This document shows, in pieces, positions 1 to 64,000 of a DNA stretch of 64,000 bases. Each line of letters opens with the position of its first letter. Positions within the stretch are counted from its first letter, which is position 1. The DNA comes from Mycobacteriales bacterium (GTDB lineage: Bacteria; Actinomycetota; Actinomycetes; Mycobacteriales; SCTD01): positions 13,127 to 77,126 of the forward strand of contig JAUYQP010000059.1 in the NCBI GenBank assembly GCA_030697205.1, written 5' to 3'. A program made the position numbers and the translations under genes. The notes beneath the pieces were generated by a model. That model saw only the letters and a list, made by a program, of their open reading frames with translations. It did not search any database and was not told where the DNA came from.

Positions 1-171
1 GGCGTTGTCGGCGCCGGTGACGCCGTGGCCGAGCTCGGCGGCGGTGGCCGCGGCCCGTTCGGCGCTGCGGCTGCCCAGCACGACCGACAGGCCCGCCTCG
101 GCGAAGCGGCGGGCGAGGCCGCGGCCCTGGGGGCCGGTGCCGCCCAGGACGGCGATGACGGGACTGCTCAA
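1..171 (-). CDS. npdG: NADPH-dependent F420 reductase (NpdG-like), N-terminal part; gene runs off the window start
   Basis: Reverse translation from TTG 171-169 gives [48 protein letters not shown], the Rossmann N-terminus typical of F420:NADP oxidoreductases. GAGGAG lies 6 nt upstream. The ORF is absent from the track because it is truncated by the window edge. Confidence 0.55.
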
Positions 172-261
172 CGAAGGCTCCTCGGATCAGGTCTGCCGAA
201 CCTACGACGACTGCCCTGGTGTCTACTCGTCGGGCCACCCACCCGCTCCTGGAGGTATGAC

Positions 262-1062
262 GTGTACGAGGTGTCCGACCCGACGAAGGTCCTGACGGAG
301 CGCCGCGGCAGCACGCTCGTCGTCACGATCAACCGCCCCGCGGCGCGGAACGCTGTCGACGCCGACGTGCACGCGCTCGTCGGCGCGGCGGTCGAGCAGG
401 CCGAGCACGACCCGGAGATCAGGGCACTCGTCCTCACCGGCGCAGGCGACCAGGCCTTCTCCGCCGGCGCCGACCTCAAGGCGATCTCGCGCGGCGAGCC
501 CGTCCTCGCCCCGGGCACCGAGCACTGGTCCTTCGCCGGCTTCGTCGACCACTTCACGTCCAAGCCGACGATCGCCGCCGTCAACGGCAACGCCCTCGGC
601 GGCGGCACCGAGCTGGCCCTCGCCTGCGACCTGGTGGTCGCCGTCGAGACCGCGAGCTTCGGGCTCCCGGAGGTACGCCGGGGGCTGATCGCGGGCGCGG
701 GCGGCGTCTTCCGACTGGCCGAGCAGCTGCCGCCGAAGGTCGCGATGCAGCTCATCCTCACCGGCGAGCCGATGCCCGCGGCCGAGGCGCTGCGCTGGGG
801 CCTGGTCAACCAGGTGGTCGCCCCCGGTCAGGCCCTCGACGCGGCGCTCGCCCTCGCCGACCTCATCGGCAAGGGCGCGCCGCTCGCGGTGCAGGCCAGC
901 AAGCGGATCGCCTACGGCGCGGTCGACGGCAAGCGCGCGGGCGAGGCCGCCAAGTGGCAGCAGAACTCCGAGGAGTTCCTCGTCCTGCTCGGCAGCCACG
1001 ACGCGATGGAGGGGCCGACGGCCTTCGCCGAGAAGCGCGAGCCGGTCTGGCAGGCCCGCTGA
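262..1062 (+). CDS. enoyl-CoA hydratase/isomerase (crotonase family)
   Basis: Frame of ORF 25..1062. Crotonase motifs LVVTINRPAARNAV, LTGAGDQAFSAGADLK and NGNALGGGTELALACD are present. Start set at GTG 262, 6 nt after GGAGG (251-255); the upstream part of the ORF is low-complexity and overlaps npdG. Confidence 0.9.
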   Translation: MYEVSDPTKVLTERRGSTLVVTINRPAARNAVDADVHALVGAAVEQAEHDPEIRALVLTGAGDQAFSAGADLKAISRGEPVLAPGTEHWSFAGFVDHFTSKPTIAAVNGNALGGGTELALACDLVVAVETASFGLPEVRRGLIAGAGGVFRLAEQLPPKVAMQLILTGEPMPAAEALRWGLVNQVVAPGQALDAALALADLIGKGAPLAVQASKRIAYGAVDGKRAGEAAKWQQNSEEFLVLLGSHDAMEGPTAFAEKREPVWQAR

Positions 1063-1190
1063 CCTCGGCGTACGCCTGAGTGGCGCGCGTCACGCCACCC
1101 CACCGGTGACGGCGCGGCACGCGTGTGGCGCAATGGGGTTCCACGCGAACCGTCGTTCACTGGGTCCGTCCGAGATCAGGAGGTCGTCCG

Positions 1191-2330
1191 ATGAGGGACG
1201 CCGTCATCGTCGAAGCAGTCCGCACGCCCGTCGGGAAGCGCGGTGGGGGCCTGTCCGGCGTCCACTCCGCCGACATCTCCGCCCTCGTCCTGCAGGCGAT
1301 CGCCGAGCGCTCCGGCATCGACCCGGGTCTCGTCGACGACGTCATCTGGGGCGTCGTCATGCAGATCGGTGAGCAGACCTTCGACGTCGCGCGCACCGCC
1401 GTGCTGTCCGCCGGCTGGCCCGAGCACGTCCCCGGCACGACCGTCGACCGCCAGTGCGGCTCGTCGCAGCAGGCCGTGCACTTCGCGGCCGCGGGCGTCA
1501 TCAGCGGTCAGTACGACCTCGCCGTCGCGGGTGGCGTCGAGATGATGAGCCGCACCCCGATGGGCTCGTCGTTCACCGCCTCCCCCCTCGGCGCGATGTA
1601 CGCCGAGCGCTACGGCGAGGGCTTCCCCAACCAGGGCCTCGGCGCGGAGCAGATCGCCGACACGTGGGGCTTCAGCCGCACCGAGCTCGACGAGTACGGC
1701 CTGCAGTCGCACGAGCGGGCCGCCGCCGCGCAGGAGGCCGGCGCCTTCGACGCGCAGATCGTGCCCATCCAGACCGAGAACGGCCTGATCAGCAAGGACG
1801 AGGGCATCCGTCCCGGCGGCACCCTTGAGAAGCTCGCCACCCTCAAGACGCCCTTCAAGGAGGACGGCAAGATCACGGCGGCGAACTCCTCGCAGATCTC
1901 CGACGGGTCCGCGGCGCTGCTCATCACGACGAGCGAGTTCGCGGCGGCCAACGGCCTCACCCCGATCGCGCGCATCCACACCGCCGTCGTCACCGGCGCG
2001 GCCCCGATGCCGATGCTCACCGCCCCGATCCCCGCGACCCAGAAGGCGCTCGCGAAGTCCGGCCTGTCGCTGTCGGACATCGGCGCCTTCGAGGTCAACG
2101 AGGCCTTCGCGTCGGTGCCCATGGCGTGGCTCAAGGACATCGGCGCCGACGACAAGCTCACCAACGCACTCGGTGGCGCCATCGCCCTCGGTCACCCGCT
2201 GGGTGGCTCGGGCGCGCGCATCATGACCACGCTGGTCCACCACATGCGCGACAACGGCATCCGCTACGGCTTGCAGACGATGTGCGAGGGCGGCGGCCAG
2301 GCCAACGCCACCATCCTCGAGCTGCTCTAG
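1191..2330 (+). CDS. acetyl-CoA C-acetyltransferase (thiolase)
   Basis: MRDAVIVEAVRTPVGKRGG N-terminus. Thiolase contexts VDRQCGSSQQA, GHPLGGSGARI and CEGGGQANA are present. AGGAGG at 1178-1183 precedes ATG 1191. Confidence 0.93.
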   Translation: MRDAVIVEAVRTPVGKRGGGLSGVHSADISALVLQAIAERSGIDPGLVDDVIWGVVMQIGEQTFDVARTAVLSAGWPEHVPGTTVDRQCGSSQQAVHFAAAGVISGQYDLAVAGGVEMMSRTPMGSSFTASPLGAMYAERYGEGFPNQGLGAEQIADTWGFSRTELDEYGLQSHERAAAAQEAGAFDAQIVPIQTENGLISKDEGIRPGGTLEKLATLKTPFKEDGKITAANSSQISDGSAALLITTSEFAAANGLTPIARIHTAVVTGAAPMPMLTAPIPATQKALAKSGLSLSDIGAFEVNEAFASVPMAWLKDIGADDKLTNALGGAIALGHPLGGSGARIMTTLVHHMRDNGIRYGLQTMCEGGGQANATILELL

Positions 2331-2339
2331 CTCCCGGGG

Positions 2340-2369
2340 CCGGTCCGCACCGCGTCAGGTGCGGGCCGG
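2340..2369. terminator. GC-rich hairpin between convergent thiolase and C2H2 genes (candidate bidirectional terminator)
   Basis: ccggtccgcacc / ggtgcgggccgg form a 12-bp stem (one G-U pair) with a 6-nt loop, gcgtca. The loop contains the stop codon of the minus-strand gene. There is no U tract, which is common in actinobacteria. Confidence 0.4.
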
Positions 2370-2528
2370 CACCCCGGCGTCGGTCCGGACCTTCGGCGCC
2401 TTGTAGGCGGTGATGTGCTCCTGCACGACAACCAGGTCGTGCGGGGCGTGCTCCTCACGGGCGTGCTCGTCGAGCTCGCTGGTCCAGCTGAAGCGCAGTC
2501 CGCAGAGCGGGCAGTGGTAGGTCGTCAT
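2355..2528 (-). CDS. 57-aa protein with a single Krueppel-type C2H2 zinc finger
   Basis: MTTYHCPLCGLRFSWTSELDEHAREEH fits Y-x-C-x2-C-x3-F-x5-L-x2-H-x4-H exactly. ATG 2528 is preceded by GAGGAGG. The gene lies 48 nt downstream of hutG on the same strand. Confidence 0.6.
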   Translation of the reverse strand: MTTYHCPLCGLRFSWTSELDEHAREEHAPHDLVVVQEHITAYKAPKVRTDAGVPART

Positions 2529-2576
2529 CGTGGGACCTCCTCGTCCCCCGAGTGTGCGCCTCACGTCGCTGCAGGT

Positions 2577-3458
2577 CTAGCGGCTGGCCCACCCTGCCGC
2601 GACGGACAGCAGGCACATCGCGGCGAGCTGCACCGTGATGCCCGACATGTCGGCCGCCGCGTCCACCTCGGTGACGTCGACGGCGCGCACCGACCGGTGC
2701 TTTCCCGCTGCCACCGCCGCCTCGAGCAGCTCGTGCGGCAGCAGCCCGCCCGGCCGCGCCCCGGGGCAGCCGGGCACGAAGGCGCGGTCGACGACGTCGA
2801 CGTCGAGGTCGACGTAGACGACGTCGCAGGTCAACGCCAGGCGGTCGAGCTCGCGCGTGACGACCTCGCCCACCCGCCCGCGGCAGTCGGCGAGGCCCAC
2901 CGTGGTGATGCCCTCGGCGCGGCAGAAGCCGGCGTACTCCCTGCTGTTGGTGAGCTCGCCGATGCCGACCTGGACGACGTGGCGGCCGGGCAGCCCGGCC
3001 TCGAGCAGCCCGCGCACCGGGGTGCCGTTGGTCGGGCCGGCATGCCAGCCGCGCACGTCGTGGTGGGCGTCGAGGGTGAGCAGCCCGGCGCGCGACAGGT
3101 CCGGGGCGAGCGCCTGCAGCGCCGGCCAGGTGACGAGGTTGTCGCCCCCGAGAAGGACGAGCAGGTCGTACGACGGGAGGGCGGCGACCCCCGCGCGGGC
3201 CGCCTCGACCGCGGCCGTCCCCGTGAGGTCCGCGACGTCGAGGTCGCCGTGGTCGGCGAGCGCGGGCAGGTCGACGTCGAGCCCCGCGTGCCAGGTGGGG
3301 AAGCGGTGCAGCGCGGCCCGCACCGCGACCGGGGTGAGGTCGGCGCGCGAGGGCGAGATCGAGCTGCGGTGCAGGGGCACGCCGACGACGCCGACCCGCT
3401 GCCCGGCAGGCGGTCCGAGCAGGGTGGAGGCGCGCGGCCACAGCGGGTCGTCGGTCAC
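2577..3458 (-). CDS. hutG: formimidoylglutamase (arginase/ureohydrolase family)
   Basis: Ureohydrolase motifs [16 protein letters not shown] and VDLDVDVVD are present. The GTG start overlaps the hutI stop (GTGA). The call also rests on hut operon context. Confidence 0.8.
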
Positions 3459-4639
3459 GCGGCGTCCTCGTCGTCGGGCCCGATGGGCAGGTCACCGCGC
3501 ACGACCTCACCCGCCCGCAGGACCGCGCGGACCAGGTCGACACCGGGCCGGTAGGCGAGCCAGGTCGGGGAGGGCGCGTCGAGCACGACGAGATCCGCGG
3601 GCGCGCCGACCCGCAGGTGGCCGGCGTCGCTGCGCAGCGCAGCGGCGCCGCCGAGGGTGGCCGCCCGCAGCGCCTCGAGGGGGGTCATCCCCAGCTCGCG
3701 GCAGGCCAGCGCGACGACGAAGGGCATCGAGGTGGTGAACGACGTGCCGGGGTTGCAGTCGGTCGCGAGGGCGACCGTGACGCCCGCGTCGAGCAGGCGG
3801 CGGGCGGGGGCGTAGGCGGACCGGGTCGAGAACTCCGCGGCCGGCACGAGCACCGCGGTGACGCCCGCGTCGCGCAGCGCGGTGACGTCGTCGTCGGTGA
3901 GGTGGGTGCAGTGGTCGGCTGACAGCGCGCCGAGCTCGGCGGCCAGCTGGACCCCCGGACCGGGCCGGAGCTGGTTGGCGTGGACGTGCACGGCGAGCCC
4001 CCGGGCGGCGCCGGCGCTGAGCACCTCGCGGCACTGGTCGACGTCGAAGGCGCCCTCCTCGCAGAAGGCGTCGACGGCGGTGGCGACCCCGGCGACCGCG
4101 TCGAGCATCGGCCCGCGCACGAGGTCGACGTAGTCCCGCGTCGTCGTGCCCTCGGGGGTCACGTGCGCGCCGAGGAACGTGCGGTGGGGGGTGAGGGTCG
4201 CTGCGACCTCGAGGCTGCGCAGCTCGTCGGCGACCGTGAGGCCGTAGCCGCTCTTCACCTCGATCGTCGTCGTGCCGGTGCGCAGCGCCTCCGCGGACAG
4301 CCGGGTCGCGCGGACGCGGAGCCGTGGGGTGGACTCGGCCCGGGTGGCGGCGACGGTGGTGCGGATGCCGCCTGCGGCGTAAGGGCGCCCGGCGAGGCGC
4401 GCCTCGAACTCCTCGGTGCGGTCACCCGCGAAGACCAGGTGGGTGTGGCTGTCGACGAAGCCCGGCACGACGGTGCCACCCCCGACGTCGAGCACCTCGT
4501 CGGCGACCGGCGTGACCGCCGCGGACCCGACCCAGACGACCCGGCCGCGGTCGACGACCAGCGCCGCGGACTCGCGCACGGGCTGCTCGGGGTCCCACGT
4601 GATGAGCGTCCCGATGCCGGTGACGAGCAGCGATCCCAC
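3455..4639 (-). CDS. hutI: imidazolonepropionase
   Basis: [15 protein letters not shown] and the amidohydrolase metal ligands (HVHANQ, DCNPG) are present. The 394-aa length fits, and the gene is adjacent to hutG. Confidence 0.93.
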
Positions 4640-4750
4640 GCCGGCAGTCTGCCCCCCACCTCCGGACTGGGTCGGCTTTTCTGAAGCATGTCGGGACGGC
4701 GGGCTCGAGCGGCGGGCCTGTGGGCGTCATCGACTGGGTAGGGAGCCGTC

Positions 4751-5080
4751 GTGGACCCGCTGCTCACTGCGCTCGACGACGCCCGCGCGCAGGTCGTGGC
4801 GCTCACGGCACAGCGGGCCGAGGTGGTGGCCGCCTCCGAGGGGTCCAACGCCGACGACGAGCACGACCCGGAAGGCGCGACGATCGCGTTCGAGCGCGAG
4901 CAGCTGACCGCGTTGCTCGACCAGGCGTGCGCAACCGTCGCGGCGCTCGAAGGCGCCGCCCTCCGGCGCGCAGCCGGTGACTACGGCCGCTGCGAGCGCT
5001 GCGGCGGGCCGATCGGTGACGAGCGGCTCGCCGCCCGGCCGCACGCGACCCACTGCATCGGGTGCGCTGGTCTCAGGTGA
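4751..5080 (+). CDS. DksA/TraR-family C4 zinc-finger protein
   Basis: C-terminal CERCGGPIGDERLAARPHATHCIGC is a CxxC-x17-CxxC motif, preceded by a coiled-coil-like N-terminal region. GTG start. The gene is antisense-oriented between hutU and hutI. Confidence 0.75.
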   Translation: MDPLLTALDDARAQVVALTAQRAEVVAASEGSNADDEHDPEGATIAFEREQLTALLDQACATVAALEGAALRRAAGDYGRCERCGGPIGDERLAARPHATHCIGCAGLR

Positions 5081-5083
5081 GCC

Positions 5084-6697
5084 TCACAGCATGGGCATGT
5101 CGATGCCGCGCTCGCGGGCGACGTCGCGGGCGATCTCGTAGCCGGCGTCGGCATGACGGACCACCCCGGTGCCGGGGTCGTTGGTGAGCACCCGCTCGAC
5201 GCGCCGCGCCCCGTCGGCGGTCCCGTCGGCGACGACCTGCGCGCCCGTGTGGATCGACTTGCCCATCCCGACGCCGCCGCCGTGGTGGACCGCGACCCAG
5301 GCCGCGCCGGACGCGACGTTGAGCAGGGCGTTGAGCACCGGCCAGTCGGCGATCGCATCGGACCCGTCGAGCATCGCCTCGGTCTCGCGGTAGGGACTCG
5401 CCACCGAGCCGCTGTCGAGGTGGTCGCGACCGATGACGACCGGCGCGCTGATCCGACCGCTCGCGACCAGGTCGTTGAGCACCTTGCCGGCAGCGGCCCG
5501 CTCGCCGTAGCCGAGCCAGCAGATCCGCGCCGGCAGTCCCTGGAAGGCGACCCGCTCCTGCGCCATCGGGATCCAGCGCTGCACGAAGGGGTTGTCGGGG
5601 AACTCATTGAGCAGAGCCTCGTCGGCGACCGCGATGTCCGCCGGGTCGCCCGACAGCGCCACGAACCGGAAGGGACCGGTGCCGCTGCAGAACAACGGCC
5701 GGATGTACGCCGGGACGAACCCCGGGTAGTCGAACGCGTCGGTGAGCCCGGCCGCGAGCGCCTCCCCACGCAGGTTGTTGCCGTAGTCGAAGACCTCGCT
5801 GCCGGCCCTCGCGAAGCCGACCATCGCGCGGCAGTGCTCGACCATCGAGGCGCGGGCGCGGTCGACGTACTCAGACGGCTTCGAGGCCCGCAGCTCTGCG
5901 GCCTCCTCCAGCGACAGCCTCGCCGGGACGTAGCCGTTGAGGGGGTCGTGGGCGCTGGTCTGGTCGGTGACGACGTCGAAGTGCTCGCCCGCGGCGAGCA
6001 GCGCGGGCAGCGCCTCGGCGGCGTTGGCGACGACGCCGATCGACACCGCCTCTCCCGCCGCCGCGGCCTGGCGGGCCCGGGCGACCCCGGCCGTGAGCGA
6101 GTCGGCGACCTCGTCGAGGTAGCGGGTCTCCAGCCGTCGCCGGACGCGCGCCGGGTCGACGTCGAGGCACAGCGAGACGCCGCCGTTGAGGGAGACCGCC
6201 AGCGGCTGCGCGCCACCCATGCCACCGAGGCCCGCGGTGAGCACGACCTTGCCGCGCAGGGTCCCGTCGTACCTCTGCTCGGCGAGCGCCGCGAAGGTCT
6301 GGAAGGTGCCCTGGACGATGCCCTGCGTGCCGATGTAGATCCAGGAGCCAGCGGTCATCTGGCCGTACATCGTGAGGCCCATCGCCTCCAGTGACCAGAA
6401 GTCCTCCCAAGTCGACCACGACGGGACGAGCAGCGAGTTGGCGAGCAGCACCCGGGGGGCATGCTCGAAGGTGCGGAAGACCGCGACCGGCTTGCCGCTC
6501 TGCACCATCAGCGTCTCGTCGTCCTTGAGCCGCTTCAGCGTGGCTTCGATGGCGGCGAGCGACGCGTGGTCGCGGGCGGCCTTGCCGTTGCCGCCGTAGA
6601 CGACGAGGTTGGCGGGGTCCTCGGCGACGTCGGGGTGGAGGTTGTTGCGCAGGCACCGCAGCGCGGCCTCCTGCAACCAGCCCTGGCACTCCATCAC
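5084..6697 (-). CDS. hutU: urocanate hydratase
   Basis: Matches urocanase along its length ([41 protein letters not shown]). The GTG start overlaps the hutH stop (GTGA). Confidence 0.95.
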
Positions 6698-8238
6698 TGC
6701 AGCCCTCCAGTCACCTGCGACGCGGCGTCGAGCAGAGCGGGTACGGCGGCGACGGCCGCCTCGATCTCGTCGGAGAGCACCCGGTCGGGGCCGGGTCCGT
6801 CGACGGTGCGGCGCAGCGCGGCGACGACCGCAGCGGTCGCGGGGGCCGGGGTGAGCGGCGCGCGCAGGTCGAGACCGCGGGCGGCGGTCATGACCTCGAT
6901 GGCGAGGACCCGGCGCAGGCCGTCGACGGTGCGGCGCAGCTTGCGGGCCGCGCCCCAGCCCATCGAGACGTGGTCCTCCTGCATGGCGCTGCTCGGGATC
7001 GAGTCGACGCTGGCGGGAGCGGCCAGGCGCTTGAGCTCGCTGACGATGCCGGCCTGGGCGTACTGCGCGATCATCAGCCCGCTGTCGACGCCGGGGTCGT
7101 CGGCGAGGAACGGCGGCAGCCCGTGGTTGCGGCTCTTGTCGAGCAGCCGGTCGGTGCGCCGCTCGCTGATGCTCGCGAGATCCGCGGCGGCGATGGCGAG
7201 GAAGTCGAGCGCGTAGGCGACCGGGGCGCCGTGGAAGTTGCCGTTGGACGCCAGCCGCCCGTCGGGCAGCAGCACCGGGTTGTCGATGGCTGACGCGGCC
7301 TCGCGGGCGGCGACGGTGCGGCAGTGCTCGAGGGTGTCACGGACCGCGCCCGCGACCTGCGGGGCGCAGCGCAGCGAGTAGGCGTCCTGCACCCGGGTGT
7401 CCTCCGGGCCGGCGTGGCTCGCGACGACCTCGGAGCCGTGGAGCAGCGCGCGCAGGTTGGCGGCGGACGCCTGCTGCCCGGGGTGCGGCCGCAGGGCCAC
7501 GAGGTCCTCGGCGAAGGCGCTGTCGGTGCCGAGCAGCGCCTCGACGCTCATCGCCGCGGCCACGTCGGCGAGGCGTGCCAGGTCGGCGAGGTCGTGGCAG
7601 GCGAGCATCAGCTCGGCGAGCATCCCGTCGGTGCCGTTGATGAGGGCGAGGCCCTCCTTCTCGGCGAGCGTGACGGGCTCGAGGCCGGCTGCCGCGAGCG
7701 CGTCGGCTGCTGGGAGCAGGCGGCCGTCGTGGTCGCGTACGGACCCCTCCCCCATCACCGCGAGGGCGACGTGGGCGAGCGGCGCGAGGTCACCGGAGCA
7801 GCCGAGGCTGCCGTACTCCCGCACGATCGGCGTGATGCCCGCGTTGAGCAGCCCGGCGTAGGCCTCTGCCGTCTCCGCTCGCACACCGGTGCGCCCGGTG
7901 GCGAGGGTCCGCAGCCGCAGCAGCGCCAGGCCACGCACGACCTCGCGCTCGACCTCCGCGCCGGTGCTCGCAGCGTGCGAGCGGACCAATGAGCGCTGCA
8001 GCTGGGTGCGCTTCTCGACCGGGATGTGGCGGGTCGCGAGCGCCCCGAAACCGGTACTCACGCCGTAGACCGGGACGTCGCTCGCGGCCAGCGCGTCGAC
8101 GTGCGCGCGGGCGTCGCGGATCAGGGTCAGCGACTCCGGGCTGATCTCGACCCGGGCCCCGTGGCGGGCCACCGCGACGAGCTCGTCCTCGGTGAGGGCC
8201 CGGTCCGGGTGCAGCACGACAGCGTCCACGCCCGGCAC
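6694..8238 (-). CDS. hutH: histidine ammonia-lyase
   Basis: MIO-forming segment [14 protein letters not shown] is present and HAL similarity runs full length. Start chosen at GTG 8238 (alternative GTG 8229), because the ORF start at 8322 would overlap the upstream MBL gene. Confidence 0.92.
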
Positions 8239-8257
8239 TCTGCCACCGATCTGCAGG

Positions 8258-8887
8258 TCAGTGGCCGCGCTTGACCCACTCGTCGTACGACGGGAGCTCC
8301 GCGCCGATGGTGGTCTCTGCACCGTGGCCGGTCAGCACGCGGGTCTCGGGCGGCAGCGCGCCGAGGCGGTCCTTGATGGAGCGCAGGATCGTCGGGAAGT
8401 CGCTGTAGGACCGGCCGGTCGCACCGGGACCGCCCTGGAAGAGGGTGTCCCCGGAGAAGACCAGCCCGAGGTCGGGCACGGACAGGCAGACCGCGCCGGG
8501 GGCGTGACCCGGGGTGTGGACCACCTCGACGCGGGTGCCCGCGACCTCGAGGCGCATGCCGTCCCGCAGGTCGCCGTCGGGCTCGTGCAGCGAGTGGGTG
8601 AGGTCCCACAGCACCCGGTCGTCGGGGTGAAGCAGCACGGGCGCGCTGGTCCGCTCCGAGAGCTCCGGGGCGAAGCGGACGTGGTCGTCGTGGGCGTGGG
8701 TGCAGACGATCGCGACGACCGTGCGGTCACCGACCGCGGCCTCGATCGCGTCGGGGTCGTGGGGGGCGTCGACGACGATGACCTCGGAGTCGTCGCCGAG
8801 GATCCAGACGTTGTTGTCGACGTCGAAGACCTGCCCGTCAAGGCTGAAGGTCCCGGACGTCACGAGGTGCTCGACGCGGGCGGTCAC
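8258..8887 (-). CDS. MBL-fold metallo-hydrolase (glyoxalase II-like; candidate S-formylmycothiol hydrolase)
   Basis: Contains the THAHDDH metal motif and HTPGHAPG. The GTG start overlaps the stop of the upstream dehydrogenase (GTGA). The dehydrogenase-MBL pairing is conserved in actinobacteria. Confidence 0.85.
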
Positions 8888-9966
8888 AGCACGACCACCG
8901 AGCGCAGGACCTCGCCCTTCTCCATGCGATGGAAGGACTCCTCGACGCCGTCGAGCCCGATCCGCTCGGAGACGAAGCGGTCGAGCGGGAAGCGGCCCTG
9001 CTGCCACAGGTCGACCAGCAGCGGGAAGTCGCGCGAGGGCAGGCAGTCGCCGTACCAGCTCGACTTCAGCGTCCCGCCGTGGCCGAAGACCTCGATGAGC
9101 GGCACCTCGAAGGTCATCGTCGGGTTGGGCACGCCGACGAGGACGGCGGTGCCGGCGAGGTCGCGCGCGTCGAAGGCCTGGCGGAAGGTCTCGGGCCGCC
9201 CGACGGCGTCGATGACGACGTCGGGACCGAAGCCGCCGGTGAGCGCCCGGAGCTCCGCCACGACGTCGACGGAGCCGGCGTTGACGGTGTGGGTGGCGCC
9301 GAAGCCGCGCGCCCACTCGAGCTTGCGGTCGTCGAGGTCGACCGCGATGACCTGGCGGGCCCCGGCGTAGAGCGCCCCGCAGATCGCCGCGTCGCCGACG
9401 CCGCCGCAGCCGAGGACCGCGACGGTGTCGCCCTTCTGGACCGGCGCGGTGTTGACCGCCGCGCCCCAGCCGGCCATGACGCCGCAGCCGATGAGGCCGG
9501 CCGCGGCCGGGTCGACCGTCGCGACCTTGGTGCACTGGCCGGCGGCGACGAGCGTCTTCTCCGCGAAGGCCCCGATGCCGAGCGCGGGCGAGAGCACCGT
9601 GCCGTCGGCGAGAGTCATCTTCTGGGTCGCGTTGTGCGTGGCGAAGCAGTACCACGGGCGGCCGCGCTCGCAGGCTCGGCAGGAGCCGCACACCGCGCGC
9701 CAGTTGAGGACGACGAAGTCGCCCGGCGCCAGGTCGGTGACGCCGTCACCGACCGCCTCGACGACACCCGCGGCCTCGTGACCGAGCAGGAAGGGGAAGT
9801 CGTCGTTGATGCCGCCCTCGCGGTAGTGCAGGTCGGTGTGGCAGACCCCGCAGGCCTGCACCTGGACCAGTGCCTCGCCGGGCCCGGGGTCCGGGACGAG
9901 GATCGTCTCGACGGCCACCGGCAGGCCCTTGCCCTTTGCGACGACACCGCGCACCTCGTGCACCAC
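8884..9966 (-). CDS. class III Zn alcohol dehydrogenase, S-(hydroxymethyl)mycothiol dehydrogenase-like
   Basis: [23 protein letters not shown] and the structural-Zn cysteine cluster [10 protein letters not shown] are present. Start at GTG 9966, 6 nt after GAGGAG. Confidence 0.88.
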
Positions 9967-10013
9967 TGCTGCTCCTCTCGACCGGGTCCTGGGTCCGTGC
10001 TGCCGCCCACCCA

Positions 10014-10048
10014 ACCACCCGGCGCACCGCCCGACCACACCACCCGGC
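10014..10048. promoter_or_regulatory. 10-bp direct repeat accacccggc x2 in the divergent dehydrogenase/paaZ intergenic region
   Basis: Identical decamers lie at 10014-10023 and 10039-10048 (25 bp start to start), inside the 130-bp divergent promoter region. Confidence 0.3.
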
Positions 10049-10096
10049 AGTAGGGTCCGGCTCGACCCAGACCGGGCAGAGGGCAAGGAGCGGGAC

Positions 10097-12088
10097 GTGC
10101 TGCTGGAGAGCTACGCGCAGGGACGGTGGCACGCGCCGAAGGACGAGGGCGAGCCGCTGCTCGACGCCTCGACCGGCGACGAGGTCGCGCGGTTCGGCCG
10201 CGATACCGGGCTCGATCTCGGGGCGGTCCTCGAGCACGGCCGGCGGGTCGGCGGACCGGCGCTGAGGGCCATGACCTTCCACGAGCGGGCCGGGGTCCTC
10301 AAGCAGCTCGCCACCCACCTCCAGTCCCACAGCGAGGAGCTCTACGCGCTGTCCGCCATGACCGGGGCCACGAAGCGCGACAGCGACGTCGACGTCGGCG
10401 GCGGCATCGGCACGCTGTTCGCCTACTCCTCCAAGGCCCGACGCGAGCTGCCCAACAGCACCGTCTACGTCGACGGCCCCGTCGAGTCGCTGTCGCGCGG
10501 CGGCACCTTCGTCGCCCAGCACATCATGACGCCGCTGCGGGGTGTCGCCGTGCAAGTCAACGCCTTCAACTTCCCGGTCTGGGGCGTGCTGGAGAAGCTC
10601 GCGCCCGCCTTCGTCGCCGGGGTCCCCACCGTCGTGAAGCCGGCGCCGCAGACCGCCTACGTCACCGAGCGCCTGGTCCGCGTCGCGGTCGAGAGCGGCC
10701 TGCTGCCCGAGGGCTCGCTGCAGCTGGTCAGCGGCCCTCCCGGCGACCTGCTCGACCACCTCACCGAGCAGGACCTGCTGTCCTTCACCGGCTCCGCCGC
10801 GACCGCCGCCGTCCTGCGCGCGCACCCCGCCGTCGTGTCGCGCAACGTGCGCTTCAACGCCGAGGCCGACTCGCTCAACGCCTGCGTGCTCGGGCCCGAC
10901 GCCGGGCAGAAGGAGCTCGAGCTCTTCACCCGCGAGGTCTTCCGCGAGATGACGGGGAAGGCGGGGCAGAAGTGCACCGCGATCCGCCGCGCCTTCGTCC
11001 CTGCGGCGCGCGTCGACGACGTCGTCGCCGGCCTGCGCGACCGGCTTGGGAAGGTCGTCGTGGGTGACCCCCGCGACGAGGCGACCACGATGGGCGCTCT
11101 CGTGTCACTCCAGCAACGCGACGCCGTACGACGGTCGGTGGCCGCGCTCGGGGGCGACGTGGTCGTCGGTGACCCTGGCTTCGAACTGGGCCGGGGCGCC
11201 TTCCTCGAGCCGCTGCTGCTGCTCGCCGACGTCCACTCCGGGCCCGTGCACGAGGTCGAGGCCTTCGGGCCGGTCTGCAGCGTGCTGCCCTACTCCGCGT
11301 CCGACGACGTGCCCGAGCTGCTCGCCCGCGGGCGCGGCTCGCTGGTCGCGACCGTCGTCACGGCCGACCCGGCCTTCGCCCGCGAGGTCGTCCTCGGCGC
11401 GGCGGCCTACCACGGCCGTGTGCACGTGCTCGACAGCAGCTGCGCGAAGGAGTCGACCGGGCACGGCTCGCCGATGCCGGCGCTGGTCCACGGTGGTCCC
11501 GGCCGGGCCGGCGGCGGCGAGGAGCTCGGCGGCATCCGCGGCGTCCTGCACCACCTGCAGCGCACCGCCGTGCAGGGCTCGCCCGCCACGATCGCGGCCG
11601 TCACCGGCCGCTGGGTGCCCGGCGCCCCACGGGTCGAGGACGGCGTGCACCCCTTCCGCAAGACCCTGGGCGAGCTGGCCGTCGGCGACTCCGTCCGGAC
11701 CGCCGCCCACGAGGTCACGCAGGAGGAGATCGACCGCTTCGTCGAGCTCACCGGCGACAGCTTCTACGCCCACACCGACCCGGTCGCCGCCGCTGCCAAC
11801 CCGCTGTTCGGCGGCATCGTCGCGCACGGCTACCTCGTGCTGTCGCTCGCGGCGGGGCTGTTCGTCGACCCCGCGCCCGGCCCGGTGCTCGCCAACTACG
11901 GCCTCGACTCGCTGCGCTTCGTCACCCCCGTCAAGCCCGGCGACGTCATCTCGGTCGTGCTGACCTGCAAGGAGAAGAACCCGCGCGACGGCGCCGACTA
12001 CGGCGAGGTCCGATGGGACGCCGAGGTCACCAATGCCGAGGGCGCGGTCGTGGCCCACTACGAGCTGCTGACGATGGTCGCTCGGTAG
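10097..12088 (+). CDS. paaZ: bifunctional aldehyde dehydrogenase / MaoC hydratase PaaZ (oxepin-CoA hydrolase/3-oxo-5,6-dehydrosuberyl-CoA semialdehyde dehydrogenase)
   Basis: Collinear with E. coli PaaZ: [62 protein letters not shown], plus a C-terminal MaoC hotdog domain. GTG 10097 follows AAGGAG. Confidence 0.9.
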
Positions 12089-12120
12089 CTACGCTGGGGA
12101 CTTCACACCAGGAGGTCCGC

Positions 12121-13215
12121 ATGCCGCGCCAGATCGACTTCGAGGTCGAGCTCACCACGACCCCGACCCCTGACGACGAGCGACGCGCGCTGCTCGTCGA
12201 CCCGGGCTTCGGCCGGCTGCACACCGACCACATGGTCACGGCCCACTGGTCGGCCGACAAGGGCTGGTACGACGGGCGCCTGCACCCCTACGGCCCGTTT
12301 GTGCTGGACCCGTCGACGAACTTCATGCACTACGGCCAGTCGATCTTCGAGGGCATGAAGGCCTACAAGCTCGAGGACGGCACGGTCACGCTGTTCCGCC
12401 CGCGCGAGAACGCCGCCCGCTTCAACCTCTCCGCGCAGCGCCTGGCCCTGCCCACCATCGAGGAGGACGACTTCCTCGCCGCCGTCGAGCTGCTGGTCCG
12501 CACCGACCACGAGTGGATCCCCACCGCCGACGGCGCGTCGCTCTACCTGCGCCCCTTCATGATGGGCACCGAGGTCGGCCTCGGCGTGCGCCCGTCGGCG
12601 GACGCGCTGTTCTCCGTCCTGGCGCTGCCGAGCGGCAACTACTTCGCCGGCGGCATCCGCCCCCTCAAGCTCTGGCTCGCCGAGGACTCCTCGCGCGCGG
12701 CCCCCGGCGGCACCGGCGAGGCCAAGTGCGCGGGCAACTACGCCGCGTCGCTCGTCGCCCAGCAGGCCGCCATCGCCCGCGGCTGCGACCAGGTCGTCTT
12801 CCTCGACGCGGTCGAGCGCCGCTGGGTCGAGGAGCTCGGCGGCATGAACCTGTTCTTCGTCTACGCCGACGGCCGCATCGCCACCCCGGCGCTGTCCGGC
12901 ACCATCCTGCGCGGCGTCACCCGCAACTCGATCATCACCCTCGCCCGCGACGCCGGCCACGAGGTCGAGGAGCGCCGCGTCGCCGTCGACGAGTGGCGCG
13001 AGGGGGTCACCTCCGGCGAGATCACCGAGGTCTTCGCCTGCGGCACCGCGGCCGTCGTGACGCCGGTCGGCGAGCTGCACTGGACCGGCGGCTCCGTGGC
13101 CACCAAGGCCGAGGGCCTCGAGGGCGTGACGGCCTCGCTGCGCCAGCGGCTGCTGGACATCCAGTACGGCCGCGCCGAGGACCCCTACGGCTGGCGCGTG
13201 CCCGTCGCGCTGTAG
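12121..13215 (+). CDS. ilvE: branched-chain amino acid aminotransferase
   Basis: Class IV aminotransferase similarity (GFGRLHTDHMV, SIFEGMKAY, GEAKCAGNYAAS). ATG 12121 follows AGGAGG. Confidence 0.93.
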   Translation: MPRQIDFEVELTTTPTPDDERRALLVDPGFGRLHTDHMVTAHWSADKGWYDGRLHPYGPFVLDPSTNFMHYGQSIFEGMKAYKLEDGTVTLFRPRENAARFNLSAQRLALPTIEEDDFLAAVELLVRTDHEWIPTADGASLYLRPFMMGTEVGLGVRPSADALFSVLALPSGNYFAGGIRPLKLWLAEDSSRAAPGGTGEAKCAGNYAASLVAQQAAIARGCDQVVFLDAVERRWVEELGGMNLFFVYADGRIATPALSGTILRGVTRNSIITLARDAGHEVEERRVAVDEWREGVTSGEITEVFACGTAAVVTPVGELHWTGGSVATKAEGLEGVTASLRQRLLDIQYGRAEDPYGWRVPVAL

Positions 13216-13733
13216 CGCACCCTGCCTGCCGCGAGCACGTCGAGGTTGGCCTGGCGCCGCTCGGCCTCGAGCCGCTCGAGGCGCCCGCCTCCCAGGCCCT
13301 TCCCGCCGTACGCCTCGACGGCCTCGACGAAGGCGAGGTACGACGCTGCCGCGCCCTTCGCGCACCAGTAGTCCTCCTGGCGGGCGAACAGCCCGTCACC
13401 GCTGTAGGTGAGCGCCGTCATGCCGGGGAAGTCGAAGGGCGGCCCGGCCGGGTCGGGGTTGTAGTAGCGGTTCTGCATCGACAGCACGAGCCGGTCGCCG
13501 TCGATGACATACCACTCGAGCAGAGCGTGGACGTCGGCGCGCGCGACCATGAGCTCGGTGATCCAGGCGCGCACCTCGTCGCGGCCGCGGAAGTCACCGA
13601 AGTGGTGCTCGACGTAGTCGACGTCGGGGGTAAGCCGATCGACCCAGGCCGACCAGTCCTCCTCGATGCACCCCACCGTCCAGAACACCTCGAACGCTGC
13701 CTGCACCTCTGCGCGATCCGCCACGCCGTGCAC
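13185..13733 (-). CDS. nuclear transport factor 2 / SnoaL-like family protein
   Basis: 182-aa ORF with high GC3 and an NTF2-like pattern (FEVFWTVG..., VRAWITEL, LLEWYVIDGDRLVL). Its 3' end overlaps the 3' end of ilvE by 31 nt (convergent). Confidence 0.7.
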   Translation of the reverse strand: MHGVADRAEVQAAFEVFWTVGCIEEDWSAWVDRLTPDVDYVEHHFGDFRGRDEVRAWITELMVARADVHALLEWYVIDGDRLVLSMQNRYYNPDPAGPPFDFPGMTALTYSGDGLFARQEDYWCAKGAAASYLAFVEAVEAYGGKGLGGGRLERLEAERRQANLDVLAAGRVRYSATGTRQP

Positions 13734-13754
13734 CTCATCACACCGGCTCCCCTA

Positions 13755-14465
13755 GTGTGCGCAGGCGTGAGCGACAGCCCTGCCGAGGACCGACCAGACA
13801 CCGCCTGGACCGCTCCCGAGCCGCCCGACGCCGAGACCGCCCTCGAGGAGCGCCGGCTCGCCGACGAGCTGCGACGCATCATCGACCGGCTGGTCCTGGT
13901 GCGCCCCGAGGCCGCCGACCTGCGCCGCGCCGCCGACTCGGCGAAGGCCTTCGGCGACCTGCTCGACGAGCTGCGCCCGCGCGGCGCCGACGGTGTCGTC
14001 AGCGAGGCGGGCCTGCGACCCACCGACCACCTGCGCCACAGCCCGCTGTCAGGGTCCGCCAACCCGCTCGCGCCGCCGGTCGAGCTCTGGACCGAGGGCG
14101 AGCTCGACGGCCACCCGGTGACGCGCGGGACGGTGCGCTTCGGCGCCGCGTACGAAGGGCCGCCCGGGCACGTGCACGGCGGGATGGTCGCGGCGATGTT
14201 CGACGAGCTGCTGGGTCGGTCGCAGGGCAGTGCGGGGTTCACCGGCCGACTCACGATCACCTACCGCAGGCCGACCCCGCTGCACCGAGACCTCGACCTG
14301 CGGGCGGCGTTCGACCGGGTCGAGGGTCGCAAGCGCTGGATCACCGCGACCTGCCACCTCGACGGCGTCCTTCTCACCGAGGCCGAGGGGCTGTTCATCG
14401 CCCCGCGCGGCGGCGACACGATGGCCGCGCTGGCCGAGTCGCTGGTCCGCAACACCGCCCCCTGA
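13755..14465 (+). CDS. PaaI-family (hotdog) thioesterase with long N-terminal extension
   Basis: This is the C-terminal part of ORF 12513..14465. Hotdog core GPPGHVHGGMVAAMFDELLG is present. Start at GTG 13755 or 13767 (uncertain). Confidence 0.72.
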   Translation: MCAGVSDSPAEDRPDTAWTAPEPPDAETALEERRLADELRRIIDRLVLVRPEAADLRRAADSAKAFGDLLDELRPRGADGVVSEAGLRPTDHLRHSPLSGSANPLAPPVELWTEGELDGHPVTRGTVRFGAAYEGPPGHVHGGMVAAMFDELLGRSQGSAGFTGRLTITYRRPTPLHRDLDLRAAFDRVEGRKRWITATCHLDGVLLTEAEGLFIAPRGGDTMAALAESLVRNTAP

Positions 14466-14498
14466 CCGCCGGGTGCGACGGCCCAGTCGGGTCTGCTC

Positions 14499-14750
14499 CT
14501 ACGGCTTGCACCCGCTGAAGCCGGCGAAGTTGAACCCGGGGTTGGAACCGTCGTTGCCGTTGCCGCCGAAAGGCTGGTGCTCACGCACCATCGAGCCGGG
14601 GTTGGGATCGGTGGCCGGGTTGCCGGCGACACTGCACCCGGAAACGCCGTTGCCGCCTGCCGCGACAGCGGTGCCGGAACCCGCGGTCATCACGAGTCCG
14701 AGAGCCGAGACGATCACCCACACGCCGCACGTGCTGCGTCGAACGCTCAC
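14499..14750 (-). CDS. small secreted Gly/Asn/Pro-rich protein with two Cys (83-aa precursor)
   Basis: GTG 14750 lies 6 nt after GAGGAGG. Signal peptide VSVRRSTCGVWVIVSALGLVMTAGSGTAVAA. The mature part is GGNGVSGC...NPGFNFAGFSGCKP. Confidence 0.55.
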   Translation of the reverse strand: MSVRRSTCGVWVIVSALGLVMTAGSGTAVAAGGNGVSGCSVAGNPATDPNPGSMVREHQPFGGNGNDGSNPGFNFAGFSGCKP

Positions 14751-14830
14751 CGTGGACCTCCTCGCGTTGGTTGGCGAGCCCACTGTGCTCGCGGGCAGGG
14801 ACAGCCGGAATGGCGAGGAGTGACTAGCCC

Positions 14831-15130
14831 TCAGGCGCGCGCCGCCGGGGCGAGCTCGCGGTGGACGCGGCGCTCGACGACGAAGGACAGCAGCGGGACG
14901 GTGCCGGCCAGCAGCACGCCGAGGATGCGCACCGGTCGCCAGTGCTCGCGACGCCCGAGCACGAGCGCGACCACGAGGTAGACGAAGTAGACGAAGCCGT
15001 GGATCGGGCTGACGACCTCGACGAGCGCGGGCTCGTCGAAGCCGTACTTCACGACCATCGCGGCGACGAGCAGCAGCAGCATGACGCCGACCGTGAGCGC
15101 GAGCACCCGGAAGGCCGTGAGCAGGCTCAC
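14831..15130 (-). CDS. DUF3817-like integral membrane protein
   Basis: 99 aa with 3 predicted TM helices. The GTG start overlaps the upstream stop (GTGA). Confidence 0.72.
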   Translation of the reverse strand: MSLLTAFRVLALTVGVMLLLLVAAMVVKYGFDEPALVEVVSPIHGFVYFVYLVVALVLGRREHWRPVRILGVLLAGTVPLLSFVVERRVHRELAPAARA

Positions 15131-15486
15131 GAGCCCTTCTCCGCGAGTGACCGCAGATAGGCGTTGTACGCCGCCAGCTCGGGGTCGTCGTCAGCGGCGA
15201 GCGGGGCCGCGGGCTGGGCGCGGACCGGCAGGTCGGCGACCGGTGCGGGCTCGTCGTCCTGCTCGGGGCGGATCTCGTCGCGGGCGAGCTTGGCGTAGGC
15301 GACGACGGTGAAGCCCGCGAACAGCAGCCACTGCGCGGCGTAGGCGTAGTTCTGCACCCGGCCGCTGTCGCCGGCGCGCCCCCACTGCCAGCTGCCGAGC
15401 ATGAGCATCGCGACCGCGATCGCCACTACGACGGCGTGCAGCAGCAGCCACTTCGGCGAGGTGAACAGGGTCCGCACGTCGATCAC
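15127..15486 (-). CDS. small membrane protein (2 TM, acidic/Pro-rich C-terminus)
   Basis: GTG 15486 lies 1 nt after the hydrolase stop. Sequence VIDVRTLFTSPKWLLLHAVVVAIAVAMLMLGSWQW... has high GC3. Confidence 0.6.
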   Translation of the reverse strand: MIDVRTLFTSPKWLLLHAVVVAIAVAMLMLGSWQWGRAGDSGRVQNYAYAAQWLLFAGFTVVAYAKLARDEIRPEQDDEPAPVADLPVRAQPAAPLAADDDPELAAYNAYLRSLAEKGS

Positions 15487-15487
15487 G

Positions 15488-16275
15488 CTACCCGGCGACG
15501 AGCACCTCGGCCTGCTCGGACAGGTGGGCCGCGAGCAGGTCAGCGGTCTCGCGCGCGGAGGTCCAGAAGACCGCGCCCTGCGGCAGCTCGACGAGCCGAG
15601 CGTCGGGCAGCGCTGCGGCCAGCCGGCGGGCCACCGAGACGGGGTGGAGGTCGTCGTCGACCTGGGCCACGACAAGGGCGGGAGCGGTCAGCCGGCGCAG
15701 CTGCGACAGGTCGTCGAGCGGGCGCACCTGACCGCGCGGGCGCGGCGGCGGGCTCCCCGCGAGCTGGCGGGCGCGCCGCTGCACCAGCAAGCGCGCACCG
15801 GTGCGGTGCCGGACCGCATCGGGCACCTCGGCCAGCAGCAGGTCCGTCACGGCGGCCTGGTCGTCGGCGTCCATCGCAGCCGCGAGCCGCAGCAGCCAGT
15901 CGGTGGCGCGGTCGTCGCGGACCTCGTCGAGCGAGGCGGGCATGACGAAGGCGACCCGGTCGAAGCGCAACGGGTCGCGCACGAGGGCGCGCAGCAGCGC
16001 TCCAGCACCGAGCGAGAGCCCGACCGCGCGCGTCGCGCCGGTCGCGTCGGCGACCGCGAGCAGGTCGTCGGCGAGCAGGTCGAAGTCCCACCCGTCGACG
16101 AGCGGGTCGCTGCCGCCGTGCCCACGGAACGACAGCAGCACCCGGGTGCCGGGCGTGCGCGACGCGAGCGGTCGGACCTCCGCCTGCGACCCCGCGAGGC
16201 CGTGCGCGAAGACGGTGACCGGCAGGCCGTCACCGCTGGCCGACCACTCGACGCCGCCGACCCGGCCCTCGGCCA

Positions 16276-16276
<1 letters not shown>
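15488..16276 (-). CDS. alpha/beta hydrolase
   Basis: Nucleophile elbow GLSLG and oxyanion-region HGLAGS are present. The ATG start overlaps the fabG stop (ATGA). Confidence 0.8.
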
Positions 16277-19551
<3,275 letters not shown>

Positions 19552-19555
<4 letters not shown>

Positions 19556-19806
19556 GCGTTGACGCCCGTCTTCGCGATGAAGTCGAGGGCGTCCTGGACG
19601 GTCTTGAGGCCCTCGAGCGCGTCGTCGGGGATGCGGACGCCGAAGCGCTCCTCGCAGGCCACGACGACCTCGACCATCGACAGGCTGTCGACCTCGAGGT
19701 CGTCGAGGAAGGTCGCCTGGGGGACGACTGCGCTCGGCGCGGTGCCGGCGATCTCCTGCAGGATCTCGGCGAGGCCGGCGAGCAGGTCAGGGTGGGGGTA
19801 GGACAT
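19552..19806 (-). CDS. acpP: acyl carrier protein
   Basis: 84 aa with the phosphopantetheine site LEVDSLSMVE. Confidence 0.93.
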
Positions 19807-19854
19807 GGGATCTCCAGGTTTCTCAGGGGTTGTACGACGGGTGGGGCGGGTGGG

Positions 19855-20796
19855 TCAGGGGAGACGGACGACCTGCGCGGCCGCCGTGAGGCCGGCGCCG
19901 AAGCCGAGCAGCAGGACCGCGTCGCCGCTGCCCACCTGCCCCTCCTCGACGAGCCGGGCGAGGGCGAGCGGGACCGACGCGGCGCTGGTGTTGCCGCTGT
20001 CGACGACGTCGCGGGCGACGATGACGGTGCCGGGGAGCTTGAGGCTGCGGACCACCGACTCGGTGATGCGCAGGTTGGCCTGGTGGGGGACGACGGCCTG
20101 CAGCGCGTCGACGGCGACGCCGGCCTGCTCGCACGCCCGTCGGGCCAGGGCGGGCAGCGACATCGTGGCCCAGCGGTAGATGGCCTGGCCCTCCATGGCG
20201 AGCCGCGGCGGCGTGCCATGGATGGTGAGCAGTGCATGCTGGTCGCCGTCGTGGGCCCACGCCACCCGGCCGATGCCGTCCATGTCGGCGGCACTGACGA
20301 CGGCCGCGCCCGCGCCGTCGCCGAAGAGGAAGGCGGTGCCGCGGTCGTCGGGGTCGACCATCGGCAGCAGCTTCTCGGAGCCGATGACGAGGACGTGCTG
20401 GGCAGTGCCAGCGCGCACGGTGTCGGCGGCGAGGGCCAGCGCGTAGGTGAAGCCCGCACAGCCGGCGCCGATGTCGGAGGCGCCGGCGCGGGTCGCGCCG
20501 AGGCGGGACGCGACCTCGGGCGAGCCGCCAGGCAGCGGGCCGGGCATGGAGCAGGTGGCCAGCAGCACCAGGCCGACGTCGGCCGGGTCGACACCGGCTG
20601 CGGCGAGCGCCTTGCCGCCGCTGCTCACGGCCATGTCCACGACCGACTCGTCGTCGCCCGCGACCCCGCGGGTCACGATGCCGCTGCGCTCGCGGATCCA
20701 CTCGTCGCTCGACCCGATGCGCTCGGCGATGGCGAGGTTGTCGACGCGACGGGCGGGCCTGTGGGCGCCGACGCCGGTGACGGCCGCGCCCCTCAT
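19855..20796 (-). CDS. fabH: beta-ketoacyl-ACP synthase III
   Basis: KAS III similarity (GAGCAGFTYAL, HQANLRI, GNTSAAS). The ATG start overlaps the fabD stop (ATGA). Confidence 0.92.
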   Translation of the reverse strand: MRGAAVTGVGAHRPARRVDNLAIAERIGSSDEWIRERSGIVTRGVAGDDESVVDMAVSSGGKALAAAGVDPADVGLVLLATCSMPGPLPGGSPEVASRLGATRAGASDIGAGCAGFTYALALAADTVRAGTAQHVLVIGSEKLLPMVDPDDRGTAFLFGDGAGAAVVSAADMDGIGRVAWAHDGDQHALLTIHGTPPRLAMEGQAIYRWATMSLPALARRACEQAGVAVDALQAVVPHQANLRITESVVRSLKLPGTVIVARDVVDSGNTSAASVPLALARLVEEGQVGSGDAVLLLGFGAGLTAAAQVVRLP

Positions 20797-21932
20797 GCGA
20801 GCACCGCCAGGGGCTGACCGACACGGACGGGGTCGCCGTGGGACACGACCCACTCCGAGACGGTGCCCGCGAGCGGCGCGAGCACCTCCTCGCTGCCGGA
20901 GCGCCCGGCGACGAGGCCGAGGCGCTCGCCCTGCTCGACGCGGTCACCGACGAGCCGGGTGAGGTCGATGACGCCGGTGCCCGGGGACGGGACCACCCGG
21001 AAGCGCACCTCCGGGCTCTCCCGCAGTCCGGCGGGCAACAGGGAGCGGCCGAGCTCCAGGTCGGCCGGGGTGGTGAGCGCCGCGAGCTGGGCGCCGGGCA
21101 GGGCGCGCTTGGCGAGCGCGGTGAGGGTGCCGCCCGGGGCGAGCTCGACGGCGGCGTGGGTGCCCATCGCGGACAGCGTCGCGAGGCAGCTGTCGAAGCG
21201 GACCGGGCCGGTGAGCTGCGCGACCAGCCGGGTGAGGGCCTCGCGCCCGTCGGTGACGACGGCACCGTCGGCGTTGGCGACCACCGGGCAGAGCGGGCGA
21301 CCGGGGGTGAGTGCCTGCACGGCACGGTCGAGGCGGTCCCGGGCGGGGAGCATCGCCGCGGTGTGGAAGGCACCGGCGACGTCGAGCGGGCGGACCCGCG
21401 ACCGCTCCGGCGGCGCTGCCGCGAGCTCTTCGAGCGCCGCGGTGTGGCCGCCGAGCACGACCTGCCCCGCGACGTTGACCGTGGCGAGCTCGAGCCCGAG
21501 CTCGGCCGCGAGGGCCAGCACCTGCGCGGTGTCGCCACCCAGGACGGCGACCAGGCCGGTGGGGTGGACGGCTGCGGCGTCGGCCATGGCTCGCCCGCGC
21601 AGGACAGCCAGCGACACCGCCTCGTCGGCGGTGAGCACCCCGGCCACGGCGAGCGCCGGCAGCTCGCCGACGCTGTGACCGCAGACCGCGTCGGGCACGG
21701 CACCGTCGAGCAGGGCGTCCGCGGCCAGCAGCGCGGCGACGGTCAGCAGCGGCTGGGCGACGGCGGTGTCACGGATCTCGTCGGCGCCGGCCGTGGTGCC
21801 GAGCGCGACGAGGTCGAGACCGACCTGCTCCGACCAGCGCTCGACCGCGGCGCGGGCGCCGGGGAAGTCGAGCCAGGGCGTGAGGAGGCCGGGTGTCTGG
21901 GAGCCCTGACCGGGCGAGAGGAGGACGAGCAC
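20793..21932 (-). CDS. fabD: malonyl CoA-ACP transacylase fused to a C-terminal lysine-less biotinyl/lipoyl-like domain
   Basis: FabD core (PGQGSQ, GHSVGE, AFHT) occupies about residues 1-300. Residues 308-379 (nt 20796-21011) align to the BCCP domain of the biotin carboxylase at 39845..41815, but AGRSGSEE replaces EAMKME. Confidence 0.9.
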   Translation of the reverse strand: MLVLLSPGQGSQTPGLLTPWLDFPGARAAVERWSEQVGLDLVALGTTAGADEIRDTAVAQPLLTVAALLAADALLDGAVPDAVCGHSVGELPALAVAGVLTADEAVSLAVLRGRAMADAAAVHPTGLVAVLGGDTAQVLALAAELGLELATVNVAGQVVLGGHTAALEELAAAPPERSRVRPLDVAGAFHTAAMLPARDRLDRAVQALTPGRPLCPVVANADGAVVTDGREALTRLVAQLTGPVRFDSCLATLSAMGTHAAVELAPGGTLTALAKRALPGAQLAALTTPADLELGRSLLPAGLRESPEVRFRVVPSPGTGVIDLTRLVGDRVEQGERLGLVAGRSGSEEVLAPLAGTVSEWVVSHGDPVRVGQPLAVLA

Positions 21933-21997
21933 ACCGACGACAGTGCCGTCCCGCGGCGGTGAAAGCCCTCGACGACGCGCACCGAGATCACCAGCGG

Positions 21998-22020
21998 TCT
22001 TTGTCAGTAACCTACAAAGA
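21998..22020. promoter_or_regulatory. AT-rich palindrome TCTTTGT-N9-ACAAAGA upstream of fabD (candidate FasR/MabR operator)
   Basis: A perfect 7-bp inverted repeat with a 9-nt spacer lies 66-88 nt upstream of the fabD start and overlaps the stop codon of the PucR-type regulator. It is unusually AT-rich for this genome. Confidence 0.45.
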
Positions 22021-23205
22021 GCTGGTCCGGCCGAGCGTGAGCGCGATCCGCGTCACCTGAGCGTCACGTGGCTGTGACAGGTCGAGCCCCAGCAGGTCGG
22101 TCACCTTCTTCAGCCTGTAGCGCACGGTGTTGGGGTGCAGGAAGAGCGCCCGGGCGGTCCCCTCCACTGATCCGCCGGCGTCAAGGTAGGCCGCGGCGGT
22201 GTCGAGCAGGTCTCCCCCGGCAGACGCGAGTGTGTTGTAGGTCTCCTCCAGCAGGCGGCGTCGGGCGTCCGGGTCGCCGAGGACCACCCGCTCGGCCAGC
22301 AGGTCCTGGGTCGGCACCGGCCGCGGGGCTCCCGGCCATGCCGCGACGGCGTCGAGCCCGGCGAGCGCCTCGCGCACCGAGCCGGCCGCGGCGACCAGGT
22401 CGTCGACCACCGGCCCGGTCACGACGGGCCCGCTACCGAAGGCGGCCACCACCTGCGTCACGGCCGCGGCGGCACCACCCGCGCCGCCCACGACGACGAG
22501 CAGCCGACCGCCGTGGTCCCCGACGAGCAGCGACAGGGCGGTGTGTCGGGCCGCGGTCCGCAGCTCGGCCACCGCGGAGTCCGCGGCCGAGACAGGGGCG
22601 TCCCCCGCGACGGCCAACACCCACCCCGGCCGCCCCCAGCCGAGCGAGGCGGCCCGCGACTGGACGGCCTCCCCCACGTCACCGCGGGCGAGGGCCTCGA
22701 CGACGCTCGCTTCCAGCCGCGCGTCCCAGGCGCCGCGCTCCTCGGCGGCAGCGGCGTAGACCTCGGCGGCGGCGAAGGCGACCTCGCGGGAGTAGCGCAG
22801 GACGGCGCGCTCGAGCAGCGCCGCCTCGCCGGGCCCGGGGCCGGCCAGGGTCGGCACCGCCTCCTCGAGCACCTCGACGGTGGCCCGGATGAGCTGCACG
22901 GTCTGCTGCAGCGTCACGGCCCGGGCCATCTCGCGCGGAGCGGCCGCGAAGATGGCCACGTCGGCGGTCGGGGGGCCCGAGGTGTCGCGGAACCAGCCGG
23001 CGAAGCTCGCGAGACCGCTCTGCACCACCAGACCGACCCAGGAGCGCTGCTCGGCTGACAGCGCCGCGAACCACGGCAGCGCCTCCATCCGGCGCACGGC
23101 GGCCGTGGACAGCCGCGGTGAGGCCCGGCGGACCCGCTGCCAGGTCGCCTGCTGGGCGCCACCGCCACGTGGTGCGGCAGGACACATGGCGGCAGTCTGG
23201 CCCAC
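22012..23205 (-). CDS. PucR-type transcriptional regulator of fatty-acid synthesis (FasR/MabR family)
   Basis: C-terminal PucR HTH LFLHPNTVRYRLKKVTDLLGLDL. N-terminal ALSAEQRSWVGLVVQSGL resembles FasR/MabR. The gene sits immediately upstream of fabD-fabH-acpP-fabF. Start is 23205 or 23187. Confidence 0.85.
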   Translation of the reverse strand: MGQTAAMCPAAPRGGGAQQATWQRVRRASPRLSTAAVRRMEALPWFAALSAEQRSWVGLVVQSGLASFAGWFRDTSGPPTADVAIFAAAPREMARAVTLQQTVQLIRATVEVLEEAVPTLAGPGPGEAALLERAVLRYSREVAFAAAEVYAAAAEERGAWDARLEASVVEALARGDVGEAVQSRAASLGWGRPGWVLAVAGDAPVSAADSAVAELRTAARHTALSLLVGDHGGRLLVVVGGAGGAAAAVTQVVAAFGSGPVVTGPVVDDLVAAAGSVREALAGLDAVAAWPGAPRPVPTQDLLAERVVLGDPDARRRLLEETYNTLASAGGDLLDTAAAYLDAGGSVEGTARALFLHPNTVRYRLKKVTDLLGLDLSQPRDAQVTRIALTLGRTSSL

Positions 23206-23222
23206 GGCCCTACCGTGAGGGC

Positions 23223-24290
23223 ATGAGCGACGTGCGGATGCGACCGGCCCTCGGCGAGATCGCCGCCTACAAGCCCGGCAAGCGGCCTGCCGCCGGCCAG
23301 GTGGCGGCGCGGCTGGCGAGCAACGAGACCCCCTTCCCGCCGCTGCCCTCGGTGGCCGCGGCCGTCGCGGCCGCCGCCGCCGACGCGCACCGCTACCCCG
23401 ACCCGCTCGCGACGGCGCTGGTCGAGGCCCTCGCCGGCCACTACGCCGTCACGCCCGACCAGGTCTCGGTCGGCTGCGGGTCGGTGGCGCTCGTCCAGCA
23501 GCTGCTCGACGTCACCGTCGACCAGGGCGACGAGGTCGTCTACGGCTGGCGCTCCTTCGAGGCCTACCCCGTCCTCACCCGCCTCGCCGGCGGCGTGGGC
23601 GTGCAGGTCCCGCTCGTCGACAGCCACCTCGACCTCGACGCCATGCGCGACGCGGTCACCGACCGGACCCGCCTGGTGCTGCTCTGCTCCCCCAACAACC
23701 CGACCGGCCCGGCGCTGCGCCGCGACGACGTCGTGCGCTTCCTGGCCGACGTGCCCGAGCACGTGCTCGTCGTCTGCGACGAGGCCTACTACGAGTTCGT
23801 GACCGACCCCGATGCCGTCGACGGGGTGCCGCTGCTCGGCGCCCACCCCAACCTCGCGGTGCTGCGGACCTTCTCCAAGGCCTACGGCCTGGCGGGCCTG
23901 CGGGCCGGCTACTGCCTGGCGTCGGAGGAGGTCACCGCGGCGATGCGCAAGGTCACGCTGCCCTTCTCGGTCAACAGCGTCGCGCAGGCCGCCGCCATCG
24001 CCTCGCTCGCCGCGGCCGACGAGCTCGCCAGCCGGGTCGCGACCGTCGTCGCGGAGCGCGAGGCGGTCAGACCGGCCCTGCGGGACATGGGCTTCGTCGT
24101 ACCCCCGTCGCAGGGCAACTTCGTCTGGCTGGAGCTGGGCGAGCTCGCCGCGCCGGTCGCGGAGGTCCTCGAGGAGCAGGGCGTGCTGGCCCGCACCTTC
24201 GCCGGCGACGGCATCCGGGTCACCGTGACCGAGCCCGGCGAGACCGGGCGGCTGCTCGCCGCCGCCGAGAAGGCCGCCACCCTGCTCTGA
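23223..24290 (+). CDS. histidinol-phosphate/aromatic aminotransferase (class I/II)
   Basis: Sequences [17 protein letters not shown]-like CSPNNPTG, and the PLP Lys context [16 protein letters not shown] are present. Confidence 0.88.
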
Positions 24291-24319
24291 GCTGCGTGCG
24301 GTGCGGCAGGATGCACCGC

Positions 24320-25066
24320 ATGGACAAGGTCTTCGGCAGTGCCGCCGAGGCCGTGGCCGACATCGCGAGCGGATCGTCGCTCGCGGTAGGTGGCTTCGGG
24401 CTGTGCGGCATCCCCACGGCGCTCATCGAGGCGCTGCTCGCGACCGGGGTCACCGACCTCGAGACGGTGAGCAACAACTGCGGCGTCGACGAGTGGGGCC
24501 TCGGCATGCTGCTCGCGGCCAAGCGGATCCGGCGCACCACCGGCAGCTACGTCGGGGAGAACAAGGAGTTCGAGCGGCAGTTCCTGTCCGGCGAGCTCGA
24601 GGTCGAGCTGGTGCCGCAGGGCACCCTCGCCGAGCGGCTGCGCGCCGGCGGCGCGGGCATCCCCGCCTTCTTCACCCCCGCCGGGGTCGGCACGCAGGTC
24701 GCCGAGGGCGGCCTGCCCTGGAGGTACGACGGGAACGGCGGCGTCGCGCTGGCCAGCCCTCCGAAGGAGGTGCGCGAGTTCGACGGCCGCGACTACGTCC
24801 TCGAGCGGGCGATCCGCACCGACTTCGCCCTCGTGCACGCCTGGAAGGGCGACCGGCACGGCAACCTCGTCTACCGGATGAGCGCGCAGAACTTCAACCC
24901 GCTGTGCGCGGCGGCCGGCCGCGTCACGATCGCGGACGTCGAGGAGCTCGTCGAGCCCGGCGAGATCGACCCGGCCGAGGTGCACACCCCGGGCATCCTC
25001 GTGCAGCGCGTCGTGCACGCCCCGGGTGTCGAGAAGCGGATCGAGAAGAGGACAGTCGCGCGATGA
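24320..25066 (+). CDS. scoA: 3-oxoacid CoA-transferase subunit A
   Basis: [32 protein letters not shown] and the rest of the sequence are typical of CoA transferase subunit A. Confidence 0.92.
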
Positions 25067-25701
25067 CACTCACCCGTGACGAGCTCGCCGCCCGGGTGGC
25101 GAAGGAGCTGACCGACGGCTCCTACGTCAACCTCGGCATCGGGCTGCCCACCCTCGTGCCCAACTTCTTGCCGGCCGGCGTCCACGTCGTGCTGCAGTCC
25201 GAGAACGGCATCCTCGGCGTCGGTGCCTACCCCGCCGAGGCCGACGTCGACGCCGACCTCATCAACGCCGGCAAGGAGACCGTCACGCTCCAGGCCGGGG
25301 CCAGCTTCTTCGACAGCGCCACGTCGTTCTCGATGATCCGCGGCGGGCACGTCGACGTCGCGGTGCTCGGCGCGATGCAGGTCAGCGAGACCGGCGACCT
25401 CGCCAACTGGATGATCCCCGGCAAGATGGTCAAGGGGATGGGCGGCGCGATGGACCTCGTCCACGGCGCCGACCTCGTCATCGTGATGATGGAGCACGCG
25501 GCCAAGGACGGCTCCGCCAAGGTCGTGCGCGAGTGCACCCTCCCCCTGACCGGAAAGCGCTGCGTCCAGAAGGTCATCACCGACCTCGCCGTCCTCGACG
25601 TCACCCCGGACGGCCTGGTCCTCACCGAGCTCGCGCCGGGCGTCACCGTCGACGACGTCCGCGCCGTCACCGAGCCCGAGCTGCGGGTCGCGCTGGCCTA
25701 G
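25063..25701 (+). CDS. scoB: 3-oxoacid CoA-transferase subunit B
   Basis: The ATG start overlaps the scoA stop (ATGA). The active-site Glu region is LQSENGILG. Confidence 0.92.
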
Positions 25702-25822
25702 GGGCAGCCGATGGTCGCGACGGTGACGAAGCGGGTCGGACCGGGAGAATGCGACGGATCCTTTCTGACCATCTCGTGCCGTAGCGCTCGGGTCCGCGTC
25801 GTCCGGCCCCGATGATGCAGGC

Positions 25823-27124
25823 GTGCACACTGAGACCACCACCATCCCCTCTCAGCGAGGTCCGCAACTGACAGCCCAGGTCGCCGACGCGCTCGACGCC
25901 GTCGACGAGGCGCGGCTGGTGTCGCTCCTGCAGGACCTCGTCAGGGTCCCGAGCGTCACCGGCTCCGCGGCCGAGAGCGAGGCCCAGCACCGGCTCGAGG
26001 CGCGGCTGCGGGCGGCCGGGATGCACACCGACCTGTGGCAGGTCGACCTCGCCGAGGTGACCGCGGACCCGGCCTTCCCGGGCTCCGAGGCGCCGCGCGA
26101 CGAGGCCTGGGGCTTGGTGGGCTCCGTCGGTGACGGCGACGGCCCGTCGCTGGTGCTCAACGGCCACATCGACGTCGTGCCGACCGGCGACCGCGCGCAG
26201 TGGCGCGACGACCCGTGGGACCCGGTCGTCCGCGACGGTCGCGTCCACGGCCGCGGCAGCTGCGACATGAAGGCGGGCCTGGCCGCCCAGGTCGCTGCCG
26301 TCGAAGCTCTCCAGTCAGCGGGGGTGCGGCTGCGCGGGAGCCTGCATCTGCAGAGCGTGGTCGGCGAGGAGGACGGCGGCCTGGGCACCTTCGCGACGCT
26401 GCGCCGCGGCCACACCGGCGACCTCGCGGTCGTGTGCGAGCCGACTTCCGGCGCGATCATCCCGGCCTGCGCCGGTGCGCTGACCTTCCGCCTCACCGTG
26501 CCGGGCCGGTCGGTGCACGCCAGCATGCGGCTCGACGGCGTCGACGCGGTCGAGAAGTACCTCCCCGTCCACCACGCGCTGCGTCGGCTCGAGCAGCGCC
26601 GCAACCGCGACCCGCACCCGCTGATGGCGCGCTTCGCGCTCCCCTACCCGCTGTCGGTCGGGACCGTGCGCGCCGGCGACTGGGCGAGCAGCGTCCCCGA
26701 CCTGCTCGTCGCGGAGGGCCGGCTCGGGGTCGCCCTCGGCGAACCGGTCGGGCACGCCCGCGCTGAGCTCGAGGCCGCCGTCGCCGAGGTCTGCGCCGAC
26801 GACCCGTGGCTCGCGCAGCACCCCGTCGTCGTCGAGTGGCCCGGCGGGCAGTTCGCGCCCGGCCAGCTCGCCGAGGACAATCCGCTGCTCGGCCTTGTCT
26901 CGGGCGCGCACACCGCCCTGCACGGCGACGTGCCTGACGTGCACGGTGCGCCGTACGGCTCTGACCTGCGGCTGCTCACCGCGGGCGGCGTCCCGACCCT
27001 GCACTACGGCCCGGGCAGCATCCGCGACGCGCACTCGCCGCACGAGTCCGTCGCGATCGACGAGCTCGTGCGGGTGACCCGCACCCTGGTGCTGCTGGCG
27101 GCTCGGGTCTGCGGCGTCAGCTGA
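25823..27124 (+). CDS. ArgE/DapE-family M20 deacylase/peptidase
   Basis: LVLNGHIDVVP, GRGSCDMKAG and VVGEEDGGLG metal-ligand motifs are present. Confidence 0.88.
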   Translation: MHTETTTIPSQRGPQLTAQVADALDAVDEARLVSLLQDLVRVPSVTGSAAESEAQHRLEARLRAAGMHTDLWQVDLAEVTADPAFPGSEAPRDEAWGLVGSVGDGDGPSLVLNGHIDVVPTGDRAQWRDDPWDPVVRDGRVHGRGSCDMKAGLAAQVAAVEALQSAGVRLRGSLHLQSVVGEEDGGLGTFATLRRGHTGDLAVVCEPTSGAIIPACAGALTFRLTVPGRSVHASMRLDGVDAVEKYLPVHHALRRLEQRRNRDPHPLMARFALPYPLSVGTVRAGDWASSVPDLLVAEGRLGVALGEPVGHARAELEAAVAEVCADDPWLAQHPVVVEWPGGQFAPGQLAEDNPLLGLVSGAHTALHGDVPDVHGAPYGSDLRLLTAGGVPTLHYGPGSIRDAHSPHESVAIDELVRVTRTLVLLAARVCGVS

Positions 27125-27863
27125 TCGTGACGCCCTGGATCGTGACGGCCTGCTTGGGGGCGCCGTCGCCCTCGGGCTCCGAGCCCGCGGCGGCGATGGC
27201 CTTCAGCACGTCGAGCCCACCGGTGACGGTCGCCCAGGGGGTGTAGCTCGGCGGCAGGTCGGTGTCGTCGTAGACGAGGAAGAACTGGCTGCCCCCGGAG
27301 CCGGGCTGGCCGGTGTTGGCCATCGCGACGGTGCCGGCCTTGTAGGTCGCGCCCTCGAGCGCCTCGTCGGGCAGCGTGAAGCCCGGGCCGCCCGTGCCCT
27401 GGCCGGTCGGGTCGCCGCACTGCAGGACGAAGATGCCCTGGGTGGTGAGGCGGTGGCAGGGCGTGTTGTCGAAGTAGCCCTTGCCGGCGAGGAAGGCGAA
27501 CGACGACGTCGTGCACGGCGCGTTGGCCGCGAGCGTCAGCGTGATCGCACCGGCCGAGGTCTGCAGGACGGCCTTCCTGCCGCCGACGGGCAGCGGTGTG
27601 GCCGGCGGGATTCCGACGTCCTTGCTCGCCTTCTCCCCGGCCGGGTAGCTGCACTGGCCGTTGGCGGGGGCCGTTGCGGGATCGGTCGGCTCGGGGGCGG
27701 GCTCTGAGGCGCCGGGCGCCGGAGCGCCGAGGGCCGCGTCGTCACCACCTGCGGTGGCGAGGGCGACGGCACCTCCGATGACGAGGGCGAAGGCGAGCAC
27801 GACGGCCGCGATGACGTCGTTGCCGGGGCGGGCGCCCGGTCGGGCAGCAGTGGTGTCGGTCAC
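27117..27863 (-). CDS. membrane-anchored/secreted cyclophilin-type peptidyl-prolyl isomerase
   Basis: An N-terminal TM/signal segment is followed by FHRLT-like CHRLTTQGIFVLQCGDPTGQGTGGPGF and MANTGQPGSGGSQFF. Confidence 0.88.
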   Translation of the reverse strand: MTDTTAARPGARPGNDVIAAVVLAFALVIGGAVALATAGGDDAALGAPAPGASEPAPEPTDPATAPANGQCSYPAGEKASKDVGIPPATPLPVGGRKAVLQTSAGAITLTLAANAPCTTSSFAFLAGKGYFDNTPCHRLTTQGIFVLQCGDPTGQGTGGPGFTLPDEALEGATYKAGTVAMANTGQPGSGGSQFFLVYDDTDLPPSYTPWATVTGGLDVLKAIAAAGSEPEGDGAPKQAVTIQGVTIS

Positions 27864-27940
27864 CGGGCGAGCCTACGGGGCATGGATCGCCGTCCGACGT
27901 GGGTAGGGGTCGCACATCCCCCCGAGCCAAGGAGCGCACC

Positions 27941-28108
27941 ATGAGCGAGCAGCCCGGCACCACCCGTCCCGCCGGCGAGGGCGTCAGCGACGACGAGATG
28001 ACCGAGCAGGTCGCCGAGCAGACCAGCAGCGACCTCGCGGTCGAGGAGGCCTTCGAGCGCGAGGCCGACGGCGCGACCACCGACACCGAGGCCGCAGAAG
28101 GCATCTAG
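27941..28108 (+). CDS. 55-aa highly acidic hypothetical protein
   Basis: ATG 27941 follows AAGGAG (27929-27934). Sequence MSEQPGTTRPAGEGVSDDEMTEQVAEQTSSDLAVEEAFEREADG... has high GC3. Confidence 0.5.
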   Translation: MSEQPGTTRPAGEGVSDDEMTEQVAEQTSSDLAVEEAFEREADGATTDTEAAEGI

Positions 28109-28242
28109 AGGGCGAGCACCGCCACGCCGCCGACGGTCAGAGCCGCCACGGCGACGAGCACGAGGCGGAGCCAGAGCGTGAGGTCGATGCCGGTGAGGGC
28201 GTCGAAGGAGCGCAGGTCGTAGAGGTCGTCGAGATCGTCCAT
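28105..28242 (-). CDS. 45-aa tail-anchored membrane peptide (not in ORF track)
   Basis: My own translation: MDDLDDLYDLRSFDALTGIDLTLWLRLVLVAVAALTVGGVAVLAL. GC3 is nearly 100% and there is one C-terminal TM helix. There is no clear Shine-Dalgarno sequence. Confidence 0.4.
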   Translation of the reverse strand: MDDLDDLYDLRSFDALTGIDLTLWLRLVLVAVAALTVGGVAVLAL

Positions 28243-28310
28243 GCGGTCAAGCCTGGACGACGCAGGTCACCGCCAGGTGAACGCAGCGTGCGCCAGGCCC
28301 GTGACGGTCC

Positions 28311-29453
28311 TCACAGCCCGATGCGCTTGCTGATGACCTCGTTCATGATCTCGTCTGTGCCGCCGCCGATGCGCAGGATCCGCGCGTCGCGGTAGTGCCG
28401 CTCGACCTCGCTCTCGCGCATGTAGCCGAGGCCACCGAACAGCTGCACGGCCTCGTCGACGACGTGGTCGCAGGCCGCACAGGCGGTGTTCTTCGCCATC
28501 GACACCTCGGTGACGGCGTCCCCGGTCGTGAGCCAGGCGTCGTACGCCGCCCGCGTCGCGACCCGCGCCGCCCAGGTCTGGCGGGCCATCTCGGCCAGCT
28601 TGTGGCGGACGACCTGGCGCGCGGCCAGCGGCTTGCCGAAGGTGTGCCGGTCCTTCACCCAGGCGAGGGTGAGGTCGAGGCAGCGCTGCGCGGTGGCGAC
28701 GGCTTGCGTCGCGAGGGCGAGCCGCTCGGTCTGGAACTGCATCATGATCTGCAGGAAGCCGGTGCCCTCGGCGCCGACGAGGTTGGCCGTCGGCACCCGG
28801 CAGTCGGAGAAGGACAGCTCGGCGGTGTCGCTGCAGCGCCAGCCCATCTTGTCCAGGGGCCCGCTGACCGTGAAGCCGGGCGTGCCCTTGTCGATGACGA
28901 GCAGCGAGATCCCGGCGTGCCCGTCACCGCCGGTGCGGACCGCGGTCGTGACGAAGTCCGCCCGCACCCCGCTGGTGATGTAGGTCTTGGAACCGTTGAC
29001 GACGTAGGAGTCGCCGTCGCGGACGGCGCGGGTCCGGATGCCCGCGACGTCGGAGCCGCCGTCGGGCTCGGTGACGCCGAGAGCCCCGATGAGCTCGCCG
29101 CGCAGGGTCGGGCGGACGTAGCGCTCGATGAGGTCGGCGTTGCCGCTCTTGGCCATGTGGGGCACCGCGATGCCGTGGGTGAACAGCGATGCGAGCACGC
29201 CGGTCGAGCCGCCCCCGACGACGACCTGCTCGGCGACGATGGCCGCGTCGATGGAGTCGCCGCCCTGTCCGCCGACCGCCTCGTCGAAGCCGATCCCGAG
29301 CAGCCCGGCATCGGCGAAGGTGCGGTGCAGCTCGCGCGGCAGCAGGCCGTCGCGCTCCCACTCGGCCATGTGCGGCGCGACGTGGTCGGCGACGACCTTC
29401 GCGGCGAGGTCGCGCAGCGCGAGCCGCTCGGGCGTCTCCCAGTCGACGCTCAT
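28311..29453 (-). CDS. acyl-CoA dehydrogenase
   Basis: ACAD similarity runs full length (GVTEPDGGSDVAG, FGKPLAARQ, GGLGYMRE, IGGGTDEI). The ATG start overlaps the upstream stop. Confidence 0.92.
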   Translation of the reverse strand: MSVDWETPERLALRDLAAKVVADHVAPHMAEWERDGLLPRELHRTFADAGLLGIGFDEAVGGQGGDSIDAAIVAEQVVVGGGSTGVLASLFTHGIAVPHMAKSGNADLIERYVRPTLRGELIGALGVTEPDGGSDVAGIRTRAVRDGDSYVVNGSKTYITSGVRADFVTTAVRTGGDGHAGISLLVIDKGTPGFTVSGPLDKMGWRCSDTAELSFSDCRVPTANLVGAEGTGFLQIMMQFQTERLALATQAVATAQRCLDLTLAWVKDRHTFGKPLAARQVVRHKLAEMARQTWAARVATRAAYDAWLTTGDAVTEVSMAKNTACAACDHVVDEAVQLFGGLGYMRESEVERHYRDARILRIGGGTDEIMNEVISKRIGL

Positions 29454-30229
29454 GCGCGCTTGTCCCGACCCGGCCCGGGCGGGCCGGCGAAGACCTGCGC
29501 GACGTCGAGCCAGTCGTCGGCGACCGGCCCGGTCACGACCAGGGCCGTGTCCTCGCGGTGCCGCCGCTGCGTGACCAGCAGGCAGAAGTCCAGCGCTGGG
29601 CCGGCGACGACGTCGGTCACGTCGGGGTCACCGAAGCTCCAGGTCCCCCCGTCGGGGGCGGTCAGCTCGACGCGGACGTCACCGGGCGGCACCGGCAGGC
29701 CGCGGTTGGCGTAGGCGAAGCTGCGGGTGCGGAAGCCCAGGTGGGCGATGTGCCGGAGCCGGGCTGTCGGCAACCGCTCCGCGCCGAGCCCGTCGACGAC
29801 GTCCTGGCCGTGCGCCCAGTACTCCATCAGCCGTGCCGTGACGAAGGACGCCGGGCTCATCGGCGGGCCGTACCAGGGCACCTTGGTCGCGGGGTCGAGC
29901 GGCGCGAAGGCGTCGACCATCGCGTCGAAGCCCTGCTGCCACTCGGCGAGGAAGACCTCCGGCGCCGTGCCGCGCCGGCTCGTGACCTGGCCCTGGATGA
30001 AGCCGTCGATGTCGGCGCCGACCGACGGGAGCAGCGCGAGGAAGCCGTCGGGGTCGGTCACGGCGCGGACTGCCTCGACGTCGCTGCCCGCCAGGTGCGC
30101 GAGCGAGTCGCGCACGTCCCAGCCGTCAGCCGGGGTCGGCGCGGACAGGTCCGCGCCGGTGACGACCCTGGCGAGGTCGGCCTGCTCCGCGCGCAGGTCG
30201 TCGAGCAGCGGTCGGTGGTCGGTCGCCAC
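29450..30229 (-). CDS. TIGR03084-like DinB/mycothiol-dependent maleylpyruvate isomerase N-terminal domain protein
   Basis: LLDDLRAEQADLARVV...GWDVRDSLAHLAGSD matches the family N-terminus. GTG 30229 follows AGGAGG. The gene is co-oriented with the ACAD and divergent from the TetR gene. Confidence 0.78.
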   Translation of the reverse strand: MATDHRPLLDDLRAEQADLARVVTGADLSAPTPADGWDVRDSLAHLAGSDVEAVRAVTDPDGFLALLPSVGADIDGFIQGQVTSRRGTAPEVFLAEWQQGFDAMVDAFAPLDPATKVPWYGPPMSPASFVTARLMEYWAHGQDVVDGLGAERLPTARLRHIAHLGFRTRSFAYANRGLPVPPGDVRVELTAPDGGTWSFGDPDVTDVVAGPALDFCLLVTQRRHREDTALVVTGPVADDWLDVAQVFAGPPGPGRDKRA

Positions 30230-30276
30230 GGGACCTCCTGTCGGGGATGTGAACGGTCGCTCACAGCGAGGCTAGT

Positions 30277-30834
30277 GTGCGGGGAGTGAGCACAGTCAGC
30301 CCGGTGAGTCCCCGGCGCGAGCTGCTCCTGAGGGCTGCGGCGGCGCTGTTTGCGCACCGCGGCTACCACGCCGTGGGCATCGACGACATCGGCGCCGCAG
30401 CGGGCATCACCGGACCGGGGGTCTACCGGCACTTCGCCTCGAAGCAGGCCCTCCTCGAGACACTCGTCGACCGCACCATGGACCGGATGCTCGACAGCGC
30501 ACATGGGGCTGATCGGATCTCGGACCTGGTCGACCTGCACGTCGAGCTCGTCGTCGGGGAGCGCGCCCTGGTCGGCGTGTGGGTTCGAGAGCAAGGTGCC
30601 CTCGGCGACCAGGTCAGGCGATCGCTACGGAGGCGGATGCGTCTCTACGAGGGGTTGTGGGGAGCCGCGCTGGCTCCGGAGCGCCCTGAGCTGACGTCAG
30701 CGGAGCTCTCCCTGACAGTGGGAGCCGCTCTGGCGATGCTCAACACCACCTCGCTCATCGAGTCGTCCCTGCCACCCGAGCAGCGCGCTGCTGTCCTGCG
30801 CCGCATCACCCTGGCGGCGCTGCTCCCGGCCTGA
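30277..30834 (+). CDS. TetR-family transcriptional regulator
   Basis: HTH region LFAHRGYHAVGIDDIGAAAGITGPGVYRHFASKQALL. Start is GTG 30277 or 30286. Confidence 0.88.
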   Translation: MRGVSTVSPVSPRRELLLRAAAALFAHRGYHAVGIDDIGAAAGITGPGVYRHFASKQALLETLVDRTMDRMLDSAHGADRISDLVDLHVELVVGERALVGVWVREQGALGDQVRRSLRRRMRLYEGLWGAALAPERPELTSAELSLTVGAALAMLNTTSLIESSLPPEQRAAVLRRITLAALLPA

Positions 30835-32635
30835 TCCGCAGCACGTCGGCGTAGCTGGCGTACAGCTGCTCCACGGGCAGAGCCCGATCGAGCAGGTAGC
30901 CCTGGCCCAGCTCGCAGCCGAGCTCGTGCAAGCGGTCCTGCTGCGCAGCAGTCTCGATGCCCTCCCCGACAGTGGACAGCCCCAGGCTCGTCGCAACGCC
31001 CAGGACAGCCGCCACGATCGCCTCGTCGACCGGGTCCTGCCCGAGCCCGGCCACGAAGCTCTGGTCGACCTTGACCGTCGAGGCGGGGAACAGCTTGAGG
31101 TGGTTCAGCGAGCTGAAACCGGTCCCGAAGTCGTCGATGGCCAGTCGCAGGCCCATGTCGTGGAGCTCCCGCAGGACGCGCGCCACGGAGTCGTCGACGA
31201 GCAGCGCGGACTCGGTCACCTCGAGCTCGAGCTGGTCCGGGCGGATGCCCGAGGAGCTCAAGGTCTCGGCCACCTGCCTGACGAAGCCGGGGACCGAGAG
31301 CTGTCGAGGGCTGATGTTGACCGCGAACCGCGGCGGTGTCCTACCGGGCCAGTTCGCCAGCGTGGAGCAGACCTGCTCCAGGACCCACCAGCCCAGACCA
31401 GCGACCAGGCCGCTCTCCTCGACGCCGTCGATGAACTGGGCAGCCGTGAGCAGGCCGCGGGTGGGGTGCGCCCATCGCACCAACGCCTCTACGGCGACCA
31501 GCTCCCCCGTCGCCAGCGAGACCTCTGGTTGGTAGTGGACCTCGAACTCGTGCTCCACCAGAGCGGTCCGCAACTCGGTGTGCAGCAGGAGCTGCTGCGG
31601 AGGGGCGGTGCGCAGCGAGTCGTTGAAGACCTCGTACCTCGCCTTGCCATGCCGCTTCGCCGCGTAGAGGGCGAGGTCGGCGTTCGCGACGGCCTCCTCC
31701 GTGGAGGTCGACCCCTCCGACGCGCACACGGCGACGCCCAGGCTGACGGAAGGGACATAGACCTTGGTCCCGAGGATGAGCGGCGACGAGACGCGTTCGA
31801 GCAGCCGCGCGGCCAGCTCGCCGGCCTTGACGGGGTCGTGCAGCCCGGGGCAGACGATCGCGAACTCATCGCCCCCGAAGCGGGAGACGGTGTCGGTCGG
31901 GCGGACCACCTCATGCATCCGCGCAGCCACCACCCGGAGCAACTGGTCCCCCGCGTCGTGCCCCAGCGTGTCGTTGACCAGCTTGAGGTTGTCCACATCG
32001 AGGAACATCGTGGTGACAGCCTCCGGTCGGAGGAGGGCGGCCTCGAGCCGCTCGAGCAGCAGCCTGCGGTTGGCCAAGCCGGTGAGGGCGTCGTGCTGCG
32101 CCAGGTGCACGAGCTGCAGCTCGCTGGCCTTGCGCTCGATGGCGTAGCGCACTGAGCGCGCCAGCAGCTGGGGCTCAAGTTCGCGCTTCGGAAGGTAGTC
32201 CTGGGCACCGTGCCGCAGCGCCTCCGAGCTCAGCACGTCGTCGTCACGCCGGGTCAGGACGACGACCGGGATCTCCGGCCCAGCTGCGACGACGAGGCGC
32301 AGACCGTCGAGCCCATCGGCGTCGAGCACCCCCAGGTCCAGCAGGACGCAATCGACGTGGTGCCGCGCCAAGTAGGCCTGCGCCTCCTTGATCCGCTCGA
32401 CCCGCTCCACCAGCCAGTCGACCCCCGCCTCACGGAGCAGCTCGACGACCAGGCGTCCATCGGCAGCGCTGTCCTCCACCATCAGCAGGCTGAGCCTGGT
32501 CCGCACAGCGCCGTGACGGCGGTCCTGCAACAGCTCCGGGCTACGCGTCGGAGAGGGCACGTGCAGACCTGTGTCACCGCCGCGGACGGCGACGAGTACT
32601 GGTCGACGGGGGGTGCCCTGATCGGGGCAGGTCAT
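30806..32635 (-). CDS. response-regulator receiver - GGDEF - EAL protein (c-di-GMP turnover)
   Basis: The REC domain has the acceptor context CVLLDLG. The GGDEF motif is intact (RFGGDEFAIV) and so is the EAL motif (VAVEALVRW, DDFGTG). ATG 32635 overlaps the kinase stop (ATGA). The 3' end overlaps the TetR 3' end by 29 nt. Confidence 0.9.
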   Translation of the reverse strand: MTCPDQGTPRRPVLVAVRGGDTGLHVPSPTRSPELLQDRRHGAVRTRLSLLMVEDSAADGRLVVELLREAGVDWLVERVERIKEAQAYLARHHVDCVLLDLGVLDADGLDGLRLVVAAGPEIPVVVLTRRDDDVLSSEALRHGAQDYLPKRELEPQLLARSVRYAIERKASELQLVHLAQHDALTGLANRRLLLERLEAALLRPEAVTTMFLDVDNLKLVNDTLGHDAGDQLLRVVAARMHEVVRPTDTVSRFGGDEFAIVCPGLHDPVKAGELAARLLERVSSPLILGTKVYVPSVSLGVAVCASEGSTSTEEAVANADLALYAAKRHGKARYEVFNDSLRTAPPQQLLLHTELRTALVEHEFEVHYQPEVSLATGELVAVEALVRWAHPTRGLLTAAQFIDGVEESGLVAGLGWWVLEQVCSTLANWPGRTPPRFAVNISPRQLSVPGFVRQVAETLSSSGIRPDQLELEVTESALLVDDSVARVLRELHDMGLRLAIDDFGTGFSSLNHLKLFPASTVKVDQSFVAGLGQDPVDEAIVAAVLGVATSLGLSTVGEGIETAAQQDRLHELGCELGQGYLLDRALPVEQLYASYADVLRIRPGAAPPG

Positions 32636-33780
32636 GCGGGGAGCTCCACTGAGAAGGTGCTCCCACTCGGGCCGGAGTCCACCCAGATGCGGCCGCCCTG
32701 TCGCTCGACGAGCCGCCTGCAGATCGCGAGACCGATACCGCTGCCCGGGTAGCGCTCTCGGCTGTGCAACCTCTTGAACGGCTGGAAGATCCGGTCGAAG
32801 TGCTCGGGCTCGATGCCCACTCCGTTGTCGCTGACCCGGAAGATCACTGTCCCGGGGCTGCACTCAGCCTCGATCCGCACGTGGGGTACGACGCCGGGCT
32901 GTACGAACTTCAGCGCGTTGACCGCGAGGTTGTGGAGCACCTGGGTGAGCACGAGGCGGTTGGCCACGAGCTCCCGCGGGAGCTCCCCCGTCGACACGAG
33001 GGCGCCCGATGTCGCCGTGCTGCCGAGGCCAGCGATGACGTCAGCAACGAGGCGCCGGCAGTCGAGCAGCTCCTGAGGTAGCTCACCGCGCCCCGCCCTG
33101 GCGAAGTCCAGCAGGTCGTCGAGCAACTGCTGCATGCGTTGGGCCGAGTCGATGATGAACTCGCAGAACTCGGCCTCCTCGTTGGTCCTGGTGCGCCGAG
33201 CGAGCCGCTCCGCGAAGCCCTTGATGACGTTGACGGGCTCAGACAGGTCGTGCGAGACCAGGTAGAGCAGCTCCTCCAGGTCCTGCTCCACCGCAGCGAG
33301 CCGGTCAGCCTCCCTCGACGGCGGGGGCACGGCTCGAGACGGCGCGGGGGGCGCGACGGGGGCCGGCATCCTCGCGGGGAAGATCTCGCGCAGCGCCTGG
33401 ATCATGGCCTCCGGCGCCAGACCCTTCTGGAGGTAGGCGTCGGCCCCAGCCTCGAGGACCTGCGACTCCATGGCTGCTCGGTCGAAGCCGGAGAGGATCA
33501 CCACGCGCACATCGGGCAGTGCCTCGCGGAGCAGGGGCATCGCCTCGAGCCCGTCCATCACCGGCATGGCGAGGTCGAGCAGGACCAGATCCGGTACCAG
33601 CTGACGGGCCAGCTCGAGCGCCGCCAGACCGTCGCCCGCCTCGCCCACGACCACGAAGCCGGTGCCCTCGAGCGCGAGGCGCATGAGCATCCTGAGTGTG
33701 GGGGTGTCGTCGACGAGCAGGGTGGTGACCCCGTCCTCTGCGGAGCGCGGAGGGAGCGAGTCCACGACCTGAGCCGTCAT
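32632..33780 (-). CDS. hybrid REC - HisKA - HATPase_c histidine kinase (cytoplasmic)
   Basis: N-terminal REC domain (LLVDD, LVLLDLAMP, YLQKG). H-box LVSHDLSEP, N-box HNLAVNALKF, and G-boxes DNGVGI and GSGIGLAI are present. There are no TM segments. ATG 33780 overlaps the upstream stop (ATGA). Confidence 0.9.
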   Translation of the reverse strand: MTAQVVDSLPPRSAEDGVTTLLVDDTPTLRMLMRLALEGTGFVVVGEAGDGLAALELARQLVPDLVLLDLAMPVMDGLEAMPLLREALPDVRVVILSGFDRAAMESQVLEAGADAYLQKGLAPEAMIQALREIFPARMPAPVAPPAPSRAVPPPSREADRLAAVEQDLEELLYLVSHDLSEPVNVIKGFAERLARRTRTNEEAEFCEFIIDSAQRMQQLLDDLLDFARAGRGELPQELLDCRRLVADVIAGLGSTATSGALVSTGELPRELVANRLVLTQVLHNLAVNALKFVQPGVVPHVRIEAECSPGTVIFRVSDNGVGIEPEHFDRIFQPFKRLHSRERYPGSGIGLAICRRLVERQGGRIWVDSGPSGSTFSVELPA

Positions 33781-34364
33781 GGCTTCCTCAACAGGGCGGG
33801 GCGCGACCTGCGCAGCTCCCCGGCCTCGAAGTCCGGTCGCTCTGTCACCTCGCCGAGCAGCTCGGTGATCAGCCCCCGCGCCGAAGCGAGGGTGGACTCG
33901 AGGGCCTCCCGGGTCACGGCCGTCTGGTCGAGCTCGAGGGCCAGCTTGGCCGTCGCCAGTCCCTGCACGATCCCGTCGTTGATCTCGAGCGCCTGCCGCT
34001 GCCGCTCCCGAAGGTCCTCGAACAGCTTCGCCCCGCTCATGAGCGCGCCGTAACTCCGGCGCAGCGTCCAGTAGTAGATACCGACAGCGGCGGTGAACAG
34101 GTCCCAGGCCACGGTCGCGGGGTCGAAGGCCTGGCGCATGCCGAGCCCGCTCGACGTCGCGAGCCCGAGCGCTGGGAGCAGCGCGTGCACGGCGTGCCCA
34201 CCGTGCACGACGGCACAAGTGAAGAAGATCAGGGCGGTCGCCGTGCCGAGCCGGTTGGCCTTGACCTGCTTCTCCCGGATCAACGGGACGATGATGGCCG
34301 CGACGATGGCGAAGTACGCGACCATCGTCACGATGTTGGCCGCGGCACCGATGCGCCAGCCCAT
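33777..34364 (-). CDS. 3-TM membrane protein with ETR1-like C-x3-H helix and a kinase-dead HisKA_3 (DHp-only) domain
   Basis: ATG 34364 follows AGGGGAG. The TM region has AYFAI (helix 1) and FFTCAVVHGGHAVH (helix 2). The cytoplasmic ERQRQALEINDGIVQGL matches the HisKA_3 H-box with Asn in place of His. The protein ends without an ATPase domain. Confidence 0.75.
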   Translation of the reverse strand: MGWRIGAAANIVTMVAYFAIVAAIIVPLIREKQVKANRLGTATALIFFTCAVVHGGHAVHALLPALGLATSSGLGMRQAFDPATVAWDLFTAAVGIYYWTLRRSYGALMSGAKLFEDLRERQRQALEINDGIVQGLATAKLALELDQTAVTREALESTLASARGLITELLGEVTERPDFEAGELRRSRPALLRKP

Positions 34365-34534
34365 AGCGGACTCCCCTCATCGGCCGGTCGGCGGACAGCA
34401 TGACCCCCCTTGCGGCCGATCGCAGCACCCGTGGCGAAAGACCATCACAACTGGTCATGCGCCCTTGGCCCGCTCGCGCCACCCTTGCGGCGAGGAGGGG
34501 ATCCCCGACGGCTACGCACGCCACGCACCTGCTG

Positions 34535-35143
34535 ATGTTCGCGCTGCCGCTCGTCGTCTTCGCGGGCCTGCTCTGGCTGGAGTGGCGGCGCACGAGCGAC
34601 CGCGTGCGACCCGCGAGGTCCACGCCTGCCCTCATCATGGCGACCAGCAGCGCGGGTGCCGGTGGCGTGCACGCCGTCGTTGTGGGGCCGCACGCCGACC
34701 ACGCCTGGCTGCTCGGTGTCTTCTTCCTCAGCCTCGCCGTGGCACAGCTCGTGCTCGCCCTGGCGCTCCTGGGCCCTGTGCGACCGCGGGTCGTGCTGGG
34801 CTGCGTCGGGCTGAACGCCGGTGTCGTCGCGCTGTGGGTGTGGACCCGCGCCGTCGGTGTGCCCTGGGGGGTCGGCGGTGACCACCGAGAGGCCATCGGT
34901 GCTCTCGACCTCGTCGCCACGGGCCTCGAGGCGGGCTGCGTGGTTGCAGGGGTCCTGTTGCTCTACAGAGCGACCGGGGGCTCCCCCTCCCTGGAGGACG
35001 TGCCCGCGTCGAAGTGGGAGACGTCGACGGTGAGGAACAGCCCACCACCTCGGAAGGTCAGCTCCCCACCAGGACCGCGGCCCTCGCAGGAGACGAACAG
35101 CTTGCGACCCTCGAAGCTGTCCACCTTCGCGACCAGGTCGTAG
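34535..35143 (+). CDS. polytopic membrane protein (4-5 TM, His-containing loops)
   Basis: High GC3, and no competing frame between 34365 and 34962. TM helices include MFALPLVVFAGLLWL, AWLLGVFFLSLAVAQLVLALALL and VVLGCVGLNAGVVALWVW. The start is uncertain (ATG 34535 or 34457). The last 181 nt run antisense through the thioesterase paralog. Confidence 0.5.
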   Translation: MFALPLVVFAGLLWLEWRRTSDRVRPARSTPALIMATSSAGAGGVHAVVVGPHADHAWLLGVFFLSLAVAQLVLALALLGPVRPRVVLGCVGLNAGVVALWVWTRAVGVPWGVGGDHREAIGALDLVATGLEAGCVVAGVLLLYRATGGSPSLEDVPASKWETSTVRNSPPPRKVSSPPGPRPSQETNSLRPSKLSTFATRS

Positions 35144-35490
35144 CGCACCCCTACGAGCACCGGCTTGAGGTACTCGACCTCGAGCTTGCGTGTCACTGCT
35201 GGCTTGCGCACGACAAAGAGGAGGAAGCCGCACACGTCGTCGACGAGCGCAGCGACCGTGCCACCGTGCGCGATCCCGGGAGCCCCGGAGTGCTTCGGTC
35301 CGACCTCGGGTAGTGCGGCGGCAAGGTGCCCAGGGACTCGCTCCACCTGACCGAGGCTTTCGGCAAGCCGATCGGCTCGTTCCAGCACAGCCGCTTCGCC
35401 CTCGCCGAGATGGCTGGCCATGCTCAACGGCACGCCATACCTCGACCCCGCCGTCGCCCCCGACCGCGTGGCGGCGCTCCTCCGCACCAT
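34963..35490 (-). CDS. PaaI-family hotdog thioesterase paralog, N-terminally truncated (possible remnant)
   Basis: From GAPGIAHGGTVAALVDD to the C-terminus it is about 50% identical to the intact paralog at 36554..37066. The first ~60 codons are instead the antisense reading of an ACAD fragment. An alternative start is ATG 35421. Confidence 0.5.
   Translation of the reverse strand: MVRRSAATRSGATAGSRYGVPLSMASHLGEGEAAVLERADRLAESLGQVERVPGHLAAALPEVGPKHSGAPGIAHGGTVAALVDDVCGFLLFVVRKPAVTRKLEVEYLKPVLVGVRYDLVAKVDSFEGRKLFVSCEGRGPGGELTFRGGGLFLTVDVSHFDAGTSSREGEPPVAL
35353..35421 (+). pseudogene. acyl-CoA dehydrogenase internal fragment
   Basis: Plus-strand translation EAFGKPIGSFQHSRFALAEMAGH compares with KAFGKPIGSFQHNRFVLAEMATE in the ACAD at 37059..38201. 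Homology stops on both sides. Confidence 0.6.
35356..35418. repeat. 63-bp segment inverted relative to 37329..37391 (about 87% identity by hand alignment)
   Basis: gctttcggcaagccgatcggctcgttccagcacagccgcttcgccctcgccgagatggctggc aligns with the reverse complement of 37329-37391, with 55/63 matches. Confidence 0.55.
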
Positions 35491-35530
35491 GGTGCTCTCG
35501 GCTCTCCTGGCCCGGCGCGTCCCACGCTGA
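35411..35530 (+). pseudogene. TetR-family regulator C-terminal fragment
   Basis: Frame-2 translation WLAMLNGTPYLDPAVAPDRVAALLRTMVLSALLARRVPR* parallels the C-terminus of the TetR at 30277..30834 (ALAMLNTTSLIESSLPPEQRAAVLRRITLAALLPA*). There is no HTH-encoding part upstream. Confidence 0.5.
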
Positions 35531-35547
35531 CGACGTGCGGGTGAGCG

Positions 35548-36150
35548 TCAGGCGCTGCGACCAGTCTGCCTGGGGTCGTCTGCGAGCACGGCGTGTGCGT
35601 GCATGTCGTGCCACCCGTCAAGGTGCAGGGCCCGCGAGCGCTTCGTGCCCTCCTCGAGGAAACCGGTCCTGACGGCCACCCTGCACGACGCGACGTTGGC
35701 CGTCGAGTGGTTGAGCTCCAGCCGGTGCAGACCGAGCTCGTCGAAGGCCCAGTCAACGACGGCGAGCAGAGCTGCCACCGCGACGCCCCGACCACGTGCC
35801 TCCGGGAGCACCCAGTAGGTGACGCCCGCGCAGGCCTCCGCGAGGCTCATGTCATTCAGCCCGACGCGTCCGAGGACAACGTCAGAACGCGTGATCGCCC
35901 AGCTGCCACCGAGGTCTGTCGCCCAGCGCGAACCCTCGTACGCCACCCACTCCTCCGCCTGGTCGTGCGACAACGACCGGCCGTGCCAGCGCTGGATGTC
36001 GGGGTCGGCGTACGCACGGACCAGCACTGCGGCATCCGACCGGCTCCATGCCCGCAAGGTGGTGCCACCGGCCCGCAGGCGCGGTTGTGGTCGCCGGGAC
36101 AGCGCTCCTTCGCCGAGGGCCGCCACAGGTGCCGCACCGGGCTGCCTCAT
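35548..36150 (-). CDS. GNAT-family N-acetyltransferase (RimJ/RimL-like)
   Basis: LRAWSRSDAAVLVRAY, YWVLPEARGRGVAVAALLAVVDWAF and LHRLELNHSTANVASCRVAVRTGF are present. ATG 36150 overlaps the upstream stop (ATGA). Confidence 0.82.
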   Translation of the reverse strand: MRQPGAAPVAALGEGALSRRPQPRLRAGGTTLRAWSRSDAAVLVRAYADPDIQRWHGRSLSHDQAEEWVAYEGSRWATDLGGSWAITRSDVVLGRVGLNDMSLAEACAGVTYWVLPEARGRGVAVAALLAVVDWAFDELGLHRLELNHSTANVASCRVAVRTGFLEEGTKRSRALHLDGWHDMHAHAVLADDPRQTGRSA

Positions 36151-36493
36151 CTGGCTGCGACCGGCGTTCCCTGGTGGAAGACGAGCAGCCATGCCTCACC
36201 CTGTCGCACCCAGACAGAGCTGCGTAGCGCCTGACGTCGGCCGTCGTCGCTGCGGTACGTGACGAGTGCGATGTCGGGTCCGAGCGACCGCGCATCGAGC
36301 TCGCTCATCGTGACGTCAACGGGGGCGGTGCTGATCGCGTCCGAGACCGAGTCCCTGTCCCAGATGCGACCAGACGCGCCGAACTCGCGGAAGTCGGTGT
36401 GCAGGAGGGCGCGCACGCGCGACGGATCGCTGCGGACCCCGCACGCAGGAGCAGCGCCTCCCGCTCGACCACGAGTCGCAGGTCGTCGCTCAT
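36147..36493 (-). pseudogene. DUF4440/SnoaL-like protein gene interrupted by a 1-nt frameshift
   Basis: ATG 36493 gives MSDDLRLVVEREALLL, then junk. The family continuation VRSDPSRVRALLHTDFREFGASGRIWDRD...VFHQGTP is in another frame (ORF 36147..36416). The frames switch near 36440-36450. Confidence 0.6.
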
Positions 36494-36553
36494 CTGGCGA
36501 CGATATCGACTGCTCGTCCGATCTTCTTGGCTGGCGACGAGAGGGGTTGGGGA

Positions 36554-37066
36554 CTAGGGGGCTGAGGGGTGCTCGGCGTCGCCGCTGCCGTCGGTGCCCT
36601 GGTCGAAGTGCGACAGCTTCACCGACAGGAACAGGGCACGGGCGGTGAAGGCCACTGTCCCGTCGGGGGCCGTGCCGGTGCAGGCGAACCAGTGCTTGCG
36701 ACCGTCGACGGCCTCGACCCTGCCGCGCACCTCGTAAGGCACGCCGAGCAGGACGGGCGCGCGGTACTCGACCTCGAGGTGACGCGTCACGCCGGCGATG
36801 AGGGCGACGTAGAGGCAGAAGCCGAGCAGGTCGTCGCAGACCGTCGCGACCGCACCGCCGTGGGCGATGCCCGGCGCACCACCCTGCCGGCCGGTGAAGA
36901 CGTGGGTCGTGACGACCTCGTCGCCGTCGCGGTGGACCTCGAGGTGGAAGCCGGCCTCCGCGTCGGGGCCGCAGCCGAGGCAGGTCGGGTAGTGCGGGGG
37001 CAACTGCCCCTCGAAGGTCGTCCCGCCGAGCGACCGGAGGTGGTCGCGGACCTTCTCCTCAGACAC
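36554..37066 (-). CDS. PaaI-family (hotdog) thioesterase
   Basis: 170 aa, with GGAPGIAHGGAVATVCDDLLG in the central helix. GTG 37066 overlaps the ACAD stop by 8 nt. Confidence 0.85.
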   Translation of the reverse strand: MSEEKVRDHLRSLGGTTFEGQLPPHYPTCLGCGPDAEAGFHLEVHRDGDEVVTTHVFTGRQGGAPGIAHGGAVATVCDDLLGFCLYVALIAGVTRHLEVEYRAPVLLGVPYEVRGRVEAVDGRKHWFACTGTAPDGTVAFTARALFLSVKLSHFDQGTDGSGDAEHPSAP

Positions 37067-38201
37067 CGAGCGACCGGCCGACGATCTCCTTCATGATCTC
37101 GGTCGTCCCGCCGTAGATGGTCTGGACGCGCGAGTCGATGTAGGCCTTGGCGATGGGGTACTCCATCATGTAGCCGTAGCCGCCGTGCAGCTGCACGCAC
37201 TGGTCGACGACCCGCTTCTGCAGCTCCGTCGTCCACCACTTCGCCATCGCGGCGTCCTGGACGGTGAAGCGCCCCTCGTTGTGCTCGAGGACCGCCTTCT
37301 CGAGGTAGACCTCAGCGATCTCGATCTCGGTGGCCATCTCGGCGAGCACGAAGCGGTTGTGCTGGAAGGAGCCGATCGGCTTGCCGAAGGCCTTGCGCTC
37401 CTTGCAGTAGTCGAGGGTCAGGTCGAAGACCTTGCGCGCCGCGCCCACCGCGACGGCCGCGATCGACAGCCGCTCCTGGGGCAGCTTGTCCATGAGGTGG
37501 ATGAAGCCCTGGCCCTCCTCACCGACCAGGTTGGTGGCGGGCACCCGCACCTCGTCGAAGAACAGCTCGGCGGTGTCCTGCGCCTTCATGCCGACCTTCT
37601 CGAGGTTGCGACCGCGCTCGAAGCCCTTCATCCCGCGCTCGACCGCGAGGATCGAGAAGCCGCGAGCCCCCGCCTCCGGGTCGGTCTGGGCCACGACGAG
37701 CACCAGGTCGGAGTTGATGCCGTTGGTGATGAAGGTCTTCGACCCGGTCACGATCCAGTCGGAGCCGTCACGGACAGCGCGCGTCGCGATCGCCTGCAGG
37801 TCCGAGCCGGTGCCGGGCTCGGACATAGCGATCGCGGTGATGAGCTCGCCGCTGCAGAACTGCGGCAGCCAGCGCTCCTTCTGCTCCTCGGTCGTCAGGT
37901 CGTTGAGGTAGGGCGCCACGACGTCGTTGTGCAGCGTGAAGCCCACGCCGCTGCCGCCGACGCGCGTGACCTCGTGGGCGAGCACGACGTTGTAGCGGAA
38001 GTCCTTCACGCCGCCGCCGCCGAAGCGCTCCGGCACGTCCATGCCGAGCAGCCCCTGCTTGCCGGCCTCGAGCCACAGCGAGCGGTCGACGATGCCGTCC
38101 TTCTCCCACTGCGCGTGGAAGGGCGCGATGTGCTTGTCACAGAAGCTGCGCACCGTGTCGCGGAAGGCGAGGTGCTCCGGGTCGTAGAGGTTCGACTGCA
38201 T
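37059..38201 (-). CDS. acyl-CoA dehydrogenase (isovaleryl/short-branched-chain type by context)
   Basis: ACAD similarity runs full length (AMSEPGTGSDL, FGKPIGSFQHNRF, GGYGYMMEYP, YGGTTEIM). It is divergent from the carboxylase genes. Confidence 0.93.
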   Translation of the reverse strand: MQSNLYDPEHLAFRDTVRSFCDKHIAPFHAQWEKDGIVDRSLWLEAGKQGLLGMDVPERFGGGGVKDFRYNVVLAHEVTRVGGSGVGFTLHNDVVAPYLNDLTTEEQKERWLPQFCSGELITAIAMSEPGTGSDLQAIATRAVRDGSDWIVTGSKTFITNGINSDLVLVVAQTDPEAGARGFSILAVERGMKGFERGRNLEKVGMKAQDTAELFFDEVRVPATNLVGEEGQGFIHLMDKLPQERLSIAAVAVGAARKVFDLTLDYCKERKAFGKPIGSFQHNRFVLAEMATEIEIAEVYLEKAVLEHNEGRFTVQDAAMAKWWTTELQKRVVDQCVQLHGGYGYMMEYPIAKAYIDSRVQTIYGGTTEIMKEIVGRSLGV

Positions 38202-38225
38202 GGCGCTACGTTAGCCGTCGTTCAC

Positions 38226-39845
38226 ATGACCCGCGAGGGAGGCCCCGTGCCCGTCCTAGCCGACCGGATCGACCGCCGCTCCCCGGAGGCGGTGGCCAAC
38301 CGCGCCGCCGCCCTGGCATCGCTGGCCGCCCTCGAGCCGCACCACGAGGCGGCCCGCGGCGGTGGCGGCCCGCGCTCGGTGGAGCGCCACAGGGGTCGCG
38401 GCAAGCTGCTCCCCCGCGAGCGGATCGAGCTGCTCGTCGACCAGGACAGCCCCTTCCTCGAGCTGTCACCGCTCGCGGCGTACGGCAGTGCCTTCCCGCT
38501 GGGGGCGAGCGTCGTCACCGGCATCGGGGTCGTCGAGGGCACCGAGGTGATGATCGTCGCGAACGACCCGACGGTGCGCGGCGGTGCGAGCAACCCGGTG
38601 ACCAGCAAGAAGGTCGGCCGCGCGATGGAGGTCGCCCGGGAGAACCGCCTGCCCCTGGTCAACCTCGTCGAGTCCGGCGGCGCGGACCTGCCGACCCAGG
38701 CCGAGATCTTCATCCCCGGCGGCGCTCTCTTCCGCAACCTCACGCAGTTCTCCGCCGCGGGCATCCCGACGATCGCGCTGGTCTTCGGCAACTCCACCGC
38801 CGGCGGCGCCTACGTCCCCGGCATGTGCGACCACGTCGTCATGGTCGAGGGCCGCGCCAAGGTCTTCCTCGGCGGACCACCCCTGGTGAAGATGGCGACC
38901 GGCGAGGAGAGCGACGACGAGTCCCTCGGTGGCGCCGAGATGCACGCCCGCGTCTCCGGCCTCGCCGACCACCTCGCGACCGACGAGCGCGACGCGATCC
39001 GCATCGGCCGCGACATCGTGAGGGACCTGCGCCACCGCAAGCTCGGCCCCGGCCCGACGCTGTCCCCCGACGCACCACGGGTCGACGCCGACGGGTTGCT
39101 CGACGTCGTCAGCGCCGACCTGCGGGTGCCCTTCGACCCGCGCGACGTCCTTGCCCACGTCGTCGACGGCAGCCGCTTCGACGAGTGGAAGCCGCTCTAC
39201 GGCTCGTCGCTCGTCACCGGCTGGGCGTCGGTCCACGGCTACCCGGTCGGGGTGCTCGCCAACGCCCGCGGCGTGCTGTTCAACGAGGAGTCGGAGAAGG
39301 CCGCGCAGTTCATCCAGCTCGCCAACCGCTCCCACACCCCGCTGGTCTTCCTGCAGAACACCACCGGCTACATGGTGGGGAAGGACTACGAGCAGCGCGG
39401 CATCATCAAGGACGGCGCCAAGATGATCAACGCGGTGAGCAACAGCCGCGTCCCCCACCTCACGATCGTCATGGGCGCGTCCTACGGCGCCGGCAACTAC
39501 GGCATGTGCGGTCGCGCCTACGGCCCGCGCTTCCTCTTCTCCTGGCCCGGCGCGAAGTCCGCGGTGATGGGCCCGGCGCAGCTCGCCGGGGTCCTGTCGA
39601 TCGTCGGCCGGCAGTCCGCCGAGGCCAAGGGACAGGTGTACGACGAAGCCGGTGACGCGGCGATGCGGGAGCTGGTCGAGGCCCAGATCGAGGCCGAGTC
39701 GCTGGCGCTCGCCAACACCGGGCGGGTCTACGACGACGGCATCATCGACCCGCGCGACACCCGCACCGTGCTCGGCCTGTGCCTGTCGGTCGTGCACAAC
39801 CAGGTCGTACAGGGCACCGACGGCTACGGCGTGTGGAGGCACTGA
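38226..39845 (+). CDS. acyl-CoA carboxylase carboxyltransferase subunit (methylcrotonyl-CoA carboxylase beta / AccD1-like)
   Basis: GKLLPRERIELLVD, ANDPTVRGGA, ESGGADLPTQ and NTTGYMVGKDYE are present. Start is ATG 38226 or GTG 38247. Confidence 0.92.
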   Translation: MTREGGPVPVLADRIDRRSPEAVANRAAALASLAALEPHHEAARGGGGPRSVERHRGRGKLLPRERIELLVDQDSPFLELSPLAAYGSAFPLGASVVTGIGVVEGTEVMIVANDPTVRGGASNPVTSKKVGRAMEVARENRLPLVNLVESGGADLPTQAEIFIPGGALFRNLTQFSAAGIPTIALVFGNSTAGGAYVPGMCDHVVMVEGRAKVFLGGPPLVKMATGEESDDESLGGAEMHARVSGLADHLATDERDAIRIGRDIVRDLRHRKLGPGPTLSPDAPRVDADGLLDVVSADLRVPFDPRDVLAHVVDGSRFDEWKPLYGSSLVTGWASVHGYPVGVLANARGVLFNEESEKAAQFIQLANRSHTPLVFLQNTTGYMVGKDYEQRGIIKDGAKMINAVSNSRVPHLTIVMGASYGAGNYGMCGRAYGPRFLFSWPGAKSAVMGPAQLAGVLSIVGRQSAEAKGQVYDEAGDAAMRELVEAQIEAESLALANTGRVYDDGIIDPRDTRTVLGLCLSVVHNQVVQGTDGYGVWRH

Positions 39846-41815
39846 TGCCGGTCATCACCCGGGTGCTCGTCGCCAACCGCGGCGAGATCGCCCGCCGGGT
39901 CTTCCGCACCTGCCGCGACCTCGGGCTGTCGACGGTCGCGGTCTTCAGCGACGCCGACGCGGACTCACCCCACGTCCGCGAGGCCGACGCGTCGGTGCGC
40001 CTGCCGGGGACCGCACCGTCGGAGACCTACCTGCGCGGCGACCTCGTTATCGCCGCAGCCCTCGCCACCGGCGCCGACGCGGTCCACCCCGGCTACGGCT
40101 TCCTGTCCGAGGACGCGGCCTTTGCCCAGGCCGTCGTCGACGCGGGCCTCACCTGGGTCGGCCCGCCACCGGAGGCGGTGCGGCTGATGGGCTCCAAGCT
40201 CGGTGCGAAGGCGCTGATGGCCGACGCCGGCGTGCCGTGCCTGCCCGGCGCCGACGTCACCGACCTGCCCGCCGCCGACGTGCAGGCGGCAGCGACCGCC
40301 ATCGGCTACCCGGTGCTCGTCAAGGCCAGCGCCGGCGGCGGCGGCCGCGGCATGCGGGTCGTGCGCGACGAGGCCGACCTCGTCGACGCGGTCGCGAGCG
40401 CGCAGCGCGAGGCCGCCTCGGCCTTCGGCGACGCCACTGTCTTCCTCGAGCGCTACGTCGACAGCCCGCGCCACGTCGAGGTGCAGGTCATGGCGGACAC
40501 CCACGGCACCGTCGTCGCGCTCTTCGAGCGGGAGTGCTCGATCCAGCGCCGCCACCAGAAGGTCGTCGAGGAGGCCCCCTCCCCCGCCGTCGACGAGGCC
40601 CTGCGCGCGCGGCTGTCAGAGGCCGCGGTCGCGGCCGCCAAGGCCGTCGACTACACCGGCGCCGGCACGGTGGAGTTCGTGCTCTCCCCCGACGGCGAGC
40701 CGTTCTTCCTGGAGATGAACACCCGCCTGCAGGTCGAGCACCCGGTCACCGAGCTCGTCACCGGCCTCGACCTCGTCGCCCTGCAGCTGCTCGTCGCCGA
40801 GGGCCACCCGCTGCCGCCCGAGGCGACCAGCGCGACCCTGTCCGGCCACGCGATCGAGGCCCGCCTCTACGCCGAGGACGCCACCGCCGGGTTCCTCCCC
40901 GCCAGCGGCACCCTCCACCGCTTCGACATCCCGGCGACAGCGGGCGTCCGCGTCGACGCCGGCGTGGAGAGCACATCGGTCGTCAGCACCCACTACGACG
41001 CGATGCTCGCGAAGGTCGTCGCCCACGGCGCGACCCGCGCGCAGGCCGCGAGCCGGCTCGCCGCGGCGCTGCAGGGCGCCCGTCTGCACGGCGTCACCAC
41101 CAACCGCGACCTGCTCGTGCGGGTCCTGCGCTCGCCGGACTTCCTGGCCGGTCGCACCGACACCGCCTTCTTCGACCGCCACGACCCATCGGTCCTCGGG
41201 GCCGGTCTGCTCGACGACGACGGCCGTGCCCTCCACGCCGTTGCCGCGGTCCTCGCCGCCGTCGCCCACCGCCGCGCCACCGCGACGACGCAGGCCGGGC
41301 TGCCGACCCGCTGGCGCAGCCTGCCGAGCGCCCCGGAGACCACGGCCTTCGTCGACGGCCCCGTCGTCGCCTACTCCTTCCCGCGCGGGGGCGTCGAGGT
41401 CGACGTCGACGGCCGGCGCCTCGAGGGCGTCACCCTGTGGTCGGCCACCGCCGAGGAGGTCGACCTCGAGGTCGCGGGGGTGCGCCGCCGCTACGCCGTC
41501 GCGCGACAGGGCTTCACGGCGTACGTCGACTCCGCCTTGGGCAGCGCCGTGCTCGAGGAGGTCGAGCGCTTCCCGCTGCCCGGCTCGCAGCTGGCCGAGG
41601 GCGCGCTGGTCGCCCCCATGCCCGGCAGCGTCGTCCGGGTCGACGCGACCGTCGGCGCCGAGGTTGCCGCCGGGGACGTGCTGGTGGTGCTGGAGGCCAT
41701 GAAGATGGAGCACGCGGTGCGGGCGAGCGCCGCCGGGACGGTCACCGAGGTGCACGTCGCTGCCGGCGAGCAGGTCGATGCGGGTGCCCTGCTCGCAGTG
41801 GTCGCACCGGCCTGA
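39845..41815 (+). CDS. biotin carboxylase + BCCP alpha subunit (methylcrotonyl-CoA carboxylase alpha / AccA1-like)
   Basis: VLVANRGEIARRV and the ATP-grasp domain are present, with the C-terminal biotinylation motif LVVLEAMKMEH. The ATG start overlaps the upstream TGA by 1 nt. Confidence 0.93.
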   Translation: MPVITRVLVANRGEIARRVFRTCRDLGLSTVAVFSDADADSPHVREADASVRLPGTAPSETYLRGDLVIAAALATGADAVHPGYGFLSEDAAFAQAVVDAGLTWVGPPPEAVRLMGSKLGAKALMADAGVPCLPGADVTDLPAADVQAAATAIGYPVLVKASAGGGGRGMRVVRDEADLVDAVASAQREAASAFGDATVFLERYVDSPRHVEVQVMADTHGTVVALFERECSIQRRHQKVVEEAPSPAVDEALRARLSEAAVAAAKAVDYTGAGTVEFVLSPDGEPFFLEMNTRLQVEHPVTELVTGLDLVALQLLVAEGHPLPPEATSATLSGHAIEARLYAEDATAGFLPASGTLHRFDIPATAGVRVDAGVESTSVVSTHYDAMLAKVVAHGATRAQAASRLAAALQGARLHGVTTNRDLLVRVLRSPDFLAGRTDTAFFDRHDPSVLGAGLLDDDGRALHAVAAVLAAVAHRRATATTQAGLPTRWRSLPSAPETTAFVDGPVVAYSFPRGGVEVDVDGRRLEGVTLWSATAEEVDLEVAGVRRRYAVARQGFTAYVDSALGSAVLEEVERFPLPGSQLAEGALVAPMPGSVVRVDATVGAEVAAGDVLVVLEAMKMEHAVRASAAGTVTEVHVAAGEQVDAGALLAVVAPA

Positions 41816-41829
41816 CGTACGGTGACGTC

Positions 41830-42162
41830 GTGAGCGGTTGGCGGCGGTGCGACAGGTGCCGGAAGGTCCTCGCCGCCGACGCCTTCGAGGGCGACGCGGC
41901 CACCTGCGTGGCCTGCCTCACCGCTCCGGCCCCGAAGGTCCGGACGACCTCCGCGCCGGTGGTGCGCAAGACGACTCCCCGGGCCCCGGCTCCCGAGCCC
42001 GGCCCGCGCGCGCCCCTGCTCGGTGCGGTGGGCAGCGGCGACTTCGAGGTCCGCGAGCGACGCGCCCAGCGGGCCGCCGCGCAGCAGCTCGTCGAGCTGC
42101 ACCAGGAGGAGTTCGACCAGCTGCTCGCCCAGGCCCGAAAGGCCGAGGGCCTGCGCCAGTAG
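41830..42162 (+). CDS. 110-aa zinc-ribbon (CxxC...CxxC) hypothetical protein
   Basis: This is the last 110 codons of shadow ORF 39652..42162. Sequence VSGWRRCDRCRKVLAADAFEGDAATCVACL...QLVELHQEEFDQLLAQARKAEGLRQ has high GC3. Confidence 0.6.
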   Translation: MSGWRRCDRCRKVLAADAFEGDAATCVACLTAPAPKVRTTSAPVVRKTTPRAPAPEPGPRAPLLGAVGSGDFEVRERRAQRAAAQQLVELHQEEFDQLLAQARKAEGLRQ

Positions 42163-42169
42163 GCCGCCG

Positions 42170-42394
42170 CTAGTAGGCGGAGGGCGAGGGCTTGTGGTTG
42201 ATCGCCGCTGTGCCGTCCTCGATCAGCAGCGCCACCCCGTCGAGGGCCTTGCCGAACTCCCGGCCGTGGTGGGCGCAGAAGAGCAGGTCGCCGGAGACGA
42301 GGACGGCGCGGACGAAGGCCTGGGCACCGCAGCGGTCGCAGCGCTCGTGCGCGGTGAAGGTCGGGTGGGTGGTCTCTGCCACGGTCGTCGTCAT
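42170..42394 (-). CDS. 74-aa conserved actinobacterial Cys/His protein
   Basis: MTTTVAETTHPTFTAHERCDRCGAQAFVRAVLVSGDLLFCAHHGREF contains a CxxC...CxHH motif. The start is ATG 42394. Confidence 0.68.
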   Translation of the reverse strand: MTTTVAETTHPTFTAHERCDRCGAQAFVRAVLVSGDLLFCAHHGREFGKALDGVALLIEDGTAAINHKPSPSAY

Positions 42395-42512
42395 CGCCTT
42401 GTCCCGTCCCTGGGTGCCACTGATGGATTCGTACACCGTGCATCGGCACGCCGCGCCGCGACCCGAGTAGCCCTTTCGTGTCATTCGCAGGGCGAGACAG
42501 GATGATCTGCGG

Positions 42513-43559
42513 ATGGTTGCCCGGCTCGTCCCGCTCGCCGAGGTCGACGACGACCTCGTCGCGGGCTGGCGGGCACTGGGCGGCAACGCCTTCCACGGCC
42601 CCGACGCGGTGCTCGCCTCCCGCGACCTCGACGGTGCGTGGGAGGTCAGCCTGCTCGTCGTCGACGGCCCCGATCTCGTGCTGCCCGTCCACCGCGTTGC
42701 GGGGATGCGCAAGGTGCGGGTGCCCGCCCTGTCGACCTGGACCCACGACTACTGCTACCTCGGCGATCCCGTTGTCCGCGCCGGCCGCGAGCAGCAGGCG
42801 TGGACGACCGCGCTGGCCTGGCTGCGCGAGCACCGTCCCGCGCCCTGGCTGCACCTGCCGCGCCTGGCCGCCCACGGCCCGGTCTTCGCGGGCCTGCTGG
42901 CCGCCCTGACCGCGACCGGGCTGCAGGCGGTCCCCCTCGGCGCCCACGAGCGACCCGTCGCGCGCCGGCGACCCGAGCCGACCTACCTCGACGGCCTCGT
43001 CAGCGGCGTGCACCGCAAGGGCTTCCGGCGGCAGCGACGGGTGCTCGAGCGCGAGCTGGGCGCCCCCGTCACGACCGTCACGTCGTACGACGTGGAGCCC
43101 CTGCTCCGCCTCAAGGCCGCCGGCTGGAAGGAGGCGTCCGCGCTGCGGACGGTCCCCGGGGCGGCCGAGCTCGCTCGCCGGCTGGTGGGGTCGGGTGCGG
43201 CTCACGTGGCGGAGCTGCGAGCCGGCGAGCGCGTGGTCGCGGCCCAGCTGCAGCTCGTCGGCGGCGGCACGTCGTCGTGCGTGAAGACCGCCTACGACGA
43301 GCAGCTGCGCCGGCACTCGCCCGGCCTGCTGCTCGAGCTCGACGTGCTCGAGCGGTTCCACGACGACCTGTCGGTCGACGTGCTCGACTCGTGCGCCGCG
43401 CCGGGCAACCCGCTCGCGGAGCGGCTCTTCCCCGACCGGCTGCCGGTCGTGACACTGCTCGTCGGGCTCACCGCCCCCGGCCGCGCCGTGGCGCGTGCGA
43501 CACCCGCGCTCGCCGCGGGCTGGAGTCGGCTGACGGGCCGGCCGATGGAGGTCCCATGA
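42513..43559 (+). CDS. GNAT-family acetyltransferase, CelD/BioF2-like (FemAB-type fold)
   Basis: 348 aa. The C-terminal part, ELRAGERVVAAQLQLVGGGTSSCVKTAYDEQLRRHSPGLLLELDVLERF, is typical of Acetyltransf_6-type proteins. Confidence 0.75.
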   Translation: MVARLVPLAEVDDDLVAGWRALGGNAFHGPDAVLASRDLDGAWEVSLLVVDGPDLVLPVHRVAGMRKVRVPALSTWTHDYCYLGDPVVRAGREQQAWTTALAWLREHRPAPWLHLPRLAAHGPVFAGLLAALTATGLQAVPLGAHERPVARRRPEPTYLDGLVSGVHRKGFRRQRRVLERELGAPVTTVTSYDVEPLLRLKAAGWKEASALRTVPGAAELARRLVGSGAAHVAELRAGERVVAAQLQLVGGGTSSCVKTAYDEQLRRHSPGLLLELDVLERFHDDLSVDVLDSCAAPGNPLAERLFPDRLPVVTLLVGLTAPGRAVARATPALAAGWSRLTGRPMEVP

Positions 43560-44398
43560 GCCTGATCGAGATCGATCCGGGCACGTTCACCGACGTGCCG
43601 CCTCGCCGGCCCGGCGCCCCCGACCGCGCGCCGGCACGCGCGCGTCACCACCTCGACGCGACCGGCCTGCTCGACCTGCCGCGCCTGGCCGAGCTCGCCG
43701 CCTTCCTGCCCGCCTCCTCCGTCGAGCACAACCTCGGAGCCGTGCCGCTGGTCCTGCCGGGCGGCGTGGCCCCGCAGGCAGCCCTCACGCCCCGCGAGAT
43801 CGTCGAGACCATCGAGACCAACGGCTGCTGGATGGTGCTCAAGAACATCGAGCAGGACCCGGACTACGCCGGGCTGCTCGACGCCTGCCTCGACGAGGTC
43901 GAGCCCGCCGTCACCGCGTCGGAGGGCCGCTCGGTCGTGCGGGAGGGCTTCGTCTTCCTGTCCGCGCCCGGGTCGGTCACCCCCACCCACATCGACCCGG
44001 AGCACAACGTGCTGCTGCAGGTCCGCGGCACCAAGACGATGGTCGTCGGCCGCTTCGCTGACGACGAGGCGCTGGCCGTCCAGGCCGAGCGGCTGCACAG
44101 CGGCGAGCACCGCAACCTCGCGGACGCCGCAGTGGACCTCGTCGAGTTCGACCTCGCACCCGGCGACGGCGTCTACGTCCCCGTCCACGCCCCGCACGTG
44201 GTGCGCAACGGGCTCGCCGCGTCGATCTCGCTGTCGGTCACGTGGGGCACGCGCGAGACCGTCCGGGCCGCCCGCGTCCACGGGCTCAACGCCCGGCTGC
44301 GGGCACGCGGCCGGGTCGGCGCGCGACCGGGTCAGTCAGTCGCCCGCGACAGCACCAAGGCGTTCGCCGTGCGCGTGCTTCGCAAGATCGGGCGCTAG
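43556..44398 (+). CDS. JmjC/cupin-like Fe(II)/2-oxoglutarate oxygenase-like protein
   Basis: ATGA overlap with the upstream gene. The H-x-D...H triad context is VTPTHIDPEHNVLLQVRG ... VYVPVHAPHVV. Confidence 0.78.
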   Translation: MSLIEIDPGTFTDVPPRRPGAPDRAPARARHHLDATGLLDLPRLAELAAFLPASSVEHNLGAVPLVLPGGVAPQAALTPREIVETIETNGCWMVLKNIEQDPDYAGLLDACLDEVEPAVTASEGRSVVREGFVFLSAPGSVTPTHIDPEHNVLLQVRGTKTMVVGRFADDEALAVQAERLHSGEHRNLADAAVDLVEFDLAPGDGVYVPVHAPHVVRNGLAASISLSVTWGTRETVRAARVHGLNARLRARGRVGARPGQSVARDSTKAFAVRVLRKIGR

Positions 44399-45195
44399 CC
44401 GAGCGAGCGGGCCGACCCCACGAGGCGGTGACCGGCCCGACGTACTCGTGGGGTGGCCTCCAGCACTCTCTTGACGATGGGCCAGTAGGGCTTGAGCTTC
44501 AGGGCGAAGCTGCGCTGGACCTCGGTGGCGTTGACATCGATGCGCGGCATCGCGAAGCGCCCGTCGTCCTCACCCACAGCGAAGGCGAGGTCGAAGCCGG
44601 CGCGCTCGACTGCCGAGCGGGCCTCGCGGTCATGGACCCCGCGCGGGTAGGCGAAGGTCCGCGCGCGCACGCCCGTCAACCGCTCGAGCTCGTCACGCGC
44701 CTGCGCGGTGTGCAGCCGCAGCTCGTCCTGGCCCATCCCGTGCATGTCCGCGTGGTCCCAGCCGTGGACGCCGAGCTCCATGCCGTACGACGACAGCTCG
44801 GTGAGCTGGCCGGCGGTGAGCATCGGCTCCGGCGGCAGGGTGTCGGGGAGGAAGTCGTCGCTGCGACCCCCGACGAGTGCCGGGGGGACGTAGAGGACCC
44901 AGGGCGCGTCGTAGTCGGCGAAGACCCGCGCGATGGTGGTCGTGCTGCCCCAGGCGTCGTCGACGGTGAGCAGCACGCCGCGGCGGCCCTCGAGCCAGTC
45001 GTCGAGCGTCAGCGGCGCGAGCCCGACGGAGCGCACGTGCTCCATCTGCCAGCGCAGCGCGGCCTCGGGCACGAAGAGCCCGTGCGGGTCCTCGTCGTTC
45101 GTGCGGGAGCCGCACGCGTGGTACATCAGCACTGGCGCCGTGCGCACCGGCGTGCTCCTTTTCCCCCGAAGTCGGACGACTCTCCCACGGTGCAT
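44395..45195 (-). CDS. polysaccharide deacetylase (NodB-like)
   Basis: LMYHAC, LLTVDDAW, GVHGWDHADM and FAYPRG motifs are present. Start taken at ATG 45195, because the longer ORF would run to within a few nt of the tRNA gene. Confidence 0.83.
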   Translation of the reverse strand: MHRGRVVRLRGKRSTPVRTAPVLMYHACGSRTNDEDPHGLFVPEAALRWQMEHVRSVGLAPLTLDDWLEGRRGVLLTVDDAWGSTTTIARVFADYDAPWVLYVPPALVGGRSDDFLPDTLPPEPMLTAGQLTELSSYGMELGVHGWDHADMHGMGQDELRLHTAQARDELERLTGVRARTFAYPRGVHDREARSAVERAGFDLAFAVGEDDGRFAMPRIDVNATEVQRSFALKLKPYWPIVKRVLEATPRVRRAGHRLVGSARSLG

Positions 45196-45273
45196 CGGCA
45201 GGTGGCGGAGGTTCCTGCAACCCGGCGGCGCGCCGGGTCGGCGCTTTGCTATCGTTTCGCGCTGCACCACCAC

Positions 45274-45346
45274 GCGCCGCTAGCTCAACTGGCAGAGCAG
45301 CGGACTCTTAATCCGCGGGTTCGGGGTTCGAGTCCCTGGCGGCGCA
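45274..45346 (+). tRNA. tRNA-Lys (anticodon CTT)
   Basis: Cloverleaf folded by hand: acceptor gcgccgc/gcggcgc, anticodon stem gcgga/tccgc with loop ctCTTaa, T arm cgggg-ttcgagt-ccctg, discriminator A. CCA is not encoded. Confidence 0.9.
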
Positions 45347-45357
45347 CCCGTGTTGAC

Positions 45358-45389
45358 CTGCGGCTTTGCTCTCCGGAGCAGGGCCGCAG
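45358..45389 (+). terminator. hairpin immediately downstream of tRNA-Lys
   Basis: ctgcggc-tt-tgctc-tccg-gagca-gg-gccgcag forms 7+5 bp of stem with a 2x2 internal loop. Confidence 0.45.
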
Positions 45390-45447
45390 AGTCGTCTCAG
45401 GGGGTCGGCCCTTCACGCGCGCCACGAGGTCGGCGCACACTGCTGCC

Positions 45448-45861
45448 GTGGGCGACGACGAGCGACAGCAGCGGGTCCTGCAGTACTGGTCCGAGGCGTG
45501 GTCACGCGGCCGCGTCGAGGTGCTGGACCAGTTCTACGCGGCGAGCTTCCGGGAGAACGACGAGGAGCTGACCCCGGCGGCTTTCGGGGTGCACCTGCTG
45601 AGCTGGCGAGAGAGGTTCCCGGACTTCACGGCAGAGGTCGTGCGGGTCTGGTGCACGCCCGAGGCCGTCGTCACGCGGGTGGTCTACACCGGGACGCACC
45701 GGGGTGACTTCAGCTTCCTGCCGGCCACCGGGCGCCCCGTGCGCAGCAGCGGCCTGGACGTCTTCGAGTTCGACGAGGACGGGAAGGTCTGCCAGCACTG
45801 GCACGAGACCGACCACTGGGAGCTGTTCGAGCAGCTCGGCGCGAAGGTCGGCCCTTCCTAA
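45448..45861 (+). CDS. ester cyclase (SnoaL-like polyketide cyclase family)
   Basis: VLQYWSEAWSRGRVEVLDQFYA...FTAEVVRVW...GTHRGDFSFLPATGRPV is typical of the family. GTG start at 45448. Confidence 0.8.
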   Translation: MGDDERQQRVLQYWSEAWSRGRVEVLDQFYAASFRENDEELTPAAFGVHLLSWRERFPDFTAEVVRVWCTPEAVVTRVVYTGTHRGDFSFLPATGRPVRSSGLDVFEFDEDGKVCQHWHETDHWELFEQLGAKVGPS

Positions 45862-46358
45862 TCAGGGGTGCAGCCGGGCGATCCTCCCCCGCTGGGCGGG
45901 TCCCCCATCCGCTGTAGAGCAGCGGTGAGGTCGGCGAGGTCGACGCCCTCGAGCGGCCCGAAGACGTGCCTGCGGACGCTCGCCAGGTGGGTGGGCCAGG
46001 CCTCCCGCAGCCGGACCAGCCCGGCGTCGGTGAGCACGGCGTGCCACCCGCGACTGTCGGCGATGCAGCGCTCGCGCCGGACGAGCCCCTCGGACTCGAG
46101 CTTGCTGACGATGCGGGTCATGCCGCTCAGCGACAGCGCCGCAGCCGCCGCCAGCTCGCTCATCCGCAACCTCCGGTCCGGTGCCTCGGACAGGTGCATG
46201 AGCACGAAGTACTCGCTCTGGGGAAGCCGCTGCTCGCACAGGAGGTCGGCGTCGAGCGCACGTGGCACCACCATCAGCGCCCGGGCGAAGGCACGCAGGA
46301 AGGCCTCCTCCTCACCCGTCAGGGGACGCGGCGAAACGGCCTTGCCTGCTCTGGCCAT
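45858..46358 (-). CDS. MarR-family transcriptional regulator
   Basis: Winged-helix region LPQSEYFVLMHLSEAPDRRLRMSELAAAAALSLSGMTRIVSKLESEGLVRR. Confidence 0.85.
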   Translation of the reverse strand: MARAGKAVSPRPLTGEEEAFLRAFARALMVVPRALDADLLCEQRLPQSEYFVLMHLSEAPDRRLRMSELAAAAALSLSGMTRIVSKLESEGLVRRERCIADSRGWHAVLTDAGLVRLREAWPTHLASVRRHVFGPLEGVDLADLTAALQRMGDPPSGGGSPGCTPD

Positions 46359-46380
46359 GCAGCCAGCGTACTCCGAAAGC

Positions 46381-46432
46381 ACTTGCTTGACGAAGGAAGC
46401 ATCTGCCTGCAGACTTGCTTCACTTACGAAGT
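46381..46432. promoter_or_regulatory. imperfect direct repeats ACTTGCTT..ACGAAG x2 in MarR/FMN-reductase divergent region
   Basis: acttgcttgacgaagg (46381-46396) and acttgcttcacttacgaagt (46413-46432) lie in a relatively AT-rich 101-bp intergenic region. Confidence 0.3.
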
Positions 46433-46459
46433 ACCCCCGCTTCTCGACAGGAGTCGACC

Positions 46460-47035
46460 ATGACCCGCATCGGCATCATCCTTGGCAGCACCCGGCCCGG
46501 CCGCAACGGCGAGCAGGTCGCCCGCTGGGTTGTTGACCAGGCCAAGACGCGCACCGACGCATCCTTCGAGCTCGTGGACCTCGCCGAGGTCGCGCTACCG
46601 CTGCTCGACGAGCCGTTCCCGCCGGCCATGGGCCGCTACCAGCACGACCACACCAGGCGCTGGTCCGAGACGGTCGCCTCCTTCGACGGCTTCGTCATCG
46701 TCACGCCGGAGTACAACCACTCGATCCCCGCGGTGCTCAAGAACGCCCTCGACTACCTCTACACCGAGTGGAACGACAAGGCCGTCGGGTTCGTCTCCTA
46801 CGGCTCCGCAGGCGGAACCCGCGCCGCCGAACACCTGCGGGCGATCGCCGGCGAGCTCAAGATGGCCGACGTGCGCGCGCAGGTCACGCTGTCGCTGGCG
46901 ACCGACTTCGAGAGCTACTCGACATTCCGCCCGGGCGACCACCACGCACCCGTCCTTGCCGCCCTGCTCGACCAGGTCGTGTCCTGGACCGAGGCCCTCG
47001 CCCCCTTGCGCTCGGCCGACGACGCCGCGGCCTGA
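46460..47035 (+). CDS. NAD(P)H-dependent FMN reductase
   Basis: MTRIGIILGSTRPGRNGEQVARWV and TPEYNHSIPAVLKNALD are present. ATG 46460 follows CAGGAG. Confidence 0.88.
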   Translation: MTRIGIILGSTRPGRNGEQVARWVVDQAKTRTDASFELVDLAEVALPLLDEPFPPAMGRYQHDHTRRWSETVASFDGFVIVTPEYNHSIPAVLKNALDYLYTEWNDKAVGFVSYGSAGGTRAAEHLRAIAGELKMADVRAQVTLSLATDFESYSTFRPGDHHAPVLAALLDQVVSWTEALAPLRSADDAAA

Positions 47036-47080
47036 CGCCCCCGCACGGGGAGGACGCACCGACCCGGTCGTCGGGACGGG

Positions 47081-47779
47081 TCAGGACCCGGGCAGCGCGC
47101 ACGGCAGATCGGCTGGGCCGACGCTGCAGCACCGTCCGAGCTGGACCACCGTCGCGGCACCGCCGCTGAAGGAACGGCGCCTGGACACCGCGCAGTCGTG
47201 GAACGGCGTCTGCTCCTCCCGGAGGAAGTGACCCGCGAACAGCGCGTGGACCACTGCCCGGGTCGGTGCCGTCCGCCAGCGGTCGCGGCGGCGGACCGGC
47301 CGGGAGCAGAAGGAGTACGCGAGCAGCCCGCCGGGGCGTAGGACCCGCAGCATCTCGGAGACCGCCGCTACCGGGTCGTCGACGGTCTCGATGACCCAGG
47401 CCGACACCACGACGTCGAACGCCTCGTCGGCGAAGGGGAGCCTGTCGACGGAGGCAACTGCTCGGGGGTCGCCGAGGTCAGCGGCTGCCGCGAGCATGGC
47501 CGGCGAGAGGTCGACCAGCACAGGGTGCAGGCCCGGCAGAGCGGCCGCCAGACGGCGGGACAGCGCCCCGGTGCCGGCACCGGCGTCGAGGACGCGGGGG
47601 CTGTGAAGCGACGACGCGACCTCGACCACCGCGTCGAGCATCGCCTGCTCCGCGACGCCACCCGCGACCCTCAGCCAAAGCCGCCGCCAGACGAGGTCGT
47701 AGCGCGCCGCCGCCCGCTCGTAGACGGTCAGCACGTGCGCCGAGCGTCCCGGAGCGGTGCGGCCTGTCGCGGTCAGCAC
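47081..47779 (-). CDS. class I SAM-dependent methyltransferase
   Basis: Motif I is VLDAGAGTGALS, and motif post-II/III is LRPGGLLAY. The start overlaps the upstream small ORF by 7 nt. Confidence 0.85.
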   Translation of the reverse strand: MLTATGRTAPGRSAHVLTVYERAAARYDLVWRRLWLRVAGGVAEQAMLDAVVEVASSLHSPRVLDAGAGTGALSRRLAAALPGLHPVLVDLSPAMLAAAADLGDPRAVASVDRLPFADEAFDVVVSAWVIETVDDPVAAVSEMLRVLRPGGLLAYSFCSRPVRRRDRWRTAPTRAVVHALFAGHFLREEQTPFHDCAVSRRRSFSGGAATVVQLGRCCSVGPADLPCALPGS

Positions 47780-48006
47780 GTCATCGCGGCGTCCCAGCCG
47801 GACGGGCCGTGGTGGTGGCTCGGGTTGTGCTGACCGTCGAAGCCCATCACCTGGGCGCAGGTCGCGACGTGCCCACCGAAGGACGGGTCGGGCGGCGCGG
47901 CGACGGCCGGCGCGGTGGCCGCGAGGATCGCGACCAGAGGAGCGGCCATCGCGAGGGCGATGAGGGCGGGGCGGGTGTGCTTCACAGCGACCTCCAGGGT
48001 CGGCAT
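47773..48006 (-). CDS. small secreted His-rich two-Cys peptide (77-aa precursor)
   Basis: MPTLEVAVKHTRPALIALAMAAPLVAILAATAPAVAA is a signal peptide. The mature part is PPDPSFGGHVATCAQVMGFDGQHNPSHHHGPSGWDAAMTC. GC3 is high. Confidence 0.55.
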   Translation of the reverse strand: MPTLEVAVKHTRPALIALAMAAPLVAILAATAPAVAAPPDPSFGGHVATCAQVMGFDGQHNPSHHHGPSGWDAAMTC

Positions 48007-48213
48007 CGTCGTGCTCTGCGCCCGCGGTCCTCCCGCGGGCGGTCGCACCTACCGGCGGGAGGGGGACCGGACGCCCTCGGGCTCACCCCGACGGTAGGCG
48101 TCACGACGCGGACGCGTCAGGGCCGAAGGTCCCGAGATCCCGCGCCTGCGACGTTCGGAGCGGCTCTGCCCGGGAAGACCACCCGAGTCGATCACGCACC
48201 AGGAGGAGCCGAG

Positions 48214-48594
48214 ATGACCGAGACCTGGGACCTGTGGTTCCCGCAGGCCGGGGCCACCGGGTTGCCGTTCGCCCGGACCCGGGTGGACGCGACCGCTGCG
48301 GGTGACCGGGTGCTGGTGCACGCCGCGCCCCCGGTCCTCGACGTGACGGTTCGCGACGAGGACGGTCGGGTGAACGCCCGCGGCGACGGGCTGGAGCGGT
48401 CGGCGAGCGGGCCGATGTGCGCGCTGGTCCGCCGCGGCGACACCGTCGAGCTCGTCGACCGCTGGCCCGACGACAGCGACCTCGGGCGGGTGGTCGTGCT
48501 GCCCGGCGGGGAGTCCGGGATCCTCATCAGCTGGTGGCACGCCGAGGACCGCAGCGAGTGGCGCTGGCAGCTCGAGCTCTACAACCACACCTGA
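48214..48594 (+). CDS. hypothetical protein (126 aa)
   Basis: ATG 48214 lies 7 nt after AGGAGG. The sequence is MTETWDLWFPQAGATGLPFARTRVD...WWHAEDRSEWRWQLELYNHT. I recognised no family. Confidence 0.65.
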   Translation: MTETWDLWFPQAGATGLPFARTRVDATAAGDRVLVHAAPPVLDVTVRDEDGRVNARGDGLERSASGPMCALVRRGDTVELVDRWPDDSDLGRVVVLPGGESGILISWWHAEDRSEWRWQLELYNHT

Positions 48595-48628
48595 GCGCAC
48601 CCGGCGGCGGCTCCTTAGGATCGTCAAC

Positions 48629-49588
48629 GTGACCACCCCCTCACGGCGCACCACGGTCGCGGGTCTGGCCCTGCTGCTGCCCCTGCTCAGTGCGTGTGGT
48701 GAGACGCCCGGGAGCGCAGCCGGCACCACGACGGCCTCGCCCCCTCCCGTCGCCGCCCCTGCCGTCCCCGGTGGCACCACCCGGCCAACCACGCCGCTGC
48801 CGCCCGTCGACGTCGAGACGGGCGTCGTCCACGTCCACGGTCTCGGCGTCGACCCTGCGGACGGCGTCCTCTACGCGGCCACCCACTCGGGCCTGTTCCG
48901 CATCCCGGCCTCGGGTCGCGCCACCCGGGTGGCCAACCGCGCGCAGGACACCATGGGCTTCTCCGTCGCGGGCCCGGGGACCTTCATCGGCTCCGGCCAC
49001 CCCGACCCCCGGGAGGACGACGTACGACCGCCGCTGCTCGGCCTCATCCGGTCCACCGATGCGGGCCAGACCTGGGAGCGGCTGAGCCTGCACGGCACCG
49101 CCGACTTCCACTCGCTCGTCGCCGCACACGGCCAGGTCTACGGCTACGACTCCACCTCCGGCACGTTCATGGTCTCGAGCGACCTGCGCAGCTGGGACCG
49201 GCGCGCCCAGCTCCCCCTGCGCGACCTGGCCGTGGACCCCGCCGCACGCGACCGGGTGGTCGCCACGAGCCGGCAGGGCCTGCTGCGCAGCGAGGACGGC
49301 GGCCGCACCTTCGCGCCCGTCGCCGGCGCACCGGCGCTCGTGGTGCTGGCCTGGGACGACAGCGCCGGCCTCTACGGCATCGACATTGACGGGACGGTGC
49401 ACCGCTCCACCGACGCCGCCCGGACCTGGACGGCGGCGGGCAGCGCGGGCGGCAGCCCGGAGGCGCTCGCGGTCGACCCCCGCGACGGGACCACGACGGT
49501 CTACGTCGCCGTCGCCGAGCGCGGCATACTGGCCAGCACCGACGGGGGCGCCACCTTCACCACCCGCTACCGCGACAGCAGGGCGTGA
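48629..49588 (+). CDS. lipoprotein with BNR/Asp-box repeats (beta-propeller, sialidase/Ycf48-like)
   Basis: Lipobox LLSAC is present. Asp-boxes are STDAGQTW, SEDGGRTF, STDAARTW and STDGGATF. Confidence 0.8.
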   Translation: MTTPSRRTTVAGLALLLPLLSACGETPGSAAGTTTASPPPVAAPAVPGGTTRPTTPLPPVDVETGVVHVHGLGVDPADGVLYAATHSGLFRIPASGRATRVANRAQDTMGFSVAGPGTFIGSGHPDPREDDVRPPLLGLIRSTDAGQTWERLSLHGTADFHSLVAAHGQVYGYDSTSGTFMVSSDLRSWDRRAQLPLRDLAVDPAARDRVVATSRQGLLRSEDGGRTFAPVAGAPALVVLAWDDSAGLYGIDIDGTVHRSTDAARTWTAAGSAGGSPEALAVDPRDGTTTVYVAVAERGILASTDGGATFTTRYRDSRA

Positions 49589-49639
49589 CGCAAAGCATCG
49601 AGCCAACCAGCAGGAGCCACCCCTCCGCTGTCGAACACC

Positions 49640-50089
49640 ATGGCCATGAGACGACTCCTCGCCGCCGCCGCCGCCGTGTCCCTACTCTGCGCTGCTCCCG
49701 CCCTCGCCGCCAAGCCGGTCCCGAAGCACGCCCCGTGCAAGGCCCCTGCCGGTGCCTTCGTGGTGAAGCCGGGCACCCCGCTCACGCAGACCCCGACGAC
49801 CCCGATCGGTGTCCTCGGCGGCTTCGAGGAGCCCGTGGGCGACTTCTACGTCGACCTCGGTGGCCGGCCGAACTCCTCGACCAGCACGCTCGAGTTCGAG
49901 CTGTCCTGGACCAACCCCATCAGCGACTACGACCTCGTCGTCAACGGGGTCAACGAGTTGGGCACCGACAACCCGGAGTTCATCTCCGTCAAGGGCAGCC
50001 ACTGTCGGCGCGTCTCCGTCGCCATCGACGTCTTCCTCGGCGTGCCCGTCGACGAGCTGACCCTCGTCGCGAAGGCCACTCCTCGCTAG
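49640..50089 (+). CDS. secreted hypothetical protein
   Basis: Signal peptide MAMRRLLAAAAAVSLLCAAPALAA is followed by about 125 aa of beta-rich sequence. Confidence 0.68.
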   Translation: MAMRRLLAAAAAVSLLCAAPALAAKPVPKHAPCKAPAGAFVVKPGTPLTQTPTTPIGVLGGFEEPVGDFYVDLGGRPNSSTSTLEFELSWTNPISDYDLVVNGVNELGTDNPEFISVKGSHCRRVSVAIDVFLGVPVDELTLVAKATPR

Positions 50090-50174
50090 TCCCTGCTTGG
50101 CGCGGCAGGAGCGACTCGTCCCGTTGTCCGGGAGGTTCGTGACAGGCCCTTGGCCCTCGCGGCACCCTGCACGC

Positions 50175-51650
50175 ATGACGTCCGGCCACACGACCGAGCT
50201 GCCCACAACCGTGGCCGCCACGAAGACCGGTTTCGACGGCGACTACGACGTGGTCGTCGTCGGCTTCGGGATCGCGGGCGGGTGCGCGGCCGTCGAGGCG
50301 GCCCGGGCAGGTGCCCGGGTGCTGGTGCTCGAACGGGCCGCGGTCGCGGGCGGTACGAGCGCCATGGCCGGCGGCCACTTCTACCTCGGTGGCGGCACGG
50401 CGGTGCAGCAGGCCACCGGGCACGACGACAGCGCCGACGAGATGTTCGCCTACCTCATGGCGGTCACGCCCCACCCCGAGCCGGACAAGATCCGGGCCTA
50501 CTGCGACGACAGCGTCGAGCACTTCGACTGGCTCGAGGCGCTCGGCTTCGCCTTCGAGCGCAGCTACTACCCGGAGAAGGCGGTCATCCAGCCCGGCACC
50601 GAGGGTCTGATGTGGACCGGCAACGAGAAGGTGTGGCCCTTCCGCGAGCTGGCCCGCCCGGCACCTCGCGGCCACAAGGTGCCGGTGCCCGGCGACACCC
50701 AGGGTGCGTCGCTCGTCACCGGGCTGCTCGTCGAGCGGGCCGCAGAGCTCGGGGTCGAGGTCCGCTACGAGACCGGCGCGACGCAGCTCGTCGTCGACGG
50801 CGACCGAGTGGCCGGCGTCCGGTGGCGGTCCTTCGAGAAGACCGGTGCGGTACGGGCGCGCAGCGTCGTACTCGCTGCAGGTGGCTTCGTCATGAACCCC
50901 GCCATGGTCGCGGAGCACGTGCCGCAGCTGGGCGAGAAGCCCTTCGTGCTGGGCAGCACCTACGACGACGGGCTCGGCATCCGGCTCGGCCTGAGCGTCG
51001 GCGCCGAGGCCCTCCACATGGACCAGGCCTTCATCACCGCGCCGGTCTACCCGCCGTCGCGGCTGCTCACCGGGATCATCGTCAACCGCGAGGGCGACCG
51101 CTTCGTCGCGGAGGACAGCTACCACTCCCGCACGTCGGGCTTCGTCATGGACCAGCCCGGTCACGCCGCCTTCCTCGTCGTCGACAGCGAGCACGTCGAG
51201 CACCCGGTCTTCCCGCTCGCGCCCTTCATCGACGGGTGGGAGACGGTGGCGGAGATGGAGCAGGCCCTCGGCATCCCGGTAGGGCGCCTCACCGCCACGC
51301 TCTCGTCGTACAACGAGCATGCCGCGCGCAAGGAGGACCCGGCCTTCCACAAGCACCCTGACTGGCTCGAGCCCCAGGACGTGGGGCCGTGGGGGGCGTT
51401 CGACCTGACCCTCGGCACGGCGATGTACGCCGGCTTCACCCTCGGCGGCCTGCGGTGCACGGTGGACGGCGCGGTGCAGCGACCCGACGGCAGCGTCGTC
51501 GACGGGCTCTACGCGGCCGGTGCGTGCGCGGCCAACATCGCGCAGGACGGCAAGGGCTACAGCAGCGGGACCCAGCTCGGCGAGGGCTCCTACTTCGGGC
51601 GCCGGGCCGGCCGGCACGCGGCTGCCCGGTCAGGTCAGGCGGTCGAGTAG
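50175..51650 (+). CDS. FAD-binding dehydrogenase (KstD/fumarate-reductase flavoprotein-like)
   Basis: Dinucleotide fold [29 protein letters not shown] is present, with C-terminal GLYAAGACA. Confidence 0.88.
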   Translation: MTSGHTTELPTTVAATKTGFDGDYDVVVVGFGIAGGCAAVEAARAGARVLVLERAAVAGGTSAMAGGHFYLGGGTAVQQATGHDDSADEMFAYLMAVTPHPEPDKIRAYCDDSVEHFDWLEALGFAFERSYYPEKAVIQPGTEGLMWTGNEKVWPFRELARPAPRGHKVPVPGDTQGASLVTGLLVERAAELGVEVRYETGATQLVVDGDRVAGVRWRSFEKTGAVRARSVVLAAGGFVMNPAMVAEHVPQLGEKPFVLGSTYDDGLGIRLGLSVGAEALHMDQAFITAPVYPPSRLLTGIIVNREGDRFVAEDSYHSRTSGFVMDQPGHAAFLVVDSEHVEHPVFPLAPFIDGWETVAEMEQALGIPVGRLTATLSSYNEHAARKEDPAFHKHPDWLEPQDVGPWGAFDLTLGTAMYAGFTLGGLRCTVDGAVQRPDGSVVDGLYAAGACAANIAQDGKGYSSGTQLGEGSYFGRRAGRHAAARSGQAVE

Positions 51651-52469
51651 CCGCTCGAGGTGGGCGACGACCTCGGCCGGTTCTTTGTCGGGCATCCCGA
51701 AGGCGCACTCGGTCACGCCGATCTCGGCCAGGTGCGCGAGCCGCGCCGGGTCGGGCTTGCCACCCAGCGCCACGACCGCCGGCTCGCCGTCGCGGCCGGC
51801 ATCGGCCCACATCCGGCGGAGCAGGGCGACCTGCTCGGTCGGATCGGTCTCCCGCGGCGTGGTGATCCAGCCGTCGGCGTGGGCGCAGACCCAGGCGAAG
51901 GTCTTCTCCGTGCCGCCCGCGCCGACGAGCACGGGGACCCGGGGCTGCACCGGCTTTGGCCACGCCCAGCTGGGACCGAAGCGCACGTGCTCCCCGTCGT
52001 ACGACGCCTCGTCCTGCTCCCACAGCGCCCGCATCGCAGCGAGGGTCTCCGCGAGGACGGTCCGTCGCAGGCCTGCGGGGACGCCGTGGTCGGCGAGCTC
52101 GTCGGTGTTCCAGCCGAAGCCGACCCCCAGGGTGACCCTGCCGTCGCTGAGGTGGTCGAGCGAGGCGATCGTCTTCGCGAGGGTGATCGGGTCGGACTCG
52201 ACCGGCAGCGCGACCGCCGTCGCGAGGCGGATGCGCGTCGTCACGGCCGCCGCGGTCGCGAGCGACACCCACGGGTCGAGGGTGCGGGCGTAGCGGTCGT
52301 CGGGGAGCTCGGCCGTCCCGGTGCCGGGGTGCACCGCCTCGCGCCGGACGGGGATGTGGGTGTGCTCGGGCACGTAGAAGGTGTCGAAGCCGAGGCGCTC
52401 CGCGGCGACCGCCGCGTCGGCAGGGCGGATCCCGCGGTCGGACGTGAAGAGCACGACGCCGTGGCGCAC
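51630..52469 (-). CDS. LLM-class F420-dependent oxidoreductase
   Basis: VRHGVVLF...AERLGFDTFYVPEHTHIP...LDHLSDGRVTLGVGFGW is present. GTG 52469 follows AGGGGG; the ORF start at 52499 is an alternative. Confidence 0.86.
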   Translation of the reverse strand: MRHGVVLFTSDRGIRPADAAVAAERLGFDTFYVPEHTHIPVRREAVHPGTGTAELPDDRYARTLDPWVSLATAAAVTTRIRLATAVALPVESDPITLAKTIASLDHLSDGRVTLGVGFGWNTDELADHGVPAGLRRTVLAETLAAMRALWEQDEASYDGEHVRFGPSWAWPKPVQPRVPVLVGAGGTEKTFAWVCAHADGWITTPRETDPTEQVALLRRMWADAGRDGEPAVVALGGKPDPARLAHLAEIGVTECAFGMPDKEPAEVVAHLERLLDRLT

Positions 52470-52544
52470 GGGCCACCCCCTGTCGGTCGAGGTGCGCACC
52501 CTACAACTACTTGCGTAGCGAATGCATCCGTGTCAGGCTGACCC

Positions 52545-53015
52545 GTGGCTCTCGACGACCTGGTGCGACTGCTCAACGACCTCTACCGGTTGTCGGGCTC
52601 GGCGCGCGTGCACGCTGACACCGTCCGGGTCACGGGGGTGGCGGTGACCCAGACGGGGCTGCGGTTCCTCAGCCTGGTGGCCGACTCCCCGCGCATCTCC
52701 GCCACCGACCTGGCCGCCAGTGCCGACGTCAGCCAGCCCACCGCGAGCCGGGTCCTGCAGACCCTCGAGGCCGACGGCCTGGTGGTGCGCCACGCCAGCC
52801 CGAGCGACGGCCGGCTGTCCCACTACGTCGCGACGGCTGCCGGCAAGCGCGCCCTGGCCAAGGTCCACCGCTACCACGTCGAGCGCCTCGCGCAGTCCCT
52901 CGCCGACGTCGACGACGACCGCCGGCGCGAGATGGTCGACGTCGTCGCGGAGCTCGTCACCCGGTTCCACACCACCGCCGAGGGACGCCCCGGCACCGCC
53001 AGGAGGAGCGCATGA
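52545..53015 (+). CDS. MarR-family transcriptional regulator
   Basis: Winged-helix region ISATDLAASADVSQPTASRVLQTLEADGLVVR. The stop overlaps the kshA start (ATGA). Confidence 0.85.
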   Translation: MALDDLVRLLNDLYRLSGSARVHADTVRVTGVAVTQTGLRFLSLVADSPRISATDLAASADVSQPTASRVLQTLEADGLVVRHASPSDGRLSHYVATAAGKRALAKVHRYHVERLAQSLADVDDDRRREMVDVVAELVTRFHTTAEGRPGTARRSA

Positions 53016-54178
53016 CCAGCCCCGACACGGCCGTCCGGACCATCGAGGCGGGCACCCCACCGGAGCGCTTCGCCCGCGGCTGGCACCTGCTGGGCCTCAC
53101 CCGCGACCTCGCCGACGGCACGCCGCACGGCATCGAGGCCTTCGGCACCAAGCTCGTCGTCTGGCAGACGGGCGGCGGCGAGTTCAAGGTCCTCGACGCC
53201 TACTGCCGCCACATGGGCGGTGACCTGTCGCAGGGCACCGTCGAGGGCGACGTCGTCGCCTGCCCGTTCCACTCCTGGCGGTGGGGCGGTGACGGCAAGT
53301 GCCAGGAGATCCCCTACGCCCGGCGGGTGCCTCCGCGCGCCCGCACCCGAGCCTGGACCACGTCGGTCGTCGACGACCAGCTCTTCGTCTGGCACGACCC
53401 GGAAGGCAACCCGCCCCCTGAGGACGTCGTCATCCCCGCCATCCCCGGCTACGCCGACGGCGAGTGGACCTCCTGGGTCTGGGACTCCACGACCGTCGAC
53501 TCCCACTGCCGCGAGATCATCGACAACATGGTCGACATGGCCCACTTCTACTACATCCACAAGGGCCTGCCGACCTACTTCAAGAACGTCTTCGAGGGTC
53601 ACGTCTGCACGCAGTACTACTCCGGCACGACCCACGAGATCGCGGCCCAGGGCCTGCCGATCGACATCGGGGTCTACGAGGACCAGCAGACCGTCAGCGA
53701 CGCCACCTACTGGGGGCCGAGCTACCTCGTCGACAAGCTCTGGACGAAGTATGGCGACATGGTCTTCGAGACCGTGCTCATCACCTGCCACTACCCCGTG
53801 ACGTCGAGCAGCTTCGTCCTCAACTACGGCATGGTCATGAAGAAGAAGCCGGAGTTCGACGACGCCACCAACGAGATGATCGCCGGCAAGATGCTCGCGA
53901 TGATCGGTGAGGGCTTCCTCGAGGACGTCAAGATCTGGAAGAGCAAGACCCGCATCGACAACCCTCTGCTGTGCGAGGAGGACGGGCCCGTCTACCAGCT
54001 GCGCCGGTGGTACGAGCAGTTCTACGTCGACATCGCCGACGTCACGCCGGAGATGACGCAGCGCTTCGAGTTCGAGATCGACACCACCAAGGCGGTCGAC
54101 TTCTGGCAGAAGGAGCTCGTCGAGAAGGCCGCCGCTGCGCAGGCCGCCGCTCAGGCCGTCGAGCCGTCGCCTGCCTGA
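53012..54178 (+). CDS. kshA: 3-ketosteroid-9-alpha-monooxygenase oxygenase subunit (Rieske)
   Basis: Rieske motif CRHMGGDLSQG...CPFHSWRW, and the non-haem iron region DNMVDMAHFYYIH. Similarity to KshA is collinear. Confidence 0.92.
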   Translation: MTSPDTAVRTIEAGTPPERFARGWHLLGLTRDLADGTPHGIEAFGTKLVVWQTGGGEFKVLDAYCRHMGGDLSQGTVEGDVVACPFHSWRWGGDGKCQEIPYARRVPPRARTRAWTTSVVDDQLFVWHDPEGNPPPEDVVIPAIPGYADGEWTSWVWDSTTVDSHCREIIDNMVDMAHFYYIHKGLPTYFKNVFEGHVCTQYYSGTTHEIAAQGLPIDIGVYEDQQTVSDATYWGPSYLVDKLWTKYGDMVFETVLITCHYPVTSSSFVLNYGMVMKKKPEFDDATNEMIAGKMLAMIGEGFLEDVKIWKSKTRIDNPLLCEEDGPVYQLRRWYEQFYVDIADVTPEMTQRFEFEIDTTKAVDFWQKELVEKAAAAQAAAQAVEPSPA

Positions 54179-54387
54179 TGCAGCCCGTCGACTGCGCCCG
54201 CTGCGGCACGACCGTGCTGGTCTCGAAGGTCAGCGCCGCGCAGACCTCGATCCAGTGGGAGGTCGACAGCGCGGTCTGCCCCGAGCGGGCCCGGCTCGCG
54301 GTCGGCGACACCTGCCCGCACCTGTCCGACTCGATCCGAGACGCCGTGCTCGACGGGCGGCTGGAGGTGACCACGGATGAGCTCTGA
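54178..54387 (+). CDS. 69-aa Cys-containing hypothetical protein between kshA and kshB
   Basis: The ATG shares 1 nt with the kshA stop (TGATG) and the 3' end overlaps kshB by 11 nt. Sequence MQPVDCARCGTTVLVSKVSAAQTSIQWEVDSAVCPERARLAVGDTCPHL contains CxxC...C...CPH. Confidence 0.58.
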   Translation: MQPVDCARCGTTVLVSKVSAAQTSIQWEVDSAVCPERARLAVGDTCPHLSDSIRDAVLDGRLEVTTDEL

Positions 54388-55396
54388 GAAGCTGCGGCTG
54401 AAGGTCCTCGAGGTCGTCCACGAGACGGGCGACGCGCACTCCATCGTCTTCGAGCGCCCCGCCGGGCTGACCTACCGCCCGGGCCAGTTCCTCACCCTGC
54501 GGCTCCCCCACGCCGACGGCGTCGTGGCCCGCTGCTACTCCCTGTCGAGCGCGCCCGACGTCGACGAGCACCTGCAGGTCACCGTCAAGCGGGTGCGGGA
54601 CGGGCGCGGCAGCAACTGGGTCTGCGACGAGGTGCTCGCCGGGCACGAGCTCGACGTCCTCGCCCCCAGCGGCACCTTCACGCCGAAGAGCCTCGACACC
54701 GACCTGCTGCTGCTCGCCGGCGGCTCGGGCATCACCCCCGTGATGAGCATCGTGAAGAGCTCGCTCGCCCACGGGTCGGGCCGGATGCTGCTCGTCTACG
54801 CCAACCGCGACGAGGCCTCGGTCATCTTCCACCGCGAGCTGCGCGGGCTCGTCGCCGCGCACCCCGACCGGCTCGTCGTCCTGCACTGGCTCGAGACCGT
54901 GCAGGGCCTGCCGAGCAAGGCCCCGCTGCAGGAGATCGTGCGCCCCTGGGCCCACGCCGAGGCCTTCGTCTGCGGGCCCGCGCCCTTCATGGACTGCGCC
55001 GCCGAGGCGCTCCGGGAGCTCGGCGTCAGCCGGGACCGCATCCACGTGGAGCGCTTCACCAGCCTGCTCGGCGACCCGTGGACGGAGGAGGCACCGGCCG
55101 CGCGCACCGCCGGCGAGGCCACCGTCGACCTCGTCGTCGAGCTCGACGGCACGACCCACGAGCTCGCCTGGCCGGTCAGCCAGAAGCTGCTGGACTTCCT
55201 GCTCGACGAGGGCCTCGACGCCCCCTACTCCTGCCGCGAGGGCGCCTGCTCCGCCTGCGGGCTCAAGCTGCTCGACGGCGAGGTCGCGATGGACAGCAAC
55301 TCCGTGCTCGAGCAGCAGGACCTCGACGAGGGCTGGCGCCTCGCCTGCCAGTCCCGCCCTGTGAGCGACACCGTGAAGGTCAGCTACGACGGCTGA
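54377..55396 (+). CDS. kshB: ferredoxin-NAD(P) reductase with C-terminal 2Fe-2S domain (KshB-type reductase)
   Basis: FAD/NAD motifs RCYSLSS and LLLAGGSGITP are present, with the plant-type ferredoxin motif CREGACSACGLKL. Confidence 0.9.
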   Translation: MSSEKLRLKVLEVVHETGDAHSIVFERPAGLTYRPGQFLTLRLPHADGVVARCYSLSSAPDVDEHLQVTVKRVRDGRGSNWVCDEVLAGHELDVLAPSGTFTPKSLDTDLLLLAGGSGITPVMSIVKSSLAHGSGRMLLVYANRDEASVIFHRELRGLVAAHPDRLVVLHWLETVQGLPSKAPLQEIVRPWAHAEAFVCGPAPFMDCAAEALRELGVSRDRIHVERFTSLLGDPWTEEAPAARTAGEATVDLVVELDGTTHELAWPVSQKLLDFLLDEGLDAPYSCREGACSACGLKLLDGEVAMDSNSVLEQQDLDEGWRLACQSRPVSDTVKVSYDG

Positions 55397-55469
55397 CCCT
55401 GTCCGGTTCGTCCGCTCTGTCACCCGTTTGGCCCTGCTGGCCGACCTGTGACATGCCGACGTCGGAGAC

Positions 55470-56246
55470 GTGCGCCGGTCCCAGCCCCCGCGCCGCTCGC
55501 GCCGGGCCGCAGCGGTGAGCCTCGTCGCGCTCCCGCTCCTGCTGACCGCCACCACCCTCGTCAGCAGCCCGGCAGCCGCCGCAGCGCCCGCCCCCGCCGG
55601 CGCGCAGGCCGCGCCGAAGTCACCCTCGCCCTCGCCCAAGCCCAGCCCGCCTGGGAAGGGCGGCGGCAAGCCGACCCCCGCCGCCACCGCACAGCCCACG
55701 GCGAGCTCCACGACCGCACCGATGACGGCGCCCACGACGGCCGCCTCGGCCGCGCCGACCCGGGCCGCCGCCACCACAGCCGCGACCAGACCCGCGACCA
55801 GAGCAGCCAGGACAGCAGCCACGACGAGGCCCGCCCTCCGACCGGCTCCCGTCGTACGCCTGACGACCTCGGCCACCCCGACGCCCGCCGGCCCGAACGC
55901 GTCCGTCACCCCACCCACCCCTGCCGGCCGCGAGGACGACTCGACCGCCCGGCGGACCTTCGCCCAGGTCGGCGAGTCGCTCTCCGTCGCGGCCCGCGAC
56001 CCGCAGCTCCCGCTCGGCGTCCTGCTGGCGGTCGTGGTCTTCGTGCTCGTGCAGAACCGCATCGACCGGCGCGACCCCAAGCTGGTGGCGGCGCGCACGA
56101 CGACACCCGCAGAGCTGGAGTTCGCTCCCCCGGTGCGCCGCAGCGACCCGCCGCGACCGCGGCGCAGGGCACCGCGCCCGCTGCTGCGCATCGTCGTCCC
56201 CGATGCCCACCACAGCTCGCCGAGCGCCCTGCCGGGGGACCTCTGA
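55470..56246 (+). CDS. Ala/Pro/Thr-rich secreted, C-terminally membrane-anchored protein
   Basis: Signal peptide RRAAAVSLVALPLLLTATTLVSSPAAAAA is followed by a long low-complexity A/P/T region, then a TM segment LPLGVLLAVVVFVLV. GC3 is high. Confidence 0.58.
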   Translation: MRRSQPPRRSRRAAAVSLVALPLLLTATTLVSSPAAAAAPAPAGAQAAPKSPSPSPKPSPPGKGGGKPTPAATAQPTASSTTAPMTAPTTAASAAPTRAAATTAATRPATRAARTAATTRPALRPAPVVRLTTSATPTPAGPNASVTPPTPAGREDDSTARRTFAQVGESLSVAARDPQLPLGVLLAVVVFVLVQNRIDRRDPKLVAARTTTPAELEFAPPVRRSDPPRPRRRAPRPLLRIVVPDAHHSSPSALPGDL

Positions 56247-56291
56247 GCGAGGGGCGTGACAACTACTAGGACATCCACGTATTCTCGGCGG

Positions 56292-59200
56292 ATGGCCACT
56301 GTCGACCTGCACGTGCCCGCCCACCCGGTCCGCTTCGTCACCGCGGCGAGCCTGTTCGACGGCCACGACGCCGCGATCAACATCATGCGGCGGGTGCTGC
56401 AATCGCAGGGCGCCGAGGTGGTCCACCTGGGCCACGACCGCAGCGTCGAGGCCGTCGTCACCGCAGCGCTGCAGGAGGACGTGCAGGGCGTCGCGGTCAG
56501 CTCCTACCAGGGCGGCCACGTCGAGTACTTCAGCTACCTCAAGGAGCGCCTCGCCGAGGCCGGCGCCGGTCACGTGCAGGTCTTCGGCGGCGGCGGCGGC
56601 GTCATCGTCCCGGAGGAGATCGCGCTGCTGAGGAGCCGTGGCGTCACCATCTTCGCCCCGGAGGACGGCCAGCGGCTCGGCCTCGCCGGCATGATCAACA
56701 CCCTGGTCCGCGACTGCGACGTCGACCTCGCCGGGACCCCGCCGACCCTCGACGCCGTGCTGTCCGGCGACGTCGCCGCCCTCGCCCGGGCGATCACCGT
56801 CGTCGAGCAGGGCCGCTCCCCCGAGCTCGCGGCGGCCCTGCGCGAGCGGGCCGGCGCGACGCCGGTCCTCGGCATCACCGGCACCGGCGGCTCGGGCAAG
56901 TCGAGCCTCACCGACGAGCTGCTGCGCCGCTTCCGGCTCGACCAGGAGGACAAGCTGCGGATCGCGGTCCTCGCGATCGACCCGACCCGGCGCAAGGGCG
57001 GCGGGGCGCTGCTCGGCGACCGGATCCGGATGAACAGCCTGACCGGGGCGAGCGTCTTCTTCCGCTCGCTCGCCACCCGCACCAGCGGCTCGCCCGTGCC
57101 CGAGCACCTCGCCGATGTCATCGCCACCTGCCGGGCCGCGGGCTTCGACCTCGTCGTCGTCGAGACCCCCGGCGTGGGCCAGGGCGACGCGACGATCACC
57201 GACTTCTGCGACGCCTCGCTCTACGTCATGACCCCGGAGTACGGCGCGGCGTCCCAGCTCGAGAAGATCGACATGCTCGACCACGCCGACGTGGTGGCCA
57301 TCAACAAGTACGAGCGCCGCGGCGCGGAGGACGCGCGGCGCGACGTGGCTCGCCAGATGGTGCGCAACCGCGAGGCCTTCGGGCAGTCATGGGAGGACAT
57401 GCCGGTCTTCGGGACCTCGGCGGCGCGCTTCCACGACGACGGCGTCACCGCGCTCTACCACCACGTGCGCGACCTGCTGGTGGACAAGGGCCTGGAAGCC
57501 GGCGCCGGCGTGCTGCCACGAGTCGCGACGAAGACCTCGACCGGCCTCACGTCGGTGCTGCCCGCGGCCCGCGAGCGCTACCTCGCCGAGATCAGCGCGG
57601 TCGTGCGCGGCTACCACGCCGAGACCATGCGCCAGGCCGCGCTCGCCCGTCGACGCCAGCACCTCACCACCGCCCGCGACCTGGTGACGGACCCCACCGA
57701 GCTCAACGGCCTGCTCGCCGCGACCACGGTCGCGACCGACGCGCAGGCGCTGCTGGACAGCTGGCCGGCGACCCTCGAGGAGCACCGCGGTGACGAGCTC
57801 GTCTACACCGTGCGCGGCCAGGAGATCCGCACCGCGCTGACCCGCACCACCCTGTCCGGCAACAAGGTCCGACGGGTCTCGTTGCCCACGACGACGGACG
57901 ACGCGGAGCTGCTGTCGTTCCTGCGCCGCGAGAACCTCCCCGGTCACTTCCCCTACACCGCAGGGGTCTTCCCGTTCAAGCGCGAGGGCGAGGCGCCCGC
58001 GCGGATGTTCGCCGGCGAAGGCGACGCCTTCCGCACCAACCGCCGCTTCCAGGTGCTGTCGAAGGGCCAGCCCGCGACCCGGCTGTCGACGGCCTTCGAC
58101 TCGGTGACGCTCTACGGCCGCGACCCCGAGCTGCGCCCCGACGTCTACGGCAAGGTCGGCACGTCGGGCGTCTCGATCGCGACCCTCGACGACATGAAGG
58201 AGCTCTACGCCGGCTTCGACCTGTGCTCGCCGACGACGTCGGTGTCGATGACCATCAACGGCCCGGCGCCGACGATCCTCGCGATGTTCCTCAACACCGC
58301 GATCGACCAGCGGCTCGACCGCTTCCGCGACGAGGAGGGCCGCGAGCCCGACTCCGCCGAGCTCGACGAACTGCGTGCATGGGTGCTGCAGAACGTCCGC
58401 GGCACCGTGCAGGCCGACATCCTCAAGGAGGACCAGGGCCAGAACACCTGCATCTTCTCCACGGAGTTCGCGCTGCGGTGCATGGCCGACATCGCCGAGT
58501 GGTTCGTCGCGCACGAGGTCCGCAACTTCTACTCCGTGAGCATCTCCGGCTACCACATCGCCGAGGCCGGGGCGAACCCCATCAGCCAGCTTGCCTTCAC
58601 CCTCGCCAACGGCTTCACCTACGTCGAGGCCTACCTCGAGCGCGGCATGTCGATCGACGACTTCGCCCCCAACCTGTCGTTCTTCTTCAGCAACGGCATG
58701 GACGCCGAGTACACCGTGATCGGTCGCGTCGCCCGAAGGATCTGGGCGGTCGCGATGAAGGAGCGCTACGGCGCGTCGGAGCGCTCGCAGAAGCTGAAGT
58801 ACCACGTGCAGACCTCAGGCCGGTCACTGCACGCGCAGGAGATGGCGTTCAACGACATCCGCACGACCCTGCAGGCCCTGTGCGCGCTCTACGACAACGC
58901 CAACTCCCTGCACACCAACGCCTACGACGAAGCCGTGACCACCCCGACCGAGGAGTCGGTGCGCCGGGCGCTGGCGATCCAGATGGTCATCGACAAGGAG
59001 TGGGGCCTGTCGGCCAACGAGAACCCGCTGCAGGGCTCCTTCGTCGTCGACGAGCTCACCGATCTCGTCGAGGAGGCCGTGCTCGCGGAGTTCGACCGGA
59101 TCGCCGAGCGCGGCGGCGTCCTCGGCGCGATGGAGACCGGCTACCAGCGCGGCCGCATCCAGGACGAGTCGATGCTCTACGAGCACAAGAAGCACGACGG

Positions 59201-59498
59201 GTCGCTGCCCATCGTCGGCGTCAACACCTTCCTCGCGCCGCAGCGCGATGAGGCGCCCGCGACGGTCGAGCTCGCCCGCGCGACGGAGTCGGAGAAGGAG
59301 TCGCAGCTGGTCCGCCTCGCCGACTTCCAGCGCCGCCACGCCGCGGAGGCCCCGGCCGCCCTGGCCGCGTTGCAGCAGGCTGCCACCACCGGTGACAACG
59401 TCTTCGCGGCACTCATGGAGGCCGTGCGGCACTGCTCGCTCGGCCAGGTCAGCGAGGCCTTCTTCGAGGTAGGCGGGCAGTACCGCCGCAATGTCTAG
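56292..59498 (+). CDS. icmF: fused isobutyryl-CoA mutase (B12-binding + MeaB-like GTPase + mutase domains)
   Basis: The B12 domain has FDGHDAAINIM, the G-protein P-loop is GTGGSGKSS, and the mutase barrel has FPYTAGVFPFKR and TINGPAP. Length is about 1068 aa. Confidence 0.95.
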   Translation: MATVDLHVPAHPVRFVTAASLFDGHDAAINIMRRVLQSQGAEVVHLGHDRSVEAVVTAALQEDVQGVAVSSYQGGHVEYFSYLKERLAEAGAGHVQVFGGGGGVIVPEEIALLRSRGVTIFAPEDGQRLGLAGMINTLVRDCDVDLAGTPPTLDAVLSGDVAALARAITVVEQGRSPELAAALRERAGATPVLGITGTGGSGKSSLTDELLRRFRLDQEDKLRIAVLAIDPTRRKGGGALLGDRIRMNSLTGASVFFRSLATRTSGSPVPEHLADVIATCRAAGFDLVVVETPGVGQGDATITDFCDASLYVMTPEYGAASQLEKIDMLDHADVVAINKYERRGAEDARRDVARQMVRNREAFGQSWEDMPVFGTSAARFHDDGVTALYHHVRDLLVDKGLEAGAGVLPRVATKTSTGLTSVLPAARERYLAEISAVVRGYHAETMRQAALARRRQHLTTARDLVTDPTELNGLLAATTVATDAQALLDSWPATLEEHRGDELVYTVRGQEIRTALTRTTLSGNKVRRVSLPTTTDDAELLSFLRRENLPGHFPYTAGVFPFKREGEAPARMFAGEGDAFRTNRRFQVLSKGQPATRLSTAFDSVTLYGRDPELRPDVYGKVGTSGVSIATLDDMKELYAGFDLCSPTTSVSMTINGPAPTILAMFLNTAIDQRLDRFRDEEGREPDSAELDELRAWVLQNVRGTVQADILKEDQGQNTCIFSTEFALRCMADIAEWFVAHEVRNFYSVSISGYHIAEAGANPISQLAFTLANGFTYVEAYLERGMSIDDFAPNLSFFFSNGMDAEYTVIGRVARRIWAVAMKERYGASERSQKLKYHVQTSGRSLHAQEMAFNDIRTTLQALCALYDNANSLHTNAYDEAVTTPTEESVRRALAIQMVIDKEWGLSANENPLQGSFVVDELTDLVEEAVLAEFDRIAERGGVLGAMETGYQRGRIQDESMLYEHKKHDGSLPIVGVNTFLAPQRDEAPATVELARATESEKESQLVRLADFQRRHAAEAPAALAALQQAATTGDNVFAALMEAVRHCSLGQVSEAFFEVGGQYRRNV

Positions 59499-59510
59499 TC
59501 CGGTCCAGTC

Positions 59511-59993
59511 GTGGACCTGATCGCCGAGGCCCGCCGCCAGTGGGTGGCGCAGGGCTGGGCCGACGCCGCCGACGGCATGGCTGCCGTCACGTCGGTCATG
59601 CGCGCGCAACAGCTGCTGCAGGCCCGCGTCGACGAGGTGCTGCGGCCGCTCGGGCTGACCTTCGCCCGCTACGAACTGCTCACGCTGCTGTCTTTCAGCG
59701 GCCGCGGCTCGATGCCGCTGAAGAAGGCCAGCGAGCGGCTGCAGGTCCATCCCACGTCGGTCACCAACGCGGTCGACCGCCTCGAGGCCGCCGGCCTCGT
59801 CGAGCGGCTGCCGCACCCCACCGACGGGCGCGCGACCCTGGTCTCGCTCACCGACGAGGGCCGTCGTACGGCCCTGAAGGCCACCGAGGCCCTCAACGCC
59901 GAGGTCTTCGCCCGCCCCGGCCTGTCCCCCGACCGCACCCGTGAGCTGGTCGACGTCCTCACCGACCTCCGCCGCGACGCCGGCGACCTCTGA
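59511..59993 (+). CDS. MarR-family transcriptional regulator
   Basis: LTFARYELLTLLSFSGRGSMPLKKASERLQVHPTSVTNAVDRLEAAGLVER is present. Confidence 0.88.
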   Translation: MDLIAEARRQWVAQGWADAADGMAAVTSVMRAQQLLQARVDEVLRPLGLTFARYELLTLLSFSGRGSMPLKKASERLQVHPTSVTNAVDRLEAAGLVERLPHPTDGRATLVSLTDEGRRTALKATEALNAEVFARPGLSPDRTRELVDVLTDLRRDAGDL

Positions 59994-60006
59994 CCCGCCC
60001 GACGTC

Positions 60007-60378
60007 TCAGAACGGCAGCGCGCCGCCGGCGAAGGTGGGGATCCCCCAGCCCTCGGTCACCAGCCCGCGCTCGACCCGGAAGACCATCAACCCGGAGGCC
60101 TTTCCCGGGGCCGGGCCTCCCCGGGTGACCAGGTGCGCCACGACGACCTCGTCGTCGTACGCCGTCATCCGGAACCCGTCGACGGCGTAGTCGGGGTAGT
60201 GGTGGAACCACTCGGCGAGCAAGGCCAGGTAGTCGTCGGGGCCGCGGTCCCCCGCTCCGGCGTGGCTGCCGGTGACGTGGTAGACCGCGCCGTCGGCCCA
60301 CAGCCCGCGCGCGCCCTCCAGGTCGCGTGCCGCGAGCCGGGCGAAGAGGTCGCCGACGACCTGGGACGCCTCACCCAC
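60007..60378 (-). CDS. nuclear transport factor 2 / SnoaL-like protein
   Basis: GTG 60378 lies 2 nt after the upstream stop. Sequence VGEASQVVGDLFARLAARDLEGARGLWADGAVYHVTG... is present. Confidence 0.7.
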   Translation of the reverse strand: MGEASQVVGDLFARLAARDLEGARGLWADGAVYHVTGSHAGAGDRGPDDYLALLAEWFHHYPDYAVDGFRMTAYDDEVVVAHLVTRGGPAPGKASGLMVFRVERGLVTEGWGIPTFAGGALPF

Positions 60379-60380
60379 GG

Positions 60381-60887
60381 CTACGACGCCGTGATGGAGG
60401 GGGCGGTGGTGCCGCCGAGGTCCATCGGGGCCATGCCGAGCTTGCGGTGGTCCCAGGTGCGGGTCCGGTCGACGTCGAGGCGCACGGCCACGCGCTTGGC
60501 GAGCATCACCTCGACGAAGGGCCGCATCTCCTCGGTGTAGGGGCCGGTGTAGCGCTCCCACACCGAGACGCCGACGGCCCACAGCGCGTCGGGGTCGTCG
60601 ACGACGACGGCCCGGCCCTCGAGCGCGACGCCGCGCAGCGCGTCGTAGGTGTGGCCGGCCTCGACCATCACCGTGCAGCGCGGGTCGCGACGCAGGTTGG
60701 CGGCCTTCTGCGACTTGGCCTTGGTCTCGAACCACAGCTGGCCGTCGATCACGGCGTACCACATGGCGACGAGGTGGGGCAGCCCCTCGGGACCGACGGT
60801 GGCCAGCGTCGCGACGCGCTGCTCCTCCAGGAACCCCGCGACCTCGGCGTCGTCCATCGTGATGGCGGCGCGCTGGTTGACGCCCAT
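60381..60887 (-). CDS. PPOX-class (pyridoxamine 5'-phosphate oxidase-like) probable F420-dependent enzyme
   Basis: FLEEQRVATLATVGPEGLPHLVAMWY...WFETKAKSQKAANLRRDPR is present. The ATG shares 1 nt with the upstream stop. Confidence 0.85.
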   Translation of the reverse strand: MGVNQRAAITMDDAEVAGFLEEQRVATLATVGPEGLPHLVAMWYAVIDGQLWFETKAKSQKAANLRRDPRCTVMVEAGHTYDALRGVALEGRAVVVDDPDALWAVGVSVWERYTGPYTEEMRPFVEVMLAKRVAVRLDVDRTRTWDHRKLGMAPMDLGGTTAPSITAS

Positions 60888-61327
60888 CAGGAGGTCACCG
60901 GGTCGAGGACGAACAGCGGGATGACCCGCTCGGTCGAGGCCTGGTACGTGTCGTAGTCGGGCCAGGCCTCGACGGCCCGCACCCACCAGGTCGCCTTCTC
61001 CTCACCGGTCGCCTCGCGGGCGACGTAGTCGCGCTTGACCGCCTCGTCCTGGAGCTCGACGAGCGGGTGGGCGACGACGTTGTGGTACCAGACCGGGTGC
61101 TGCGGGGCGCCGCCGAGCGAGGCGACGACGGCGTAGCTGCCCTCGTGCTCGACCCGCATGAGTGGCGTCTTGCGGACCTTCCCGCTCTTCGCACCGAGCG
61201 TGGTCAGGACGATGCAGATCCCGCCCCTCCACTCGCGCCCCTCGACGCCGCCGGTCTCCTCGTAGAGGCGGACCTGCTCGGCGACGGGCTCCCAGGCGGA
61301 CGGCTCGTACTCACCCTCGATCGGCAT
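60887..61327 (-). CDS. deazaflavin (F420)-dependent nitroreductase family (Ddn-like)
   Basis: [21 protein letters not shown]...[17 protein letters not shown] is typical of the family. Confidence 0.85.
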
Positions 61328-61346
61328 GTGCCGACCGTAACGTGTT

Positions 61347-62189
61347 CTACCCGCGCAGCTCCAGGGTGCAGCACTTCGCGCCGCCGCCGGCCTTGAGCAG
61401 CTCCGACAGATCGACCCCGACGGGCACGAAGCCGCGGTCGGCCAGCTGCGCGGCGAGCCGGGTCGCGACCGTCGGCAGCACGACGTGGCGACCGTCGGAC
61501 ACGGCGTTGAGACCGAGCACCGCGGCGTCCTCGGCGCTCGCGAGGATCGCGTCCGGGAAGAGCCGCCGCAGCACCGAGAGGCTGCCCGCGCTGAAGGCAC
61601 CGGGGTAGTAGGCGACGGTGGTGTCGTCGAGCACCGCGAGGGCCGTGTCGAGGTGGTAGTAGCGCGGGTCGACCAGCTGAAGCGACACGACCGGCACCCC
61701 GAAGTGCTCCTGCACCTCGGCGTGCGCACCCGGGTGGGTGCGAAAGCCCGTGCCGGCGAGGACGAGCTCGCCGACGACGAGGAAGTCGCCCTCGCCCTCG
61801 TTGACGTGGACCGGCTCGACGGCCGCGTCGAGCCCGGCGGCAGCGAGCCAGGAGAGGTACGCCGGACCCTCGGCCGCGCGCTCGGGGAAGGTGAAGCGGG
61901 CGCCCAGGGCCCGACCCTCGACGACGAGGCCGCCGTTGGCCGCGAAGACCATGTCCGGCAGCCCAGGCACCGGCGCGATCGTCTCGACGTCGTGGCCGAT
62001 CCCGAGGTAGGTGCGGCGCAGCGCGTCCCACTGCGACAGCGCGAGCGCCCGGTCGACGGTGGCCGTCGGGTCCATCCACGGGTTGATCGCGTAGCTGACC
62101 TCGAAGTGCTCGGGGGCGCACATCAGGTAGCGGCGCGGGCGCGCAATGCGGGTGGTGTCGGCGGCGGGGCGGGTGTCCAGCAGGGTCAT
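61347..62189 (-). CDS. dimethylarginine dimethylaminohydrolase / amidinotransferase-family protein
   Basis: [28 protein letters not shown] and the C-terminal catalytic Cys context [12 protein letters not shown] are present. Confidence 0.85.
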
Positions 62190-62299
62190 GTGATGACCGT
62201 AGGAGAGGCAGTCTACGCAAGCAATCGCTGTCCGTTGCGCATCAGATGTGGTTCTGTTGCGTCTCTCAGCCACATTCGACGATCTGTTGCGGAGGCAGC

Positions 62300-62737
62300 G
62301 TGGACGCGCTCGACGCCCAGGTGATCAGCTGCCTGCTCCGGGACGGCCGGGCGACCTTCGCCGAGATCGGCGCGGAGGTCGGCCTGTCCGCGCCCGCCGT
62401 CAAGCGCCGGGTCGACAAGCTGCTCGCGTCCGGCGCGCTGCGCGGCTTCACCGCCGTCGTCGACCCCGCGGCCCTGGGCTGGTCGACCGAGGCCTACGTC
62501 CACGTCTACTGCAAGGGCACCGTCGCACCGCCCGACCTGCGCCGGGCACTCGAGAAGGTCCCCGAGGTCGTCGGGGCCTGCACGGTCTCCGGCAAGGCCG
62601 ACGCCCTGGTCCACATGCTGGCCGCTGACATGCAGCAGCTCGAGCGAGCGATCGAACGGGTCCGCGCCGAACCCAACGTCGACCACACCGAGAGCACCAT
62701 CGTGCTCTCTCGGCTCATCGACCGGCCGCGCAGCTGA
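62300..62737 (+). CDS. Lrp/AsnC-family transcriptional regulator
   Basis: LDAQVISCLLRDGRATFAEIGAEVGLSAPAVKRRVDKL is present. GTG 62300 follows GGAGG. The gene is divergent from the DDAH gene. Confidence 0.88.
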   Translation: MDALDAQVISCLLRDGRATFAEIGAEVGLSAPAVKRRVDKLLASGALRGFTAVVDPAALGWSTEAYVHVYCKGTVAPPDLRRALEKVPEVVGACTVSGKADALVHMLAADMQQLERAIERVRAEPNVDHTESTIVLSRLIDRPRS

Positions 62738-62970
62738 TGCTCCCCGCGACCAGCGGTGCCACGGCACCTGCCACGACGTAGGACGCGAGACCCCCTCGCG
62801 GGCACGCAGGACCCTCCCGGAGACGTTGCCCTGAGAAGGCGCGTCCGCGAGGCCTCACCCGCCCTTCACACCGCGTCGCGGAGGCTCACAACAGGCACGC
62901 AGCAGCAGGCAAGGCGGCGCACAGACCCGAGCGCGACGGTCTGGGCACCACCCGACGAGAGGCAGGGCCC

Positions 62971-63924
62971 GTGACCGAGATCGACACCGGCATCACCCTG
63001 GCCCACCCGGGCCGGCTGTGGGTGCTCGTCGTCGTGGCAGCCCTCGCGGGTGTGCTCGTGGTGCGCGGCCTGCGACGCGGCAGGGAGCCCTTCGCCGACG
63101 CGGCGCTGCTCCCCAGCGTCGCCCCCCGGCGAGCGGGTCGGCTGCGGCTGCTCGTCCCCGCCGCGCTGCTGCTCGCGACGACCTCGCTGTCCGTGGCCTG
63201 GGCGCAGCCGCAGCGGGATGCCACCGAGGAGCGCGAGCGGGCGACGATCGTGATCGCTCTCGACACGTCGTCCTCCATGCTCGCGACCGACGTCAGCCCC
63301 GACCGCTTCAGCGTCGCGACGGCCGCAGCCAAGGAGTTCATCGAGGCGCTGCCCGAGGACATCGAGGTCGGCTTGGTCATCTTCAACAAGGGCACCCGGC
63401 TCGTCGCCGCTCCCACGGACGACCACGCCTCCGTCGCCGCCGAGCTCGACGACCTCAACCTCTTCGGTGGCACAGCCCTCGGCGACGCGATCCTCACCTC
63501 GCTCGCCGCGATGTCCCGCACGGGCAACGAGGACGCCAACGCCGCCCGCATCGTGCTGATCGCCGACGGGGGCTCGACCGAGGGCTCACCGGTCGAGATC
63601 GGCATCCAGGCCGCGGTGGACGCCGGCGTCCCTGTGACGACGATCGCCTACGGCACCGCCGACGGCGTCGTGGAGTCACAGGGCCGTCAGGTGGCCGTGC
63701 CCGTCGACCCCGTCGTGCTCCAGCAGATCGCCGACGCCACCGGCGGCAAGGCCTACCAGGCCGCCACCGGCGACCAGCTCACCGAGGTCTACGCCGACAT
63801 CGGCACCGACGTCGTCCAGGAGCGCGTCACAGAGGACCTCGCCTCCCGCTTCGCCGGCGTCGCCGGACTCCTGCTCGTGCTCACCGCCGTGCCCTCCCTG
63901 CTCTTCAGCAGCCGACTCCTGTGA
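62971..63924 (+). CDS. VWA domain-containing membrane protein (BatA-like)
   Basis: An N-terminal TM segment is followed by the MIDAS motif IALDTSSSM and GGTALGDAI, with a C-terminal TM segment. Confidence 0.85.
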   Translation: MTEIDTGITLAHPGRLWVLVVVAALAGVLVVRGLRRGREPFADAALLPSVAPRRAGRLRLLVPAALLLATTSLSVAWAQPQRDATEERERATIVIALDTSSSMLATDVSPDRFSVATAAAKEFIEALPEDIEVGLVIFNKGTRLVAAPTDDHASVAAELDDLNLFGGTALGDAILTSLAAMSRTGNEDANAARIVLIADGGSTEGSPVEIGIQAAVDAGVPVTTIAYGTADGVVESQGRQVAVPVDPVVLQQIADATGGKAYQAATGDQLTEVYADIGTDVVQERVTEDLASRFAGVAGLLLVLTAVPSLLFSSRLL

Positions 63925-63936
63925 AGGACCTCCCCA

Positions 63937-64000
63937 TGACCACGTCCCGCTCCTCCCGCCGAGCCCCGCAGGACCAGCTCGAGCAGGCCCTGATGGAGGT
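63937..64000 (+). CDS. start of an unidentified ORF running off the window
   Basis: ATG 63937 gives MTTSRSSRRAPQDQLEQALMEV. Only 21 codons are visible. Confidence 0.3.

What the first reader, a model, noticed from the sequence alone, without database searches (positions are those of the whole stretch)
20796..21011. FabD carries a C-terminal biotinyl/lipoyl-type domain that lacks the modifiable lysine
The last 72 residues of the 379-aa malonyl-CoA:ACP transacylase are EVRFRVVPSPGTGVIDLTRLVGDRVEQGERLGLVAGRSGSEEVLAPLAGTVSEWVVSHGDPVRVGQPLAVLA. They align along their length with the BCCP domain of the biotin carboxylase in this window (LVAPMPGSVVRV...VLEAMKMEH...GTVTEVHVAAGEQVDAGALLAVV). AGRSGSEE sits where EAMKME should be. 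FabD is normally about 300 aa with no such domain. The same operon encodes an AccD6-like carboxyltransferase but no BCCP or biotin carboxylase. A non-biotinylatable BCCP-like domain on FabD could dock the transacylase onto the carboxylase and channel malonyl-CoA.
Basis: partly seen in the sequence, partly recalled or inferred. Interest (0 to 1): 0.6.

Follow-up and report, generated by a model that had tools for sequence, protein, structure and literature searches.

The report
FabD with lysine-less biotin-carrier-like domain
The fatty-acid enzyme FabD here ends in a small, well-folded copy of a biotin-carrier domain that cannot carry biotin; comparison of many related genomes shows that evolution keeps this domain mainly where the neighbouring AccD6 carboxylase gene is kept, so it probably ties the making of malonyl-CoA to its use.

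Summary
The 379-aa FabD (window 20793-21932, minus strand) has an intact transacylase core, a roughly 13-residue linker and a C-terminal biotinyl/lipoyl-fold domain. Evidence for the domain: Pfam PF00364 above its cut-off, a family profile matching solved biotinyl and lipoyl domains at E 1e-17 to 1e-9, and an AlphaFold model (pLDDT 95) with TM 0.87 to BCCP structures. The hairpin reads G-R-S-G where A-M-K-M or D-K-A would be, and the domain has no lysine.

It is not an assembly artefact. The fusion occurs in 114 of 301 sampled genomes of the order, including Micromonospora, Blastococcus, Geodermatophilus and Frankia-like lineages.

The scan has reported this fusion before on other DNA. New here:
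- Within three genera, non-fused operons are collinear orthologues lacking both the domain and accD6, through two separate deletions.
- Across 15-16 independent contrasts, AccD6 goes the same way 8-11 times and never the opposite way.
- In one genus the domain's dN/dS rises from 0.13 to 0.71 once accD6 is gone.
- Exceptions exist. A distant variant in other classes, fused or as a separate small ORF before fabH, mostly lacks accD6 nearby.

Functional coupling to AccD6 is well supported. Physical docking and channelling remain inferred. I found no paper on it.

The parts
22012..23205 (-). PucR-family regulator (MabR/FasR-like) directly upstream of fabD
   Evidence: Pfam HTH_30 plus GGDEF_2. It is conserved upstream of fabD in nearly all related loci.
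21039..21932 (-). FabD acyltransferase core, residues 1-298. The catalytic motifs are intact: GQGSQ, GHS87VGE, R112, H190.
   Evidence: PF00698 E 6e-25 and TIGR00128 166 bits. These residues are invariant in alignment A1. The closest solved structures are S. coelicolor FabD 1NM2 and M. tuberculosis FabD 2QC3, which cover residues 2-299 only. pLDDT is above 93.
21000..21038 (-). Interdomain linker, about residues 299-311
   Evidence: It is the only low-confidence stretch of the full-length model (block 301-310, mean pLDDT 54). Non-fused orthologues end here.
20796..20999 (-). Lysine-less biotinyl/lipoyl-fold (barrel-sandwich hybrid) domain, residues 312-379.
   Evidence: PF00364 at 25.9 bits, above the 22.1 cut-off. 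Profile matches to solved biotinyl and lipoyl domains. AF2 pLDDT 95.5 and Foldseek TM 0.87 to BCCP.
20895..20906 (-). Hairpin tip G343-R344-S345-G346. S345 occupies the position of the biotinyl/lipoyl lysine, and the preceding Arg is the family signature.
   Evidence: Alignments to the 1.3S AMKM motif and the E2p DKA motif. Arg is present in 165 of 165 distinct domains retrieved. The Lys-equivalent position is R62/S46/Q27/A13/G12/T4/E1. Some loci have N-R, K-R or K-K instead.
20850..20855 (-). E360-W361, invariant family-specific pair on the strand after the second Pro-x-x-Gly
   Evidence: Invariant in alignment A2 across 14 loci of 10 families. In true BCCPs the Trp position is Val or Ile.
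19855..20796 (-). FabH (KAS III). Its ATG overlaps the FabD stop (ATGA).
   Evidence: Pfam ACP_syn_III and ACP_syn_III_C. The sequence is. tblastn alignments in relatives start at the same point.
19552..19806 (-). Acyl carrier protein
   Evidence: PF00550 E 8e-14
18350..19555 (-). KAS I/II (KasA/FabF-like)
   Evidence: PF00109 plus PF02801
16977..18353 (-). AccD6-type carboxyltransferase beta subunit, last core gene of the operon
   Evidence: PF01039 E 2e-112. The best solved relative is M. tuberculosis AccD6 4FB8 (517 bits, E 3e-154), against about 374 bits for PccB.

Best explanation
The C-terminal domain is a non-catalytic descendant of a biotinyl/lipoyl carrier domain that cannot be biotinylated or lipoylated. 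Its function depends on the AccD6-type carboxyltransferase encoded at the end of the same operon. The most likely mechanism is docking. The domain, on a flexible linker, would bind the AccD6-containing acyl-CoA carboxylase at or near the site that normally receives the BCCP domain of the alpha subunit. Its basic hairpin (Arg344) and the Glu-Trp strand would serve as contact elements. This would hold FabD next to the place where malonyl-CoA is released. SHOWN: the fold, the absence of the acceptor lysine, conservation under purifying selection, co-loss with accD6, and relaxation of selection after accD6 loss. INFERRED: direct binding, the binding site, and channelling of malonyl-CoA.
For: Fold and homology.

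The domain is conserved and selected. It is present in 114 of 301 genomes and 41 of 82 genera of the order. At least 1293 database proteins match at E<=1e-8, almost all annotated as malonyltransferases. Its dN/dS is 0.4-0.6 between species and 0.13 within genus g26 where AccD6 is present.

Coupling to AccD6:
(a) All 15 fused loci first examined in the class had accD6 in the operon.
(b) In genera g26, g35 and g50 the non-fused operons are collinear orthologues (nucleotide identity 72-95% in the aligned blocks). They lack both the roughly 250-nt domain segment and accD6, as two separate gaps with fabH-acp-kas retained between them.
(c) The AccD6 orthologue is absent genome-wide in 5 of 5 such genomes (best carboxyltransferase 43-47% identical). 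It is 61-62% identical in four of the five fused genomes checked, and present but split by frameshifts in the fifth, G125.
(d) Among phylogenetically independent pairs that differ in the fusion, AccD6 goes the same way in 10-11 pairs and the opposite way in none, with 5-6 unchanged (p about 0.002). After adding deliberately chosen counter-examples the count is 8 same, 0 opposite, 7 unchanged (p about 0.008).
(e) In g26 the domain's dN/dS is 0.71 without AccD6 against 0.13 with it, while the transacylase core stays at 0.20-0.22. The ratio of domain identity to core identity is 0.81 against 0.95.
(f) In one AccD6-less locus (L095) the invariant Glu and the hairpin Arg are replaced.
(g) AccD6 of fused operons is unusually conserved, with 201 of 428 columns at least 94% identical. 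In the non-fused branch of the window's own family it has changed at 12-14 of the 15 columns that differ from the fused form, while KAS, FabH and the FabD core show 0-1 such columns.
Against: No binding was tested, and no multimer model could be run.

AccD6 without the domain is common and stable: 105 of 301 genomes, including all sampled members of families f12 and f19. The domain is therefore an accessory, not a requirement for AccD6.

Nine or ten sampled genomes keep a largely intact domain without accD6 (genera g11, g26, g34).

In other classes of the phylum, a homologous module (hhalign 99.3%, E 3e-20) sits between FabD and fabH, either fused or as a separate ORF. There accD6 is in the operon in only 1 of 7 loci. 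The neighbours common to all forms are thus FabD and FabH.

The full-length model has pTM 0.80 and a low-confidence linker, so it shows no fixed interface.

The relaxation of selection comes from one genus and 75 codons.

The residue-level differences in AccD6 come mostly from one lineage.
Confidence: 0.55

Rival explanations
1. Regulatory decoy, like plant BADC. The lysine-less domain competes with the true BCCP domain of the alpha subunit for the biotin carboxylase or for the AccD6 active site. It would thereby tune or inhibit malonyl-CoA synthesis according to the amount or state of FabD, rather than channel the product.
For: This reading uses the same evidence for dependence on AccD6 as the main explanation. 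BADC proteins are lysine-less BCCP homologues that bind the ACCase biotin carboxylase/BCCP subcomplex and reduce its activity (abstracts of PMC12706156 and bioRxiv 10.1101/634550, found). A domain occupying a BCCP site would be expected to compete with BCCP.
Against: The covalent 1:1 fusion to FabD and the translational coupling to fabH fit a scaffold better than a titratable inhibitor. BADCs are free-standing proteins with an N-terminal region that this domain lacks. No data here separate inhibition from tethering.
Confidence: 0.2
2. Initiation-module adaptor independent of the carboxylase. The domain would bind FabH, ACP or FabD itself (for example to bridge FabD and FabH, or to recruit ACP through its basic hairpin). 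Its association with accD6 would be indirect.
For: The module is always encoded between the FabD core and fabH, with overlapping stop and start codons. In other classes it is a separate small ORF or a fusion in fabD-fabH-fabG-acpP-fabF operons without accD6. It persists with its hallmark residues in six g26 genomes that lack accD6. The conserved basic hairpin would suit the acidic ACP (inference).
Against: It does not explain why two separate deletions remove the domain and accD6 together in several genera while fabH, acp and kas stay. It also does not explain why selection on the domain alone relaxes after accD6 loss. No fused-specific columns were found in FabH, ACP or KAS.
Confidence: 0.15
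3. Structural or vestigial appendage. The domain would be a remnant of an old fusion that only stabilises or solubilises FabD, or does nothing.
For: It has been lost many times (at least 16 changes of state among 75 loci) without loss of the operon. It evolves faster than the FabD core. The genome also encodes a second, more canonical FabD paralogue.
Against: It has been kept in frame across at least 10 families. It has invariant surface-type residues (Arg hairpin, Glu-Trp). Its dN/dS is 0.13 where AccD6 is present. Its loss is non-random with respect to AccD6.
Confidence: 0.07

Closest known systems
Biotinyl domain of biotin carboxyl carrier proteins (E. coli BCCP 1BDO; P. horikoshii BCCP 2D5D/5GUA; P. 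shermanii transcarboxylase 1.3S 1DCZ; C-terminal domain of actinobacterial AccA3)
   Same: Same barrel-sandwich hybrid fold (TM 0.84-0.87). Same internal two-fold pattern of Pro-x-x-Gly and Gly-Asp motifs. 36% identity to the BCCP domain of the carboxylase alpha subunit in the same window. Pfam PF00364 scores above its cut-off.
   Different: There is no Met-Lys-Met. The acceptor position is Ser here and is variable in the family, and an Arg precedes it. It is fused to a transacylase instead of a biotin carboxylase or a BCCP N-terminal region. It cannot carry CO2.
Lipoyl domains of 2-oxo acid dehydrogenase E2 components (E. coli E2p 1QJO, 7B9K)
   Same: These are equally good sequence matches (E 1.4e-17 for the three E2p domains together). 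The hairpin lengths are the same, with G-R-S-G-S aligned to G-D-K-A-S.
   Different: There is no Asp-Lys-Ala, and there is no E2 catalytic or subunit-binding context.
Plant BADC proteins (biotin attachment domain-containing; lysine-less BCCP homologues of plastid heteromeric ACCase)
   Same: Both are BCCP-derived domains that have lost the biotinyl lysine and work, or are proposed to work, through protein contacts with an acetyl-CoA carboxylase at the entry to fatty-acid synthesis (papers found).
   Different: BADCs are free-standing plant proteins that act as negative regulators or assembly factors. This domain is bacterial, fused to FabD and tied to an AccD6-type beta subunit. No common origin of the lysine loss is implied. 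This is a functional analogy, not family membership.
Canonical FabD / MCAT of actinobacteria (S. coelicolor 1NM2; M. tuberculosis Rv2243, 2QC3) in mabR/fasR-fabD-(fabH)-acpM-kas-(accD6) operons
   Same: The transacylase core is orthologous (261 and 248 bits). The regulator and operon order are the same.
   Different: Those proteins stop at about residue 300. No solved FabD covers residues 300-379.

Membership tests
FabD (malonyl-CoA:ACP transacylase) | Acyltransferase fold with the GHSxGE nucleophile elbow, the malonyl-binding Arg, the catalytic His and the N-terminal GQGSQ motif | tested here: met
   PF00698 E 6e-25. G85-H86-S87-G89-E90, R112 and H190 are invariant in 88 homologues. 261 bits to S. 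coelicolor FabD. TIGR00128 scores 166 bits, below its 261-bit equivalog cut-off.
FabD (malonyl-CoA:ACP transacylase) | Position in the FAS-II operon next to fabH, acp and kas | tested here: met
Biotinyl/lipoyl domain superfamily (Pfam PF00364, barrel-sandwich hybrid) | Sequence match above the curated threshold | tested here: met
   25.9 bits against a cut-off of 22.1. The profile matches solved biotinyl and lipoyl domains at E 1e-17 to 1e-9.
Biotinyl/lipoyl domain superfamily (Pfam PF00364, barrel-sandwich hybrid) | Flattened beta-barrel fold with the hairpin between strands 4 and 5 | tested here: met
   AF2 pLDDT 95.5 with six strands. Foldseek TM 0.87 to 5gua and 1bdo. This is a predicted structure, not a solved one.
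Functional biotin carboxyl carrier (BCCP) | Lys in an (A/V)-M-K-(M/L) hairpin as biotin acceptor | tested here: not met
   The hairpin is G-R-S-G and the domain has no Lys. The acceptor position is never Lys in 165 distinct family members. One locus (L100) has T-K-K-E, which is not a canonical motif.
Functional biotin carboxyl carrier (BCCP) | Biotinylation by biotin protein ligase | not testable with these tools
   This needs a streptavidin blot or mass spectrometry.
Functional lipoyl domain | Lys in a D-K-A hairpin | tested here: not met
   In the alignment to the E. coli E2p domains, R-S-G lies opposite D-K-A.
Plant BADC family | Free-standing plastid protein, homologous to BCCP along its length, that binds biotin carboxylase | tested here: not met
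   Here there is only the 70-residue domain, fused to FabD in a bacterium. Binding could not be tested. BADC is listed as a functional analogue only.
AccD6-type carboxyltransferase (partner gene) | Orthology to M. tuberculosis AccD6 rather than to PccB, AccD5 or AccD4 | tested here: met
   517 bits to 4FB8, against 374 bits to PccB and 351 bits to AccD5. Ile at the specificity position after the G-G-A oxyanion motif was read from the alignment; the assignment of that position is from memory of PccB D422.

The most novel reading that the evidence does not exclude
The FabD tail is a docking plug. Its arginine-tipped hairpin would enter the biotin-receiving pocket of AccD6 in alternation with the true BCCP arm, forming a transient ACC-FabD metabolon. 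This metabolon would hand malonyl-CoA directly to FAS-II. It would be a previously unknown physical link between the carboxylase and type II fatty-acid synthesis, and a bacterial counterpart of lysine-less BCCP paralogues in plants.
Probability: 0.3. Interest if true: 0.75.

Novelty: new variant of a known kind. Interest (0 to 1): 0.62.

Why it matters
Type II fatty-acid synthesis is usually described as a set of freely diffusing enzymes fed by a separate carboxylase. A conserved carrier-like domain on FabD whose evolutionary fate follows AccD6 suggests a built-in physical or regulatory link between malonyl-CoA production and its first use. This occurs in a large part of the Actinomycetes, including antibiotic producers such as Micromonospora, where malonyl-CoA supply limits polyketide yield. 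It also gives a clean natural experiment. Closely related species exist in three states (with the domain and AccD6, without AccD6, without both) for testing how biotinyl-domain folds are reused as interaction modules. Mycobacteria keep AccD6, an essential gene and drug target, but lack the domain, so the comparison could show what the domain adds.

Tried and rejected
Gene neighbourhoods were rebuilt instead from genome stretches with tblastn.
- The homologue search restricted to residues 305-379 found only 6 close relatives, because of word sharing.
- The exhaustive representative search with the 72 residues mostly returned ordinary lipoyl and biotinyl proteins and a few fused FabDs, so it was not informative on distribution.
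- The phylum-level profile search was dominated by true BCCP domains of carboxylase alpha subunits at 40-53 bits. Only scores of about 78 bits or more mark this family.
- I looked for AccD6 columns that track the fusion. There are 23 such columns in the first set and 15 in the larger set, against 0-4 in the other operon proteins. Most come from one lineage, the non-fused branch of the window's family. Only G175-R176-R177 and D320 differ in several lineages, and two recent domain-loss loci keep them. I treat these as candidates, not evidence of an interface.
- Replacement of the whole operon by a foreign one, as an explanation for the joint absence, is rejected. Fused and non-fused operons within a genus are as similar as fused ones are to each other, and their flanks are collinear.
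- Misassembly or frameshift is rejected.
- The earlier notes' claim that the fusion always comes with accD6 is rejected as stated.
- The statement that the hairpin never holds Lys was softened.
- No paper describing the fusion was found in seven literature searches. The library lacks most subscription journals.
Full report
**What is there.** On the minus strand, window 20793-21932 encodes a 379-aa protein.
- Residues 7-279 match the acyltransferase family PF00698 (E 6e-25). Residues 315-378 match PF00364 Biotin_lipoyl at 25.9 bits, above the curated cut-off of 22.1.
- The FabD catalytic residues (GHS87VGE, R112, H190, GQGSQ) are invariant among 88 homologues.
- The closest solved FabDs (S. coelicolor 1NM2, M. 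tuberculosis 2QC3) align only to residues 2-299, so no solved structure covers the extension.
- The stop codon overlaps the ATG of fabH (ATGA, 20793-20796).
- The operon reads: PucR-type regulator, FabD, FabH, ACP, KAS, carboxyltransferase. The last is a clear orthologue of M. tuberculosis AccD6 (517 bits to 4FB8, against 374 to PccB).
- No biotin carboxylase or BCCP lies in the operon. The only other PF00364 domain on this contig belongs to a separate beta-alpha carboxylase gene pair at about 38.4-41.8 kb of the window.

**Is the domain real?** Yes.
- BLASTP against the BCCP domain of the window's own carboxylase alpha subunit gives 36% identity over 66 residues (E 3e-7). G-R-S-G lies opposite A-M-K-M.
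- A profile of 14 such domains from 10 families (A2) matches solved lipoyl domains of E. coli E2p (E 1.4e-17), the transcarboxylase 1.3S subunit (5.6e-15) and other BCCPs.
- In these alignments the modified lysine falls on Ser345, and Arg344 takes the place of the preceding Met or Asp.
- AlphaFold2 models are confident: full length pLDDT 94.9, domain alone 95.5. The only weak stretch is the linker (block 301-310, pLDDT 54).
- Foldseek places the domain with BCCPs (5gua and 1bdo, TM 0.87).
- With a pTM of 0.80 for the full-length model, the position of the small domain relative to the core is not fixed. This is an inference from the score, because no error map was available.

**Family signature.** Among 165 distinct domains retrieved:
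- The residue before the acceptor position is Arg in all of them.
- The acceptor position is Arg, Ser, Gln, Ala, Gly, Thr or Glu, never Lys.
- Only 8 domains contain any Lys.
- Loci fetched later show N-R, K-R and even K-K hairpins. The rule is therefore a basic, non-canonical hairpin, not a strict absence of Lys.
- Glu360-Trp361 is invariant in A2.

**Distribution.**
- The fused form is common. With profile A2 at E<=1e-15 it is found in 114 of 301 genomes and 41 of 82 genera sampled from the order.
- It is nearly universal in some families (f18 31/32, f7 6/6, f2 25/32). It was not found in f5, f12, f15, f16 or f19. In the window's own family it occurs in 4 of 32 genomes plus the window's own.
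- Named database members include Micromonospora, Phytohabitans, Solwaraspora, Blastococcus, Geodermatophilus, Modestobacter and Frankiales MAGs. They are annotated only generically.
- The window's closest relatives are Mycobacteriales and Frankiales-type MAGs.
- On a tree of the transacylase core alone, the fused state is strongly clustered: 4 changes among 150 rows.
- The tallies include a few unpublished genomes: G007, G148, G167, G217 and G231 in the order sample, and eight in the phylum sample. No individual claim rests on them. Locus L072 (G469) gave nothing.

**Link to AccD6.**
- All 15 fused loci of the class that I first examined carry accD6 at the end of the operon, but so do most non-fused loci of the first set.
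- I then chose non-fused genomes from families and genera that also hold fused ones, without knowing their AccD6 state. Fifteen of these 18 non-fused operons lack accD6.
- Within genera g26, g35 and g50 the fused and non-fused operons are orthologous. Protein identities between the two states equal those within a state.
- The DNA is collinear on both sides. For L010 against L092, the aligned blocks are 85-95% identical. They are interrupted by exactly two gaps: the roughly 250-nt domain segment and the roughly 1.5-kb accD6. FabH-ACP-KAS (95% identical) is kept between them.
- In 5 of 5 such genomes the AccD6 orthologue is missing from the whole genome (best carboxyltransferase 43-47% identical). 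Four of five fused comparators hold one at 61-62%, and the fifth (G125) holds it split by frameshifts.
- A test on phylogenetically independent pairs gives 10-11 pairs in which AccD6 changes in the same direction as the fusion, none opposite, and 5-6 unchanged (p about 0.002).

**Exceptions.** An unbiased cross-tabulation of the 301 genomes gives four classes:

| State | Genomes |
|---|---|
| Fused, with AccD6 | 99 |
| Fused, without an AccD6 hit | 15 |
| Non-fused, with AccD6 | 105 |
| Neither | 82 |

- Of the 15 fused genomes without a hit, I fetched 10. Three have accD6 in the operon but cut or missed by the search, and a fourth, G125, has it split by frameshifts. One of the fetched loci (G160) ends at a contig edge and stays unresolved, as does G217, which I did not inspect. 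Six fetched genomes really lack it in the operon: five of genus g26 and one of g34.
- The three remaining genomes are of genus g11. Two of them were seen to lack accD6 in the operon. The third was judged from the genome search only.
- A sixth g26 genome (G017) also lacks accD6 in the operon but has an AccD6-like hit elsewhere.
- With these deliberately chosen counter-examples added, the paired test still gives 8 same, 0 opposite, 7 unchanged (p about 0.008).
- The rare state, domain without AccD6, shows signs of relaxed constraint. In g26 the domain's dN/dS is 0.71 without AccD6 and 0.13 with it, while the transacylase core stays at 0.20-0.22.
- At equal divergence of KAS and the core, domain identity is 0.72 against 0.83.
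- In g11 one locus has lost the invariant Glu and the hairpin Arg.
- These relaxation data come essentially from one genus and 75 codons. The hallmark residues are still present in most of those genomes.
- The pattern fits a one-way dependence. AccD6 does well without the domain, as in the families that include the mycobacteria-like genomes. The domain is seldom kept for long without AccD6.

**A complication.**
- In other classes of the phylum, profile A2 also picks up a domain between the FabD core and fabH. It is fused in L062, L063, L064 and L068. It is a separate small ORF in another frame in L071, L073 and L075.
- It is homologous to A2 (hhalign 99.3%, E 3e-20), but it has a four-residue deletion that removes the hairpin tip, and it lacks the Glu-Trp pair.
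- Those operons read fabD-fabH-fabG-acpP-fabF. Only 1 of 7 has accD6 within the fetched flank.
- The module is therefore older than its tie to AccD6. Its constant neighbours are FabD and FabH, and the arginine hairpin and Glu-Trp are features of the AccD6-associated form.
- This keeps open a role within the initiation module. It also contradicts earlier notes of this scan that the fusion always comes with accD6.

**Residue-level hints.**
- AccD6 from fused operons is very conserved: 201 of 428 columns are at least 94% identical. Fifteen of those columns differ in non-fused operons, against 0-4 in PucR, the FabD core, FabH, ACP and KAS.
- Most of this comes from the non-fused branch of the window's own family (G277A, E286D, A289G, W319D and others).
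- Only G175-R176-R177 and D320 differ in several lineages, and two recent domain-loss loci keep them.
- I list these as candidates for mutagenesis, not as evidence of an interface.

**Other points.**
- The genome holds a second, more canonical FabD paralogue next to FabG- and InhA-like genes. The fused protein need not be the only malonyl transferase.

**Verdict.**
Functional coupling to AccD6 now rests on co-loss, paired contrasts and relaxed selection. Docking and channelling remain untested.
- No paper on this fusion was found.
- The scan itself has reported the fusion at least eight times on other DNA.
- The closest functional analogue is plant BADC.
- By membership, the domain belongs to the biotinyl/lipoyl superfamily but fails the defining acceptor-lysine test for a working carrier.

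Noticed in passing
G000 contig C47:8394-9191 (locus L027:5755-6855, +) and downstream L027:6852-7553, 7836-8600: A second FabD paralogue lies here. It is closer to the canonical model than the fused one (TIGR00128 249 bits against 166) and 39% identical to it. It is directly followed by a FabG/MabA-like SDR and an InhA/FabI-like enoyl reductase.
   Followed up: partly
window 38400-41815 (+): A separate acyl-CoA carboxylase gene pair: a carboxyltransferase beta subunit (PF01039, inside ORF 37185-39845) followed by a 678-aa BC-BCCP alpha subunit with a normal Met-Lys-Met biotinyl domain (39779-41815). Its substrate was not assigned.
   Followed up: partly
window 14831-17400 (-): The operon continues past accD6 with a FabG-like SDR (ORF 16276-17400, whose long 5' part overlaps accD6, so the true start is probably near 16990). 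An alpha/beta hydrolase (15488-16366) and a DUF3817 protein (14831-15130) follow.
   Followed up: no
loci L002-L004, L019-L022 (non-fused relatives of the window's family): In the non-fused branch of the window's own family, AccD6 has changed at 12-14 of 15 columns that are at least 94% conserved in the 33 AccD6 sequences from fused operons (for example G277A, E286D, A289G, W319D). KAS, FabH and the FabD core show no such shift.
   Followed up: partly
loci L010/L101-L103, L114-L118/L124, L091-L093 (one genus, g26; named hits suggest Micromonospora): One genus holds three operon states: domain plus accD6, domain without accD6, and neither. This makes it a ready-made natural series for experiments.
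   Followed up: yes
loci L071:7989-8213, L073:7992-8231, L075:7992-8231: In other classes of the phylum the lysine-less domain is a free-standing ORF of roughly 80-110 codons between fabD and fabH. It starts in another frame at the fabD stop. Such small ORFs are easily missed by gene callers.
   Followed up: partly
loci L099, L100, L113 (families f11, f4): In these lineages the hairpin reads T-K-R-E or T-K-K-E, so a lysine sits at or next to the acceptor position in a non-canonical context. Whether any ligase can use it is unknown.
   Followed up: no

Follow-up and report, generated by a model that had tools for sequence, protein, structure and literature searches.

The DNA analysed here, referred to as the window, is a stretch of 64,000 nucleotides from a soil actinobacterium of the Mycobacteriales, and the locus of interest is a run of overlapping genes on its minus strand. 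An open reading frame at 33777..34364 (minus strand) encodes a protein of 195 amino acids, which we call the sensor and in which a domain of three transmembrane (TM) helices similar to the Pfam family ETR1_N is followed by a DHp-like hairpin without the histidine. Inspection of the upstream sequence revealed the Shine-Dalgarno-like GAGGGGAG 6 nt 5' of the ATG of this gene. Its stop codon is overlapped, in the ATGA at 33780-33777, by the start codon of a gene for a REC-HisKA-HATPase_c protein of 382 amino acids (32632..33780, minus strand; Pfam Response_reg 3e-26, HisKA 9e-14 and HATPase_c 4e-26). The stop codon of this kinase gene is in turn overlapped, in the ATGA at 32635-32632, by the start of a gene for a REC-GGDEF-EAL protein of about 609 amino acids, counted from the ATG at 32635 (30806..32635, minus strand; EAL 6e-68, GGDEF 5e-39, Response_reg 4e-15). 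The same order of sensor, kinase and REC-GGDEF-EAL genes is also present in the window's own clade (loci L004-L012). Divergently from the sensor gene, a multi-TM protein of no known family is encoded at 34400..35143 (plus strand); its conserved core lies at about 34600-35000 and its true start is probably at 34457-34535. Around the locus we found leucine and acyl-CoA metabolism, GNAT proteins, thioesterases and similar functions, and no genes of copper, alkene or ethylene metabolism; nothing in these surroundings hints at copper handling or singles out a ligand.

The membrane domain of the sensor comprises residues 1-116 (34017..34364, minus strand), a domain supported by the match to Pfam ETR1_N, by conservation and by hhalign; the interval 34050-34364, singled out in the initial annotation, corresponds to residues 1-105. 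In the AlphaFold2 model (mean pLDDT 81.8, and above 90 over the TM region) helices are present at residues 2-30, 38-66, 70-79, 82-100, 111-144 and 148-170, so that the three N-terminal TM helices expected of an ethylene-binding domain (2-30, 38-66 and 82-100) are predicted. The first of them carries N10, Y17 and I20, within the motif A16-Y17-F18-A19-I20. The second carries N37, T43, F47, C50, H54, H57 and H60 and is followed by a short outer helix, while the third carries W87, D88, T91, A92, Y98 and R102 and leads into a juxtamembrane motif, Y105-G-x-L-x2-G-x2-L-F. An outside N-terminus and an inside output part are in accordance with the positive-inside rule, given the basic loop REKQVKANR, which joins the first helix to the second, and the two arginines after helix 3. 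A Foldseek comparison of the sensor model with the PDB returned no match with E < 1. It had been proposed from the letters alone that the first two TM helices follow the register of Arabidopsis ETR1, with 33 residues from Tyr to Cys and a C-x3-H motif trailed by two further histidines, and the translation and codons confirm this spacing: Y17 and C50 are 33 residues apart, as are Y32 and C65 of ETR1, and the sequence continues as C50-AVV-H54-GG-H57-AV-H60. The codons of C50-A-V-V-H54, a segment that corresponds to the Cu(I)-ligand pair C65/H69 of ETR1, were read directly at 34203..34217 (minus strand), with Cys50 at 34217-34215 (TGT) and His54 at 34205-34203 (CAC); H57 is encoded at 34196-34194 and H60 at 34187-34185.

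Conservation was examined in 115 representatives obtained by clustering at 50% and in a smaller set of 31 homologues. Each of N10, Y17, I20, N37, T43, F47, C50, H54, D88, Y98 and R102 is retained by 100 or more of the 115 representatives; for the positions that matter most to the argument the counts are 107 (C50), 113 (H54), 97 (H57), 78 (H60), 107 (Y17), 111 (I20) and 100 (D88). C50 and H54 are invariant in the 31 homologues, they occur together in about 105 of the 115 representatives, and the whole Cys/His/His/His combination is found in 70. The proposal had named Y17, I20, C50 and H54 as the residues whose conservation should be surveyed, and all four turn out to be kept across a large family. 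The four Cys and His residues are spaced i, i+4, i+7 and i+10 and form a ladder from mid-membrane to the outer face. By analogy with ETR1, whose equivalent Cys and His give its transmembrane domain a femtomolar affinity for Cu(I) (PMC6586836), the C50/H54 pair would hold a metal cofactor, Cu(I).

Such a ladder could also mean that metal is the signal itself, with the helix-2 Cys-His-His-His residues reversibly binding extracytoplasmic copper (or zinc, nickel or cobalt) and the protein reporting on metal availability. The femtomolar affinity of the ETR1 equivalents is in accordance with this, and so is the partner encoded next to the sensor. The divergent multi-TM protein, for which no Pfam or NCBIfam match was found, possesses a conserved H-x6-H motif in a TM helix, and in 63 of 83 loci a homologue of it adjoins the sensor gene, co-directional and abutting in 53 and divergent in 10; it is missing in 19 of the 83, namely in Acidimicrobiia, Dormibacterota, Chloroflexota and fused forms. 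The partner and the sensor domain are not related to each other (hhalign P = 0.2). However, the outermost residue of the ladder, H60, is the one kept in only 78 of 115 representatives, no copper or other metal resistance or efflux genes were found near the locus, whether within the window or among the conserved neighbours, and the output is a c-di-GMP enzyme and not a regulator of metal efflux. We therefore consider a sensor of metal ions as such unlikely, and favour a divergent member of the ethylene-binding-domain family that uses a metal as its cofactor.

The kinship which the favoured reading presupposes was approached by profile comparison. ETR1_N is the sole Pfam family that matches the N-terminal half of the sensor family. 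In the window's protein, residues 7-70 align with profile positions 7-70 without a gap (E = 1.5e-4), at a score of 22.4 bits that lies under the curated cut-off of 27 bits (PF25487); two relatives of the same architecture and 55% identity (P0104 and P0108) score 28.6 and 28.7 bits, above it. The match was obtained for all 41 family members scanned (31 of 31, then 10 of 10), always in one register. With hhalign, the 115 family representatives were aligned to 129 ethylene-binding domains with P = 1.1e-4 and a probability of 57%, which pairs N10 with D25, Y17 with Y32, I20 with I35, C50 with C65 and H54 with H69, and, at low confidence, D88 with K91 in helix 3. The TM1-TM2 register is exactly the one first proposed, and the profile comparison suggested at that time thus ends in a borderline-significant match. 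Of the outcomes that were to speak against the proposal, the two open to computation, a missing profile match and a loss of C50/H54 among homologues, did therefore not occur. Matches were weak with small alignments (P = 0.025) and with a plant-dominated profile (P = 0.002, probability 13%); the match improved when proteobacterial stand-alone domains were added, and in global mode the comparison was insignificant. An HMM of canonical domains scored above 10 bits in 17 of 115 real sensor sequences versus 3 of 4715 shuffled controls. The ETR1 reference used here (residues 1-134) is 90% identical to PF25487-carrying proteins named 'ethylene receptor'. Sequence searches of solved structures retrieved only designed helical repeats, both for the sensor family and for the canonical ethylene-binding domains; no experimentally solved ethylene-binding domain is thus available with which the fold could be compared.

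Since the probability of the profile-profile match is only 57% and the window's protein stays under the Pfam cut-off, one may ask if the likeness to ETR1 is convergent or coincidental, the protein being an unrelated sensor of lipids, redox state or quinones, or a mere anchor, with Cys and His residues that serve, for example, haem or thiol chemistry. Most helix-2 and helix-3 positions indeed differ from ETR1, and DesK, a HisKA_3 kinase, senses by plain TM helices. Against this stand the single register in all 41 members with two of them above the cut-off, and the fact that the positions that do match are the functionally critical ones. Reversed or block-shuffled versions never matched ETR1_N (0 of 30, even at E <= 1), and an unrelated TM family compared with the same ethylene-binding-domain profile gave P = 0.17; these controls, together with the constant register, indicate that the resemblance does not come from composition. 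A passive anchor would not be expected to keep some dozen polar residues within the membrane nearly invariant. Coincidence is thus, in our opinion, quite improbable, and the sensor domain and the copper-containing ethylene-binding domain of plant ethylene receptors are probably distantly related.

A relative of this domain need not bind ethylene, and the departures of the family from ETR1 fall on positions that bear on this. Canonical plant and proteobacterial domains never vary at D25, Y32, I35, I62 and H69 and hardly ever at P36, C65 and K91; Tyr32 belongs to the essential set of ETR1, with which its invariance agrees. The initial annotation had already remarked that the equivalents of D25 and P36 differ (N10 and V21), and this extends to the whole family: position 10 is Asn in 102 of the 115 representatives, Ser in nine and Asp in only two, while position 21 is Val in the window's protein and A, S, T, V, C or M family-wide. 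Position 47, equivalent to I62, is Phe in 112 of 115, and Ile62Phe is the ethylene-insensitive etr1-4 allele. K91-V-L-T-A is paired with D88-L-F-T-A in an extended hhalign alignment of low confidence, helix 3 has no conserved Lys or Arg, and covariation between positions 10 and 88 showed no informative pattern. D25, P36 and I62 are among the residues essential for ethylene binding by ETR1 (the essential set is described in PMC6586836, PMC10266040 and PMC11819568; for P36 and I62 see PMC6586836). The exchange D25N lowers the affinity of ETR1 about 100-fold (PMC10266040, PMC11971883). It is known that 3.67% of ethylene-binding domains naturally have Asn here and that ETR1-D25N is still a working receptor in planta, with minimal residual copper binding in vitro and ethylene binding undetectable in the assays used (PMC10266040). 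Functional ethylene receptors exist in non-plant bacteria, where a phosphorelay controls biofilm (PMC11819568), and how the copper site selects its ligand is so far discussed on the basis of models (PMC6586836, PMC10266040).

A bona fide ethylene receptor, in which Cu(I) on C50/H54 would bind ethylene, perhaps more weakly, and by which soil actinobacteria would sense plant or microbial ethylene, agrees with the matching register and copper-ligand pair, the conserved equivalents of Y32 and I35, the working Asn variant and a c-di-GMP output that fits the control of biofilm, but it is very improbable given that D25 and I62 are replaced by Asn and an invariant Phe, P36 by a variable residue and K91 probably by Asp, all at positions invariant or nearly so in canonical domains, that D25N alone carries its roughly 100-fold cost, and that ethylene receptors have nothing equivalent to H57 and H60. 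Ethylene, one of the ligands considered at first, is weakened as a candidate accordingly. The absence of several ethylene-binding residues makes a metal-based sensor for another signal more likely, which returns us to the divergent, metal-dependent domain.

The C-terminal half of the sensor is a HisKA_3-like dimerisation hairpin (residues 117-173; 33846..34016, minus strand; Pfam HisKA_3 E = 0.009). Residues 120-173 align with profile positions 1-56 at 17 bits, under the cut-off of 24 bits; 21 of 31 members match at E <= 0.1 versus none of 30 shuffled controls, and AlphaFold2 predicts a helical hairpin at 111-170. A search of PDB sequences with the hairpin profile found no HisKA_3 kinase and only designed helical repeats. 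In the motif E-R-Q-R-Q-A-L-E-I-N129-D130-G-I-V-Q134 the place of the phospho-accepting His is taken by N129, which is invariant in the 31 homologues. The E[IL]ND...Q motif was found in 73 of 80 loci examined and has Asn in 72 of them, His being present only in L030. D130 and Q134, also invariant in the 31 homologues, preserve the DxxxQ phosphatase motif of HisKA_3 (PMC3510030). No Pfam match to HATPase_c was obtained in the sensor protein, which ends at residue 195, about 20 residues past the hairpin. Judged by these features, the hairpin cannot be phosphorylated, as its His is replaced by Asn and an ATPase domain is absent, and it has to exert its effect by way of the REC-histidine kinase encoded next to it. 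The description of the protein as a sensor thus stands in part: it is a genuine sensory input module and not a complete sensor, its C-terminal half being His-less and ATPase-less. Of 76 stand-alone sensors, 75 are followed immediately by a gene with a REC domain, and in 64 of those the kinase core is encoded too (domain-wise BLAST). The REC domain of the kinase is as CheY-like as NarL-like, with receivers of the NarL, VraR and LuxR type among the best solved-structure matches alongside CheY. With the REC-GGDEF-EAL gene next in line, the sensor appears to feed a c-di-GMP pathway.

A divergent, metal-dependent member of the ethylene-binding-domain family, acting as the input subunit of a split signalling system with a ligand that is probably not ethylene, is the reading in which we place about half of our confidence. 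The three-helix domain, with its N-terminus outside and C-terminus inside, would be a divergent homologue of the ethylene-binding domains of ETR1, SynEtr1 and AzoEtr1. In it the Cys-x3-His pair of helix 2 would face Tyr17 and Ile20 of helix 1 and keep a metal cofactor, Cu(I) by analogy, within a site remodelled by Asn10 for Asp25, Phe47 for Ile62, probably Asp88 for Lys91, the lack of Pro36 and two further His residues one and two turns nearer the outer face. With a site changed in this way, ethylene is probably not sensed with an affinity like that for a hormone; a more likely signal would be some other small molecule that coordinates metal or is redox-active, or the metal itself through its occupancy or oxidation state. 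The signal may be relayed by helix 3 and the juxtamembrane motif to the HisKA_3-type hairpin, which could dock on, and probably dephosphorylate, the receiver of the REC-histidine kinase whose gene is translationally coupled to that of the sensor, and in this way gate phosphotransfer to the REC-GGDEF-EAL protein and control c-di-GMP turnover. The His-bearing membrane neighbour might, speculatively, load the cofactor or take part in sensing. What the data show of this scheme is the gene itself, the conservation of its family, the likeness to ETR1_N, the modular use of the domain, the loss of His beside a retained DxxxQ and the conserved gene context; that a metal is bound, which ligand is sensed, that the hairpin docks or dephosphorylates and what the partner does are what we infer. 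A more specific version, which we hold to be doubtful, would make the family a new class of ligand specificity, that is, a Cu(I)-dependent intramembrane receptor, widespread in soil Actinomycetota, whose His-less DHp is a signal-regulated receiver phosphatase and which has a membrane partner of its own to load the cofactor or share it. Candidate ligands for such a class are ethylene at higher concentrations, another alkene or alkyne, CO, NO, sulfide or a thiol, and an isonitrile.

Comparison with known systems shows where the sensor is conventional and where it departs. With ETR1 of Arabidopsis, SynEtr1 of Synechocystis and AzoEtr1 of Azospirillum it shares the three N-terminal TM helices of the same topology, the A-Y-F-x-I of helix 1 and C-x3-H of helix 2 with identical spacing, and the N-terminal placement of the domain in two-component or c-di-GMP signalling proteins. 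Unlike them, it has an outer loop that is 12 residues longer and contains a short helix, two extra conserved His residues, no GAF domain and no working kinase in the same polypeptide, and it occurs in Actinomycetota, Chloroflexota and Dormibacterota, whereas the ETR1 type is found in cyanobacteria, proteobacteria and plants. The HisKA_3 kinases of the NarX, DesK and LiaS type have the same E-R-x-R-x-A-x-E-[IL]-x-D-x3-Q-x-L on the first hairpin helix after the last TM helix; the sensor differs from them by Asn for His, by the lack of HATPase_c and by a neighbour that is a REC-HisKA kinase and not a NarL-type transcription factor. In pseudo-kinases and auxiliary phosphatases such as DivL, CheZ and CheX, as in the hairpin, there is no autophosphorylation while engagement of a receiver is possible; DivL has Tyr in place of the His, and CheZ and CheX use DxxxQ or ExxN. 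The hairpin is, in contrast to these, membrane-embedded with its own sensor domain, and has no sequence kinship to them. An intramembrane His/Cys copper site for small metal-coordinating molecules has likewise been proposed for the MHYT domain and for the mouse odorant receptor MOR244-3, the latter discussed as a proposed copper-dependent sensor (PMC10266040); the sensor has no sequence relationship to either, and Pfam MHYT is not matched.

The Cys/His/Tyr/Ile core of the domain is retained while exactly Asp25, Ile62 and Lys91, to which the tuning of copper and ethylene binding is attributed, are exchanged, so the family can be regarded as a natural mutagenesis experiment and possibly detects a different small molecule. 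The coupling of such a domain, through a phosphorylation-dead DHp, to a REC-kinase and c-di-GMP enzymes is an unusual architecture, and would offer a chance to test whether a receiver phosphatase can be membrane-bound and under the control of a signal. Should there prove to be no metal site, the finding would shrink to an uncharacterised, ordinary membrane input domain. The initial annotation knew of no described actinobacterial sensor of this type, and we likewise found none in the literature, of which our coverage was partial and no proof of absence.

The family is large and occurs in Actinomycetota, Chloroflexota and Dormibacterota; Nocardioides psychrotolerans and N. kribbensis (L026, L047) are culturable carriers. 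A homologue search gave 763 homologue clusters with E <= 0.001, and a scan with two family-specific motifs detected the family in at least 273 of 185,579 species genomes; no plasmid-borne homologue was found. A profile search retrieved 374 representatives in which the sensor domain is N-terminal to many different output domains, and by this criterion of sequence context the domain is a modular actinobacterial input module. Among these architectures are 56 longer proteins, in which it precedes PAS, HisKA-HATPase_c, GGDEF-EAL, REC, Hpt, SpoIIE and HD domains.

The sensor gene (33777..34364, minus strand) is preceded by a ribosome-binding site, GAGGGGAG, and its ORF translates into 195 aa. Within residues 1-105 (34050-34364) the initial annotation had placed an ethylene/Cu(I) site like that of the Arabidopsis ethylene receptor ETR1. 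The motifs A16-Y17-F18-A19-I20 and C50-AVV-H54-GG-H57-AV-H60 are confirmed by the translation, with Cys and His codons read directly, and so is their spacing, as Y17 and C50 lie 33 residues apart, exactly like Y32 and C65 in ETR1. The ETR1 N-terminus used for comparison is validated by its 90% identity to PF25487-carrying proteins named "ethylene receptor". The claimed gap-free pairing of helices 1 and 2 with ETR1 also held, as ETR1_N (PF25487), the Pfam model of the ethylene-binding domain and the only Pfam family matched by the N-terminal half, aligns its positions 7-70 with sensor residues 7-70 ungapped (E = 1.5e-4; 22.4 bits, which is below the curated cut-off of 27 bits).

The same model matched 31 of 31 sampled homologues (best E = 1.6e-6) and 10 of 10 further members in a constant register, while 30 family sequences that had been reversed or block-shuffled gave no match even at E <= 1; two 197-aa relatives with 55% identity to the sensor exceed the cut-off (28.6 and 28.7 bits). 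With an HMM built from canonical domains, real family sequences scored about 5 bits above shuffles, and more than 10 bits were reached by 17/115 real sequences against 3/4715 controls. The outcome of profile-profile comparison varied with how diverse the ethylene-receptor profile was. An 18-sequence profile gave P = 0.025 and one of 41 sequences, mostly from plants, P = 0.002 (probability 13%); once proteobacterial stand-alone domains were added, P was 1.1e-4 (probability 57%). This last alignment pairs N10/D25, Y17/Y32, I20/I35, C50/C65 and H54/H69, with a low-confidence extension setting D88-L-F-T-A opposite K91-V-L-T-A; as a negative control, the unrelated family of the neighboring partner membrane protein was compared with this profile and gave P = 0.17. 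The proposed homology with the ethylene-binding domain thus has moderate support, from profile matches in one register and negative controls, with the sensor's own score below cut-off and the probability of 57% on the other side, and on these sequence comparisons we consider it likely that the sensor domain is a distant homologue. No solved structure of any ethylene-binding domain exists for fold comparison, according to a sequence search of solved structures and a structure search. P0177, P0425, P0436 and about 90 other proteobacterial proteins, from hosts including Exilibacterium, Maricaulis and alphaproteobacterial MAGs, are canonical ethylene-binding domains standing alone in 120-150 aa without an output domain, and at this size they would lend themselves to structural studies of the domain.

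The full-length sensor has 763 homologue clusters at E <= 0.001, and a profile of residues 1-116 gave 374 representatives at 50% clustering. Among 115 representatives the four residues proposed as site determinants are well kept (Y17 in 107, I20 in 111, C50 in 107, H54 in 113), as are N10 (102), N37 (113), T43 (111), F47 (112), H57 (97), H60 (78), D88 (100), Y98 (112) and R102 (115). So many invariant polar residues within three TM helices speak for a site that binds a cofactor or ligand and against an anchor. The domain lies N-terminal to PAS, HisKA-HATPase_c, GGDEF-EAL, REC, Hpt, SpoIIE or HD in 56 longer proteins, which makes it a modular domain for sensory input. It occurs in Actinomycetota (Mycobacteriales and Frankiales MAGs, cultured Nocardioides species, Marmoricola, Jatrophihabitans, Virgisporangium, Acidimicrobiia, Solirubrobacterales, Sporichthyaceae) and in MAGs of Chloroflexota and Dormibacterota; a scan of 185,579 species genomes with two family-specific motifs gave matches in at least 273. 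The window has a G+C content of 73%, and the genomes closest to it are Mycobacteriales MAGs with 89-91% identity. The initial annotation knew of no described actinobacterial sensor of this type, and our literature search, with several key reviews outside its reach, likewise gave no description.

The canonical plant and proteobacterial domains aligned here show no variation at D25, Y32, I35, I62 and H69 and very little at P36, C65 and K91. Y32 belongs to the essential set. In two papers citing Wang 2006 (PMC11819568, PMC6944256), the domain is defined through the seven residues that binding requires; I35, P36, I62, C65 and H69 (PMC6586836) and D25 (PMC10266040) are named essential. The family keeps Y32, I35, C65 and H69 as Y17, I20, C50 and H54, has N10 for D25, a variable residue 21 for P36 and probably D88 for K91. 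I62 is replaced by the near-invariant F47, and the dominant ethylene-insensitive allele etr1-4 is Ile62Phe. D25N is a natural variant in 3.67% of domains, and ETR1-D25N still works in planta, although its residual copper binding in vitro is minimal and its affinity for ethylene is reduced about 100-fold (PMC10266040, PMC11971883). In contrast to ethylene receptors, the sensor carries the additional His57 and His60 and, in the AlphaFold2 model, an outer loop longer by 12 residues with a short helix. As aligned, the copper-ligand core is retained and the surrounding pocket differs from the canonical one. Ethylene as the ligand is weakened because essential residues are replaced throughout the family (D25 to N, P36 to variable, I62 to F), and high-affinity ethylene binding seems improbable; metal binding is plausible. 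The best label for the sensor is that of a divergent branch within the ethylene-binding-domain superfamily that probably depends on a metal and for which ethylene is probably not a high-affinity ligand.

Residues 117-173 match HisKA_3 in register at a sub-threshold E = 0.009; HisKA_3 is hit by 21/31 members against 0/30 controls, and AlphaFold2 predicts a helical hairpin (111-144 and 148-170). In its motif, E-R-Q-R-Q-A-L-E-I-N129-D130-G-I-V-Q134, Asn replaces the phospho-accepting His in 72 of 73 loci in which the motif was found, D130 and Q134 (DxxxQ) are invariant among homologues, and no ATPase domain follows in the sensor. DxxxQ is needed by NarX-type kinases for phosphatase activity (PMC3510030). 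The exception, at locus L030 (4001-4624, a Jatrophihabitans sp. MAG), has ELHDAVLQ where others have E[IL]ND...Q; this 207-aa protein, without an ATPase domain, is the sole stand-alone member found with His and may, from its sequence, be an evolutionary intermediate. An ATGA at 33780-33777 holds both the stop codon of the sensor and the start codon of a REC-HisKA-HATPase_c gene, and a second ATGA at 32635-32632 holds the stop of that kinase gene together with the start of a REC-GGDEF-EAL gene. Among 76 stand-alone sensor loci with enough downstream sequence, independent gene calls also being examined, a REC-encoding gene lies directly downstream in 75, with a kinase core in 64 of those; the REC-GGDEF-EAL gene comes next within the window's own clade. 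That the sensor makes up one subunit within a split system is a point absent from the initial annotation. Because DxxxQ is kept, His is lost, no ATPase is present and a REC-kinase gene is coupled downstream, we propose that the hairpin would be a signal-controlled docking or phosphatase module acting on the kinase's receiver domain, a proposal to which the best solved relatives of that domain, a mixture of CheY with NarL, VraR and LuxR types, lend slight support. The output of the system would be c-di-GMP turnover. In translation, the REC-GGDEF-EAL protein (30806-32635, minus strand) has an intact GGDEF motif (RFGGDEFA) and an EAL motif (VEALVRW), so both synthesis and breakdown of c-di-GMP are possible, and an RxxD I-site (RPTD) lies 5 residues before the GGDEF motif.

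Divergent from the sensor gene lies the gene of the partner, a multi-TM protein (34400..35143, plus strand) with no match to a Pfam or NCBIfam family. It has a conserved intramembrane H-x6-H and the motifs G.FF......Q..W, LW..TR..G.P.G and G..D......E. A partner homologue (e.g. 3306-4004 in locus L026) adjoins the sensor gene in 63/83 loci, co-directional and abutting in Nocardioides-type genomes, whereas the window's clade has the two genes in divergent orientation. Acidimicrobiia, Chloroflexota, Dormibacterota and the fused forms lack the partner. It is speculative to suggest that the partner loads or shares the cofactor. At locus L004 its gene was missed by JGI gene calling. The partner gene and a 4HBT thioesterase gene (34963-35490, minus strand) converge, and their 3' ends overlap at 34963-35143. 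The partner's low-complexity C-terminal tail is "conserved" in the window's clade only, probably due to the gene on the opposite strand; its assigned stop or functional C-terminus is provisional.

Among the wider neighbors (28311-30229 and 34963-41815) there are no copper- or alkene-related genes; these are ordinary genes for small enzymes and for catabolism of the acyl-CoA and leucine type, among them those of two acyl-CoA dehydrogenases, an MDMPI_N protein, two 4HBT thioesterases, a GNAT, a DUF4440 protein, and a carboxyltransferase and biotin carboxylase of the methylcrotonyl-CoA carboxylase type. The same surrounding genes are found at L004.

Follow-up and report, generated by a model that had tools for sequence, protein, structure and literature searches.

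A candidate signal-gated receiver phosphatase combining an ETR1_N-like membrane domain with a histidine-less, HisKA_3-like hairpin in a Mycobacteriales bacterium

The window analysed here, a stretch of 64,000 nucleotides from a Mycobacteriales bacterium (GCA_030697205.1, JAUYQP010000059.1:13127-77126), harbors three successive genes on its minus strand, on which all features described below are located. The first of them (33777..34364), an open reading frame with an ATG start, encodes a 195-aa membrane protein in which a three-helix transmembrane (TM) sensor is followed by a His-less, HisKA_3-like hairpin without a CA domain, and a Shine-Dalgarno-like GAGGGGAG (34371..34378) can be read from the sequence 7-14 nt 5' of the ATG. 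The downstream gene (32632..33780) encodes a soluble REC-HisKA-HATPase_c kinase of 382 aa (Response_reg 3e-26, HisKA 9e-14, HATPase_c 4e-26), whose ATG at 33780 overlaps the stop codon of the sensor in the form ATGA. Residues 18-135 of this kinase (33376..33729) constitute a NarL-type receiver according to NCBIfam models, which is the proposed target of the hairpin. The third gene (30806..32635) codes for a REC(OmpR-type)-GGDEF-EAL protein (EAL 6e-68, GGDEF 5e-39, Response_reg 4e-15) that starts either at the ATG at 32635, again within an ATGA overlap, or at an internal Met at 32482, and this gene is found in the closest relatives only. A scan for a promoter and a terminator of the operon, which is uninformative at this G+C content, found none.

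Residues 1-105 of the sensor protein (34050..34364) form the three-helix transmembrane domain, which is ETR1_N-like according to Pfam and conservation and contains the pair Cys50-x3-His54. The hairpin follows, and its first helix, alpha1 (residues 108-144; 33933..34043), delimited by the AF2 model, column entropy and hhalign, carries a degenerate H-box and is continuous with TM3; the second helix, alpha2 (residues 148-170; 33855..33923), is predicted by AF2 and aligned by hhalign to the second helix of HisKA_3. The AF2 model of the sensor has a mean pLDDT of 80 and contains helices at 2-30, 38-66, 70-79, 82-144 and 148-170, in which TM3 passes straight into alpha1 within helix 82-144, and a turn then leads to helix 148-170. 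This hairpin has a pLDDT of 63-89 in the monomer, and its heptad pattern is compatible with a bundle core. The layout predicted by AF2 is DesK-like, the DHp hairpin being joined directly to the last membrane helix and continuing from it as in DesK. Beyond the hairpin, the family alignment reveals a tail motif G-E/D-L-R-R (residues 182-186; 33807..33821), of which G182 and R186 are invariant and L184 is nearly so, and the C-terminal tail is probably disordered, to judge by its low pLDDT in the model. A Foldseek search of the whole model against the PDB gave nothing but noise, which is no surprise for a membrane model made up entirely of helices.

A preliminary description of this DNA had placed a HisKA_3 domain at 33840-34019 (residues 116-175), in which the phospho-accepting His is replaced by Asn and the DxxxQ motif is retained, in a protein without an ATPase domain, and all of these observations were borne out. 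The string ERQRQALEINDGIVQGLATAKLAL occurs in the sensor protein and agrees with the HisKA_3 H-box at each position, and the context E-R-x-R-x-A-x-x-[IL]-[H]-D-x3-Q-x-L is common to the sensor family, DesK, NarX/NarQ and LiaS/VraS. Starting at E120, the hairpin reads ERQRQALEIN129D130GIVQ134GL, where Asn129 (AAC, 33978..33980) occupies the phospho-His position, also when aligned by hhalign on the His of LHD, and Asp130-x3-Gln134 (33963..33977) provides the DxxxQ motif, codon 130 being GAC and codon 134 being CAG (33965-33963). HATPase_c was not found in a Pfam search of the 195-aa protein, which ends 66 residues past Asn129. The stop codon is overlapped by the next gene, indicating that an ATPase domain has not been cut off.

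The assignment of the hairpin to HisKA_3, likewise proposed at the outset, stands in profile-profile and genome searches and falls short in Pfam itself. The Pfam model of HisKA_3 (PF07730) aligns its positions 1-56 (of 68) with residues 120-173 at 17 bits and E 0.009, short of the gathering score of 24; it matches 18 of 25 family members as well, all of them sub-threshold (best E 0.0017), and a search of PDB sequences with the family profile matched no kinase. The C-terminal alignment of the family, comprising 68 sequences, was compared by hhalign with 28 genuine HisKA_3 domains from the bacterium's own genome and eight relatives, which resulted in a Prob of 93.1%, a P of 3.2e-7 and a score of 37.2, in a register in which Asn129 coincides with the phospho-His, Asp130 with the Asp next to it and Gln134 with position His+5. 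As controls, an alignment of HisKA (PF00512) reached 0.4% and the reversed alignment 0.2%, all controls remaining at or below 1.1%, and the best of 20 column shuffles scored 13.3, as against 37.2 for the real alignment. In the reverse direction, all 26,860 six-frame ORFs of 80 aa or longer in the own genome were queried with the HMM of the family C-terminus, which recovered the sensor itself at 3.6e-31 and, as the next four matches (E 0.016-0.026), four HisKA_3 kinase ORFs of this genome. Because the profile-profile comparison, its controls and the reverse genome search agree, the kinship is considered real, and the hairpin is, at the level of these profiles, related to HisKA_3 and specific to that subfamily; it becomes visible only in such profile-level tests, and under Pfam's own rule the family would go unassigned. 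The cytoplasmic part is thus seen, from the same profiles, as a DHp hairpin alone that is descended from a HisKA_3 histidine kinase. Having lost the ATP-binding domain and, in its clade, the His in favor of Asn129, the sensor is unable to act as a kinase.

The retrieved homologues number more than 760 and are about 195 aa long, with identities of 56-93% among the matches listed, and an exhaustive search yielded 743 cluster representatives of the sensor family. A truncation or a sequencing error was therefore rejected as the origin of the short protein on the basis of this uniform length and the conserved overlapping start of the downstream gene, which settles the concern of the preliminary description about a local truncation; even the family members that carry His are devoid of an ATPase domain. 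Among GTDB species genomes, 219 matches were found in Actinomycetota, Chloroflexota and Dormibacterota, and 80 loci from the closest species genomes among them were combined with the window protein into a conservation set of 81 sequences. These loci are derived from Mycobacteriales/Frankiales MAGs, Jatrophihabitans, Nocardioides, Marmoricola, Aeromicrobium, Acidimicrobiia, Chloroflexota and Dormibacterota, and among the cultured strains that carry the sensor are Nocardioides psychrotolerans CGMCC 1.11156, N. marmorisolisilvae KIS18-7 and Marmoricola sp. RAF53.

Within this set, D130 and Q134 are each present in 81/81 sequences, followed by Gly135 (79/81) and Leu136 (76/81), and position 129 is N in 79/81 and H in 2/81. 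The fixation of Asn, which had been raised as a question, is consequently nearly complete in the nearest set and breaks down in the wider family. Clustering at 50% identity gave 65 short representatives of about 190-200 aa, none of which possesses an ATPase domain, His carriers included; position 129 is N in 44 of them, H in 19 (about 30%) and Q in 2, and Asp130/Gln134 are kept here too. The His forms lack a CA domain and have their His within a perfect E-I-H-D-x3-Q, and the stop codon of one of them, P0128 (ALEIHDNVVQGL), is overlapped by the same REC-HisKA-HATPase gene. A maximum-likelihood tree separates a His-rich group from an Asn-rich group and implies about 7 changes at residue 129, of which 2-3 are forced by the well-supported branches alone. 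The drift among N, H and Q at position 129 with a fixed Asp/Gln pair implies that the phospho-His is dispensable for the function of the family and that the Asp/Gln pair is not.

Column entropy is very low along alpha1, which is much better conserved than alpha2. By heptad register, N129 falls on the core position 'a', D130 on b and Q134 on f, and D130, Q134, V/A137, V138 and M/L141 line up as an exposed, conserved and partly hydrophobic stripe that corresponds to D189, Q193, S196 and L200 of DesK. In the DesK:DesR phosphatase complex, Asp189, Gln193, Ser196 and Leu200 touch the regulator, and His188 lies hidden inside the bundle (PMC5231405). NarX can do without the His in its phosphatase activity, the Asp/Gln pair of NarX and DesK positions the water that hydrolyses the receiver acyl-phosphate, with the Gln placing this water, and CheZ relies on DxxxQ for catalysis as well (PMC3510030, PMC5231405).

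At the membrane end of the protein, the Pfam model ETR1_N (PF25487) covers residues 7-70 with 22.4 bits against a cut-off of 27 (E 1.5e-4), which does not reach the gathering score, and it matches 25/25 family members with a best E of 1.6e-6; a longer relative, P0222, attains 28.2 bits. The Pfam register is gapless and places N10, Y17, C50 and H54 on Asp25, Tyr32, Cys65 and His69 of ETR1, of which Cys65 and His69 are copper ligands. The ethylene-binding domain of ETR1, SynEtr1 and AzoEtr1 comprises three TM helices, as does that of the sensor, and is likewise an exchangeable input module for kinases and cyclases; it differs in that the match of the sensor is sub-threshold and leaves TM3 uncovered, and an equivalent of Lys91 was not found in the sensor protein. 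Wang et al. are said to have reported in 2006 that seven residues are needed for ethylene binding. An hhalign comparison of the N-terminal domain with an approximate ETR1 sequence was not significant, with a score of 20.1 as against up to 21.7 for shuffles. The four aligned residues, Y17 included, are each conserved in 76-81 of 81 sequences: C50 in 80/81 and H54 in 81/81; N10 occurs in 76/81 with Asp in 3, and Asn is a natural variant of ETR1 Asp25 that lowers ethylene affinity (PMC10266040). Elsewhere, the ETR1_N-like domain is fused to HisKA kinases, PAS-GGDEF-EAL proteins and GGDEF-EAL proteins, which marks it as a modular input. A paralogue of the domain is present in the same genome as a GGDEF fusion, whose gene adjoins that of a NarK-like transporter. 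From its conserved residues, the TM domain is probably a metal-based sensor.

A complete receiver of the NarL type is encoded directly 3' of the sensor on the same strand in 79/80 loci, and the 80th ends with its contig. The output attached to this downstream receiver is variable: HisKA-HATPase prevails in Actinomycetota and in most loci, often with an extra domain in between, and the Chloroflexota/Dormibacterota loci have REC-PAS-GGDEF-EAL downstream and no kinase in the operon. Many loci contain a single receiver, as compared with two in the operon of the window. As the output domain varies and the receiver is constant, the receiver is all that these loci have in common, and this speaks against the DHp of the kinase as the target. 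Heterodimerisation of the hairpin with the HisKA DHp of the kinase was also considered as the conserved interaction, and it was rejected on account of the Chloroflexota/Dormibacterota loci without a downstream kinase.

The 79 downstream receivers retain DD24/25 in 77/79 cases, with gaps in the other two, and the phospho-Asp D69, S97 (Ser/Thr), F99 and K119 in 79/79; judged by these residues, all 79 neighbours are bona fide receivers and not pseudo-receivers. The best NCBIfam models for the receiver of the kinase are NarL (91.6 bits), UvrY, NarP and MctR, and those for the receiver of the GGDEF-EAL protein are CreB, OmpR and PhoP. NarL-type receivers pair with HisKA_3 kinases, and receivers of the OmpR class pair with HisKA kinases. 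The model assignments suggest two orthogonal pairings in the operon, one between the hairpin and the NarL-type receiver, and the other between the HisKA domain of the kinase and the OmpR-type receiver. The preliminary description had put forward the REC domains of both downstream proteins as candidate targets; a receiver as the target is supported by the adjacency in 79/80 loci and the fusions described below, and by the model assignments the NarL-type receiver of the REC-kinase is the likely partner of the hairpin, the OmpR-type receiver of the GGDEF-EAL protein being less likely. The invariant F99 is located at S+2, the position of Phe82 in DesR, a residue that enters the DHp when DesR is bound in the phosphatase state. 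The equivalent of DesR Arg84 is Arg in 12/79 receivers and mostly Ala.

Natural fusions of sensor, hairpin and receiver occur in three cluster representatives, P0155, P0193 and P0229, of 333-342 aa, whose receivers bear the same signature LLDxxMPVMDG...GF as the downstream receivers. Cys50, His54 and Asn129 have been lost in these fusions (residue 129 being V, L or A), and D-x3-Q-G-L is kept. By the Rosetta-stone argument, the fusions speak for an interaction between hairpin and receiver. The AF2 model of P0155 (pLDDT 85, pTM 0.56) is confident per domain, and the Foldseek matches of this model, LiaR, CheB, CheY, NarL, VraR and DesR, classify the receiver only. A covariation scan over 79 sensor-receiver pairs ranked first the pair formed by hairpin position 138 (His+9, in the exposed stripe) and receiver position 28 (N-terminus of alpha1), which lies at the canonical kinase-regulator interface; this is a weak indication, in which the residue states follow clades and phylogeny acts as a confounder.

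Taken together with the conserved residues, these findings can be accommodated by a sensor that acts as a signal-gated, DHp-only phosphatase of the NarL-type receiver, a reading to which we accord about an even chance. In such a scheme, the three-helix TM domain with its Cys-x3-His, a probable metal site, would sense a signal that rotates or pistons TM3, which continues into alpha1 of the hairpin, and the movement of TM3 would expose or hide the face formed by Asp130 and Gln134. This face would dock and dephosphorylate the N-terminal, NarL-type receiver of the soluble kinase, and the phosphorylation state of the receiver would set the activity of the attached HisKA kinase, which in turn may phosphorylate the GGDEF-EAL enzyme on its OmpR-type receiver and thereby control c-di-GMP. 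At loci without a kinase, the phosphorylation state of the receiver would set the cyclase/phosphodiesterase output directly. The catalysis of dephosphorylation, the TM gating, the phosphodonor of the receiver and the wiring to the GGDEF-EAL enzyme are steps that we infer. A more specific version, in which a Cu(I) site (Asn/Asp, Cys, His) embedded in the membrane would sense a small gas or an unsaturated ligand (ethylene, another alkene, an N-oxide or NO), the signal would be relayed solely by gated receiver dephosphorylation at the minimal hairpin, and a phosphatase-only two-component sensor controlling c-di-GMP would be widespread in soil Actinomycetota, Chloroflexota and Dormibacterota, is speculative and rather improbable.

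The genomic context and the fusions would be the same for a non-catalytic docking or allosteric partner, which would bind the NarL-type receiver in a signal-dependent manner, perhaps also depending on the phosphorylation state of the receiver, and would recruit and switch the kinase or cyclase at the membrane without any hydrolysis, by a logic resembling that of DivL or RocA; we regard this as possible and somewhat doubtful. The hydrophobic residues exposed along alpha1 point to a surface for binding, and the protein has no CA domain to help catalysis. In the phosphatase complex of DesK, the CA domain touches the regulator too, and this contact, along with the scarcity of the Arg84 equivalent, the Arg partner of the DHp Asp that is mostly missing from the receivers (present in 12/79), speaks against a phosphatase and in favor of docking. 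Binding-type pseudo-histidine kinases are indeed known (RocA, PMC7028121; DivL, PMC4211667). On the other hand, it is exactly the Asp and the Gln, the catalytic pair of NarX, DesK and CheZ, that are invariant in 81/81 sequences next to a drifting His position, which binding alone hardly explains, and the receiver retains every residue for the chemistry of phosphorylation.

The occurrence of His, framed by a perfect E-I-H-D-x3-Q, in about 30% of the distant clusters, which lack a CA domain, and the two receivers in the operon of the window would also be in line with a phosphotransfer intermediate of the Spo0B or ChpT kind, passing the phosphoryl group from a receiver to the His and on to another receiver, of which the Asn forms would be inactive or regulatory derivatives. 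Such a role is excluded for the Asn forms themselves, since the Asn found here and in 79/81 of the nearest set is not phosphorylatable, and only one receiver is available at many loci. Moreover, His and Asn forms share their length and their downstream gene and interchange repeatedly on the tree, so that their common function cannot need a phospho-His, and we consider phosphotransfer very unlikely. A convergent H-box has even less to recommend it, in which the hairpin would be a mere coiled-coil dimerisation stalk, the real function (e.g., metal handling) would reside in the membrane and the adjacent receiver would be there by chance. The sub-threshold Pfam match to HisKA_3 and the failure of both the sequence search and the whole-model fold search to match solved kinases would be expected in that case, but the profile-profile and reciprocal genome searches select HisKA_3 specifically, the receiver is the neighbour in 79/80 loci of three phyla and is joined to the sensor in gene fusions, and other proteins have the same TM domain as the input module of kinases and cyclases; convergence therefore appears hardly credible.

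The candidate phosphatase can be placed among several known systems. With the HisKA_3 kinases, the sensor family has the pairing with NarL-type receivers and the DxxxQ phosphatase motif in common. Unlike them, the sensor has no HATPase_c, its His is replaced by Asn here and the position is held by His, Gln or other residues elsewhere in the family, its input is ETR1_N-like, and its partner receiver is attached to a second kinase or to GGDEF-EAL rather than to a DNA-binding regulator. In CheZ, and more loosely in CheX/CheC and Spo0E, a small all-helical hairpin dimer, which is the arrangement proposed for the sensor, presents an Asp and an amide to the phospho-Asp; the DxxxQ of CheZ is identical to that of the sensor, and no kinase activity is expected. 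The likeness to CheZ, CheX/CheC and Spo0E is one of motif, for which no homology is claimed, whereas the ancestry of the sensor hairpin lies in HisKA_3, and in contrast to CheZ the hairpin is tied to the membrane and joined to a sensor domain, such that its activity would be signal-gated. DivL, RocA and PsmA are likewise kinase-derived proteins that have neither a phosphorylatable His nor kinase activity and still engage two-component partners, but they keep a (pseudo-)CA domain or larger cytoplasmic parts, whereas the sensor has the hairpin only and strictly keeps the phosphatase residues.

Pseudo-histidine kinases such as DivL, RocA and PsmA, the DxxxQ phosphatase motif and auxiliary phosphatases like CheZ are already known. 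What was not found described in the literature is a conserved, HisKA_3-derived family that consists of the input domain and the hairpin only, in which the His has been lost repeatedly, the Asp/Gln pair is fixed and a receiver is always adjoining. A two-component sensor normally combines two functions, those of a kinase and of a phosphatase. If the proposed role is true, the family would represent a natural separation of these functions, in which the sensor has retained just the phosphatase or docking hairpin, and a HisKA_3 DHp without CA domain or His would be sufficient as a working signalling output. The repeated exchange of His and Asn with Asp and Gln fixed amounts to an evolutionary experiment that backs the conclusions drawn from NarX and DesK mutants, and the cultured carriers (N. 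psychrotolerans, N. marmorisolisilvae and Marmoricola sp. RAF53) make the family testable. The protein would then be a minimal, membrane-anchored and signal-gated receiver phosphatase, which may be of use in synthetic circuits, and it would tie an ethylene-receptor-like metal sensor domain to the control of c-di-GMP in abundant, mostly uncultured soil lineages.

The two receivers of the operon (window 30806-33780, minus strand) differ in class, the receiver of the kinase being of the NarL type and that of the GGDEF-EAL protein of the OmpR type, which suggests that the three-gene module contains two insulated pairings. On inspection by eye, the H, N, G1 and G2 boxes of the kinase seem intact, as do the RFGGDEF motif of the GGDEF domain and the EALVRW motif of the EAL domain in the GGDEF-EAL protein. 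A candidate short linear docking motif could be provided by the C-terminal tail of the sensor, where the conserved G-[DE]-L-R-R (residues 182-186; window 33807-33821, minus strand), with G182 and R186 invariant, is located about 10 residues past the hairpin and is modelled with low pLDDT.

In Dormibacterota and Chloroflexota MAGs (loci L053, L060 and L063, about 4640-6680), the sensor gene is directly followed by a REC-PAS-GGDEF-EAL gene without an intervening kinase, and the pathway has one step fewer than that of Actinomycetota. In the natural sensor-hairpin-receiver fusions (L039, 257-1255; L122, 4001-5026; L123, 347-1372), D-x3-Q-G-L is retained, the membrane domain has lost Cys50 and His54, and Cys replaces Ser/Thr at the S97 position of the receiver; these proteins may constitute a derived, ligand-independent branch. 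The sensor-plus-hairpin unit also occurs twice in tandem in the family protein P0176 (426 aa), of which the first unit reads LEVHDGIVQDL, with the His present, and the second RRMQDTTVQHL.

Divergently upstream of the sensor gene lies an ORF encoding a polytopic membrane protein with several His residues (window 34400-35143, plus strand), which is probably unrelated to the module, since no counterpart is conserved beside the sensor homologues in L003, L005 and L040.

Elsewhere in the same genome (L002; G000:C4:13224-16403), a GGDEF domain is joined to a paralogous ETR1_N-like sensor domain, IFLSCAVHHGHHALH, which retains Cys-x3-His (about 778..1700, minus strand). A gene for a NarK-like MFS nitrate/nitrite transporter is situated directly upstream on the same strand (about 1850..3043), and this adjacency may hint that the ligand of the ETR1_N-like domain is related to N-oxides or NO.
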